The notes under the pieces are model-generated. The model saw only the letters and a list, made by a program, of their open reading frames with translations. It did not search any database and was not told where the DNA came from. 64,000 nt of DNA, from NCBI GenBank assembly GCA_030390025.1, contig JASTWF010000034.1, positions 3,906,001 through 3,970,000 of the forward strand, written 5' to 3'. Positions 1-64,000 of this stretch are shown piece by piece. A program made the position numbers and the translations under genes. The DNA is from Squalus acanthias (taxonomy: Eukaryota). Position 1 is the stretch's first letter, and each line of letters starts with the position of its first letter.

Positions 1-935
1 TACAGGGGGTGTCACGGGAATAGTATACAGGGGGTGTCACGGGTATAGTGTACAGGGGGTGTCACGGGTATAGTATACAGTGGGGTGTCACGGGTATAGT
101 GTACAGGGGGTGTCACGGGTATAGTGTACAGTGGTGGTGTCACAGGGGTATAGTATACAGTGTGATGTCACGGGAATAGTATACAGGGGGGTGTCACGGG
201 GTATAGTGTACAGGGGGGTGTCACGGGAATAGTATACAGGGGGGTGTCACGGGGTATAGTGTACAGGGGCTGTCACGGGAATAGTATACAGGGGGGTGTC
301 ACGGGTATAGAATAGTAGTACAGCACAGAAGGAGGCCATTCGGCCCATCGAGTCTGCACCGGCTCTTTCAAGAGCAATCCAGTTAGTCACACTCCCCCCG
401 CTCTTTCCCCATATCCCTGCAATTTTATTTCCTTCAAGTATTTATCCAATTCCCTTTTGAAGGCTACTACTGACTCTGTATTGACCACCCTATCGGGCAG
501 TGCATTCCAAATCCTAACCAATCATTGCGTAAAAAAGTTTTTGCTCATATCGCCTCTGGTTCTTTAGCCAATCACCTTAAATCTGTGGCCCCTGGTTATC
601 GACCCTTCAGCCATTGGAAACAGTTTCTCTTTATTTACTCTATCTAAACCATTCATGATTTTAAACACCTTCAACAAATCTCTTCTTAGGTATAGTGTAC
701 AGGGGGGTGTCACAGAGGTATAGTATACGGGGGGCATCACAGGGTTATAGTATACAGGTCGCGTCACACGGGTGTAGTGTACAGGGGTTTTCACGGGTAT
801 AGCATAAAGGGGGGTGTCACGGGGTATAGTGTACAGGGGGTGTCACAAGGGTATAGTTTACAGGGGATGTCACGGGTATAGTATACAGAGGTGGTGTCAC
901 AGGGGTATAGTATACAGGGCGTTGTATACGGGGAT
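1..935. repeat. ~28-31 bp G-rich minisatellite (TACAGGGGGTGTCACGGGTATAGTG), split by a CR1 fragment at ~311-688
   Basis: Direct tandem periodicity at 1-310 and 689-935. Confidence 0.9.
311..688 (-). mobile_element. CR1-type LINE 3' end fragment
   Basis: Minus-strand peptide LLKVFKIMNGLDRVNKEKLFPMAEGSITRGHRFK matches the ORF2 C-terminus of the other CR1 copies here, followed by a CR1-like 3' tail. Confidence 0.85.
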
Positions 936-1115
936 ATTTTACAGGGATGATGGAGATACACGAGGGCAGATTCGACAGCGGAGGGGAGGAATTAACAGGG
1001 GGGATAAAAACGGGCAGTTCATGTAGATTGGGGAGTTAGAAATACAGATGGGGGGATAAACGGCAGGGCGGGTGACAGCCGGGGGGTCTAAAAATCGCTG
1101 GTGGTGTGGGTTACA

Positions 1116-1870
1116 CTCACAGGCAGGTACAATATGGGTTAGATGCAGAGTACAGCTCCCTCTACACTGTCCCATCAAACACTCCCAGGGCAGGTAAAGC
1201 ACGGGTTAGATACAGAGTAAAGCTCCCTCTACACTGTCCTATCAAACACTCACAGGGCAGGTACAGCACGGGTGAGATACAAAGTAAAGCTCCCTCTACA
1301 CTGTCCCATCAAACACTCCCAGGCCAGGTACAGCACGGGTTAGATACATAGTACAGCTCTCACTACACTGTCCCATCAAACACTCCCAGGCCAGGTACAG
1401 CACGGGTTAGATACATAGTACAGCTCCCTCTACACTGTCCCATCAAACACTCCCAGGGCAGGTACAGCCCGGGTTGCATACAGGGTAAAGCTCCCTCTAC
1501 ACTGTCCCATCAAACACTCCCAGGGCAGGTACAACACGGGGTTAGATACAGAATAAAGCTCCCTCTACACTCTCCCATCAAACACTCCCAGGGCAGGTAC
1601 AGCACGGGTTAGATTCAGAGTAAAGCTCCCTCTACACTGTCCCATCAAACACTCCCAGGGCAGGTACAGCACGGGTTAGATACAGAGTAAAGCTCCCTCT
1701 ACACTGTCCCATCAAACACTCCCAGGGCAGGTACAGCCCGGGTTGCATACAGGGTAAAGCTCCCTCTACACTGTCCCATCAAACACTCCCAGGGCAGGAA
1801 CAGCACGGGTTTGATACAGAGTAAAGCTCCCTCTACATTGTCCCATCAAACACTCCCAGGGCAGGTACAG
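1116..1870 (+). repeat. 67-bp satellite array (CAGGGCAGGTACAGCACGGGTTAGATACAGAGTAAAGCTCCCTCTACACTGTCCCATCAAACACTCC)
   Basis: Period 67 (ACTCCCAGGG at 1181, equivalent at 1248); about 11 copies. Confidence 0.95.
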
Positions 1871-1871
1871 G

Positions 1872-2170
1872 GCTTTGATGATTTAATGGCCATCAATATA
1901 AGATAGTCACTAATAAATCCAACAAAGAATTCAGGAGAAACATCTTTACCCAGCGAGTGGTGAGAATGTGGAACTCGCTGCCACATGGAGTAGTTGAGGC
2001 GAATAACATGAATGCATTTTAGGGGAAGCTGGATCAGTACATGAGGGAGAAAGGAATAGAAGGATATGCGATGAAGTAGGGTGGGAGGAGGCTCGTGTGG
2101 AGCAGAACCACCGGCATGGACCTGTTGGTCTGAATGGCCTGTTTCTGTGCTGTAAATACTATGTAATGTA
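1872..2170 (+). mobile_element. CR1-type LINE 3' fragment
   Basis: Encodes ...EFRRNIFTQRVVRMWNSLP...; ends in GAATGGCCTGTTTCTGTGCTGTA; near-identical to 34135-34420. Confidence 0.85.
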
Positions 2171-2497
2171 ATAGATTAAAGTTCCTTCTACACTGCTCCA
2201 TCAAATACTCCAAGAGCAGGTACAGCATGGGTTCGATACAGGTTAAATCTACTTCTATACTGCCCCATCAAATACTCCAAGAGCAGGTACAGCATGGGTT
2301 AGATACAGGTTAAATCTACTTCTACACTGCCCCATCAAATACTCCAAGAGCAGGTACAGCATGGGTTAGATACAGGTTAAATCTACTTCTACACTGTCCC
2401 ATCAAATACTCCAAGAGCAGGTACAGCATGGGTTAGATACAGGTTAAATCTACTTCTACACTGCCCCATCAAATACTCCAAGAGCAGGTACAGCACA
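2171..2497 (+). repeat. Locally homogenised variant of the 67-bp satellite
   Basis: About 5 copies sharing private substitutions (GGTTAAATCTACTT, AAATACTCCAAGAG). Confidence 0.9.
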
Positions 2498-2660
2498 GAC
2501 CTTCCCTTTTGTTCTTTCCTCCCATTCCCCCTTTCGCTGCCTAGATACATGCTTAAAATCTGTTACATCTGTAACATTTCCAGTTCTGATGAAAGGTCAT
2601 CGAGCTGAAACATTGACTCTGTTTCTCTCTCCACAGATGCTGCCTGACCTGCTGAGCAAT
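2498..2660 (+). mobile_element. Penelope-like terminal repeat fragment with a minimal hammerhead ribozyme core (2586-2615)
   Basis: CTGATGA-AAGGTCATCGAGCT-GAAAC followed by GATGCTGCCTGACCTGCTGAG; related copies at 6016-6145, 16471-16606 and 22170-22445. The Penelope assignment comes from the known PLE/hammerhead association. Confidence 0.65.
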
Positions 2661-2814
2661 GTTCCCTGGAAGGTTCTTGGCCGCGCGGCAATCTCTAAGA
2701 TCCTGTGCACTTAAATTCACAGGCCGCACAGTGAGCTGGATCGGGCGGAGGGACCCAATACCCAAACACCCGGGATGCAAAGTAAAGCTCCGTCTGCACT
2801 GTCCCATCAAACGT

Positions 2815-2900
2815 GAGAGGTCGCACAACACCAGGTTATAGTCCAACCGTTTTATTTGAAATCACAAGCTTTCGGAGCTATCGATCGCCCCTTCCTCAGG
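2815..2900 (-). mobile_element. Second-family Penelope-like terminus with hammerhead core
   Basis: Minus strand reads CTGAGGA-AGGGGC...GCTCC-GAAAGCTTGTG...AATAAA...GGACTATAACCTGGTGTTGTG. Confidence 0.6.
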
Positions 2901-3830
2901 GCAATAACAGCACGGGTTATATAAAGATTAAAGCTCTCTGCACTGTCCCATCAAACATTCCCAGGGCAATAACAGCACGGGTTATATAAAGATTAAAGCT
3001 CTCTGCACTGTCCCATCAAACATTCCCAGGGCAATAACAGCACGGGTTATATAAAGATTAAAGCTCTCTGCACTGTCCCATCAAACATTCCCAGGGCAAT
3101 AACAGCACTGGTTATATAAAGATTAAAGCTCTCTGTACTGTCCCATCAAACATTCCCCGGGCAATAACAGCACGGGTTATATAAAGATTAAAGCTCTCTG
3201 CACTGTCCCATCAAACATTCCCAGGGCAATAACAGCACGGGTTATATAAAGAATAAAGCTCTCTGCACTGTCCCATCAAACATTCCCCGGGCAATAACTG
3301 CACGGGTTATATAAAGATTAAAGCTCTCTGCACTGTCCCATCAAACATTCCCCGGGCAATAACAGCACGGGTTATATAAAGATTAAAGCTCCGTCTGCAC
3401 TGTCCCATCAAACATTCCCAGGGCAATAACAGCACGGGTTATATAAAGATTAAAGGTCCGTCTGCACTGTCCCATCAAAGATTCCCAGGGCAATAACAGC
3501 ACGGGTTATATAAAGATTAAAGCTCTCTGCACTGTCGCATCAAACATTCCCAGGGTAATAACAGCACAGGTTATATAAAGATTAAAGCTCTCTGCACTGT
3601 CCCATCAAACATTCCCCGGGCAATAACAGCACGGGTTATATAAAGATTAAAGCTCTCTGCACTGTCCCAATCAAACATTCCCCGGGCAATAACAGCACGG
3701 GTTATATAAAGATTAAAGCTCTCTGCACTGTCCCAACTAAATGCTCCCAGGGCAATAACAGCACGGGTTATATAAAGATTAAAGCTCTCTGCACTGTCCC
3801 AATCAAATGCTCCCAGGGCAAGTACAGCAC
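2899..3830 (+). repeat. 65-bp homogenised variant of the 67-bp satellite
   Basis: Period 65 (AAGCTCTCTG at 2931 and 2996); about 14 copies. Confidence 0.92.
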
Positions 3831-5149
3831 TGATTCCAACTCATCGCCAGTGCTGGGGAGAGAAAATCTCGCCGCCTTCTTAGCAAGTTTAACCATGTTA
3901 CTCACTTTCTGATTTGAGCTCCGATTGGAATTAGACTTTATTTTATTTTTGTTGTTGTATGTTTAACGATAGCATTGAAGGGGGAAATAGAAACTTGGAG
4001 CAACTTCTTCTGTCAAAGCTGCAATGAGACTTGAAAGAATTTAAAGATTTTAATGAACTTTTCACAATAAATGAGTGTTAAAAGCATTTCCCCCCCTAAG
4101 TTTGAATATGATTTTGGAAGAAACAGAAGGAAAAGTCAATTTCCTCCTCATCTAAACAAGTTTCAACCAGGTCTTGAAGTTCAAACGTTTTTAAAGAGGT
4201 TCTGAAATGCTTAAAATGTTTTAAAATTGAATTTTCTCAATTTTTGATTGTGAGCGATCAAGTGAAGAGATTAGCTTTACACAAACATGCAACCATGGTG
4301 TTGAGGAGGGGGAGGGCAGGGGAGGATTTGTAGGAGTTACATATTACTTTTAAATGAATTAAAAATATACCATTAAGAGATATAGGAAGAGAACGAAACA
4401 ATGGAAAAACACAAAACCTTTTATTTTGCCTGTCGTTCTGTAGTCCTAAAAAGTCACAGGAATAATGTAAATATAGATTTCCTCTTAAACATTTAGGGAA
4501 GTGTTAACAGAAACAAGAGATGTGTGATGATGTATAAAAATTGCAGGGAACTATTTTATTTGTTTATTGAGAAAGACACAGAAAATACTTTGATTAAACT
4601 GATGACGTACAATTCGATTGAATGTTTGATATGGGAGATTAAAAATTGTGAGTACAATGAGGTTTGTTCCCCGCTTTTAATTGTGAAGTACCTAAAATAA
4701 TTCAACATTTTTCTTGATAAGAGCAGGAATAATATTGTGGAGAATGTTTGAGAGAAAAACACTGTGAGCGAAATTGGTAAATTCTAAATCTTTACATCAA
4801 CATATGAGTAAACATTTCCTAGTCAGTCTGACTGGTTCTCCTGTCCAGAAAGAAAGACAGATGTTTATTTCTGTTACATCACCGTTTTTCCTGCTTTTTG
4901 TTTAGAATTCAGTGACACAAATTGTGTATGTGTTTGTCTGCACTTGTGAATAAGTGCTGCATTTCTGACCTGTTACATGGGTGGTGTGCTGGTTCAAGAA
5001 GACCACGTTTATTCATGGTAGTTATTGAAGTTGAAAATACGGATACCCATTTTGTTCAGTGCTTTTTAATACTGCGAATTTAAGAACTACGACACTTTAT
5101 ATTTGTTGATTGTCTGGTTGCATTGTGATTAATATTCTAATAACTTACG

Positions 5150-5970
5150 TGGACGTAACATGTGGATGGAATATAATGCTGAGAAATGTGAAGTTATCCA
5201 CTTTGCTTTTCTATTTTTCCTCCTAGATTATTTTTTAAATGGTGAGAGATTGGGAAATGTTTGTATTCAGAGGGACCTGGGTGTCCTTGTACACAAATCA
5301 CTGAACTTTAACCTGCAGGTACAGCAAGCAATTAGGAAAGCAAATGGTATGTTGGCCGTCATTACAAGAGGATTTGAGTATAAAAGTAAAGACGTCTTAT
5401 TTCAATTATACTGGGCGCTGGTGAGATACAGTGTTGGGCTCCTTACCGAAAGAAGCATATACTTATCAAAGAGGGAGTGCAAGGAAGGTTCACCAGGCTG
5501 GTTCCTGGGATGGGGGGATTGTCCTATGAGGAGAGATTGAGTAGACGAAGCCTATATTCTCTAGAGTTTAGAAGAATGAGGTGTGATCTATTTGAAACAT
5601 ACAAAATGCTTACTATGCTTGACTGGTTAGATGCAGGGAGGATGTTTCCCCTGGTCTGGGAGTCTAGAACCAGGGGTCACAGTCTCAGAATAAGGGGTCT
5701 GCCTTTTAGGACTGAAATGAGGAGAAATTTCTTCATTCAGAGGGTGGTGAATCCTTGGAATTCTATAGCCCAGAGAGCTGTGGAGACTCAGTCATTGAGT
5801 ATATTCAAGACACAGATCGATAGATTGTTGAATATTGAGGGAATCAAGGGATATGGGGATAGTGCAGGAAAGTGGAGATGAGGTAGAAGAACAGCCATGA
5901 TCATATTGAATGGCGGAGCAGGCTCGAAGGGCCAAATGGCCTACTCCTGCTCCTATTTCTTATGTTCTTA
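5150..5970 (+). mobile_element. 5'-truncated CR1 LINE (ORF2 C-terminus + 3' UTR), frameshifted
   Basis: WMEYNAEKCEVIHF...RDLGVLVH...KANGML; RRNFFIQRVVN.WN; tail CCTACTCCTGCTCCTATTTCTTATG. Confidence 0.92.
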
Positions 5971-6015
5971 AAGCTCCCTCAATACTGTCCCATCAAATAA
6001 TTCCAGGCAGGCGCA

Positions 6016-6145
6016 CAAAAAGCAAAATACTGTGGATGCTGGAAATCTGAAGTAAAAACAGAAAATGCTGGAAATACTCAGCAGGTCAGCAGCATCTGTG
6101 GAGAGAGAAAGAGAGTTAACGTTTCAGGTCGCAGACCTTTCATTG
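6016..6145 (-). mobile_element. Penelope-like terminal repeat fragment
   Basis: Reverse complement of the 2498-2660 family, including AAGGTCTGCGACCTGAAACGTTAAC. Confidence 0.6.
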
Positions 6146-6184
6146 TAACAGGCAGGTACCCATGGATTAGACAAAGAGTAATGG

Positions 6185-7877
6185 ACCACTCACCTCACTT
6201 TAACACTCTGATATACCCCACACCATTCACTTTAACACTCTGATATACCCCACACCATTCACTTTAACACACTGATATACCCCACACCATTCACTTTAAC
6301 TCTCTGATATACCCCACACCATTCACTTTAACACTCTGATATACCCCACACCATTCACTGTAACTCTGATATACCCCACACCTTTCACTTTAACACTCTG
6401 ATATACCCCACACCATTCACTTTAACTCTCTGATATACCCCACACCATTCACTTTAACACTCTGATACACCCCACACCTTTCAGTTTAACACTCTGATAT
6501 ACCCACACCATTCACTTTAACACTCTGATATACCCCACACCATTCACTTTAACACTCTGATATACCCCACACCATTCACTTTAACACTCTGATATACCCC
6601 ACACCATTTACTTTAACACTCTGATATACCCCACACGATTCACTTTAACACTCTGATATACCCCACACCATTCACTTTAACACTCTGATATACCCCACAC
6701 CTTTCACTTTAACACTGATATACCCCACACCATTCACTTTAACACTCTAATATATCCCACACCTTTCACTTTAACACTCTGATATACCCCACAACCCTCA
6801 CTGTAACACTCAGATACTGAACACCCCTCACTGCAACACTAATATACCCCACATCAATCACTGTAATAATCTGATATACCCCACAACCCCTCACTGTAAC
6901 ACTCTGATATAAACCACACCCCCCACTATAACAATGGTATAGCCCACACTCCTGACTCTAACACTCTTACATACCACACATCTTACACACCGTTTTACCC
7001 CACGCCACTCACTGTAACACTGATATACTCCATACCGCTCACTGTAACACCCTGATATACCCGACACCCCTCCACTTAACACACTGATATAACCCCATAC
7101 CCCTGACTGTTACACTCTGATATACACCACACCCCTCACTGTAACACTCTGATATGCCCAACACCGGTCATTATATTACTCTGATGTACCCCATACCCGT
7201 AACTGTAGCACTCTGATGCAAATCCACTCTCCTGACTACAACACTCTGATATACCCCACACATGCCTTCGTGTAACACACCGATATACCCCACACCCCTT
7301 ATGCTAACACTCTGATATACGCCGCTCCCCTCACTTTAACACTCTGATATACCCCACACCCCTCACTGTAACACTTTGATATACCCAACAACCATCAATA
7401 TACCACACACCACTCACTGTAAGACTCTGTTATACCCCACACCATTCACTTAAATTCTCTTACATATCACACACCTCTCACTTTAACACTCTGATATACC
7501 CCACTCACCTCACTTTAACACTCTGATATACCCCACACCATTCACTGTAACACTTTGATATACCCAACAACTATCAAAGTAACACTCTGATATACCACAC
7601 ACCCCTCGCTGTAAAACTTTGATATACCCCACACCCCTCACTGTAATACTCTGTTATACCCCACACCCCTCGCTGTAAAACTGTGATTTACACGACACCT
7701 CTCACTGTAATACTGATATACACCACGCCCTTCATGTAACACACTGATATACCCCACACGACTCACTTTAACTATCTGAATAACCCCACACCCTTCACTG
7801 TAACACTGACATATACCCCACATGTCTCACTGTAACTCTCTGATTTAACCCTTACACCTCACTGCAACACACTGATA
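6185..7877. repeat. ~31-bp minisatellite (CACTKTAACACTCTGATATACCCCACACC)
   Basis: Direct tandem periodicity; homogeneous at 6190-6790, more diverged after. Confidence 0.95.
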
Positions 7878-8995
7878 TGAAGGGATAATTACTAGTCCTA
7901 GCACCTTTAGGGCTACCCCGGATCAGGCATATTCCTCAGATGTTCACTTTCAACTAAACTTTGAGGTAGCAGAATCCTAAAGATGCTTAATTGGGTCTAA
8001 AGGTCCAGACTATCTCTCCCGAAAGGAAAGGAACAACCTGAAAATGTTACCGTCCTCCAGATAGCACTTTTAATAAGTTTAGCTAGACTGTAACGTTCCG
8101 GATATTATGAGGGTCCGGAGAACTTCCCAGAATTCTGCAACTCCTCACCAAAGAGTGCACAGTGATTGAGTTCGCGAGCTTGATACAGAAGTCTTATGTG
8201 AGAGAATTCTAAAAATATATAGATTTATTAAAGAACCGGCATGTAATTTACAGTTGGTGAGTCAATCGCAACATTAACAGTTCAAAAAAGAGAAAACTTA
8301 CATTTCTATTATCAGAGAACCTTACTTTCAAATCTTAACTTCGCTACAGTTTTACAGTTCTTAGTTTTTTACAGGATATCCACCAAAAACAAATACCTTT
8401 GACACCCGAGGAGCAAAGAGTTGGAGACATACAGAGCCGCCTCTGAAGCCAAGAATCAACTTTTCCCTTTAAAGCGAGTCTACTATCCCATTTGAGAATT
8501 CAACATTTTTACCCTTTTCAGTGGTATTTCCTTTAAGGTTTTCTGCTGATGTAAGCTAATTATCTCTGGTCATTTTTCTGCTGACCCCTGCAATTCTTAC
8601 AGTCACCACAGCTGGTAGCATTACAGAATTGTATCGATTCTCCAGGTGTTCTAAATTTCCCATAACAAAACGGTGTAACGGCAGGTGCGTTTTACTTTAT
8701 GTCATTTTTACGAAGGCAGATGTTTGTGCTTATTTACGAAGTGTAAATTGGAACACCTTAACCAGCGTGAACCATTGTCTTGTTCCAAAAGGTCAGCCTT
8801 TAACCTTCTGTTTCAATAAGGTTATTGATTCAGTTTCAACAACTATCTTATCGCTATAGCCAGAAAGCTTTCACAGCTTTTTCATAGTTAGGTTTCTAGA
8901 TTTCCAGACCCAGTTTGTCATATTTTAATAAGGCCAGAATTCTTTGATAAAATTGTGTATTTTCCTGAATAGGTTATATGGCTTACTCCGTCACA
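7878..8995 (-). mobile_element. Probable solo LTR (~1.12 kb) inserted in the minisatellite
   Basis: Unique block starting TG and ending CA, flanked by GATA/AATA (imperfect 4-bp TSD); minus-strand AATAAA at ~8224-8229; no coding capacity; minisatellite resumes on both sides. Confidence 0.6.
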
Positions 8996-9735
8996 AATAA
9001 ACCACACACCTATCTGCAACAATCTGATATACCCCTCACACCCTCACTGTAACACACTTACAGACACGACACCCCTCACTGTAACAATGTGATATACACC
9101 ACACCCCTCACTGTAACACTGATATAGCTCACACCCTCACTGTAACACACTGATAGACACGACACCCCTCACTGTAACACTGATATACCACAAACCCCTC
9201 CCTGTAACCCACTGATATACCTCACACCCCTACCTGTGACATGCTGATATACCCCACACCCCTCACTGTAACACTGATATAGCTCACACCCTCACTGTAA
9301 CACACTGATAGACACGACACGCCTCACTGTAACAATGTGATATACACCACACCCCTCACTGTAACACTCTGATATACGACAAACCACTCACTGTAACCCA
9401 CTGATATACCTCACACCCCTACCTGTGACACGCTGATAAACCCCACACCCCTCACTGTAATGCTCTGATATACCCCACACCACTCACTGTAACACTCTGA
9501 TGTACCCCACACACATCACTGTAATAATCTGATATACACCACACCCCTCACTATAACACTTTGATATACCCCACACCACTCATTGTAACACTCTGATGTA
9601 CCCCACACCCATCACTGTAATAATCTGATATACCCCACACCCCTCACTATAACACTCTGATATAAACCACACCCCTCACTGTAACACTCTAATATACCCG
9701 ATACTCCTGATTATAACACTCTCTTACATACCCCA
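8996..9735. repeat. ~31-bp minisatellite, continued
   Basis: Same unit as 6185-7877. Confidence 0.92.
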
Positions 9736-10560
9736 AGGAAGGCTAATGGTATGCTGGCCTTCATTACAAGAGGATTTGAGTACAGGAGTAAAGAAGTCTT
9801 ATTCCCTTTATATAGGGCCTTGGTGAGACCACATCTGGAGTACTGTGTACAATTTTGTTCTCCTAACCTAAGGAAGGATAAACTTGCCAAAGAGGGAGTG
9901 CAACGAAGGTTCACGAGATTGATTCCTGGGAAGGCGGGACTGCCGTATGAGAAGAGATTGAGTGAACTATACCTGTATTCTCTTGAATTCAGAAGAATGA
10001 GTGGGGATCTCATTGAAGCATAAACAATTATTACAGGGCTTGATAGGTTGGATGCTGGGAGAATGTTTCCCTTGGCTGGGGAGTCTAGAACCAGGGCCCA
10101 CAGCTTCATGTAAAGGGTAGGCCATTCAGGACTGAGATGAGAAGCATAGAAACATTGAAGATAGGAGCAGGAGTAGGCCATTCGGCCCCTCGAGCCTGCT
10201 CCATCATTCAATGCGATCATGGCTGATCATCCAAATTCAGTACCCTGTACGTGCTTTCTCCCCATATCCCTTGATCCCTTTAGCCTTAAGAAATATATTT
10301 AACTCTAATAAAGACATTTCTTCACACAGAGGGTAGTGAATCTTTGGAATTCCCTACCCCAGAGGGCTGTGGAGGCTCAGTCATTGGGCATATTCAAAAC
10401 AGAAGTCGATAGGTATCTGCCTAGTAAGGGCATCAAGGGATATCGAGATAAGGCCGGTGAATGGAATTGAGGCAGAAAATCAGCCATGATCGCATTGAAT
10501 GGCAGAGCAGGCTCAAGGGGCCGAATGGCCTACTCCTGCTCCTATTTCTTACTTTCTTAA
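9736..10560 (+). mobile_element. 5'-truncated CR1 LINE with a nested antisense CR1 3' tail at ~10145-10308
   Basis: KANGMLAFITRGFEYRSKEV...RPHLEYCVQF; the nested piece matches 28986-29150 and the reverse complement of 61600-61745. Confidence 0.9.
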
Positions 10561-12665
10561 ACCTCTCACTGTAACACACCGTTTTACCCCAGGCCCCTCA
10601 TTGTAACACTCTCTGATATACTCCATACCCCTCACTGTAACACTCTGATATACCCGACACCCATCAATGTAAAACACTCATATAAGCCCACACCCCTCAC
10701 CGTAACACTCTGATATACCCAACACCCCTCACTGTAACACTCTCTGATATACTCCACACCCCTCATTGTAACACTCTCTGATATACTCCACACCCCTCAC
10801 TGTAACACTCTCTGATATACTCCAGACCTCTCACTGGATCACTCTCTGATATACTCCACACCTCTCACTGTAACACTCTCTGATATACTCCACACCTCTC
10901 ACTGTAACACTGATATACCCCACACCTCTCACTGTAACACTCTCTGATATACCCCACACCCCTCACTGTAACACTCTCTGATATACCACTCAACCCTCAC
11001 TGTAACAAACTGATATACACCACACCCCTCACTGTAACACACTGAAATACCCCACACCCCTCACTGTAACACTGATATACCCCTCACCCCTCACTGTAAC
11101 ACTCTGATATACCCCACACCCGTCACTGTAACATTCTGATATACCCCACACCCCTCACTGTAACACTGTCTGATATACCCCACACCCCTCAATGTAACAC
11201 TCTGATATACCCGACACCCCTCACTGTAACACTGATATACCCGACACCCCTCACTGTAACACTGATATACCCCACACCCCTCACTGTAACACTCTGATAT
11301 ACCCAACACCCCTCACTGTAACACTCTCTGATATTCTCCAGACCCCTCACTGGATCACTCTCTGATATACTCCACACCTCTCACTGTAACACTCTCTGAT
11401 ATACTCCACACCTCTCACTGTAACACTGATATACCCCACACCTCTCACTGTAACACTCTCTGATATACCCCACACCCCTCACTGTAACACTCTCTGATAT
11501 ACCACACAGCCCTCACTGTAACAAACTGATATACCCACACCCCTCACTGTAAAACACACATGTAAACCCACACCCCTCACTGTAACACTCTGTTATACCC
11601 CACACCCCTCACTGTAACACTCTGATATACCCAACACCCCTCACTGTAACACTCTCTGATATACTCCATACCCCTCGCTGTAACACTGTCTGATATACCC
11701 CACACCTCTCACTGTAACACTCTCTGATATACCCCACACCCCTCACTGTAACACTCTGATATACCCGACACCCCTCACTGTAACACTGATATACCCGACA
11801 CCCCTCACTGTAACACTGATATACCCCACACCCCTCACTGTAACACTCTGATATACCCAACACCCCTCACTGTAACACTCTCTGATGTACTCCATCCCCT
11901 CACTGTAACACTGTCTGATGTACCCCACACCTCTCACTGTAACACTCTGATATACTCCATACCCCTCGCTGTAACACTCTCTGATATACCCCACACCCCT
12001 CACTGTAACACTCTCTGATATACTCCATACCCCTCACTGTAAAACTCTCTGATATACTCCACACCCCTCACTGTAACACTCTCTGATATACTCCACACCC
12101 CTCACTGTAACACTCTCTGATATACCCCACACTCCTCACTGTAACACTCTCTGATATACCCGACACCCCTCGCTGTAACACTCTGATATACCCGACACCC
12201 CTCAATGTAAAACTTTCATATAAACTCACACCCCTTATTGTAACACTCTGTTACACACCACACCTCTCACAGTAACACTGTGTTAATTAACCCAACACTG
12301 CTCATTGTATTACTGTGATGTACCCCACACCTCTCACTGTAACACTCTGATATACCCGACAACCCTCAGTGTAAAACACTCATATAAACCCACACCCCTG
12401 ACTGTAACACTCTGTTACACACCACACCCCTCCCTGTAACACTCTGATATACCCAACACCGTTCATTGTATTACTCTGATGTACCCCACACCCCTCACTG
12501 TAGCACTTTCATGTAAACCCACGCCCCTGACTATAACACTCTGATATACCCCACACATCCTTACAGTAACACACTGATATACCTCACACACCTCTCTGTA
12601 CCACTCTGATATACCCCTTACTTTAATTCTCTCTTACATATTCAAAACCTCTCACTGTAACAGAC
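10561..12665. repeat. 29-33 bp minisatellite (CCCCTCACTGTAACACTCTGATATACCCCACA)
   Basis: Direct tandem periodicity. Confidence 0.95.
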
Positions 12666-12949
12666 CGATTGTTGACCGATTGCCGACAAACTGTTGTCAC
12701 TGCCACTTTAATCCCCTGGGCTTCAATTTTGGTAATATGTGATATTTATCAAGCACATTTTGTAATGATTGGGAAATTGGGAATGTGTGAGTAGTATCAA
12801 TCATACAACGATAGAATTGGTGATCCAAGTGGTGTTGACAATTTCTTTAGCGTACTTGACGCCCCGCTCTGATCACAGGCCTCATCTGGTTTCAATCAAT
12901 GAATTATAAAATCATTGATTTTAATCCTATTTTATTATTTCTATGTATT

Positions 12950-13135
12950 TGTTCAAGGGTATGGGTGGCGCTGTCAAGGCCGGTATCACTTGCCCATCCC
13001 TAGTTACCCATGAGAAAACGGTGGGCCTTCATCTTGAGCCGCTGCAGTCCGCGTGGTGATGGTGCTCCCACAATACTGTTGTGGAAGGAATTTCAGCATT
13101 TTGATTCAGTGACGATGAAAGAACGGTGATATTGT
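12950..13135 (-). mobile_element. Diverged LINE 3' end (family with GGGCAATAAATGCTGGC tail)
   Basis: Aligns by eye to 20190-20370 and, inverted, to the SINE tail at 13455-13530. Confidence 0.65.
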
Positions 13136-13139
13136 TGAA

Positions 13140-13545
13140 GGATACGGTAGCATAGTGGTTATGTTGCTGGACTAGTAAACCAGATCACTCGACAAATGAT
13201 CCAGAGACATGTGCTCAAATCCCACCAGCTGCGGGAATTTAAATTTCATTAATTAAACAAATCTGGAATGAAAAGCTAGTGTCAATAATGGTGATCCATG
13301 AAAGTACCAGATTGTCGTAAAAACCCACCTGGTTCACTTATGGCCTTTCCGGAAGGAAATCTGCCACTCTTACCTGCTCCGGTTGAAATGTGATTCCAGA
13401 CCCACTGCAATGTGGTTAACTCTGAAATGGCCCAGAAGACACTCGCTTGTCTCAGGCGGCTCACCACCACCTGCTCAAGGGCAATTAGTGATGGGCAATA
13501 AATGCTGGCCTTGTCAGCGACGCCCACATTCCAAGAATTAGTTAT
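13140..13545 (+). mobile_element. tRNA-derived SINE with LINE-shared 3' tail
   Basis: Pol III A-box-like TAGCATAGTGG (~13148) and B-box-like GCTCAAATCC (~13212); the 3' ~90 bp match the LINE end at 20190-20280. Confidence 0.7.
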
Positions 13546-13844
13546 AAAAATGATTTATTAAGTGTCATAATGATTGAAAAAGCGTCATAATGTTTTATTA
13601 ATGGTCATAATGATTTATAAAGTGTTATAAAAGATCTGTAAAGTGGTGTAATGATTTTAAAGTGTTATAATGACTAATAAAGACCTGGTGCCGGGCCATC
13701 TCCTCCCCGGACTGGGCTGCTCGGGGTCCTGTGGGCCGTGCCGGGCCAGGCTGTTCCACCTCGCCGTCTGCTCTCACAGTAACCGGGACTCCAACTGCTC
13801 CCGCCATCCGGACACTCGCCTCCCGCCGCCAGGGAAAGACCCCG

Positions 13845-14200
13845 AGTGACTGCCGCAATCCTTGTGCGGGGCGCCACAGCCGCCATCTTTGTGCGGGGCC
13901 CCAGAGCCGCCATCTTTGTGCGGGGCCCCGGAGCCGCCATCTTTGTGCAGGGCCCCAGAGCCACCATCTCTGTGCGGGGCCCCAGAGCCTCCATCTTTGT
14001 GCGGGGTCCCGGAGCCGCCATCTTTGTGCGGGGCCCCAGAGCCGCCATCTCTGTGCGGGGCCCCAGAGCCACCATCTGTGTGCGAGGCCCCAGCGCCGCC
14101 ATCTCTGTGCTGGGCCCCGGAGCCACCATCTCTGTGCGGGGCCCCAGAGCCACCATCTCTGTGCGGGGCTTCGGAGCCGCCATCTTTGTGCGGGGGCCCA
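13845..14200. repeat. 27-bp GC/CpG-rich minisatellite (GCCGCCATCTTTGTGCGGGGCCCCAGA), about 13 copies
   Basis: 9-aa periodic ORFs in several frames; direct periodicity. Confidence 0.93.
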
Positions 14201-14255
14201 CATTATCAGGCCCAGGGAACTGTCAACTCTCAGGCTGCAAAGTCTCCGCTTCTTC

Positions 14256-15157
14256 TCATCCTTTAATTAATTTTACAATCAGAGTAAAGGGATATTTCCC
14301 CACATTCTTCAACTGCTCTCTAAACTTAGTCTGGGTCACGGCATAAATCCCAGTGTTTGTGCAGCAACTCAGCAGCTGAAGCCCGAATCCCAGTTCCATT
14401 ACATAATACGGTAGAAATACAGACTGATACCCCAAATACCACATCCGGCTCCATATAGAATACACCATAAACACTGCCCATAACAAGATGAAATTGCCAG
14501 AGATAACGAGCAGTAAAATGATGGATTTCCTGCGGCTCTCCATCTCTGGGTCTCTGGGACTCGCCCCACTGCTGGGACCCCGGAGTCTCCTGCGGGCTCT
14601 GCTGGCCACTAAAATGTGTCTGACGGTGACAGCATTGAGCAGCAGAATCACCACAAATGGGACACACGGGGTGAGAATATAATGAAGGAGCTCGATTGTT
14701 GTCCAGACCCGTGAATTCTGAACATCCATTGTGACATCACAAAACCAGGGCTCGTTCACAAACCAATACCGACCTGTGAACATAAAATACCAGAAGATGT
14801 TCTTTAAACCGCTCAGCACAGTCACTGTTCCCAGAACCACAGCCGCCGTTTTCTCGGTGCAATATTTAGTTTTCAGCTTCTGGCAACAAATGGCCACAAA
14901 TCGATCAAAGGTGAAAGTGACGGTGAACCAGACAGAACAGTCTGTGGCTGCGAACAGCAGGACGGCGTGGATATTACACACGGGGATAGACTGCACGAAA
15001 TCCAACTGTTCATCATAAACAATCGGAATGTGCCTCAATATCAGGTCGAGGATAACGACCAGTAGATCCGCCGCTGCCATGGCCACCAGGTAGCGAGTGA
15101 CACATTTGGAGAGACCGCACTTTCCCCGAGACAGGATCACAATCGTCACTAAGTTCA
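14256..15157 (-). CDS. GPR139-like: Class A GPCR, GPR139/GPR142-like, exon 2 (end of TM1 to TM7 and stop)
   Basis: Open 300-codon frame: NLVTIVILS, YLVAMAAADLLV (TM2), TM3 Cys, FTFDRFVAIC (DRY equivalent), CCTNTGIY (NPxxY variant), KFRE helix 8. Acceptor TTTATTTCCCTTCCTCACAG|TG at 15158/15157, phase 1. A paralogue-type match, not necessarily the true GPR139 orthologue. Confidence 0.92.
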
Positions 15158-16470
15158 CTGTGAGGAAGGGAAATAAACAGGGAAATTATTCATCAGGCTG
15201 GGAGCAAAAGCAGCAGTTTGATGGAATTCGGGGTGAAATCTGCAACTCACGAGCGACATTGAATGATATAATCTAATCCCATTACCTGTGGAGCTGAATA
15301 CAGGGCTTATTGTAAGAATAATCGGGAATACATTGTGGAATCAGTAACTGAAATGGGAATAAATACAATATCAAAGTAACAGATGTTTGATCAAGGAGAG
15401 ATTAAATGATCGATCTACATTTAGCCCAGCAGACAAAAGCACCGCCCGAGGTACCAGGGACACAAAGGACCAAACCCTCTCAGGAAGCCTTCGTGTCCCG
15501 GGATCAGTTAGCATTTGGAGCGGTGCAGTTCGCTTCTGTGCCCGTGTTAGGGAGGGAGAAATCCCGCTTGGATTCCAGCTCCTGGTTAGAATATCCATTC
15601 TATTTAGAACTGGGAAATGAATGCAACAGCAAAATACAGAAACTGCAACCTTGGCATGCAATAATTACAGGCAATTGTATGTAAAATGTACGGATGTAAT
15701 ACGACAATGCTAAGATAATAAATACAAGTGCACTGCAGTTATAAAGATAACTGGGCTATCAGATATATTTTGGAGATTGAGTTTACTGCATTTTTGTTGA
15801 AATACACAAATTCTAGCTCATTGAAAGGAAGATTTGCCCAGTAACATTGCAAATAATGGATTCTGAATTAAAGTAAATAGTGATGATTGACCAGGTAATG
15901 TCCCACTAAATGCATTTATCAGCATCGAAATCAGGCAAATTATCCCACAGGCAAAGTGCCGCCGAATGCTGTTGTGAAGTATCTGAACACAAATGGAAGA
16001 GATTTATCCTTGAACTTTTCAACTGTTGTTTCCAACTTGTGCAGAAAATAATATTAGACGAGAAGATATCAAAGGATTTTCTTATCCTCAGTACTTCAGT
16101 TACAATCAGCTGGGATTGTTTATCCTGAAGTGCAGCAGGAGGCAATAGATAATCACTCTGGGTCCCACTGAGCGATCCACTGTACTGTGACAGACGGGCA
16201 TGGCATCCAATTGTAAATCCAAAACAATGCTCAGAAAGAAATGTATTGAAATCTGGCTGAATGCACGTTTTGAGAGCATGTAAATTATCCTTGTAATCCT
16301 ACTTTAACCATCAGAAGCAGTGCCAATAATGCAGAACTGGAGAGGGTGGGAAAGGAGACACTGACTGGAACTGAATGATTGGCGGATATTTGAGACATTT
16401 AAAGATGTGGATGTGATCTGACAGGATTTGTTCGTGTAACTCTGTAAGTAACCATACCAAGCATTAGGTG

Positions 16471-16606
16471 AAAAGAAACACAAAATACTGCGGATACTGG
16501 AAATCTGAAATGAAAACAGAAAATGTTGGAAATACTCAGCGGGTCAGGCAGCATCTGTGGAGAGAGAGAGAAACAGAGTTAACGTTTCAGGTCGATGGCC
16601 TTTCGC
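16471..16606 (-). mobile_element. Penelope-like terminal repeat fragment
   Basis: Same family as 2498-2660; ends within the hammerhead-like core (GAAAGGCCATCGACCTGAAACGTTAAC on minus). Confidence 0.6.
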
Positions 16607-17317
16607 CATTAGGTGAAAAGTCTCCTAAACCAAGACAGCATTCTTCTGACCTGATACTAATGTCCAGTGTAGGTAGCAGACTGAAATTCGTTCAATAAAG
16701 AGTCAACTCTAATAAATTTACTTGAGTTGAACATTTGAATCTTGGTAACACGAATTCACCTTCAGAATCAATAGCTGACAGCAGCGCGGATGGGATGGGG
16801 AACGACAGAGAGAGAAACACAGATAATCATGGGGGGGAAAATCGGTTGGTTAGCACCTCCCCTGTGCACATTCGGGGGGGAAGGGGGAACGGGGCGATAG
16901 GAGCTTAGCGCCCAAGCGCTGCTATTTTAGCGCCGCTCACGAAATTGACCAGTCATTTTGCGCTGGCACTAAACACTGCCGCCACGATCTCCTGCGCCTG
17001 CAGATCGTGACAGCAGTCGAGCGTGCAATGCCCTGGTAGCGCCCCGGACTGAAAATTGAGTCGCGTGCCCTGCCTTAGCCCCTGCCGCTAGGAACGACAC
17101 GTAGATGGGGAATGTTTTCAAGTCAGGAAGGGGCTGGGGGAGCGCTATTTAAAGGCGGTTGCCTCCTGCCGTTTCTTGTCGGCGAAATTTTTGTTACACA
17201 CAGGTTGAGAGACGTCGAGAGAGATTCGACGCTCACCGAAGGAGTTTTGGGTCCTGAGCACCAATTTGGAGGTTCATTTTTATTTCACCTTCCTTCTAAC
17301 GATATTAATAAGCTTCG

Positions 17318-17872
17318 ATGGGGGCTGCACTAACTTGGGGCGTCATCGTCCAGCTTCACCTTCGGAGGCAGCAGAGGCACAGAGAGAGAGTGAGTGGCAA
17401 ACGCGACCAGAGGTTGTGTGACCACAGACAGCTCATACTCGCCGTTAATGCCCGGTATCCTGGCAGCAGCCACAATGCTTTTATTCTGCGCCAGTCCGGT
17501 GTTGCACACATCTTCCAACCACCGTGTCAACCTAGTGGATGGCTCCTCGGAGACAAGGGTTATCCACTCTTCACCTGGCTGATGACACCGATCCATAACC
17601 CCAACACCCCTGCCGAACTGCAATACAATGAGAGCCATAGCGCCACCAGGAACATGATAGAGCAGGCGTTCGGCGTCGTGAAACAACGGTTCCGCTTTCT
17701 AGATCACTCAGGAGGAGCCCTGCAATACACTCCCGAGCGAGTCTCCCTCTTGATTGTTGTGTGCTGCATGCTTTATAACATTGCAATCATGAGGACCCAA
17801 CCATTGCCACCAGGGATTGGTGCACCACCTGAGGAGGAGGAGGAAGAGGGAGAGGAGAAGGAGGATGAGTAG
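17318..17872 (+). pseudogene. Harbinger (HARBI1-like, DDE_Tnp_4) transposase, internally deleted
   Basis: CDH..ILAVNARYPGSSHNAFIL, WLLGDKGYPL..WLMTP, YNESHSATRNMIEQAFGVVKQRFRFLD, CCMLYNIA; the N-terminal HTH and first catalytic Asp region are absent. Confidence 0.88.
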
Positions 17873-18217
17873 CAGGAGGGTGAAGAGGAGGATCAGCAGC
17901 ACCAACGTGGGAGGGAGGCGCACAATGTTGCCACTGAAAGGGCCGTCCGTGAACGGCTCATAAGACACCGATTCTAACCCCTTACTGAGAAGATGGCTTC
18001 TGTGATGAAGAAGCTCATCATTGAAAGCATCCCGCACCCCCTATTGCTGGACAAAGCTGCAACGAGTCAAATCAGAAAAGATGTAAAGTAACAATTAAAA
18101 AAATGAGTTGTTACCAACTCTGTGTCATTTATTCAGGACAAACAAATTGAAGCAAACACAACAATTCATGAATTAACAAAACTCGTTCTCACAACATGGA
18201 GATGAGCGGCAAAACTG

Positions 18218-20172
18218 TCAACACATAGTTGAATATCCATTACTGTGTGCAGCCATGTGTTTGGCAGAGGTGCCTACCATAGTTGAATATCCGTTATTGT
18301 GTGCAGACATGTGTTTGGCAGCGGTGCCTACCATAGTTGAATTGCCATTACTGTGTGCAGACATGTGTATGGCAGAGGTGCCTTTCATAGTTGAATAGCC
18401 ATTACTGTGTGCAGCCAAGTGTTTGGCAGAGGTGCCTTTCATAGTTGAATAGCCATTACTGTGTGCAGCCATGTGTTTGGCAGAGGTGCCTACCATAGTT
18501 GAATAGCCATGACTGTGTGCAGACATGTATTTGGCAGAGGTGCCTTTCATAGTTGAATAGCCATTACTGTGTGCAGCCATGCATTTGGCAGAGGTGCCTA
18601 CCATAGTTGAATAGCCATTACTTTGTGCAGACATGTGTTTGGCAGAGGTGCCGAACAGAGTTGAATATCCGTTATTGTTTGCAGCCATGTGTTTGGCAGA
18701 GGTGCCTACCATAGTTGAATAGCCATTACTGTGTGCAGCCAAGTGTTTGGCAGAGGTGCCTTTCATAGTTGAATAGCCATTACTGTGTGCAGCCTTGCGT
18801 TTGGCAGAGGTGCCTACCATAGTTGAATAGCCATTACTGTGTGCAGACATGTGTTTGTCAGAGGTGCCTAACATAGTTGAATATCCGTTATTGTGTGCAG
18901 CCACGTGTTTGGCAGAGGTGCCGACCATAGTTGAACAGCCATTACTGTGTGCAGACATGTGTTTGGCAGAGGTGCCTACCATAGTTGAATAGCCATTACT
19001 GTGTGCAGACATGTGTTTGGCAGAGGTGCCTACCATAGTTGAATAGCCATTACTGTGTGCAGCCATGTGTTTCGCAGAGGTGCCTTTCATAGTTGAATAG
19101 CCATTACTGTTTGCAGCTATGCGTTTGGTAGATATGCCTATCATAGTTGAATAGCCATTACTGTGTGCAGCCATGTGTTTGGCAGAGGTGCCTACCATAG
19201 TTGAATAGCCATTACTGTGTGCAGACATGTGTTTGGCAGAGGTGCCGAACAGAGTTGAATATCCGTTATTGTTTGCAGCCATGTGTTTGGCAGAGGTGCC
19301 TACCATAGTTGAATAGCCATTACTGTGTGCAGCCAAGTGTTTGGCAGAGGTGCCTTTCATAGTTGAATAGCCATTACTGTGTGCAGCCTTGCGTTTGGCA
19401 GAGGTGCCTACCATAGTTGAATAGCCATTACTGTGTGCAGACATGTGTTTGTCAGAGGTGCCTAACATAGTTGAATATCCGTTATTGTGTGCAGCCACGT
19501 GTTTGGCAGAGGTGCCGACCATAGTTGAACAGCCATTACTGTGTGCAGACATGTGTTTGGCAGAGGTGCCTACCATAGTTGAATAGCCATTACTGTGTGC
19601 AGACATGTGTTTGGCAGAGGTGCCTACCATAGTTGAATAGCCATTACTGTGTGCAGCCATGTGTTTCGCAGAGGTGCCTTTCATAGTTGAATAGCCATTA
19701 CTGTTTGCAGCTATGCGTTTGGTAGATATGCCTATCATAGTTGAATAGCCATTACTGTGTGCAGCCATGTGTTTGGCAGAGGTGCCTACCATAGTTGAAT
19801 AGCCATTACTGTGTGCAGACATGTTTTTGGCAGAGGTGCCTTTCATCGTCGAATAGCCATTACTGTGTGCAGCTATGCGTTTGGCAGATAGTTCTATTAT
19901 AGTTGAATAGCCATTACTGTGTGCAGCTGTGCGTTTGGCAGATATGCCTATCATAGTTGAATAGCCATTACTGTGTGCAGCCATGTATATGGCAGATGTG
20001 CCTATCATAGTTCAATAGCCATTACTGTGTGCAACCATGTGTTTTGCAGATGTACCTATCATAGTTGAATAGCCATTACTGTGTGCAGACATGTGTTTGG
20101 CAGATGTGCCTACCACAGCTGAATAGCCGTTATTGTGTGCAGCCATGTGTCTGGCAGATGTGCCTCCCATAG
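18218..20172. repeat. 54-bp tandem array (about 36 copies) with a 594-bp (11-mer) higher-order duplication
   Basis: 18-aa periodic ORF MVGTSAKHMAAHSNGYST; rare variants recur at +594 (CCGAACAGAG at 18651 and 19245). Confidence 0.95.
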
Positions 20173-20184
20173 TATATTTTTATT

Positions 20185-20520
20185 CATTTATGGGATGTGG
20201 GCTTCCGCTGGCATGGCTAGCATTTATTGCCCATCCCTAGTTGCCCTTGAGAAGGTGGTGGTGAGCTGCCTTCTTGAACCGTGTGGTGAAGGTACTCCCA
20301 CATTGCTGTTAAGTAGGGAGTTACAGGATTTTGACCCAGCGATGATGAAGGATCTGCGATATACTTCTAAGTCAGGATGGTGTGTGACTTGGAGGGGAAC
20401 TTGGAGGTGGTGGTGTTCCCATGCGACTGCCCTTGTCCTTCTAGGTGGAAGAGTTCGCGGGTTTGGGAGGTGCTGCCGAAGAAGCCTTGGTGAGTTGCTG
20501 TAGTGTATCTTGTTGAATAG
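20185..20520 (-). mobile_element. LINE 3' end (GGGCAATAAATGC-tail family)
   Basis: Homologous to 12950-13135 and to the SINE tail at 13455-13530. Confidence 0.7.
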
Positions 20521-20674
20521 CGGTTAATGTGTGCAAGGTGTGGGATGTGGATGTGTGTTTTATGAAATGGCCATAGGTTTGAATGAGTGTTGGGCATTTG
20601 GGTTTGTAAACCCTCTGGGCACAGAGTGAAGTTGAGATGGAGGGATGTAGAGGTTTGGAAAAGCAGGTACTCAC

Positions 20675-20898
20675 CCTGACCACCCGAGTGAGCTCGTTCA
20701 ACTTCATCTGACATTGGGTGTGGGTTCTCGGCACCAGGCCCCTCGGGGTGATGTGCTGAGTTACCTCCCTCCACACTCTTCTAAACTCCCGGGGCAATGG
20801 CCTCCTGCACCTCACAGGGAACAACGTTCCACAGCGCCAACCAGAGCCACCAAAGCCTCGTCGCTCAAGCCCCTAGCTCTTTCTCTGGGCCTCTCCAT
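20675..20898 (-). pseudogene. Harbinger accessory Myb/SANT-like DNA-binding gene, first exon, frameshifted
   Basis: MERPRERARGLSDEALVALVGAVER / LFP..RRPLPREFRRVWREVTQHI....VPRTHTQCQMKLNELTRVVR then donor AGG|GTGAGT; W...RT..QC..K.N.L pattern of trihelix Myb/SANT domains. Confidence 0.75.
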
Positions 20899-20932
20899 TT
20901 TTTTGAATTAATAACTGGACATAGATCCTTAC

Positions 20933-21022
20933 TAGAACGCCGACAGCAGTGAGGAGGGGATAGTACATATTTTGTACATCATAACATATTCCTAATATCC
21001 TAAACACTTCACCCCAATCCAT
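20933..21022 (-). pseudogene. Proximal paralogous GPCR first exon (MDWGEVFRILGICYDVQNMYYPLLTAVGVL), phase-0 donor
   Basis: YYPLLTAVGV matches distal exon 1 YYPLLAAVGV; 90 nt to |GTAAGG, so joining exon 2 gives CTA-TGA (stop). Confidence 0.65.
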
Positions 21023-21084
21023 GCCTTCCCTTCTGTGAGTGTCTGGTGGTCTTTGTGCTGGGGGCAGCGCGCTGACTGTGTGAG

Positions 21085-21205
21085 GTGACACAGTGAAGGG
21101 ATCCCTTATTTAGAGCAGAGGGAAATCCCCGCGTGACATCATTAGGCCTCACTGTAACTGGCATTAATTACAGTCATTGAACAAACAGACTCATTGAACC
21201 ATTGT
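21085..21205 (-). promoter_or_regulatory. Putative promoter of proximal GPCR exon 1
   Basis: CTAAATAAGGG TATA-like (minus strand), GGGAAATCCC, CATTAATTACAGTCA, AACAAACA, colinear with 30915-31020. Confidence 0.5.
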
Positions 21206-21219
21206 CACCACAACACTTT

Positions 21220-22155
21220 ACTCAACTACCTCCTCTTTCACTATGACTTTGGCAGCAGCTTCTTCCTTGCTAAAGACAGATGCAAAGTATTCATTTACTA
21301 TCTCAGCCATGCCCTCTGCCTCCATTCGTAGGTCTCCTTTTTGGCCCTTAATCGGCCCCACCCCTCCTCTTACTGCCCGTTTAATATTTATATGCCAAAA
21401 GAAGACTTTTGGATTCCATTTTATGTTAGCTGACAATCTATTCTAATACTCTCTCTTTGCCCCTCTTATTTCCTTTTTCACTTCCTCTTTGAACTTCCTA
21501 TATTCAGCCTGGTTCTCACTTGTATTCTGAACTTGATATCTGTCATACGCCCCATTTCTCTGCTTCCTCTTACTCTCCATCTTCCACTATCTCTTTCGTC
21601 ATCCAGGGAGCTCTGGCTTTGGTTGCCTACCTTTCCCCCTCGTGGGAAAGTACCTCGATTGTACCTGAATCATCTCTTCTTTAAGGCAGACCATTGTTCG
21701 ATTACAGTTTTGCCTGCCAATCTTTGATTCCTTTTACCCAAGCCAGCTCCGTTCTCAACCCACTGAAATTGGCCCTCCCCTAATTAAGTATTTTTACTCT
21801 AGATTGCTCCTCGTCCTTTTCCATAGCTAATATAAACCTCATGATACTACGATCACCGTTCTCTGAATGCTCCCTTACTGAAATCTTCTCCACTTCAGCT
21901 ACCTCATTCCCCAGAACCAGATCCAGCAATGCCTCCTTCCTCTTTGGGCCAGAAATGCCCCAATCAAGAAAGTTCTCTTGAACTCACTAAGGAAATTCTT
22001 TCCCCTCTCTTCCCTTTATACGATTACTATCTCAGTCTATATTAGGATAACTGAAGTCCCCCATTATTACCACTCTATATTTCTTCCACCTCTCTGCAAT
22101 TTCCCTGCAAATTTGCTCCTCTATTTCCTTCCCACTAGTTGGTGGCCTATAGAAG
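21220..22155 (-). mobile_element. CR1 LINE ORF2 fragment (endonuclease end to tether), decayed
   Basis: NIKWNPKVFF..GPIK..EYFASVF. Confidence 0.85.
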
Positions 22156-22169
22156 CGTTTTACAGCCAA

Positions 22170-22445
22170 TGATTCTGCCATTCCCATTGGGAACATTTAA
22201 CCTCTCCTGCCTTCCACCCTATCACAGACCATCTCTTTTGATCATTCCTCCCCCCGCCTTTCCCTGCCCCTACACCTGCTTATAATCTGTTACATCTCTA
22301 AATTTTTCCAGTTATGTCGAAGGGTCACAGACCTGAAATGCTAACTCTGTTTCTCTCTCCACGGATGCTGCCTGACCTGCTGAGTGTTTCCAGCATTTTC
22401 TGTTGTTATTTCAGATTTCCAGCATCCGCAGTATTTTGCTATTGT
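22170..22445 (+). mobile_element. Penelope-like terminal repeat fragment (longest copy)
   Basis: Homologous to 2498-2660; degenerate hammerhead core at ~22314-22342. Confidence 0.6.
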
Positions 22446-22461
22446 AAGGTCTAAGATAAAA

Positions 22462-22896
22462 GAGAAAGAAAGACTTTCACGACCACCGGACGTCTCGAAG
22501 CGTTTTACAGCCAATGAATACTTTTGGAGTGTCGTCACTGTTGTCAGGTGAGAAACGCGGCAGCCAATTTGCGCACAGCAAGCTCCCACAAACAGCAATG
22601 TGATAATGACCAGATTAATAGTTTTTGTTATGTTGATTGAGCGATAATTATTGGCCAGGACACCAGGGATAACTTCACTACTCTTCATCGAACTGGTGCA
22701 ACGCGATCTTTTACGTCCACCTGAGAGAGCAGTTTAACATCTCATCCGAAAGACGTCACCTCCAACAGTGCAGCACTCCCTCAGTACTGCACGGGAGTGT
22801 CAGCCTAGATTTATGGGCTCAAGTCCCTGGAGCTTGGAACCCACAACCTCTGACTGAGAGGCGAGTGTGCTACCTACTGAGCCACAGCTGACACTG
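22462..22896 (-). mobile_element. DeuSINE (SacSINE1-like tRNA SINE with Deu domain and L2-type tail)
   Basis: A box TGGCTCAGTAGG, B-box-like GGGTTCCAAG, central GGATGAGATGTTAAAC..GTGGACGTAAAAGATC..GGTGTCCTGGCCAA, tail TGTAAAACGCTTCGAGACGTCC..GTGAAAG; family name recalled, not searched. Confidence 0.75.
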
Positions 22897-23213
22897 TCAG
22901 ATGGGTTTACAGTGCATGTGTGCAAACGCACGAAGCGTGGTCAATAAGTAGGTGAGCTGCAGGAGCAAATAGCCACATAGGAAAATGATGTTGTGGCGAT
23001 AACAGAGACCTGGCTCAAAAAGGGCAAGATTGGGTACTAAATATACCTGGATATAAGATGTTCGGGAAATATAGGGAAGGAAAGAAAGGAGGTGGATTAG
23101 CAATATTGATTAAGGAGAATATTAGTGCTGGAGAAAGAGGATGTCTTCGAGGGGTCAAGGGCAGAATCTATTTGGTTAGAGTTAAGAAAAAATAGAGGTA
23201 CCATTACACTGCT
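22897..23213 (+). mobile_element. CR1 endonuclease N-terminal fragment
   Basis: NARSVVNK..DVVAITETWL..GGGLAILIKE..ESIWLEL. Confidence 0.8.
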
Positions 23214-24215
23214 CCCGCATCAATCCAGAAATTTCATTCCCAGGCACAGCCTAGATTACACTGCTCCCACCTCAATCCAGGAATGTGATTCCCAGGGCTG
23301 CCTAGATTACACTGCTCCAGCCTCAGTAAAGAAATTTCATTCCCAGGACAGCCCAGATTACACTGATCCCACCTCAATCCAGGAATTTCATTCCCAGGAC
23401 AGCCTAGATTACACTGCTCCCACCTCAGTCCAGGAATTTCATTCCCAGGGCTGCCTAGATTAATTACACTGATCCCACCTCAATCCAGGAATTTCATTCC
23501 CAGGACAGCCTAGATTACACTGCTCCCGCCTCAATCCAGGAATTTCATTCCCAGGACAGCCTAGATTACACTGCTCCCACCTCATTCCAGGAATTTAATT
23601 CCCAGGACTGCCTAGATTACACTGCTCACAGCTCAAACCAGGAATTTCATTCCCAGGACAGCCTGGATTACACTGCTCCCACCTCTGTCCAGGAATTTCA
23701 TCCCCGGGACAGACTAGATTACACTGCTCCCGCCTCAGTCCAGGAATTTCATTCCCAGGACAGGCTAGATTACACTGCTCCCACCTCAATCCAGGAATTT
23801 CATTCCCAGGACAGGCTAGATTACACTGCTCCCACCTCAGTCCAGGAATTTCATTCCCAGGGCTGCCTAGATTACACTGCTCCCGCCTCAGTCCAGGAAT
23901 TTCATTCCCAGGACAGACTAGATTACACTGCTCCCGCCTCAGTCCAGGAATTTCATTCCCGGGACAGACTAGATTACACTGCTCCCACCTCAGTCCAGGA
24001 ATTTCATTCCCAGGACAGCCTAGATTACACTGCTCCCGCCTCAGTCCAGGAATTTCATTCCCAGGACAGACTAGATTACACTGCTCCCGCCTCAGTCCAG
24101 GAATTTCATTCCCGGGACAGACTAGATTACACTGCTCCCGCCTCAGTCCAGGAATTTCATTCCCAGGACAGCCTAGATTACACTGCTCCTGCCTCAATCC
24201 AGGAATGTCATTCTC
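23204..24215. repeat. 51-bp tandem array (CCAGGAATTTCATTCCCAGGACAGCCTAGATTACACTGCTCCCRCCTCART), about 20 copies
   Basis: 17-aa periodic ORF; direct periodicity. Confidence 0.95.
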
Positions 24216-24529
24216 AGTTCATTTCTCTTTTGCCTGAAAATGGAAGAAGAAGAAGAAGAAGAAGAGTGAACTTACCCTGACAAACATGTCATCGTGTTTG
24301 ACAGAGGGGAAGAATAATTAGAAGCAGCAAAGGATTAAAACGAAGGGATCAAAGGAAAAACACTTAAAATATTAACCAATGAGATAAATACGCTGTAAGC
24401 ACCTCAATACTCCAGGAAACTCTCTGGAAACATTAAATTATCGCATAATCATACTCACAGAACCATAACTGTCAGTCAACATTCTCAAACCCTCCATCAC
24501 CATTCCAGGGTCTGCACAGACCCACCAGA

Positions 24530-24910
24530 GGTGGGGACACAGGGGTATACAATCGGGAGGGAGAAACCCTGCGAGTCCACAACATTGCCTGAGGATATAA
24601 TGAAGTCTGATGGCTTCCAGTCAGACATGGGCAAGGTAACTTCCTGCCGATCACCACCTACCGCCCTCCCTCAGCTGATGAATCGACACATCTTCATGTT
24701 GAACACCAGTTGATGGAGCACTGGGAGCAGAAAGGGCACAAATTATACGCTGGGTCGGGAGGGGGAAACTTCAATGTTCATAACCAAGAGTGGCTCGGAA
24801 GTACCATCATTAACCGAGCCCTGAAGAACACAGACTGGGATTGCGGCAGGTGGTGGGAGACCCAAGATGAGAGAATAGACTGCTTGACCACGTCCTCACC
24901 AACCTACCTA
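24530..24910 (+). mobile_element. LINE endonuclease fragment (CR1/L2 group, second family)
   Basis: TTYRPPSADES..HVEH, GNFNVHNQEWLGS across frameshifts. Confidence 0.6.
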
Positions 24911-25570
24911 TCTGACAGTGCAGTGCTCCCTCAGTACTGCCCCTCTGAGAGTGATGCGCTCCCTCAGTACTGCCCCTCTGACAGTGATGTGCTCCCTCAG
25001 TACTGCCCCTCTGACAGTGCAGTGCTCCCTCAGTACTGCCCCTCTGACAGTGCAGTGCTCCCTCAATACTGCCCCTCTGACAGTGCAGTGCTCCCTCAGT
25101 ACTGTCCCTCCGACAGTGCAGTGCTCCCTCAGTACTGCCCCTCCGACAGTGCAGTGATCCCTCAGTACTGCCCCTCCGACAGTGCAGTGCTCCCTCAGTA
25201 GTGCCCCTCTGACAGTGCAGTGCTCCCTCAGTACTGCCCCTCCGACAGTGCAGTGCTCCCTCAGTACTGCCCCTCCGACAGTGCAGTGATCCCTCAGTAC
25301 TGCCCCTCTGACAGTGCAGTGCTCCCTCAGTACTGCCCCTCTGACAGTGCACTGCTCCCTCAGTACTGCCCCACTAACAGTGCAGCGCTCCCTCAGTACT
25401 GCCCCTCTGACAGTGCAGCGCTCCCTCAGTACTGCCCCACCGACAGTGCAGCGCTCCCTCAGTACTGCCCCTCTGACAGTGATGCGCTCCCTCAGTACTG
25501 CCCCTCTGACAGAGATGCACTCCCTCAGTACTGCCCCTCCAACAATGCAGCACTCCCTCAGTACTGTCTT
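24911..25570. repeat. 33-bp SINE-derived minisatellite (CTGACAGTGCAGTGCTCCCTCAGTACTGCCCCT), about 20 copies
   Basis: Unit matches DeuSINE 22759-22790 (CCTCCAACAGTGCAGCACTCCCTCAGTACTGC). Confidence 0.93.
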
Positions 25571-25604
25571 GAGTGCAGTTTGTCATGGAGTGCAGCTTGG
25601 AACC

Positions 25605-28600
25605 GAGTGTTAAGCTGCGAGTTTGGTGAGTGAGGGAGTTCATGGAGGGATGTGTTCCTTTCTTTTTCTGTCTTTGTCAGCTTCCAAGACCCGGTCAGTA
25701 TTTCTACAGTCCAGTCGTTAAAGTAAAAGTAAGGTCTCGAGTTTAGAGCAAGTAGTGTTTAAAGGGAAGTCAGGTCCCTAGTGTATTTAATATTCTTTAA
25801 TTTAAAGGGAGTAAATTATGGGTAGGACATGGCAGGGCAGCTCGGCAGCGTGGAGTGCTCCTCCTGTGCTATGTTGGAAGACAGGGACACTTTAGGTGTC
25901 CAGGGCGAACACATGTGCAGCAAGTGACCCCAGCTGCAGCTACTCGAAAACCGCGTTTCGGAGCTGGAGCTGCGACTGGAGTCACTGTGGAGCATCCGCG
26001 AAGCTGAGATCTTCGTGGATAGAACATTTAACGAGGTGGTCACACCGCAGGTAAAGAGTGCACAGGCAAATAGGAAATAGATGACCGCCAGACAGTGTAA
26101 AAGTACTAGGAAGGCAGTGCAGGAGTCCCCAAGGTCCATCTCCCTCTCCAACAGATTTTCCATTTTGGATACTGATGGGGGAGATGGTTTCTCAGGGGAA
26201 TGCAGCAAGAGCCAAGTCCATGGCACTACGAGTGGCTCAGCACCACAGGAGGCGTGGGGGGGAAAGAGTGGGAGAGCAATAGTGACAGGGGATTATATCG
26301 TAAGGGGAACAGATAGAAGTTTCTGTGGCCGCAGACGTGACTCCAGGATGGTATGTTGCCTCCCTGGTGCCAGGTTCAAGGATGTCACTGAACGGCTGCA
26401 GGGTATTCTGAAGGGTGAGGGTGAACTGTCAGAGGTCGTAATCCACATTGGTACCAACGACATGGGTAAAAAGAGGGATGAGGTCCTGCAACAAGAATTT
26501 AGGGAGCTAGGTAGCAGATTAAAAAGCAGGAGCTCAAAGGTTGTAATCTCTGTTTTACTCCCGGTGCCACGTGCTAGTGAGTATAGGAATAGGAGAATAG
26601 AGCAGATGAATGGGTGGCTAAAGAGTTGGTGCAGGAGGGAGGGCTTTCGTTTCCTGGATCACTGGGTCTGCTTCTGGGGAAGGTGGGACCTGTACAATTT
26701 GGACGGGTTGCACCTGAACCGGAACGGGACCAACATCCTTGCGGGGAGGTTTGCTGGTGCTGTTGGCGGGGGGGGGGGGGGGGTGGGGGGCGGGTGCGGT
26801 TTAAACTAACTTGGCAGAGGGATGGGATACGGAGTGGAGCTATAGTAGGGGGTGATGCACAGCCAAATATAGAGGAAAAAACAAGTCAGCCTGGAAGGCA
26901 GAGCAAATATGTAACGGCACAAGAATGTAAGGCAAGCCTGGTGGGCATTTATTTTAATGCAAGGAGTCTTGCGAGTAAGACAGATGAATTGAAGTTGTTG
27001 ATGAACACATGGGAGTATGATATTGTTGCTATCACAGATACATGGTTGAGGGAGGGGCAGGACAGGCAGCTCAATATTCCGGGGTATAGAATCTTCAGGC
27101 GAGACAGAGGGGTGTGTAAAAGAGGAGGGGGTGTCTCAATATTAATCAAGGAGTCAATTACTGCAGTAAAGAGGGAAGATATCTTAGCAGGTTCCTCTAA
27201 GGAGGCCATATGGGTAGAACTTAAAACCAAAAAGTGGGCAAGCACTTTGCTGGGATTGTACTACAGGGCCCCAAACAGTCAGGGGAGATAGAAGAACAGA
27301 TATGTAGGCAAATTTCAGAGAAGTGTCTAAATAATAGGGTAATAATAGTAGGGGATTTCAACTTCCCCAATATTAACTGGGATAGTCAGAGTTTGAAAGG
27401 CTTAGAGGGTGCAGAATTCTTAAAGTGCATCCAGGAGAGCTTTTTGAGCTAACATATAGAAAGTGCTACAAGAGAGGGGGCAGTTCTGGACCTAATTCTA
27501 GGGAATGCAGCCATGCAAGTGGTAGAAGTGTTAGTAGGAGAGCATTTTGGTGACAGTGACCATAATTCGGTGAGATTTAAGCTACTCATTGAAAAGGACA
27601 AAGATGGACCGGAATAATGGTTCTAAATTGGGGGAAGGCCAATTTTAATATGATAAGGCAGGATCTGGCCAAAGTGGACTATGATCAGCTACTTGTAGGA
27701 AAATCCACATCAGAGCAGTGGTACTCTTTCAGAAAGGAAATAGAGAGAGTACAACACCAACATGTTCCCGTAAAAGTTAAGGTTGGGACCAACAAGCCCA
27801 GGGAACGCTGGATGTCAAGGGATATACAAGAATGGATTGGGAAAGAAAGAGAGGCTTTAGGCAGATACAAAGGACTAGAAACAGTGGAAGCCCTAGAGGA
27901 GTATAGAAAGTGCAGGGGGGTAGTTAAAAAAGAAATTAGGAGAGCGAAGAGGGGGCATGAAAAAAAACACTGGCGGGCAAAGAAAAGGAAAATCCCAAGG
28001 TGTTTTATAAGTATATTAAGGGCAAGAGGATAACCAGGGAAAGAGTAGGGCCCATTAGGGACCAAAGTGGTAATCTGTGTGTAGAGCCGGAAGATGTAGG
28101 TGAGGTTTTAAATGAATATTTTGCATCTGTGTTCACTATGGAGATGCACGATATAGGCATAGAAATCAGGCAAGGCGATTGTGGTATACTTGAATAAATT
28201 AGTATTGAGAGGGAGGAGGTATTGCGGTTTTAGCGGGCATAAAAGTGGATAAATCCCCAGGCCCAGACGAGATGTATCCCAGGCTGCAGTGTGAGGCAAG
28301 GGAGGAGACTGCAGGGGCTCTGACATAAATTTTCAGAACCTCTCTGACCACAGGGCAGGTGCCAGATGACTGGAGAACACCTAACATAGTACCATTGTTC
28401 AAGAAGGTTAGTAGGGATAAACCAGGGAATTACAGGCCATTGAGCCTAACATCAGTGGTAGGGAAATTCTTGGAAAAAATTCAGAGGGACAGAGTTAGTC
28501 TACACTTGAAGAGGCAAGGATTGATCAAGGATAGTCAGCATGGCTTTGGAAGGGGGAGATCAGTTCTAAGCAATTTGATTGAAGTGACTAGGTTTCTGGA

Positions 28601-28985
28601 TGAGGGTAGTGCAGTTGATGTAGTCTACATGAACTTCAGTAAGGCTTTTGACAACGTCCCACATGGGAGAATGGTCAAGAAGGTAAAAGGCCATGGAATC
28701 CAGGGCAATTTGGCACATTGGATCTAAAATTGGTTTAGTGGCAGGAGGCAGAGTGTGATGGTCGAAGGTTGTTTTTGTGACTTGATGCCTGGGTCCAGTG
28801 GTGTACCGCAGGGATCAGTGCTGGGACCTTTGCTGTTTGTAGTGTACATTAATGATTCAGATATGAATGTAGGAGGTATGATCAGCAAGTTCGCAGATGA
28901 GACGAAAATTGGTGGTGTGGTAAATAGCGAGGATGAAAGCCTCAGGCTACAGGACGATGTAGACGGTTTGGTTAGATGGGCAGAA
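25605..28985 (+). mobile_element. CR1 LINE with 5' UTR, ORF1 (zinc finger/zipper + SGNH esterase) and ORF2 (EN + RT), decayed and cut at its 3' side
   Basis: ORF1: C..C..C..* L.LLE.RV.ELE, SLSNRFSIL, GDYIVR, CLPGA, HIGTND, DGLHLN. ORF2: [51 protein letters not shown]; multiple stops and frameshifts. Confidence 0.95.
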
Positions 28986-29882
28986 CATAGAAACATAGAA
29001 GAAAGGAGCAGGAGTAGTCCATTCGGCCCCTCGAGACTGCTCCGATATTCAATGCGATCATGGCTGATCATCCAAATTCAGTACCCTGTCCCTGCTTTCT
29101 CCACATATCCCTTGATCCCCTCAGCCTTAATAAATATATCTAACTCCTTCTTGAATACATTTAATAAATTGGCCTCAACTGCCTTTTGTGGTAGAGAATT
29201 TCACAGTTTCACCACTCTCTGGGTGAAGAAATTCCTCCTCATCTCAGTCCTAAATGGCTTACCAATTATCCTTAGACTGTGACCCCTGGTTCTGGAGTCT
29301 CCCGCCATCGGGAACAGCCATTCTACATATAGTCTGTCTATTGCTGTTAGAATGTTATAAGTTTCAAAGAGATCCCCTCTCATTCTTCTAAACTCTAGCG
29401 AATATAAGCCTAATCAAAACAATCTCTCTTCATACGTCATTCCTACCATCCCAAGTATCAGTTTGGTGAATCTTCGCTGCACTCCCTTCATGGTAAGAAC
29501 ATCCTTCCTCAGATAAGGCGATCAAAACTGCACACAATACTCAAGGTGTGTTCTCAGCAAGGCCCTGTACAACTGCAGCAAGCCATCCTTGCTCATGTAC
29601 TCGAATCCTCTCGCTATGAAGGCCAACTTAGCATTTGCCTTCTTAACCGCCTGCTGCACCTGCATGCTTACCTTCTGCGACTGGTGCACAAGGACACCCA
29701 GATCACGTTGCACTTCCCCTTTTCCCAATCTATTGCCGTTCAGATAATAACCTACCTTCCTGTTTTTGCCACCAAAGTGGAAAACCTCGCATTTATCCAC
29801 ATTATATTGCATCTGCCATGCATCTGACCAATCACCCAACCTGTGCAAATCATACTGGAGTTTCTCTGCATCCTCCTCACAG
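28986..29882 (-). mobile_element. 5'-truncated CR1 LINE, antisense
   Basis: WQMQYNVDKCEV..RDLGVLVH..HLEYCVQF..RRNFFTQRVV; same subfamily as 60376-61747. Confidence 0.92.
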
Positions 29883-29984
29883 TACAGAGGGAAAGAAATT
29901 AACTTTAAAAGGGGAATTGGATAAATACCTGAATGGGAACAATTTGCAGGACTATGGGAAAAGAGCAAGGGAATGGGAATAATT

Positions 29985-30485
29985 TGAGGGGTGAGGCCAT
30001 GGTGGGATTTGAACATGAGAGAAGAATATTTAAATCGAGTTGTTGCCGGATCGGCAGCCAATGTTGGTCAGTGATCACAGGGGTGATGGGTGAATGGGAC
30101 ATGATGTGTGTTAGGATACGGGCAGCAGAGTTTTGGATGAGATCTAGTTTATGGAGGCTTGTTACTGGGAGGCCGATCAGGGGAGCATTGTAATAGTCGA
30201 GTCTGGATTTAACAAAGGCATGGATGAGGGTTTATGCAGCGGAAGGGTTGAGGTGGAGCGGAGATGGGTGAAATTTTGGGGGTGGTATTCGGCAGGACTG
30301 GTGATTGAGAAGATATATGTGTTTGGAACTCAGCTCAGGGACAAAGAGATCGCAGAGGTTGCAAACAGCCTGGTTCAGCCTCAGACATTGACCAGGGAGG
30401 GGGACTGAATCGGTAGATAGAGAATGGAGTTTGTGACGAGGACCGAAGACAATGGCTTCGCTCTTCCCAAGATTTAAATGACAAA
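29985..30485 (-). mobile_element. L2-type LINE RT C-terminal fragment
   Basis: SHSPITPV..D.HWLPIRQ.L.FK....FKS.HGL.P, typical of the L2 C-terminus. Confidence 0.7.
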
Positions 30486-30624
30486 CAGTAATTCAGTGAA
30501 ACGTGGTTTACAGACCCAATTTCCGGATATAGAGACTTACTGGGACACCAACAGCAGCAAAGAATGAAGAATAGTAATAGTTAGCAAAGGTTTGCAGATT
30601 TAATAGCTGGATAGAGAGACTTAC

Positions 30625-30805
30625 CAGGCACACCAACAGCAGCTAGGAGCGGATAGTAAATGTATTGAATAATCAGAAGTGCCAAATAGATCCGATCGTC
30701 TAATGGCAGCCAATCATAATTTTCTGAAAGATCGTCAAACTCCCAGCTGAAACTCCTGCCCATTGTTGCAGCATTCCAATCTACTGTTCTCAGATTCCGA
30801 CCCAT
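30625..30805 (-). CDS. GPR139-like: GPR139-like GPCR exon 1 (N-terminus + first half of TM1), distal
   Basis: MGRNLRTVDWNAATMGRSFSWEFDDLSENYDWLPLDDRIYLALLIIQYIYYPLLAAVGVP + G|GTAAGT; 181 nt = phase 1, joining exon 2 in frame (..GVP-V-NL..) to give 360 aa. Start codon choice is inferred. Confidence 0.8.
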
Positions 30806-30914
30806 TGTTGTAACATTCCAATCTACTGTTCTCAGATTCCGACTCCCTCTCTGTGGAGCAGCGCGCTGATCCCTGTCAGTGCCGGAGGCGATGCTCTCAC
30901 TGACACTACGTGAT

Positions 30915-31085
30915 AACACATTGAAAGGAGTCCCATATTAATAGAAGAGGGAAACCCTGCACTGATACAATTAGAATCCATGGAGACTGACATTAATTAC
31001 AGTCACTAAACAAACATCTTCAGTTAACCCGTGGAGACTGACATTAATTACAGTCACTGAACAAACAGCTTCAGTTAAGCCCTTT
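30915..31085 (-). promoter_or_regulatory. Putative promoter of distal GPCR exon 1
   Basis: TATA-like CTATTAATAT (minus strand, ~30937-30946), GGGGAAACCC, and a 51-bp tandem duplication of GACTG-ACATTAATTA-CAGTC..AACAAACA; homologous to 21085-21200. Confidence 0.55.
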
Positions 31086-31129
31086 CAATCCAACACTTTT
31101 TGTACCACAGTAAAGTAGAACATTTACCC

Positions 31130-31715
31130 GGTCCGGATGGGAAGTATGAGGATTGCTGAGGAAAGAAATGGTGGAAATAGCGCAGGCTCTGGCCAGAATA
31201 TTTCAATCCTCCTCGGATATGGGAGTGGTGCCAGAGGACAGGAGGTTTGCAAATTTTACACCCTGTTTAAAAAAGGAGAGAGGGATAAACCCTGTAACTG
31301 CAGGCCAGTCAGTCTAACGTCAGTGTTGGGAAAACTCTAGAGGCCATATTCACTGAGAAAAGTATCTGTCTTTGGAAAAAACATGCATTAATAAATGACA
31401 ACCAGCTTGGATATGTTAATGGCAAAGTGTGCCTGACAAACTTGATTAAATTCTGTGATGAAGTAACGGAAATGGTTGATGAGGGTAGTGCGGTTGAAGT
31501 TGAGTATATGGACTTTAAAAATGCATTTGATGAAGTACAATTGAATAGACTTGATAGGACCAAAGGGACAGTGGCAGTGGGGATCTGACATTGGCTCAGG
31601 GACAGAAAACCGAGAGTGGTGGTGAACGGTTGTTGTTCAGACTGCAGGGAAGTATACAGTGGTATCCCCAGATGTCGCTATTCGGACCACTGCTCTTTTT
31701 GATATATATTAATGG
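31130..31715 (+). mobile_element. CR1 RT fragment (probably continues at ~33595-34430)
   Basis: FKKGERDKP.N.RPVSLTS; CLTNL; MDFKNAFD; degenerate SG.PQ.S..GPLLFLIYIN. Confidence 0.8.
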
Positions 31716-32515
31716 TGGAAAGGATTTGGGGAGTCAGGAGGTGACACACTCGCCGCAGAATACCCAGCCTCTGACCTGCTCTGTTAGCCACAGTATTTAT
31801 GTGGCTGGTCCAGTTAAGGTTCTGGTCAATGGAACCCCCCAGGATACTGATGGTGACGGATTTGGCGATGGTAATCCCATTGAAAGTCAAGGGGATGTGG
31901 CTCTTGTTGGAGATTGTCATTGCCTGGCACTTGTTTGGTGTGATTATTACTTGCCACTTATCAACCCAAGGCTGAATGTCATCCAGGTCTTGCTGCATGC
32001 GGGCATGGACTGCTTCATTATCTGAGGAGTTGTGAATAGAACTGAATACTGAGCAATCATCAGCGAACATCCCCACTTCTGACCATAGGATGGAGGGAAG
32101 GTCATTGATGAAATAGCTGAAGATGGTTTGGCCGAGCACACTGCCCTGATGTACTGCTGCAGCGATGTCCTGGGGCTGTGATGATTGACCTCCAAAAACA
32201 ACAACCATCTTCCGTTGTGCCGGGTATGACTCGAGAAAGTGGAGAGTTTTCCCCCTGCTTTCCATTGCCACAATTTTACTGGGGCTCCTTGATGCCGCAC
32301 TCAGTCCAATGCTGCCTTGATGTCATGGGCAATCACTCTCTCCTGACCTCTGGAATTCAGCTCCTTTGTCCTTGTTTGGACCAAGGCTGTAATGAGGTCT
32401 GGAGACGAGTGGTCCTGGCAGAAATCAAACTGGGCATCGGTGAGAAGGTTATTAGTGAGTAAGTGCCACTTAATAGCACTGTTGAAGAAACCTTTCATCA
32501 CTTTGCTCATTTCAC
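31716..32515 (-). mobile_element. LINE RT fragment (second CR1/L2-group family)
   Basis: DIKAALD; VHQGSVLGQTIFSYFINDLP; GMFADD; WVDKWQV. Confidence 0.85.
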
Positions 32516-32569
32516 CAGTCTGCCTATGTCCTCCTGAAGCCTACTACTATCCCGCTCTGTGTATATGAC

Positions 32570-33512
32570 TTCGGGCTGGAGGGAGGTAAAGAGTGGAGTT
32601 CCCCAGGGTTCAGTACTGGGGGCTGGAGGGAGGTATACAGTGGAGTTCCCCAGGTTCAGTACTGGGGTCTGGAGGGAGGTATACAGTGGAGTTCCCCAGG
32701 GATCAGTACTGGGGTCTGGAGGGAGGTATATAGTGGAGTTCCCCAGGGTTCAGTACTGGGGTCTGGAGGGAGGTATACAGTGGAGTTCCCCAGGGTTCAG
32801 TACTGGGGTCTGGAGGGAGGTATACAGTGGAGTTCCCCAGGGTTCAGTACTGGGGTCTGGAGGGAGGTATACAGTGGAGTTCTCCAGGGTTCAGTACTGG
32901 GGTATGGAGGAGGTATACAGTGGAGTTCCCCAGGGTTCAGTACTGGGGTCTGGAGGGAGGTATACAGTGGAGTTCTCCAGGGTTCAGTACTGGGGTATGG
33001 AAGGAGGTATACAGTGGAGTTCCCCAGGGTTCAGTACTGGTGTCTGGAGGGAGGTATACAGTGGAGTTCCCCAGGGTTCAGTACTGGTGTCTGGAGGGAG
33101 GTATACAGTGGAGTTCCCCAGGGTTCAGTACTGGGGTCTGGAGGGAGGTATACAGTGGAGTTCCCGAGGGTTCAGTACTGGGGTCTGGAGGGAGGTATTT
33201 CGTGGAGTTCCCCAGGTTTCAGTACTGTGGTCTGGAGGGAGGTATACAGTGGAGTTCCCCAGGGTTCAGTACTGGGGTCTGGAGGGAGGTATACAGTGGA
33301 GTTCCCCAGGGTTCAGTACTGTGGTCTGGAGGGAGGTATACAGTGGAGTTCCCGAGGGTTCAGTACTGGGGTCTGGAAGGAGATATACAGTGGAGTTCCC
33401 CAGGGTTCAGTACTGGGGTCTGGAGGGAGGTATACAGTGGAGTTCCCCAGGGTTCAGTACTGGGGTCTGGAGGGATGTATACCGTGGAGTTCCCCAGGGT
33501 CCAGTACTGGGG
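32570..33512 (+). repeat. 47-bp tandem array derived from CR1 RT motif B ([15 protein letters not shown]), about 20 copies
   Basis: Unit TGGAGGGAGGTATACAGTGGAGTTCCCCAGGGTTCAGTACTGGGGTC; translation cycles through three frames. Confidence 0.95.
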
Positions 33513-33594
33513 AGAGGGGGGAGACATAAATATTATAGTTATAGCCATACATTTCCATTACTGATTGATATTACTTATTTATTTCTAATAGCTC

Positions 33595-34430
33595 GTTAAT
33601 GGGCAAATAATTGGCAAATGCAATTTAACACAGATAAATCTGAGGTATTACATTTTGGTAAGAAAAGTAGAGAGGTGACGTAGTACTTGGAAAATAAGAA
33701 TCTAAATGGGGTAGAGGAGCAAAGGGATCTCAGAGTACAAATACACACATCACTGAAAGTAGCGACACAGGTTAATAAGGCCATAAAAAGCAAATCAATC
33801 ACTCGGGTTTATTTCGGGAGGGGTAGAATTGAAAAGTAGTGAATTTACGCTAAACTTGTATCGAACCTTGTTCAGACCGCACTTGGAGTGCTGCGTACAA
33901 TTCTGGTCGCTGTATTATAAAAAGGATAGAGGCACTGGAGAGGGTGCAGAGAAGATTTACACGGATAATACCAGAAAAGCAAGGTACACATATTAGGAAA
34001 GGATGAACAGGCTGGGTCTCCTTTCTCTTGAAGGCTGAGGGTTGACCTGATAAAGCTCTTTAAAATGAGGAAAGGTTTTGATGGAGTGGATACAGAGAGA
34101 ATGTTTCCACTTGTGGGGAACAGCAAAATTAGAGGCCATCAATATAAGGTAGTCACCAAGAAATCAAATAGGGAATTCAGAAGAAACCTCTTTACCCAGA
34201 GAGTGGTGAGAATGTGGAACTCGCTACCACAGGGAGTGGTTGAAGCGAATAGTATTGATGCATTTAAGGGCCAGTTAGATAAGCATATGTGGGAGAAGGG
34301 AATAGAGGGTTACGCTGATAGAATTAGATGAGGTAAGACGGGAGGAGGCTCGAGTGGAGCATAAACGCTGGCATGGACTGGTTGGGCCGAATGGCCTGGT
34401 TCTGTGCTGTATACCCCATGTAATCCTCTG
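33595..34430 (+). mobile_element. CR1 LINE 3' part
   Basis: WANNWQMQFN..; RRNLFTQRVVRMWNSLP; CR1 tail. Confidence 0.9.
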
Positions 34431-35145
34431 TTACAGAGTAAAGCTCTCATCAAATAACCCCAGGGCAGGTACAGTGGTTTAGATACAGAGTTCAGCTCCC
34501 TCTACACTGCCCCACCAAACATTCCCAGGGCAGGTACAGCACGGGTTAGATACAAAGTAAAGCTCCCTCTACACTGCCCCACCAAACAGTCCCAGGGCAG
34601 GTACAGCACGGGTTAGATACAAAGTAAAGCTCCCTCTACACTGCCCACCAAACACTCCAAGGGAAGGTACAGTGGGTTAGATACAGAGTAAAGCTCCCTC
34701 TACACTTCCCACCAAACAGTCCCAGGGCAGGTACAGCACGGGTTAGATACAAAGTAAAGCTCTCTCTACACTGTCCCACCAAACAGTCCCAGGGCAGGTA
34801 CAGTGGGTTAGATACAGAGTAAAGCTCCCTCGACACTGCCCACCAAACAGTCCCAGGGCAGGTACAGCACGGGTTAGATACAAAGTAAAGCTTCCTCTAC
34901 ACTGCCCCACCAAACGGTCGCAGGGCAGGTACAGCACGGATCAGCTACAGAGTAAAGTTCCCTCCAATTTGGTTCATCAACACAACCATCTCTGATACAT
35001 CATGTGTTCAATGCAGCGTACAGCTCCCTTGACACTACCCAATGAAGCACAACCAGCTCGGGTACAGCATGGGGTCAATACAGAATAAAGATCCCTCTGC
35101 ATGTAAGTGTCAAACACTCCCGGGTGAGGTACGGGCAAGGTTCAT
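34431..35145 (+). repeat. 67-bp satellite array (CCACCAAAC variant)
   Basis: Direct periodicity, degenerating toward 35.1 kb. Confidence 0.88.
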
Positions 35146-35282
35146 CTCCGAGTTAAGCTCCGCTCAACTTGTTGCATCAAAGGCCGAGCCTGACGGCAGA
35201 TGTTGAACAGCTCCCAGTATCTGGTTAGACTCTCACCTGGGCAGAATCCTGGACTGATGGGATTCTCAGTAAAGTTCCTCAC

Positions 35283-35770
35283 CTTTCCAATCATTGTTGA
35301 AGCTTCCCGTTTTATCCCGTCTCCGACACGGGGGTCTCGATCCCACCAGATCTGCTCTGTGAACCCAGCGACATTTTTGTAGTCCCAGTGAGTGTGGCGA
35401 TGATTTAACTTCTCTCTCTCCACCTTCCTGAGATATTGCTCACTCCCAGAGACTGTCAATAGAAAAATGATTCATATTAATCCCAGATCCAGCACCTGGA
35501 ATACAGTGGGCCTGTTTTTGTGACTGGGATTGTATCTAATTTCATTATATTTGCAATTAATGTGTATTTGAATTACTTACATTTATATTAAATTGTTCCT
35601 TTCAGCCCTTTGCCCTGTTTATTGGGACTAAACTCACTGCCAGTGTCAGCTGTCACTCCAGCTCCTCCCACACTGACATCCCACTGATGGGCCGTAACCA
35701 GGGGCGGGGCCCTGTTTCCAAGTGACATCACACAGGAGCTGGGAGCCAATCAATCAATGAGCAGCCTGGA
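35283..35770 (-). pseudogene. Orphan gene 5' cassette copy A (promoter, non-coding exon ending 35638, exon 35452-35283 with ATG 35374; 1-nt deletion relative to copy B)
   Basis: CCAAT and GGGGCGGGGC boxes, donor |GTGAGT, acceptor TTGACAG|, donor AAG|GTGAGG; ATG to donor = 92 nt with an in-frame TAA. Confidence 0.5.
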
Positions 35771-35817
35771 AAAATGTTAAAGCGGCCAAGCCCCTCCCAA
35801 TCCCCCCGGGGCAGGTA

Positions 35818-38800
35818 CATAACGAACATACGAATTAGGAGCAGGAGTCGGCCATTCGGCCCCTCAAGCCTGTTCCGCCATTCAATAAGATCATGGCTGA
35901 TCTGATTACTCCACATTCCCATCCAATCCCCGATAACCTTTCATCCCCTTGCTTATCAAGAATCTATCTACGTCCGCCTTAAAAATATTCAAAGACTCTG
36001 CTTCCACCGCCCTCTGAGGAAGAGAGTTCCAAAGACTCACGACCCTCTGAGAAAAAACATTCTCCTCACCTCTGTCTAAAATGGGCGCTCCATTATTTTT
36101 AAACAGTGACCCCTCGTTCTAGATTCTCCCACAAGAGGAAACATCCTCTCCGCATCCACCCTGTCAAGACCCCTCAGGATCTTATAGGTTTCAATCAAGT
36201 CACCTCTTACTCTTCTAAACTCCAGTGGATACAAGCCTAGCCTGCCCAACATTTCCTCATCAGACAACCCACCCATTCCAGGTATTAGTCTGGTAAACCT
36301 TCTCTGAACTGCTTCCAACGCATTTACATCCTTCCTTAAATAAGGAGACTAATACTGTACTCAGTACTCCAGATGTGGTCTCACCAATGCCCTCTATAAC
36401 TGAAGCATAAACTCCCTACTTTTGTATTCAAATTCCCCTCGCAATAGACGTTAACATTCTATTAGCTTTCCTAATTACTTGCTGTATCTGCATACTAACC
36501 TTTTGCGATTCATGCACTAGGAGACCCAAAACCCTCTGCATCTGAAAGCTCTGCAATCTCTCACCATTTAGATAATATGCTTATTTTTTATTTTTCCTGC
36601 CAAAATGCACAATTGCATATTTTCACACATTATACTCTATTTGCCAGATCTTTGCCCACTCACTTAATCTATTTCTCTACCTTTGTAGCCTCCATATGTC
36701 CTCTTCACAATTTACTTTCCTACCTATCTTTTTGTCATCAGCAAATTTTGCAAGCATACCTTCGGTCCCTTCATCCAAGTCATTTATATAAATTGTAAAA
36801 AGTTGAGGCCCCAGCATTATCCCTGTGGCCAACTACACATTACATCTTGCCAACCAGAAAATGACCCATTTATGCTTACACTCTGTTTCCTGTTAGCTAG
36901 CCAATCTTCTATCCATGCCAATATGTTACCCCCGACACCATGAGCTTTTATTTTCCGAAATAAGCTTTGATGTGGCACCTTATCAAATGCCTTCTGGAAA
37001 TCTAAGTACAGTACATCCACCGGTTCCCCTTTATCCACAGCACATGTTACTTCCTCAAAGAACTCCAATAAATTGGTTTCTCAAAGCCATGCTGACTCTG
37101 CCTGATTACCTTGAACTTTTACAAGTGCCCTGCTATAACGTCTTTAATAATAGTTTCTAGCATCTTCCCCAAGACAGGTGTTAAGCTAACTGGCCTGTAG
37201 TTTCCTGCTTTCTGTCTCCCTCCCTTTTTGAATAAAGGAGTTACAATCGCTATTTTCTAATCTAATGGAACCTTCCCCGAATCTAGGGAATTTTGGAAAA
37301 TTAAAACCAACGCATCAACTATCTCACCAGCTACTTCTTTTAAGACCCTAGGATGAAGTCCATCAGGACCCGGGGACTTGTCAGCCCGCATCTCCAACAA
37401 TTTCCTCAGTACTACTTCCCTGGTGATTGTAATTTTCTTGACTTCCTCCCTCCCTTCCATTTCCTGATTTACAGCTGTTTCTGGGATGTTACTTGTATCC
37501 TCTATAGTGAAGACCGATGCAAAATACCTGTTCAATTCAACTGCCATCTCCTTATTTTCCATTATTAATTCCCCAGAATCACTTTTTATAGCACCAACGC
37601 TCCCTTTGTGAACTCTTTTCTTTTTAGAATATCTATAGAAACTCTTACTATCTGTTTTTATATGTCTAGCTAGCTTTTTCTCGTACTCTAATTTTTCTCT
37701 CCTTATTAATCTTTTAGTAATTCTTTGCTGTTTGTTTATATTCTGTCCAATCTTCTGACCTGCCACCCATCTTTGCACAATTATATGCTTTTTCTTTAAG
37801 TTTGATACTATCTTTAACTTTTTTAGTTAACCACGGATGGTGGGTCCTCCCCTTGGAATTTTTCTTTCTCGTTGGAATGGATCTATTCTGTGTATTCTGA
37901 AATATCCCATTAAATGTCTGCCACTGCAGCTCTATTGACCTATCGCTTACTCTAGTTTGCCAGTTCACTTTAGCTAGCTCTGCTATCATGCCCTCATAAT
38001 TGCCCTTATTCAAGTTAAAAAAACTAGTCTTGGACCAAATCTTCTCTCCCTCAAACTGAATGTAAAATTCAATCATATTATGATCGCTGCGACCTAGGGG
38101 CACCTTCACTATGTGGTCATTCATTAATCTTATCTTGTTTCACAATACCAGGTCTACTATAGCCTGCTCTCTGGTTGGCTCCAGAACGTGCTGTTCTAAG
38201 AAACTGTCCCAAAAACATTCTATGAACTCCTCATCTAGGCTACCTTTGCCCATCTGATTTTTCCATCTATATGTAGATTCAAATTCCCCATGATTATTGC
38301 CGTACCTTTCTGACAAGCTCCCATTATTTCTTCCTTGATACTCCATCCTAACGTGTGGTTACTGTTAGGGGGCCTGTACACCACTTCCACAAGTGACTTC
38401 TTGCCTTCATCATTTCTCATCTCTACCCAAACCGCTTCTACATCCTGGTTTCCTGAACTGAAGTCATCCCTCTATTGCGCTAATACCATTATTAATTTAG
38501 AGAGCCACCCCTCCACTTTTTCCTAAATATCATGTACCCTTCAATATTCAGGTCCCAATGTTTGTCATCCTGCAGCCATGTCTCTGTAATGGCTATCAGA
38601 TTGTACTTATTTAATTCTATTTGCGCCATCAGTTCATCTGTTTTGTTTCGAATGCTTCGTGCATTCAGATACAGAGCCTTTAGTTTTGTCCTTTTATTAT
38701 TTTGGTAAGCTTTAGCCTTATCTGTTGATTTACTCTTAGATTTGTACTCTCTGTCCCTTCCCGTCACGGTCTGTTTATCATTTCCCATATTAATACCTTT

Positions 38801-39052
38801 CTCTCCTGTCTTGTTTCTACTCTTTGAATTACCACATCTTCCCAGATTTGATCCCTGGCCCCCAATATTTAGTTGAAAGCCCTCTCTGCCGCCCTAGTTA
38901 TATGACTCGCCAGAACACTGGTCCCAGCACGGTTCAGGTGAAGACCAACCCAACGGTACAGATCCCACTTTCCCCAGTACTGATGCTGGTGCCCCAGGAA
39001 GCGAAACCAATTTCTCCCATACCAATCTTTGAGTTACGCATTCATCTCTCTA
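35818..39052 (-). mobile_element. CR1 LINE: end of ORF1 + whole ORF2 + 3' UTR, decayed
   Basis: LYLNARSIRNK, ITETWL, VYRPPN, SDHNMI, KSPGPDGLHP, LDFQKAFDKVPH; broken by stops and frameshifts. Confidence 0.95.
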
Positions 39053-41603
39053 ATTTGATGGGGCAGTGTAGAGGGAGCTTTACTCTGTATCTTACCTGTG
39101 CTGTATCTGCCCTGGGAGTGTTTGATGGGACAGTGTAGAGGGAGCTTTATTCGGTATCTAACGCGGTCTGTACCTGCCTGAGAAAGTTTGATGGGTCAGT
39201 GTAGAGGAAGCCATACTCTGTGTCTTACCTGAGCTGTAGCTGGCCTGGCAGTGTTTCTGGGATAGTATAGAGGGAGCTTTATTCGTTATCTAACCTGTGC
39301 TGTACCTACCCTGGGATTGTATGATGGGATTCTGTAGAGGTATCTTAAATCTGCATCTAACCCGTGCTGTACCTGGCCTGGGAGTATTTGATGGGTCTTT
39401 GTAAAGACAGCTTAACTCTGTACCTAACCCGTGCACTACCTGCCCTGCGAGTGTTTGATGGGGCAGCGTAGAGGGAGCTTTACTCTGTAACTAACTCATG
39501 CACTAACTGCCCAGCGAGTGTTTGATGGGACAGTGTGGAGGGAGCTTTATTCTATATCTAACCATTGCAGTACCTGCCCTGGGAGTGTTTGATGGGTCTT
39601 TGTAGAGGGAGCATTACTTTGCATCAATCCCTGTGCTGTACCTGCCCTGTGAGTGTTCGATAGGTCTTTGTAGAAGGAACTTTACTCTGTACCTAACCCG
39701 TGCACTACCTGCCCTGTGAGTATTTAATGCGACAGTGATGAGCGAGCTTTACTCTATCAAAACAGTGCTGTACATGCCATGGGGCTGTTTGATGGCACAA
39801 TGTGAAGGGAGCTTTACTCTGTATCCAACCCGGGCTGTACCTGCCCTGGATATGTTTGATGTCAGTGTCCAGCAAGATTTACTCTACATCTAAACTGTTC
39901 TGTAACTGCCCTGGAGGTTTTTGATAGGAGAGTGTAAAGGGAGCTTTAATCTGTACCTAACCCATGCACTACTTGCCTTGCGAGTGTTAGATGCGACAGT
40001 GAAGATGGAGTTTTACTCTATATCTAACCTGTGCTGTACTTGCCTTGCGAGTGTTTTATGGGACAGTGTATAGGGAGCTTTATTCGGTATCTAACGCGGA
40101 CTGTACCTGCCTGAGAAAGTTTGATGGGTCAGTGTCGAGGAAGCTTTACTCTGTATCTTACCTGAGCTGTAGCTGGCCTGGCACTGTTTGATGGGATAGT
40201 ATAGAGGGAGCTTTATTCGGTATCTAACCTGTGCTGTACCTACCCTGGGATTGTATGATGGGATTCTGTAGAGGTATCTTAAATCTGCATCTTACCCGTG
40301 CTGTACCTGGCCTGGAAGTATTTGATGGGTCTTTGTAAAGGCAGCTTTACTCTGTACCTAACCCGTGCACTACCTGCCCTGCGAGTGTTTGATGGGACAG
40401 TGTAGAGGGAGCTTTACTCTGTAACTAACCCATGCACTAACTGCACAGCGAGTGTTTGATCGGACAGTGTGGAGGGAGCTTTATTCTATATCTAACCATT
40501 GCAGTACCTGCCCTGGGAGTGTATGATGGGATTCTGTGGAGGGATCTTTACTCTGCATATAACCCGTGCTGTACCTGTCCTGGGAGTGTTTGATGTGATA
40601 GTATACAGGGAGCTTTACTAGTATCTAACCCGTGCTGTACCTGCCTGGGAGTGTTTGATGGGGCAGTGTAGAGGGAGCTTTACTCTGTATCTAATCCGTG
40701 CTGTACCTGACCTGGGATTGTTTGATGCAACAGTGTAGAGGCAGCTTTACTCTGCATCTTACCCGTGCAGTACCAGGCCTGGGAGTGTTTGATGTGATAG
40801 TATACAAGGAGCTTTACTCTGTACCTAACCCATGCACTAACTGCCCTGCGAGCGTTTGATGGGACAGTGCAGTGGGAGCTTTACTCTATATCTAACCATT
40901 GCTGTACCTGCCCTGGGCGTGTTTGTTAGGATTCTGTAGAGGGATCTTTACTCTGCATATAACCCGTGCTGTAACTGGCCTGAGAGTGTTTGATGCAACA
41001 GTGTAGAGGCAACCTTACTCTGTATCTTACCTGTGCTGTACCTGACCTGGGAGTGTTTGATGGGATAATATAGAGGGAGCTTTATTCGGTATGTAACCCG
41101 GGCTGTACTTGCCTGGGACAGTTAGATGGGACAGAGTAGAGGAAGCTTTACTCTGTATCTTACCCTGTGCTGTAGCTGCCCTGGGAGTGTTTGATGGGTC
41201 CTTTTAGAATGATCTTTACTCTGCAGCTAAACTGTGATATACCTGCCCTGACAGGTATTGAAACGACAGTGTAGAGGGAGCTTTACTCAGTATCTAACCC
41301 GTGCTGTATCTGCCCTGGGAGTCATTGATCGGAAAGTGTAGAGGCAGATTTACTCTGTATCTTACTTGTACTGTACCTGACATGTGAGTGTTTGATGGGA
41401 GCTTTACTCTGTATCTGAACCTTGCTGTACCTGCCCTGGGAGTGTTTGACGGCCAGTGTATTGTGCGCTTTACTGTATATCTAACCCATGCTGTACCTAA
41501 CCTGCGAGTGTTTGATGGGACAGTGCAGAGGGATCTTTACTAAGTATCTAACAAATGCTGTACCTGCACTGGGACTGTTTGATGGGACAGTGTAGTGGGA
41601 GCC
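39053..41603 (-). repeat. 67-bp satellite, opposite orientation, diverged, with ~933-bp block duplication
   Basis: Reverse complement of the 67-mer; TCGGTATCTAACGCGG at 39151 and 40084. Confidence 0.93.
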
Positions 41604-41920
41604 TCATAACTCTTTATAAAGTTAGAATCATTAATAATCATTTACAAAAGGTGTACAACGGGTTAATGAGGATTATAATGATTTATAAAGGGTCATGTCC
41701 CTTTATCATATTTTGCATCACTTTGTCCCCCATTCAAATCCCTTTATAATCCTTTGTCAATCATTATAACAATTTATAAGCCTTTGTCGATCATAACCAC
41801 CCTTTATATTCCTTAACCATTCATCATAACCCTTTATATTCTATTATCAACCTTTATATATTATAATACGTTATATTCATTTATAATAATTTATAATCCT
41901 TTATAACCCTTTATAAAGCG
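41604..41920. repeat. AT-rich low-complexity (TTATAA/CATAA-rich) tract
   Basis: Composition; resembles 13548-13680. Confidence 0.6.
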
Positions 41921-41924
41921 TCAG

Positions 41925-42985
41925 GATACAGCGTAGGGATAATGGGTAGGTACTCAAATTGGCAGGATGTGACTCCTGGTGTCCGGCAGGGCTGTGTTTT
42001 GGGGCCTCAGCTATTCACAATATTTATTAATGACTTAGGTGATGTCATAGAAAGTCATATACACAAATTTGCCGATGACACAAAGATAGGCAGCATTGTA
42101 GGCAGTGTAGGTGAAACCATAAAATTACAAAGGGATATTGACAGATTAAGGGAATGGGCAAAACTATGGCAAATGGATTTCAATGTAAGCAAATGTGAGG
42201 GCAATCACTTTGGACCCTGAAAGGATAGAACAGGTTACTTTCTAAATGGTGAAAAGCTAAAAAGAGTGGATGTCCAAAGAGACTTGGGGGGTCCAGGTAC
42301 ATAGATCATTAAAATGTCATGGACAGGTACAGAAAATAATCAAAAAGGCTCATGGAAAGCTGGTCTTTATATCTAAAGGACTAGATTACAAGGGGTAGAA
42401 GTTATTCTGCAGCTATACAAAACCCTGGTTAGACCACACCTGGAGTACTGTGAGCAGTTCTGGGCTCCACACCTTAGGAAGGATATATTGGCCTTGGAGG
42501 GAGTGCAGCGCAGGTTTACCAGAATGATACCCAGCCTTCAAGGGTTAAGTTACGAGGAGAGATTACACAAATTAGGGTTCTATTCCCTAGAATTTAGAAG
42601 GTTAAGGGGTGATCTGAGCGAAGTTTTCAGGATATTAAGGGGAACAGATAGAGTAGATAGCGAGAAACTATTTCCATTGGTGGGGATACTAGGACAGGAG
42701 GCACAGTCTAAGAATTAGAGGCAGTCCTTTCAGGAGTGACATTAGGAAACACTTCGACACTCAATGTGGGAGAAATTTGGAACTCTCTTCCACAAACGGA
42801 AGTGGATGCTAGATAAATTGTTAATTTTAAATCGGAGATTTATTGCTTTTTGTTAACCAAAGGTATGAAGGGATATGGGCCAAAGGTGGGTTTATGGAGT
42901 TAGATAGCAGATCAGTCAATGATCGCATTGAATGGGGCAACAGGCTCGAGGGGCTGAATGGCCGACTCCTCTTCCTATGTTCCTC
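41925..42985 (+). mobile_element. 5'-truncated CR1 LINE (RT motif B to 3' tail)
   Basis: GVRQGCVLGPQLFTIFINDL, KFADDTK, RRFTRMIP. Confidence 0.92.
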
Positions 42986-43077
42986 AGTGTCGGATCCGTT
43001 GACTTGTTAGCCCTCCCCAAATGCATCACCTCACACTTCTCCGGATTGAATTCCATTTGCCACAATCTTCCTGCATG

Positions 43078-43410
43078 CAGCATGAGTTATACACAGAGTA
43101 AAGCTCCCTTTACACTGCCCAATGAAATAGTCCAAGGGCAGGTATAGCACAGGTTAGATCGAGAGATACAGAGTAAAGCTCCCTTTACACTGCCCAATCA
43201 AACAGTCCAAGGGCAGGTATAGCACGGGTGAGATAGCAAGATACAGAATAAAGCTCCCTTTTCACTGCCCAATCAAACAGTCCAAGGGCAGGTACAGCAC
43301 GGGTTAGACAGAGAGATACAGACTAAACCTTCCTCTGCCCTGTCCACTCAAACACTCGCAGGGCAGGTACAGCGCAGGTGACATGCAAAGCTCCCTCTAA
43401 TACAGCATGT
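43078..43410 (+). repeat. Satellite variant (longer unit with extra GAGAGATA)
   Basis: Similarity to the 67-mer. Confidence 0.8.
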
Positions 43411-43464
43411 GCAGCGTACAGCGCCCTTGACACGAGCCAATGAATGCCACAAAACATCTAGCAG

Positions 43465-44505
43465 CTTTTCAGACTGGCAAAAGGTGGAAAGTGGTGTTCC
43501 ACAGGGATCGGTGCTGGGACCACTGCTGTTCACAATTTACAAAAACGATTTGGACTTAGGAATTTGAAGTACAATTTCAAAATTTGTCAATGATACCAAA
43601 TTGGGAGGTACAGTTAATATTGATGAAGATTGTGACATAATGCAAGAAGACATTAATAAACTTGCAGTATGGAAGTATAATTGGCGAATGAATTTCAATA
43701 TAGATAAGTGTGAGGTGGCGCCTTTTGGTAGGAAGAATAAGGAGGCCAGATACTGCTTTGAAAATAAGAGTATAAATGGGGTAGAGGAGCAATGCGATTT
43801 CGGGGTACAGATACACAGAACACTATAAGTAGCAATGGAGGTTAATAGGGCATTACAAAACAAACAAAGCACTGGGGTTCATTTCCAGAGGGATAGAATT
43901 GCAAAGCAGGGAGGTTATGTTAAACTTGTACTGACCCTGGGTTAGATCATACTTGGAGTACTGTGAAAAGCTCTGGTCTCCATATTATTACGAGGGGCCC
44001 AATGGCCTACTCCTGCTCTTATTTCTTATGTTCTTAATATAGAGGCACTGGAGAAGGAGATTTGTAAGGATGATTCTAGAACTGAGAGGATATACTTATC
44101 AGGAAAGGCTGAACAGGCTGGGTCTCTTTTCTCTTAAAGAAAGAGAATGCTGATGGATGACCGGATAGAGGTCTTTAAGATTATGAGAAGGTTATAAAGG
44201 GTGGTCGCGGAGAAAATGTTTCCACTTGTGGGAGTCCAAAACTGGAGATCATCAATATAAGATAGTCATTGATAAATCCAATGGAGAATTCAGGAGAAAT
44301 TCTTCACCCAAAGAGAGGTGAGAATGTGGAACTCGCTACCACAGGGAGTAGTGGAGGCGGATAGTACAGATGCATTTAAGCAGAAGCTCGATAAACACAT
44401 GAGGGAGAAAGGAATATAAGGTTATGCTAATAGAATTAGATGAAGAGGGGTGAGAGGAGGCTTGTGTGGGGAATAAACACCGGCACAAACCAATTGGGCA
44501 GAATA
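43465..44505 (+). mobile_element. 5'-truncated CR1 LINE with a tiny nested CR1 tail (~43991-44036)
   Basis: [31 protein letters not shown]. Confidence 0.88.
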
Positions 44506-44509
44506 GTTC

Positions 44510-47500
44510 AGAGGCAGAGTAAATCTACCCCAACTCTGCCCCATCAAACTCTCCCAGGACAGGCACAACAAGACTTAGACACAGTGTAAATCTCCCTCAG
44601 CACTGTCCCATCAAACACTCCCAGTGCAGTTTCAGCAAAGGTTAGATACAGAGTAAAGGTCCCTCTACACAGGCTCAACAAACTCTCACAGGGCAGGTAC
44701 AGCACAGGTTAGATACAGACTAAAGGTCCCTCTACACTGCCCCAGCAAACTCATACAGGGCAGGTACAGCACAGGTTAGACACAGAGTAAAGCTCATCTC
44801 TGCACGGTACCATCAAACACTCCCAGGGCTAGTTCAGACCATGTTTGATACAGGGTAGAGCTCCCGCAACACTGTCCCTTCAAACCCGTCCAGGACAGGC
44901 AGACCACGGGTTAGACACAGAATAAAGCTGCATCAACACTGTCCCATCGAACACTCCCAGGGCAGGTACAGCACTGGTTAGATACAGAGTAAAGCGCTCT
45001 CTACACTGTCCCATCAAACACTCCCAGGGCAGGTACAGCATGGATAAGATACAGAGTAAATCTCCCTCTACACTATCCCATCAAACACTCCCAGGGCAGG
45101 TACAGCACTGGTTAGATACAGAGTAAAGCGCTCTCTTCCACTCTCCCATCAAACTCTCCCAGGGCAGGTACAGCACGGGTTCGATACAGAGTAAAGCTCC
45201 CTCTACACTGTCCCATCAAACACTCCCAGTGCAGGTGCAGCACGGGTTAGATACAGAGTAAAGCTCCCTCTACACTGTCCCATAAAAGGACCTCAGGGCA
45301 GGTTCAGTCCATGTTTGAAACATAGAAAAATAGGAGCAGGAGTCGGCCATTCGAGCCTGCTCCGCCATTCAACATGATCATGGCTGCTCCTCTATCTCAG
45401 TACCAAATTCCCGGTCTCTCCCCATACCCCTTGCTGCCTTTTGTGTCTAGAAATCTATCTATCTCCTTCTTAAATATATTCAGTGATTTGGACACCACAG
45501 CCTCTGTGGTAGAGAATTCCACATGTTCACCACCCTCTGAGTGAAGATATTTCACCTCATCTCAGTCCTAAATGTCCTACCCCGTATCCTGAGACTGTGA
45601 CCCCTCGTTCTAGACACCCCAGCCAGGGGAAACATCCTCCCTGCATCCAGTCTGCCTAGCACTGTCAGAATTTTATACCTTTCAATCAGATGCCCATTCT
45701 TTCTTCTAATCTCTAGTGAATACAGGCCTAGTCGACCCAACCTCTCCTAAAACGACAGTCCTGTCATCCCAGGAATCAGTCTGGTGAACCTTCGCTGCAC
45801 TCCATCTATGACAAGTATATCCTTTCTTAGGTAGGGAGACCAAAACCGCACACAGTACACCAGGTGTGGTCTCACCAAGGCCCTGTATAACTGTAGTAAG
45901 ACATTCTTGCTCCTGTACTCAAATCCTCTTGCAATGAACGCCAACATACTGTTTGATACAGAGTAAAGCTTCTGCTACACTGTTCCATCAAACCTCTCCA
46001 GGACAGGCACAACACGGGTTAGATACAGAGCAAAGATCCCTCTACACTGTCAAATCAAACACTGCCAGGGCAGGTACAGCGTAGGTTAGAGACAGAGTAA
46101 AGCTCCCTTTACACTGTCCCATCAAACACTCCCAGGACAGGTACAGCACGGGTTAGATACAGAGCAAAGATCTCTCTACACTGTCAAATCAAACACTGCC
46201 AGGGCAGGTACAGCGTAGGTTAGATACCGAGTAAAGCGCCCTTTACACAGTCCCATCAAACACTCCCAGGACAGGTACAGCACGGATTAGATACAGAGTA
46301 TAGATCCCTCTACACTGTCCCATCAAACACTCCCAGTGCAGGTACAGCACGGTTTAGATACAGAGTAAAGATCCCTCTACACTGTCCCATCAAACACTGC
46401 CAGGGCAGGTACAGCACGGGTTAGATACAGAGTAAAGCTCCCTCTACAATGTCCCATCAAACACTCCCAGTGCAGGTACAGCACGGTTTAGATAAAGAGT
46501 AAAGTTCCCTCTACACTATTCCATCAAATCGCTCCCAGGGCACGAATAACACGGGTTAGATGCAGAGTAAAGTTCCCTCTTCACTGTCCCATAAAACACT
46601 CCCAGGACAGGTTGAGACCATGTTTGATACTGGTAAAGCTGACTCTAGACTTTCCCATCAAACCCACCCAGGGCAGTTTCAGCACAGGTTAGATACAGAG
46701 TAAATCTCACTCTACACTGTCTCATCAAACACTGCCACAGGAGGTTCAGAATATGTTTGACACAGGGTAAAGTTCCCTCTACAGTGTCCCATTAAACTCT
46801 CACAGGTCAGGTACAGCACAGGTTAGATACAGTGTAAATTTCATCTCTGCATTGTCCCATCAAACACTCCCCTGGCAGGTTCAGACCATGTTTGATACAG
46901 TTTAGAGCTCCCTCAAAACTGTCCCATCAAACCCGTCCAGGGCAGGTACAGCACTGCTTAGATACAGAGTAAATCTCCCTCTACATTGTCCCATCCAACA
47001 CTCCCAGGGCAGGTACAAACAATGATTGGTAAAGAGTAAAGCTCTCACTAGGCTGTCCCATCAAACACTCCCAGGGCAGGTATAGCATGTGTAGATTGAG
47101 AGTAAAGCTCCCTCTAAACTGTCTCATCAAACTCTCCCAGGGCAGGAACAGCATGGCTTAGATACAGAGTAAAGCTCCCTCTACAATGTCCCATCAAACA
47201 TTTAAAGGGCATGTACAGCCGGGGTTAGAAATAGAGTAAAGCTCCCTCGACACTGTCCCATCAAACACCCCCATGGCAGGTACAGCACGGTTAAGATACA
47301 GATTAAAACTCCCTTTACACTGTCCCATCAAACCCGTCCAGGACAGGCAGAACACGAGTTAGACAGAGAGAGTAAAGCTGCATCAACACTGTCCAATTTA
47401 ACACTCCCAGGGCAGGTACAGCATGTGTTAGAAACAGAGTAAAGCTCCCTCTACACTGTCCCATCAAAAACGCCCAGGGCATGTGCAGCATGGGTTAGAT

Positions 47501-47982
47501 ACAGAGTAAAGCTGCCTCTACACTGTCCCATCAAACAACCCCAGGGTAGGGACAGCACCGGTTCGATACAGAATAAAGCTCCCTCTACACTGTTCCATCA
47601 AACACTCCCATGGCAGGTTCAGACCACGTTTGATACAGAGTAAAGATCCCTCTACACTGTCCCATCAAACACCGCCTGGGCAGGTTCAGAACAGGTTAGA
47701 TAGAGTAAATCTCCCTCTGAACTGTCCCAGCAAACCACTCCCAGGGCAGGTTCAGACCACGTTTGATAGAGTAAAGCTCTCTCTACACTGTCCCATTAAA
47801 CCCATCCAGGACATGCAGAACATGAGTAAGACAGATTAAAACTCCCTCGACACTATCCCCATCAAACTCTCCCAGAGCAGGTACAACATGTGTTAGATAC
47901 AGACTAAAGCTGCCTCTACAGTGTCCCATCAAACCCTTCCAAGACAGGCACAACACGAGTTAGACACAAAGTAAAGTTACAT
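44510..47982 (+). repeat. 67-bp satellite array, interrupted by an antisense CR1
   Basis: Direct periodicity at 44510-45317 and 45950-47982. Confidence 0.93.
45318..45949 (-). mobile_element. 5'-truncated CR1 LINE
   Basis: MLAFIARGFEYRSK..RPHLVYCV; RTRGHSLRIRG. Confidence 0.9.
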
Positions 47983-50900
47983 TTAGCCACAAAGCATATT
48001 TGAAAGTTCTCTATCTGAATGCACGTAGCATTCGTAACAAAATAGACGAGTTAATGGCACAAATAACTACATATGGTTATGATATTGTGGCCATTACAGA
48101 AACATGGCTGCAGGGTGACAATGCCTGGGAATTAAACATACCAGGTTATTTAACGATCAGGAAGGACAGGCAGGAAGGAAGGGGAGGTGGGGTGGCTATG
48201 TTAATAAAGGAAGGAATCACTGTAATACAGAGTAATGATATTGGGTCAAAAAATCATGATAATGAAACAGTTTGGGTGGAGATAAGGAATAATAAGGGGA
48301 AAAAAACACTAGTGGGCGTAGTCTATAGGCCTCCGAACAGTTGCAACTCTGTTGGACGGAGTATCAATCAGGAAATAGTTGAGGCATGTAATAAGGGAAC
48401 ATCTATAATTATGGGGGATTTTAACTATCATATTAATTGGACAAATCAAATGGGGCAGGGCTGCCTTGAGGATGAGTTCATTGAGTGTATTAGGGATGGG
48501 TTTCTTGAGCAGTATGTAACTGAACCGACCAGGGGGCAAGCAACCTTAGATCTGGTCCTGTGTAACGAGACAGGATTAATTAAAAATGTCCTAGTAAAGG
48601 ATCCCCTTGGAATGAGTGACCATAACATGGTTGAATTCCATATTCAATTAGAGGGTGAGAAGGTTGGATCTCAAACAAGCGTGCTAAGCTTGAATAAAGG
48701 AGACTATGAAGGTATGCGGGCGGAATTGAGTAGAGTGGATTTGGAAAATAGATTAAAGGGTAAGACGACACATGATCAGTGGTGTACATTCAAGGAGTTA
48801 TTTTACAACTTCCAAAAAAAATATATTCCAAAGAAAAGAAAAGGGTGTAAAAGAAAGGACAGTCATCCGTGGCTAAGTAAATAAATTAAGGATAGTATTC
48901 GACTAAAAACAAGGGCATATAAGGTAGTGAAATCTAGTGGGAGGACAGAGGATTGGGAAAACTTTAAAAGGCAGCAAAAAATAACAAAAAGATTGATTAA
49001 GAAAGGGAAGATAGATTATGAAAGTAAATTAGCAAAAAATATAAAAACAGATAGTAAGAGTTTTTATAGTTATATAAAAAGAAAAAGGGTGGCTAAAGTA
49101 AATGTTGGTCCCTTAGAGGATGAGACCGGGAAATTAATGGTGGGAAATATGGAGATGGCAAAAACACTGAATGAATATTTTGTATCAGTCTTTACAGTAG
49201 AGGACACTAAGAATATCCCAACACTGGACAAACAGGGGGCTATAGGGGGAGAGGAGCTAAACACGATCAAAATCACTAAGGAAGTGGTACTCGGTAAAAT
49301 AATGGGACTCAAGGCGGATAAATCACCTGGACCTGATGGCTTACATCCTAGAGTCTTGAAGGAAGTGGCGGTAGGGATTGTAGATGCATTGGTAATAATT
49401 TTTCAAAACTCCCTGGATTCCGCTAAGGTCCCGGCAAACTGGAAAACTGCTAATGTAACACCCTTATTTAAAAAGGGCAGTAGACAGAAGGCTGGTAACT
49501 ATAGACCGGTTAGCCTAACATCTGTGGTAGGTAAAATTTTGGAGTCCATTATTAAGGAAACAGTAACAGGACATTTGGATAATCATAATTTAATAGGACA
49601 AAGTCAGCATGGTTTTACGAAGGGGAAGTCATGTTTGACAAATTTGCTGGAGTTCTTTGAGGAAGTAACATATAGAGTGGATAAAGGGGAACCAGTGGAC
49701 GTAGTGTATTTAGACTTCCAAAAGGCATTTGACAAGGTGCCACACAAAAGATTATTGCTTAAGGTAAAAAATCACGGGATTGGGGGTAATATTCTGGCAT
49801 GGATAGAGGATTGGCTATCTAACAGAAAGCAAAGAGTTGGGATAAATGGTTCATTCTCAGACTGGCAATCAGTAACTAGTGGTGTTCCACAGGGGTCAGT
49901 GCTGGGTCCCCAACTCTTTACAATCTATATTAACGATTTGGAGGAAGGGACCAAGTGTAACATATCAAAATTTGCAGATGATACAAAGATGGGAGGGAAA
50001 GTAGTGAGTGAGGAGGACATAAAATACCTGCAAGGGGACATAGACAGGCTAAGTAAGTGGGCAGAGATTTGGCAGATGGAATACAACACTGGAAAGTGTG
50101 AGGTGATGCACTTTGGCAGGAAAAATCCTAGAGCAATTTATTATCTTAATGGCAAGAAACTGGAGAGTACTGAAGTGCAAAGGGATCTGGGGGTCCTGGT
50201 GCACGAAACTCAAAAGGTTAGTATGCAGGTGCAGCAAGTGATTAAGAAGGCAAATGGAATGTTGGCTTTCATTGCTAGGGGGATAGAATATAAAAATAGG
50301 GAGGTATTGCTTCAGTTGTACAAGGTATTGGTGAGACCACACCTGGAATACTGCATACAGTTTTGGTGTCCTTACTTAAGGAAAGACATCCTTGCTCTCG
50401 AGGCAGTGCAAAAAAGGTTCACTCGGTTAATCCCGGGGATGAGGGGGTGGTCATATGAGGAGAGGTTGGGTAGATTGGGACTCTACTCATTGGAGTTCAG
50501 AAGAATGAGAGGCGATCTTATTGAAACATATAAGATTGTGAAGGGGTTGGATCGGGTGGATGCGGGGAGGATGTTCCCGATGACGGGTGAGACTAGAACT
50601 AGGGGACATAGTCTTAGAATAAGGGGCTGCTCTTTCAAAACTGAGATGAGGAGGAACTACTTCACTCAGAGGGTGGTAGGTCCATGGAATATGCTGCCAC
50701 AAAAAGCTGTAGAAGCTACATCATTAAATAAATTTAAAACAGAAATAGACAGTTTCCGAGAAGTAAAGGGCATTAAGGGTTACGGGGAGCGGGCAGGAAT
50801 TTGGACATGAGTCTAGGTTCGGATCGGTCATGGCCCTGTGGGTAGTGGAGCGGGCCCAGGGACCGTGTAGCCTGATTCTGCTCCTATTTCGTGTGTGCAA

Positions 50901-51038
50901 TTCTGTTAGATGCAGGAGATGGTTCTGTGATAGATAGTAGATTGGCGGTTAGGATCAGATCAGCCATGATCTTATTGAATGGCGGAGCAGGCTCGAGGGG
51001 CCGATTGGCCGACTCCTGCTCCTATTTCTTAGGTTCTT
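47983..51038 (+). mobile_element. Young CR1 LINE: essentially complete ORF2 (APE endonuclease + RT) with one in-frame stop, ORF1 absent
   Basis: ORFs 48000-48884 and 48927-50810 are in the same frame, separated by TAA; motifs [29 protein letters not shown] and FADD are all intact. Confidence 0.97.
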
Positions 51039-51303
51039 ATCAACACTGGCCCATCAAACACTCCCAAAGAAGGTGCAGCATGGATTAGATACAGATTAAA
51101 GATCCGTTTACACTGTCCCATCAAACTCTCCCAGGACAGGTAAAGCACAGGGTAGATACAGATTGAACCTCCCTCTACAATGTAACATCAAACACTCTCA
51201 GGGCAGGTACAGCACGGGTTAGATACAGAGAAAAACTCTCTACACTGTCCCATCAAAAAATCCCAGGGCAGGTTCAGACAATGTTTGGTCCAGAGTAAAG
51301 CTC
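51039..51303 (+). repeat. 67-bp satellite
   Basis: Resumes in register after the CR1. Confidence 0.9.
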
Positions 51304-53002
51304 TGAAATGAATATTTTGCATCTGTGTTCACTGTGGAGAAGGACGATGGAGGCATAGAAATCAGGCAGGGGTATTGTGATATACTTGAACAAATTAGTA
51401 TTGAGAGGGAGGAGGTACTAGCGGTTTTAGCGGGCTTAAAAGTGGATAAAGCGCTAGGCCCTGACGGGATGTATCCCAGGCTACTGTGTGAGGCAAGGGA
51501 GGAGACTGCAGGGGCTGAGACACAAGACACACATTTTCAGAACCTCTCTGACCACAGGGGAGGTGCCAGAGGACTGGAGAACAGCTAACGTAGTACCATT
51601 GTTCAAGAAGGGTAGTAGGGATAAACCAGGGAATTACAGACCAGTGAGCCTAACATCAGTGATAGGGAAATTATTGGAAAAAATTCTGAGGGACAGAATT
51701 AGTCTCCACTTGGAGAGGCAAGGATTAATCAGGGATAGTCAGCATGGCTTTTATCAGGGGGAGATCATATCGAACCAATTTGATTGAATTTTTTGAGGGG
51801 GTGACTAGGTGTGTGGATGAGGATAGTGCAGTTGATGTCGTCTACATGGTCTTCAGTGAGGCTTTTGATAAAGTCCCACATGGGAGACTGGTCAAGAAGT
51901 TAAGAGGCCATGGGATCCAGGGCAATTTGGCACATTGGATTCAAAATTGGCTTCGTGGCAGGAGGCAGATGGGGATGGTCGAAGGTTGTTTTTGTGACTG
52001 GAAGCCTGTGTCCAGTGGTGTACCACAGGGATCGGTGCTGGGTCCCTTGCTGTTTGTAGTGTACATTAATGATTTAGATATGAATGTAAGTTCGCAGATG
52101 ACAGGAAAATTGGTGGAGTGGTAAATAGCGAGGAGGGAAGCCTCAGACTACAAGACGATATAGGCGGGATGGTTAAATGGGCAGAACAGTGGCAAATGGA
52201 ATTTAACCCTGAAAAGTGTGAGGTGATGCATTTTGGGAGGACAAACAAGGCAAGGGAATACACAATGAATGGTAGGACCCTAGGAAGGACAGAGGATCAG
52301 AGGGAATTGGCGTGCATATACATAGATCCCTGAAGGCAGCAGGACAGGTAGATAAGGTGGTTAAAAAGGCATATTGGATACTTGCCTTCATTAGCCGAGG
52401 CAGAGAAGATAAGAGCAGGGAGGTTATGATGGAGCTGTATAAAACGTTGGTTAGGCCACAGCTGGAATACTGTGTGCAGTTCTGGTCACCACACTATAGG
52501 AGGGATGTGATTGCATTGGAGAGGGTGCAGAGGAGATTCACCAGGATGTTACCTGGGCTGGAGCGTTTCAGCTGTGAAGAGAGACTGGACAGGATGGGGT
52601 TGCTTTCCTTAGAGCAGAGAAGGCTGAGGGGGGACCTGATTGAGGTGTACAAAATTATGAGGGGCATAGCTAGGGTGGATAAAAAGGAAATTCTTCCCTT
52701 CGTAGAGGGGTCAATAACTAGGGGGCATAGTTTCAAGGTAAGGGGCAGGAGGTTTAGAGGGGATTTGAGGCAAAACTTTTTCACCCAGAGGGTGGTTGAA
52801 ATCTGGAGCTCACTCCCTTAAAGGGTGGTAGAGGCAGGAACGCTCGCAACTTTCAAGAAGCATTTAGATGAGCACTTGAAACGCCATAGCATACAAGGCT
52901 ACGGACCAAGTGCTGGAAAATGGGATTAGAATAGACAGGGCTTGATGGCCGGTGCAGACACGATGTGCTGAAGGGCCTTTTTCTGTGCTGTATAACTCTA
53001 TA
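51304..53002 (+). mobile_element. 5'-truncated CR1 LINE (same subfamily as 25605-28985)
   Basis: High similarity to 28110-28985; RT motifs; frameshifts. Confidence 0.94.
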
Positions 53003-55220
53003 AACACTCCAGGGCAGGTACAGCACGGTTTAGATACAGAGTAAAGCCCCATCAATAACGTCCCATCTAACATTCCCAGGGCAGGCACAGCAGGGGTTAG
53101 AAACAGAGTCAAGCTCCCTCTGCAATGTCCCATCAAACACTCCCAGGGAAGGTACAGCACGGGTTAGATATAGAGTAAAGCTCCCTCTACACTGTCCCAT
53201 CAAACACTCCCAGGACAGGTACAGCACGGGTTAGATACAGAGTAAAGCTCCCTCTACACTGTCCCATCAAACTCAATCCCAGGACAGGCACAGCAGGGGT
53301 TAGAAACAGAGTAAATCTCCCTCTACAATGTCCCATGAAACACTCCCAGGGCAGGTGCAGCTGTGTTAGATTCAGAGTAAAGCTGTCACTAAACTGTCCC
53401 ATCAAACACTCTCAGGGCACGATCAGACAAAGTTTGATACAGAGTCATGCTCCCTCTACAAGGTCCCATCAAACACTCCCGGGGCAGGTACACCATGGGT
53501 TAGATCGAGAGTAAATCTCCCTCTACAATGTCCCATGAAACACTCCCAAGGCAGGTACAGCACAGGTTAGATACAGAGTAAAGCCCCCTCTACACTGTCC
53601 CATCAAGCTCTCCCAGGGCATGTACAGCACGGGTCAGATACACAGTAAAATTCCCTCTACACTATCCCATCAACTAACTCCCAGGACACGTGTAATACGG
53701 GTTAGATGCCGAGTAAAGCTCCCTTTACACTGTCTGATCAAACACTCCCAGGGCAGGGACAGCACAGGTTAGATACAGGGTAAAACTCACTCTACACTGA
53801 CCCATCAAACACCCACAGGGCAGGTTCAGACGATGTTTCATACAGAGCAAAGCTCCCTCGACACTATCCCATCAAATCACTCCCAGGACAGGTACAGCAC
53901 TCGTTACATACAGAGTAAAGCTCCCTCTACAATGTCCCATCAAACACTCCTAGGGCAGGTACAGCACGCGTTAGATAGAGTAAAGCTCTCTCCACACTGT
54001 CGCATCAAACACTCCCACTACAGGTACAGCACAGGTTAGACACAGAGTAAAGCTGCCTCTACACTGTCCAATCAAACACTCCCAGGGCAGGTTCAGACCA
54101 CGTTTGATACAGTGTAAAGCTGCTTATACACTGTCCCATCAAACACTCCCAGGGCAGGTAAAGCACGGGTTAGATAAAGAGTAAAGCTCCCTCTAAAATG
54201 TTCCATCAAACATTCCTAGGGCAGGTAGATCAGTAGTAGGGAAAAAGCTGGAATCTATTATAAAGGATGCAATAACTGGGCACTTAGAAACTAATAGTAA
54301 GATTGGGCAGAGTCAACATGGATTTATGAAAGGGAAATCCTGTTTGACAAACATATTGGAGTTCTTTAAGGATGTAACGAGTGGAGTAGACAAAGGGGAA
54401 CCGGTAGATGTGGTGTATCTGGATTTTCATAAGACCTTCGATAAGGTCCCACACAAGAGGTTGGTGAACAAAATGAGGGCACATTGAATTGGGGGTAATA
54501 TACTAGCATGGTTTGAGAATTGGTTAACAGACAGAAAACAAAGAGTAGGGAGAAACGGATCTTTTTCAGGATGGAAGGCTGCGACTAGTGGAGTACAGCA
54601 AGGATCGGTGCTTGGGCCCCAGCTGGTCACACTCTATACCAAGGATTTGGATGAGGGGTCTGAATGTAACATTTCCAAATTTGCTGATGATACAAAGCTA
54701 GGTGGCAGTGTCAGTTGTGAAGAAGATGTGAAGAGACTTCAAGGGAATCTCAAAGGGCTCAGTGAGGGGCGTGAACATGGCAGATGGAATATAATGTCGA
54801 TAAATGTGAAGTTATCCAGTTTGGTAGACAAAACAGAAAGGCACAGTATTTCCTAAATTTTGATAGATTGGGGAACGCAGATGCACAAAGGGACCTGGGT
54901 GTCCTTGTACATGAGTCATTGAAAGTGAATGTGCAGAGTAAAGCTTCCTCTAAACTGTCCCATCAAACACTCCCAGGGCAGGTTCAGACTACGTCTGATA
55001 CAGAGTAATGCTCCCTCTGCACTGTCCTATCAAACTTTCCCAGGGCAGGTACAGCGGGAGTTAGAAACAGAGCAAAGCTCCCTCTACACTGTCCCATCAA
55101 ACACTCCCAGGGCAGGTACAGCGGGAGTTAGAAACAGAGTTAAGCTCCCTCTACAGTGTCCCATCAACACTCGCAGGGCAGGTACAGTATACGTTAGATA
55201 CAGCATAAAGCTCCCTCACT
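53003..55220 (+). repeat. 67-bp satellite array, interrupted by a CR1 RT fragment
   Basis: Periodicity at 53003-54230 and 54935-55220. Confidence 0.92.
54231..54935 (+). mobile_element. Internal CR1 RT fragment lacking the 3' tail
   Basis: SQHGFMKGKSCLTN; KFADDTK; RDLGVLVHESL, then directly satellite. Confidence 0.88.
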
Positions 55221-55572
55221 AGAAGGACACACACCGCGGGCCACACTCACTGGAAGGAGACACACCGCGGGACGCACTCACTGGAAGGAGACACACCGCG
55301 GGACACACTCACTGGAATGAGACACACCGCGGGACACACTCACTGGAAGGAGACACACCGCGGGACACTCACTGGAAGGAGACACACCGCGGGACACACT
55401 CACTGGAAGGAGACACACCGCGGGACACACTCACTGGAAGGAGACACGCCGCGGGACAGACTCACTAGAAGGAGACACAATGCGGGCCAAACTCACTGGA
55501 AGTAGACACACCGCGGGACACACACAATGGAAGTAGACACACCGCGGGACACACTCACTGGAAGGATGCACA
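55217..55572. repeat. ~31-bp minisatellite (CACTGGAAGGAGACACACCGCGGGACACACT)
   Basis: About 11 tandem copies. Confidence 0.9.
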
Positions 55573-55574
55573 CG

Positions 55575-58500
55575 ATGAGTAGGGCGGGTCCCAGAGGCGA
55601 GGTCGATGCCCAGGAGTGGCGCAGCGGTGTCGGGAGGACCACACTGCAGCCTATGAAACCCAGGCAGAGAGGACCTGCGGGAAGAGGGAGGAGGACAGTA
55701 GGAGTGGGTTTTGTGTGTGTGTGCTCGGCCGATGTAGCAGAGCCTGGTCTCCAATTGAATTGGATCCCCTTGCCATTGGACCAAGACCTTGCTCTCTCAA
55801 GCCTGTGTGGTAGCTGGTGTGCAACGGCCACCCCACGTTAAAAGAATTCACGCACAGGCATCTTCCACCCTTTAAAATGAAGTTCGGGACCTGGAACATC
55901 AGGACGCTCATGGACAAGCCCAACAGCGACAGACCGGAACGCCATTGTGCTATCGTTGCCCGGGAGCTCAGACGTTTCGACATAGACATCACCGCCCTAA
56001 GCTAGACCCAGTGGCCAGAGGAAGGCCAGCTCAAGGAGCAAGGCTGTGGTTACACCTTCTTCTGGAAAGGCAAACCTGAAGAAGAACGCCGCCTCCATGG
56101 GGTAGGTGTCGCCATATAAAATGAGCTAGTTAAACGTCTCAGAGACTCACCTTGTGGAATAAACGAACGCCTCATCACTCATCGCTCAACCTAGCCCAGA
56201 ACCAGTGCGCTACGGTCATCAGTGCATACGCCCCAACACTGGAAGCCACAGACAAGACCAAAGAGGAATTCTACTCCAGCCTCGAACAATCCCTGTCCCG
56301 AGTCCCAATGGGCGACAAGCTGATCCCCCTTGGCGACTTCAACACCAGAGGTGGAAAGGACACAGACCTCTGGGGAGGTGTGGTCAACAGAGCGGGGGTA
56401 GGGAAAGCCAACTCCAATGGTACCCTCCTCCTGACGAAATGGTAAGAACATGGCCTTGTCATAACCAACACCTTGTTCCGTCAGACAGACAAGTACAAGG
56501 CTTCATGGCAACACCCTCGCTCCAAGCACTGGTATCTGTTGGACTACGTCATCGCCCGAGCGAGGGACCGCAAGGACGTCCGCATCACCTGTGCCATGAC
56601 AGGAGCTGATGACTGCTGGACCGCCCACTGCCTAATCCGCTCTGTCATCTCCATCAACGTAGCCCCAAAAGAGCGGCGGCAACAGATGCAATGCCGCAGG
56701 AAAATCAACGCTGGAGCACTCAAAGACCCTGCTAAGAAAGCCCTATTCAGCCTGCGCCTCACAACCAACCTGACGACTCCCAGTGATTCAGAGACACAGA
56801 GTGTCCACGGCACCTGGTCTGCACGCAAGGCCTCCATAATCAGCACCTGCGAAGAGACGCTCGGTCACTCGACCAGGAAAAATCAAGACTGGTTCAACAA
56901 GAATGACCAGGAGATCCAGGAGCTAATAAGTCGCAAGGGCAAGGCATTGCTGATCTGGAAACAGTAACAGAACTCGAGAGCCAGAAAGCAGCTCTACAGA
57001 CATTGAAGGCCGAGGTCCAACAAAAAACTCGCGACCTAAGAACAGATGGTGGGTGGAGAAAGCGCAGGAGATCCAGCAGCGAGCCGACAACCACGATGTG
57101 CGTGGATTCTTTAGCGCATTCAAGACCACCTACTGCCCAAGCAAGCATGGTCCTACCCCACTGCGGGCAAAGAATGGAGAGGTACTCATCAAGGACAGAG
57201 AGGCAGACAGTGCCCGCTGGAAGGAACACTTCGAAGATCTCCTTAACCGAAACTCTGTCTTCGATACAAGTGTCCTCAACTCCATCCCGCAGCATGCTAC
57301 CCGCAACCACCTCAGCACAACCTCAGTCCGGCATGAGATTGAAAAGGCCATCCGACAACTGAAGAACAACAAGGCCTCAGGAGCAGATGGAATCCCCGCT
57401 GAGGCACTAAAACAAGGTGAAGAAGTACTATTGGTGCGAATACATGAACTCATTTCTCCTATTTGGAAGGAGGAGAGCATGCCAGGGGATCTCAGAGTTG
57501 CCGTAATCGTGACCATCTTCAAGAAAGGTGACAAGTCTGATTGTGCTAATTACAGAGCAGTCTCCCTGCTGTCTGCCACAGGGAAAGTCATCGCAAGAAT
57601 CATCCTCAATCGCCTTCTCCCAGTGGCTGAAGAGCTCCTCCCAGAGTCGCAATGCGGATTACGCCCAGTAAGGGGTACAATGAACATGATCTTCACCGCG
57701 CGTAAACTACAAGAGAAATGCAGGGCACAGCACCAACCGCTGTACATGGTCTTCTTTGACCTCATAAAGGCCTTCAACACCATCAACCGTGAGGGATTAT
57801 GGAGTATCCTCCTCAAATTCAGCTGCCCTCAAAAGTTTGTCACCATCCTCCACCTGCTTCACGACAACATTCAAGCTGTAATCCTAACACACAGATCCAC
57901 CAGAGACCCAATTCATGTACGCACCGGGGTCAAGCAAGGCTGTGTCATCGCAACAACGCTCTTCTCGTTCTTCCTGGCTGCAATGTTCCATCGCACCCTC
58001 AGTGAGCTCCGCGTCGGAGTGGAGCTAATCTACAGAACAAATGGAAAAACTGTTCAAACTCCATCGCCTCCAGTCCAGATTCAAGTTCGTTCCATCCTCT
58101 GTCATCGAATTACAGTATGCAGACGACGCTTGCATCTGTGCTCACTCACCAGTCGAACTCTAATCCATCTTCAACATCTTCACCGAAGCGTACGAGAGCA
58201 TCGGCCTTACACTAAACATCCGTGAGACAAAGGTCCTCCACCAACCCGCCACAAGTACTGCTCCCCCATTATCAAAATCCATGACGAGGCCTTGGACAAC
58301 GTGGACCACTTTCCATATCTCGGGAGCCTACCGTCAACAAGAGGAGACGTCGATGACAAAGTCCAACACCGCCTTCAGTTTGCCAGTGCAGCCTTCGGTC
58401 GCCTGAGGAAGAGAATGTTTAAAGACCAGGCCCTCAAATCCAGCCCCAAGCTCATGGTCTAGACCAGTAGTGATACCCAACCTCCTGTATGCTTCAAAGA

Positions 58501-59073
58501 CATTGACCATGTACAGCAGGTACCTCAAAGCACTGGAGAGGTACCACCAATGCTGCCTCCGCAAGATCCTGCGTTCTCGCTCAGGCCAACATCCCCAGCA
58601 TCGAAGCTTTGACCACGCTCGATCAGCTCCGATGGACGGGCCACATCGTCCGCATGCCCGATAAGAGACTTCCAAAATTAGCGCTCTACTCGGAGCTCCG
58701 GCACGGCAAGAGAGTCCCAGGAGGGCAGAGGAAACGCTTCAAGGACACTCTCAAAGCCTGCTTGAAAAAGTGCAACATCCCCAGCGACACCTGGGAATCC
58801 CCGGACCAAGACCGCACAAAGTGGAGGAAAAGCATCCGGGAAGGCGCCGAATACGTGGAGTCTCTTCGCCGGGAGCAAGTGGAAGACAAGCGCAAACAGC
58901 GTAAGGAGCGCACGTCAAACCAAGCACCCCACACACCCGCCCCTTCAACCACCGTCTGCCCCACCTGTAACAGAGACTGTAGGTCCCGCATTGGACTCAT
59001 CAGTCACCTGAGAACTCATTTTTAGTGTGGAAGCAAGTCATCCTCATTTCCGAGGGACTGCCGAAGAAGAAGA
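55575..59073 (+). mobile_element. Near full-length RTE-clade LINE, decayed
   Basis: MKFGTWNIRTL, SAYAPT, GDFN, SWQHPRSKHWYLLDY, KASGADGIPAE, LPESQCG, GVKQGCV, YADD, C-terminal CPTC..C..RIGLISHLRTH, (GAA)n tail; many frameshifts. Confidence 0.93.
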
Positions 59074-59452
59074 CTCTGTGACTCCATCTGTGGAGTGCCT
59101 AAATATAGACCCACTCTGTGACTCCCCCTGTGGAGTCCCTAAGAATCGACCCACTCTTTGACACCCTCTGTGGAGTCCCTAAGTATAGACCCACTCTGTG
59201 ACTCCCTCTGTGGAGTCCCTAAGCATAGACCCACTCTTTGACACCCTCTGTGGAGTCCCTAAGTATAGACCCACTCTGTGACTCCCTCTGTGGAGTCCCT
59301 AAGTATGGACCCACTCTGTGACTCCCCCTGTGGAGTCCCTAAGAATCGACCCACTCTTTGACACCCTCTGTGGAGTCCCTAAGTATAGACCCACTCTTTG
59401 GCTCCATCTGTGGAGTCCCTAAGTATAGACCCACTCTGTGACACCCTCTGTG
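59074..59452. repeat. 40-bp tandem array with internal palindrome GACTCC..GGAGTC, about 9.5 copies
   Basis: Period 40 (59111, 59151, 59191...). Confidence 0.93.
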
Positions 59453-59944
59453 TGAGTTTGCAATTCATTCTGTTTCTGTCAGTCTCTGGTGCGGTGTGTG
59501 AGTGTGCGATTCATTCTGTATCTGACAATCTCTGATACTGTGGGATCACTTGCCTTGTCAGCCCTTCCGAAACGCATAACCTCACAATTCTCCAGATTGA
59601 ATTCCATTTGCCCCTTTTCTGCACAACTGACCAGTCCAGTGATTTCTTCCTGCATATATCATGCGTTATACACAGACTAAAGCTCCCATTAGACTGCCCA
59701 ATCAGACAGTCAAAGGGCAGGTAAAGCACGGGTAAGATAGAGAGATGCAAAGTAAAGCTTCCTCTACAATGGAAACCCAAAACACTCTCTGGGCAGGCAA
59801 GGAATGGGTGGCGTACAGAATAAAGCTCCCACTAATTTGGTTCAGCCGAGCATGAAGCGAGATGTTGACCAGCTCCCAGTATCTGGTTAGACTCTCACAT
59901 TGGAAAAATCCTGGACTGGTGGGATTCTCAGTAAAGTTCCTCAC

Positions 59945-60345
59945 CTTTCCAATCATTGTTGAAGCTTCCTGTTTTATCCCGTCTCCGAAAATGGGGATCT
60001 CGGTCCCGCCGGATCTGCTCTGTGAACCCAACGACATTTCTCCAGTCCCAGTCAGTGAGGCGATGATTCGACTGCTCTCTCTCCAACTTCCTGAGATATT
60101 GCTCACTCCCAGAGACTGTTAACAGTAAAATGATTCATATTAATCCCATAATCTGTAACTGGAATGCAGTGGGACTGTTTTTGTGACTGATTATATTTAA
60201 TTTGACGAAACTCACTGCCAGTGTCAGCTGTCACTCCAGCTCCTCCCACACCGACATCCCACTGATGGGCTGTAACCAGGGGCGGAAACCTGACTCCAGG
60301 TGACATCACAAAGGAACCGGGAGCCAATCACACAGCAGCGGGGAA
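59945..60345 (-). other. Orphan gene 5' cassette copy B (promoter, non-coding exon ending 60216, exon 60115-59945 encoding MSLGSQSRSGGTEIPIFGDGIKQEASTMIGK)
   Basis: CCAAT (60324), GC box (~60279), 100-bp GT-AG intron, ATG 60037 to donor AAG|GTGAGG = 93 nt; homologous to 35283-35770. Confidence 0.5.
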
Positions 60346-60375
60346 TAATGACACAAAGCGGCCATCGCCCCTCCA

Positions 60376-61747
60376 AAGTCAACATGGATTTACAAAAGGT
60401 AAATCATGCTTGACTAATCTACTGGAATTTTTTGAGGATGCAACTGGTAAAATAGATAAGGGAGAACCAGTGGATGTGGTGTATTTGGACTTTCAAAAGG
60501 CTTTCGATAAGGTCCCGCATAAGAGATTAGCGTGTAAAGTTAAGGCACATGGGATTGGAGGGCAAGGTATTGACTTGGATAGAGAACTGGTTGGCAGACA
60601 GAAAGCAGAGAATAAGAATTAATGGGTCTTTTTCCGAGTGGCAGGCAGTGACTAGAGGGGTACCGCAGGGATCGGTCCTTGGACCCCAGCTATTCACAAT
60701 ATATATTAAATGATCCAGACAAGGGAACTAGATGTAATATCTCCAAGTTTGGAGATGACACAAAGCTAGGTGGGCGTGTGTGCTGTGAGGAGGATGCCGA
60801 GAAACTCCAGGATGAATTGGACAGGTTGGGTGATTGGGCAGAAAGATGGCAGATGCAATATAACGTGGATAAATGCGAGGTTATCCACTTTGGTGTCAAA
60901 AACAGGAAGGCAGATTATTATCTGAATGGCAACAGATTGGGATAAATGCGAGGTTATCCACTTTGGTGTCAAAAACAGGAAGGCAGATTATTATCTGAAT
61001 GGCAACAGATTGGGAGAAGGGGAAGTGCAACGAGAACTGGGTGTCCTTGTGCACCAGTCACTGAAGGTAAGCTTGCAGGTGCAGCAGGCGGTTAAGATGG
61101 CAAATGGATGTTGGCCTTCGGAGCGAGAGGGTTTGAGTGCAGGAACAAGGATGTCTTGCTGCGGTTGCACAGGGCCTTGGTGAGACCACATCTTGAGTAT
61201 TGTGTGCAGTTTTAGTCGCCTGATCTGAGGATGGAGGTTCTTGCCATGGAAGGAGTTCAGCGAAGATTCACCAGGCTGGTACCTGGGATGGCAGGAATGA
61301 CGTATGAGGAGAGATTGGATCGATTGGGCTGATACTCGCTGGAGTTTAGAAGAATGAGAGGGGATCTCATTGAAACTTATAAAATTCTAACAGGACTGGA
61401 GAGACTAGATGCAGGAAGGATGTTCCCGATGGTCGGGGAGTCCAGAACCAGGGGTCACAGTCTAAGGATAAGGGGTAAGACATTTAGGACAGAAATGAGG
61501 AGGAATTTCTTCAACCAGAGAGTGGTGAACCTGTGGAATTCTCTACAACAGAAGGCAGTAGAGGCCAATTCATTAAATATATTCAAGAAGGACTTGGATA
61601 TATTTCTTAAACCTAAAGGATCAAGGGATATGGGGAGAAGGCCGGGACAGGGTACTGAATTTGGATGATCAGCCATGAACGCATTGAAAGGCGAAGCAGG
61701 CTCGAGGGGCCGAATGGCCTGCTCCTGCTCCTATCTTCTATGTTTCT
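60376..61747 (+). mobile_element. 5'-truncated CR1 LINE with an internal 73-bp tandem duplication
   Basis: LDFQKAFDKVPH, KFGDDTK; AAATGCGAGG at 60871 and 60944. Confidence 0.93.
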
Positions 61748-62140
61748 CGCACTCCCAGGGCAGGTATGATACAGAGCTCCCTCTATATTACCCTGACAGT
61801 GTCCCCCCACTTTATACCCAGTGTCAGCATCGTGCACTCCCAGGGCAGGTACAATACAGAGCTCCCTCTACATTACCCTAACAGTGTACCCCCACTTTAT
61901 ACCCAGTGTCAGCATCGTGCACTCCCAGGGCAGGTACAATACAGAGCTCCCTCTACATTACCGTGACAGTGTACCCCCACTTTATACCCAGTGTCAGCAT
62001 CCAGCATTCCCAGGGCAGGTATAATACAGAGCTCCCTCGACATTACCCTGACAGTGTCCCCCCACTTTATACCCAGTGTCAGCATCCAGCACTCCCAGGG
62101 CAGGTACAATACAGAGCTCCCTCTACATTACCCTGACATT
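61748..62140 (+). repeat. 85-bp tandem array related to the 67-bp satellite, about 4.5 copies
   Basis: ACTCCCAGGG at 61751, 61836 and 61921. Confidence 0.9.
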
Positions 62141-62355
62141 ACCACTGTTACTCCCTCCCGCTCCATTCCATTTCTGTTCCTGACTCTGCTCCAGCTCGGG
62201 TTCCCCAGCCACAGTTCCTCTGCCGTTTGTTCCAGGTATTCCAGGGTACACTTTGCTGGACAGGTCACAGCGGGGTCGAAGGTTAGAGGATAATTCAGAA
62301 GTCAAACACCATTTAAAGTGAAATAGTCAGAGGGGCCGTAATCACCCTCAGGACC

Positions 62356-64000
62356 TTAACCACAATGCTCGGTGTCAGTGTCCCTGTACCCACAATACCC
62401 AGGGTCAGTGACCCTGTACCCACAATGCCCAGTGTCAGTGACCATGTACCCACAATGCCTGGGGTCAGTGGCCCTGTACCCACAATGCACAGTGTCAATG
62501 TCCCTGTACCCACAATGCCCAGGGTCAGTGACCCTGTACCCACAATGCCCAGGGTCAGTGACACTGTGTCCACAATGCCCAGTGTCAGTGTCCCTGTACC
62601 CACAATGCCCAGGGTCAGTGACTCTGTACCCACAATGCCCAGTGTCAGTGACTCTGTACCCACAATGCCCAGGGTCAGTGACCCTGTACCCACAATGTCC
62701 AGGGTCAGTGACTCCAGTACCCACAATGCCCAGTGTCAGTGACTCCATACCCACAATGCCCAGTGTCAGTGACACTGTACCCACAATGCCCAGTGTCAGT
62801 GACTCTGTATCCATAATGCCCAGGGTCAGTGACTCTGTACCCACAATGCCCAGGGTCAGTGAACCTGTGTCCATAATGCCCGGGGTCAGTGACCCTTTAC
62901 CCACAATGCCCGGGGTCAGTGGCCCTGTACCCACAATGCCCAGTGTCAATGTCCCTGTACCCACAATGCCCAGTGTCAATGTCCCTGTACCCACAATGCC
63001 CAGCGTCAGTGACCCTGTACCCACAATGCCCAGGGTTAGTGACACTGTGTCCACAATGCCCGGGGTCAGTGGCCCTGTACCCACAATGCCCAGGGTCAGT
63101 GACTCTGTACCCACAATGCCCAGGGTCAGTGACCCTGTACCCACAATGCCCAGTGTCAGTGACAATGTACCCACAATGCCCAGTGTCAGTGACTCTGTAC
63201 CAACAATGCCCAGTGTCAGTGACACTGTACCCACAATGCCCAGTGTCAGTGACTCTGTATCCACAATGCCCGGGGTCAGTGGCCCTGTACCCATAATGCG
63301 CAGTGTCAATGATCCTGTGCCCACAATGCCAAGGCTCAGTGGCCCTGTGACCACAATACCCAGGGCGAGTGACTCTGTACCCACAATGCCCAGTGTCAAT
63401 GACCCTGTACAAACAATGCCCAGCGTCAGTGGCCCTGTACCCACAATGCCCAGTGTCAGTGACGCTGTACCCACAATGCCCAGCGTCAGTGGCCCTGTAC
63501 CCACAATGCCCAGGGTCAGTGGCCCTGTACCCACAATGCCCAGGGTCAGCGGCCCTGTACCCAGAATGCCCAGGGCGAGTGACTCTGTACCCACAATGCC
63601 CAGTGTCAATGATCCTGTACCCACAATGCCCAGTGTCAGTGACACTGTGTCCACAATGCCCGGGGTCAGTGGCCCTGTACCCACAATGCCCAGTGTCAGT
63701 GTCCCTGTACCCACAATGACCAGGGTCAGCGACTCTGTACCCACAATGCCCAGGGTCAGTGACTCTGTACCCACAATGTCCAGGGTCAGTGACGCTGTAG
63801 CCACAATGCCCAGGGTCAGTGACCCTTTACCCACAATGCCCAGTGTCAATGATCCTGTACCCACAATGCCCAGTGTCAGTGACACTGTGTCCACAATGCC
63901 CGGGGTCAGTGGCCCTGTACCCACAATGCCCAGTGTCAGTGGCCCTGTACCCACAATGCCCAGGGTCAGTGACTCTGTACCCACAATGCCCAGTGTCAGT
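62356..64000. repeat. 30-bp minisatellite (CCCACAATGCCCAGGGTCAGTGACCCTGTA), runs off the window end
   Basis: Period 30; more than 50 copies. Confidence 0.96.

What the first reader, a model, noticed from the sequence alone, without database searches (positions are those of the whole stretch)
14256..31085. One GPCR body exon, several paralogous promoter + N-terminus cassettes upstream
Seen: a single 7TM exon (14256-15157) is preceded on the same strand by two homologous promoter/first-exon units (21022-20933 and 30805-30625). They share the TM1 half (YYPLLxAVGV) but have unrelated extracellular N-termini (30 vs 60 aa), and no second 7TM exon lies between them. Known: protocadherin and UGT1 loci use variable first exons on constant exons. 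Inference: this could be a variable-N-terminus receptor system in an expanded GPR139-like family, or the remnant of a tandem gene array that lost one body exon and now splices a neighbour's exon 1, making a chimeric receptor.
Basis: partly seen in the sequence, partly recalled or inferred. Interest (0 to 1): 0.78.

Follow-up and report, generated by a model that had tools for sequence, protein, structure and literature searches.

The report
Dead spare first exon, shark receptor
A shark receptor gene from a very large gene family has two look-alike start pieces in front of one main exon, but only the far one can make a protein; the near one is a broken leftover of gene shuffling, not a working switch between two receptor versions.

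Summary
The layout is real: one intact 7TM exon (14256-15157, minus strand) has two homologous promoter + first-exon units upstream, and the 64 kb holds no other body exon.

Only the distal unit B (30805-30625, 181 nt, phase 1) splices in frame, giving 360 aa. The proximal unit A (21022-20933, 90 nt) is one base short at its donor, so the join stops at once; phase 1 is family-wide. A is a ~320-bp island between a broken CR1 LINE and a broken Harbinger transposon.

The two N-termini are not unrelated. They are the family's short and long exon-1 classes.

Among shark relatives, 165 of 165 near-identical body pairs keep matching first exons. Across species, though, exon-1 class does not follow the body tree (AU p=0.016), so first exons and bodies seem to be re-paired over evolutionary time.

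Verdict: an ordinary two-exon member of a huge shark GPR139-like family with a dead orphan first exon, not a protocadherin/UGT1-type system. I obtained no RNA splice evidence. The scan had already noted the family on other DNA.

The parts
14256..15157 (-). Exon 2: intact 7TM body (second half of TM1 to the stop), with a phase-1 acceptor
   Evidence: 2646 homologues
15158..16450 (-). 3' part of the intron, shared by many family copies
   Evidence: contigs at >=92% likeness cover every bin of it in DNA run X2 (5233 contigs laid on 14201-16450); 15158-16480 has no dispersed copy in the window
16830..20898 (.). Decayed Harbinger-type transposon: DDE_Tnp_4 remnant 17312-17872 (+) and a frameshifted Myb/SANT-like ORF starting at 20898 (-), with a 54-bp satellite at 18224-20173 between them. 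Both ends are approximate
   Evidence: (Myb match weak, E 0.0035, below cut-off); that both ORFs belong to one element is inference
20933..21022 (-). Unit A: short-class first exon, 90 nt, phase 0 at its donor, out of frame with exon 2 (pseudo-exon). Only about 34 nt of its own intron survive
21023..21219 (-). Promoter-like block of A: TAATTA, a GGGRNWYYCC match (kappaB-like, label recalled) and a TATA-like stretch
   Evidence: activity not tested; both motifs are common in the window (34 and 22 strand hits)
21257..22151 (-). CR1-type LINE fragment that breaks off mid-ORF2 (residue 415 of 949) about 40 nt before A's promoter block
30505..30582 (-). Unit C: partial tandem copy of an exon-1 end and donor, 85 nt behind B, also one base short at the donor; no promoter or start codon
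30625..30805 (-). Unit B: long-class first exon, 181 nt, phase 1, consensus donor; in frame with exon 2 (360 aa, 15,467-nt intron)
30806..31099 (-). Promoter-like block of B, with a 51-bp duplication of the TAATTA block, and the 5' UTR
   Evidence: activity not tested

Best explanation
The locus is one ordinary two-exon gene, B + body exon, of a very large shark-specific class A GPCR family that databases label 'probable GPR139'. Transcription most likely starts at B, and the 15.5-kb intron is spliced out to give a 360-aa receptor (frame and splice sites shown; transcription inferred). Unit A is the promoter and first exon of a short-class paralogue, stranded inside that intron by deletion or unequal crossover in a transposon-rich tandem array (inferred from its broken flanks). 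A has lost one base at its donor, so splicing it to the body gives a 30-residue product (shown from the sequence). The same kind of recombination in the long intron probably re-pairs first exons and bodies over evolutionary time (inferred from trees).
For: B + exon 2 is open for 360 aa; A + exon 2 stops after 30 aa. A has no in-frame donor that keeps its TM1 half and no rescuing internal exon; the only rescue is a purine-rich acceptor at 15119 that removes the rest of TM1. Phase 1 is family-wide: 36 of 37 models with a spurious first exon keep a V/F/I/L junction residue, so only the first base varies. A was once coding: over the 10 codons from YYP to the junction it differs from B at 5 synonymous and 2 non-synonymous codons. 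A is bounded by a CR1 broken mid-ORF2 and a Myb-like ORF starting 34 nt after the donor. Among 145 of 209 proteins with a real first exon, 165 of 165 pairs with >=95% body identity have a first-exon core >=77% identical (median 100%); A versus B is 50%. None of 99 listed cluster members shows an isoform name (names are cut short). A 60-aa exon 1, as in B, is the commonest long-class length.
Against: No transcript shows B spliced to exon 2. The missing base in A was not checked against reads, so an assembly error or a polymorphism is possible. A's promoter block is still well conserved. The relatives are automatic gene models, which would pick one first exon per locus even if two were there, so cannot exclude a hidden two-cassette layout. 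A and C lack the same base, which I cannot explain. B's N-terminus has no N-glycosylation sequon, unlike most long-class relatives.
Confidence: 0.8

Rival explanations
1. Working variable-first-exon system: A and B are alternative promoters giving a short or long N-terminus on one 7TM body, and the frameshift is an assembly error or a null allele.
For: The geometry and the conserved promoter motif resemble UGT1/Pcdh clusters (PMC1885805 passages). Such clusters do contain frameshifted variable exons, and one exon there (a stop-codon case) has both functional and null alleles. Both exon classes occur on closely related bodies.
Against: A is out of frame. A nearby CR1 ORF2 reads 949 codons with no frameshift and one internal stop, which argues against frequent indel errors here. 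Here the 'constant' exon is the part that is multiplied across the family. No pair of near-identical bodies has different first exons (0 of 165).
Confidence: 0.1
2. On origin: the body exon was A's original partner (or a third gene's); B lost its own body and now splices onto it, so the working gene is a chimera.
For: The order B, A, body is what deleting B's body from a head-to-tail array would leave. Exon-1 class is not clustered on the body tree (9 changes against a shuffled mean of about 10; long-class bodies rejected as one clade, p-AU 0.016). Two candidate chimeric pairs exist among relatives (P0019/P0057 and P0023/P0049).
Against: The body's nearest tree neighbours are long-class Pristiophorus genes (4-row clade, support 94/90, not starred), and 71 of 87 classified close relatives are long-class. 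A's own intron ends after about 34 nt, so A is not joined to the body by continuous native sequence.
Confidence: 0.35
3. A is a live internal promoter kept as an attenuator: it makes unproductive or TM1-truncated transcripts that damp the receptor.
For: The promoter block is intact, with TAATTA and GGGRNWYYCC matches. A cryptic acceptor at 15119 would give a 317-aa ORF.
Against: That acceptor is weak and the product lacks the second half of TM1. No conservation of the arrangement was shown. Recent decay explains an intact promoter just as well.
Confidence: 0.06
4. Misassembly: a collapsed tandem array dropped one or more body exons.
For: The family is highly repetitive. The best DNA holders carry only 0.60-0.63 of the exon-2 words, so no run confirms this exact locus.
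Against: The window has no N gaps. The edges of A fall inside old, diverged transposon copies, not in near-identical repeats.
Confidence: 0.06

Closest known systems
Shark 'probable G-protein coupled receptor 139' automatic models (Heptranchias perlo, Heterodontus francisci, Pristiophorus japonicus; e.g. P0004, P0009)
   Same: 73-83% identity for 119 of the top 120; same junction position and phase; same long and short exon-1 classes
   Different: This locus carries an extra, frameshifted first exon and its promoter inside the intron; genomic context of the relatives could not be read
Human GPR139 (PDB 7VUG, 9M42; review PMC7318219)
   Same: Best match among solved structures; also a two-exon gene
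   Different: Only E 2.9e-9, 39.8 bits, whereas true orthologues are 70% identical from human to zebrafish; so a distant sister family, with ligand unknown
Variable-first-exon clusters UGT1, GCNT2 and clustered protocadherins (PMC1885805)
   Same: Tandem paralogous promoter + first-exon units upstream of a shared exon; frameshifted pseudogene exons also occur in those clusters
   Different: There, many variable exons share one reading frame and each gives functional mRNA on single-copy constant exons. Here only one unit is in frame and the body is the multi-copy part
Birth-and-death chemoreceptor arrays with orphan exons and chimeric paralogues (general knowledge, recalled)
   Same: Large lineage-specific expansion with pseudogene fragments; bodies cluster by species
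   Different: A TM1-splitting intron lets the N-terminus + half TM1 be exchanged as a module

Membership tests
Variable-first-exon cluster (UGT1/GCNT2/Pcdh type) | Two or more paralogous first exons in tandem upstream of a shared downstream exon | tested here: met
Variable-first-exon cluster (UGT1/GCNT2/Pcdh type) | Each first exon has its own promoter with a conserved motif | tested here: met
   homologous ~190-bp blocks, score 112 against a shuffle maximum of 33; sequence only, activity untested
Variable-first-exon cluster (UGT1/GCNT2/Pcdh type) | At least two first exons share the reading frame of the constant exon | tested here: not met
   A is phase 0, the acceptor phase 1
Variable-first-exon cluster (UGT1/GCNT2/Pcdh type) | Variable exons are multiplied while the constant exon is shared | tested here: not met
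   bodies are multi-copy; 0 of 165 near-identical body pairs carry different first exons (automatic models)
Variable-first-exon cluster (UGT1/GCNT2/Pcdh type) | Transcripts join each first exon to the constant exon | tested here: inconclusive
   no usable spliced data were obtained
Variable-first-exon cluster (UGT1/GCNT2/Pcdh type) | Arrangement conserved in related species | not testable with these tools
   no genome is held for this window; the homologue searches give no genomic context
Shark GPR139-like class A GPCR family | Rhodopsin-class 7TM domain with high identity to family members | tested here: met
Shark GPR139-like class A GPCR family | Two coding exons with a phase-1 intron in TM1 | tested here: met
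   met for B + body
GPR139 orthologues | About 70% or more identity to human GPR139 | tested here: not met
   E 2.9e-9, 39.8 bits against the 70-96% benchmark
GPR139 orthologues | Activation by the known GPR139 ligands | not testable with these tools
   needs a receptor assay

The most novel reading that the evidence does not exclude
The TM1-splitting intron makes the first exon (promoter + N-terminus + half of TM1) an exchangeable module across this very large shark receptor family. Loci like this one pass through a stage with two live cassettes on one body. Unit A is in frame in other alleles or sister species, giving a GPCR with promoter-chosen short or long N-termini, UGT1-style.
Probability: 0.12. 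Interest if true: 0.7.

Novelty: new member of a known kind. Interest (0 to 1): 0.27.

Why it matters
At this locus the finding is ordinary: a dead first exon in a fast-turnover gene family. The side result is more useful. First-exon classes are shared across shark species while the bodies cluster by species, which suggests N-terminal modules and 7TM bodies are recombined in the germline. If whole genomes confirm it, this would be a route to receptor diversity in a large family that my paper searches did not find described.

Tried and rejected
Whole-genome count of exon 1 versus exon 2: no genome is held for this window.

RNA evidence. One search listed 22 runs and no RNA holder on record. I laid three guessed-RNA runs (X9, X10, X16) and one DNA run (X2) on 14201-16450; all are contigs. 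Two guessed-RNA contigs cross the acceptor unspliced. None of the 23 listed loose ends lies at 15157 (161 not shown). The three joints lie inside exon 2 in the DNA run. This says nothing on expression or splicing. The laid stretch did not include A or B, so A's missing base is unchecked, and the contigs differ from the window at many positions.

Frame rescue of A by other donors, other ATGs, internal exons or other acceptors (heuristic splice scores): none keeps TM1 whole.

Search for proteins with an A-like N-terminus: 4 candidates, none at E <= 10 (weak evidence). The same search with B gave 5 of 34.

Target-site duplication around A: only one shared 7-mer, inside the flanking transposon sequences; not counted.

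Rfam on 14000-32000: no match.

26-bp satellite upstream of A or B: absent. The only such array is at 1-946.

Papers on the shark expansion: none found (listings only). I did not read supplementary gene-family tables of shark genome papers, which may list the expansion.

Earlier-findings look-ups with no result.
Full report
Setting. The window is repeat-rich DNA with CR1-type LINEs and satellites. Its one receptor body exon has shark proteins as nearest relatives: 2646 hits among 4293 candidates. All 120 listed hits are named probable or putative GPR139 from Heptranchias, Heterodontus, Pristiophorus, Carcharodon, Mustelus and Stegostoma, and none is identical. No whole genome is held.

Observation. 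Exon 2 (14256-15157, minus) is an intact 7tm_1 exon. Two first-exon units lie upstream on the same strand, A (21022-20933) and B (30805-30625). Their promoter blocks are homologous far beyond chance (score 112; best of 1000 shuffles 33). An exon-1 protein profile built from 86 relatives and a DNA profile of the promoter find only these two units in 64 kb. A third, partial copy of an exon end (C, about 30582-30505) sits 85 nt behind B. tblastn with 209 homologues and low-stringency blastn found no other body exon or remnant. So the layout is real, with two cassettes rather than several.

The frame problem. B is 181 nt, ends in a consensus donor in phase 1, and joins exon 2 into 360 open codons. 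A is 90 nt, ends in phase 0, and the join reads a stop straight after residue 30. Aligned to B, A lacks one base at the donor; C lacks the same base. I listed every donor in A's reading frame, upstream ATGs, candidate internal exons and acceptors within -120 to +60 of the true acceptor. The only open product uses a purine-rich acceptor at 15119 and lacks the second half of TM1 (heuristic scores). Phase 1 is the family rule. In 36 of 37 models where the annotator attached a spurious first exon, the junction residue is V, F, I or L, so only its first base changes. In 154 models with a real first exon it is V, M or A. A was coding in the past (5 synonymous against 2 non-synonymous codon differences from B over the last 10 codons), so the lesion came later. 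I could not check the base against reads.

The N-termini. Of 120 relatives, 70 have a B-like long exon 1, 20 a short or other one, and 30 lack the TM1 half, being mis-modelled or partial. In front of the YYP motif, A fits the profile of 13 short-class exons (0 of 5000 shuffles as high) but not that of 72 long-class exons (1041 of 5000). B fits the long class strongly (0 of 5000) and the short class weakly (2 of 5000). Among 50%-cluster representatives, the 11 long-class rows I counted all lie at 61% body identity or more, and more distant members mostly have short first exons (counted by eye from the rows printed before the script crashed). So A and B are the family's two standard exon-1 classes, not unrelated sequences.

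Surroundings of A. Upstream, a CR1 on the same strand breaks off at ORF2 residue 415 of 949, about 40 nt before the promoter block. Downstream, similarity to B's intron ends after about 27 nt, and a frameshifted Myb/SANT-like ORF starts at 20898 (Pfam match weak). A DDE_Tnp_4 remnant lies at 17312-17872. I read these as one Harbinger-type element that has lost its end next to A (inference). A is thus a ~320-bp island with a breakpoint on each side and no clear target-site duplication. The last 1.3 kb of the intron is family sequence, covered throughout by contigs of a DNA run at 92% likeness or more.

Pairing in relatives. I kept 145 of 209 proteins with a real first exon and a full body. All 165 pairs with at least 95% body identity have first-exon cores at least 77% identical (median 100%); A versus B is 50%. 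Among 114 long-class proteins, 8 of 279 pairs with at least 90% body identity have first exons under 60% alike, and 7 of these involve one model with an internal deletion. One of 175 pairs with similar first exons has a dissimilar body. None of 99 listed members of 10 clusters shows an isoform name (names are cut short). Caveat: these are automatic models, which would choose one first exon per locus.

Deeper history. I built a 51-row tree of bodies: 35 long-class, 11 short-class, the window and 4 outgroups, picked by me from the 120 after dropping near-copies and unclassified rows. Classes were set and slightly edited after the tree. Class needs 9 changes (shuffled mean about 10; 0 of 200 bootstraps give one), while species needs 4. 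Holding long-class bodies plus the window's together is rejected at p-AU 0.016. The nearest other-species neighbour has the same class in 23 of 29 cases by exon 1 but 9 of 29 by exon 2; the latter figure is affected by a few short-branch hub sequences. Against this, the larger 121-row tree, which keeps near-copies, does show clustering (9 changes against a shuffled 15), and both trees have many unresolved nodes. The window's body sits with long-class Pristiophorus genes (94/90, not starred). My reading is that close paralogues stay 1:1 while first exons and bodies are occasionally re-paired by recombination or conversion.

Expression. No usable evidence was obtained (see Tried and rejected).

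Mechanism. Shown: frames, splice sites, classes and broken flanks. Inferred: B is the working promoter; A is a stranded, frameshifted relic of a short-class paralogue (0.8). Unresolved: whether the body was first B's partner or A's.

Comparison with known systems. UGT1, GCNT2 and Pcdh clusters have tandem variable exons, each with its own promoter and in the same reading frame, spliced to common constant exons; they also hold frameshifted pseudogene exons (PMC1885805; 12 passages read). This locus meets the geometry and promoter features but fails the shared-frame and shared-constant-exon features. Human GPR139 is the best solved-structure match but only at E 2.9e-9. It has two exons, and its orthologues are 70-96% identical (PMC7318219; two passages read), so the database name is a nearest-hit label. 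PMC6504862 (two passages and section 47 read) names extra GPR139/142-related subtypes, GPR210A and GPR210B, in bony fishes and coelacanth and does not mention sharks; I did not test a link. Eight searches found no paper on the shark expansion (listings only). Supplements were not read.

Earlier scan notes. One note from this genome describes repeated satellite + promoter + two-exon cassettes, and one from a ray describes the family as about a thousand genes. Both are unchecked leads. In this window neither A nor B has a 26-bp array upstream, and I could not tell whether the array at 1-946 is the same satellite.

Verdict. A real but ordinary arrangement: a new member of a known kind. Interest 0.27.

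Noticed in passing
homologue set P0001-P0120: Long and short first-exon classes are shared across shark species while the 7TM bodies cluster by species, suggesting germline exchange of N-terminal modules among paralogues.
   Followed up: partly
window 30505-30582 and 20933-20940 (-): The partial copy C behind B and unit A both lack the same base at the donor; parallel loss or shared history is unexplained.
   Followed up: partly
window 30759-30843 (-): A 42-bp unit encodes the 14-residue N-terminal repeat of long-class receptors; copy number varies widely among relatives (P0360 has about eight). B's translated copy has no N-glycosylation sequon.
   Followed up: partly
   Followed up: partly
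window 15158-16450: The last 1.3 kb of the intron is conserved at 92% or more in many family copies. It includes a 62-nt stretch at about 15347-15286 with acceptor- and donor-like ends, which would not restore A's frame.
   Followed up: partly
window 21023-21219 and 30905-31099 (-): Both promoter blocks have a transposon starting at nearly the same point upstream. A holds a GGGRNWYYCC match and both hold TAATTA, which could hint at immune or sensory-neuron control (labels recalled, untested).
   Followed up: no
window 47964-50810 (+): A near-intact CR1-type ORF2 of 949 codons with one internal stop and no frameshift.
   Followed up: no
window 32576-33512 (+): A 47-bp satellite (20 copies) sits inside a CR1 reverse-transcriptase match and appears to be built from a piece of it.
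   Followed up: no
P0001, P0002, P0071: Some relatives' models carry partial duplicated bodies or two fused bodies, another sign of rearrangement within arrays or of annotation joining neighbours.
   Followed up: no
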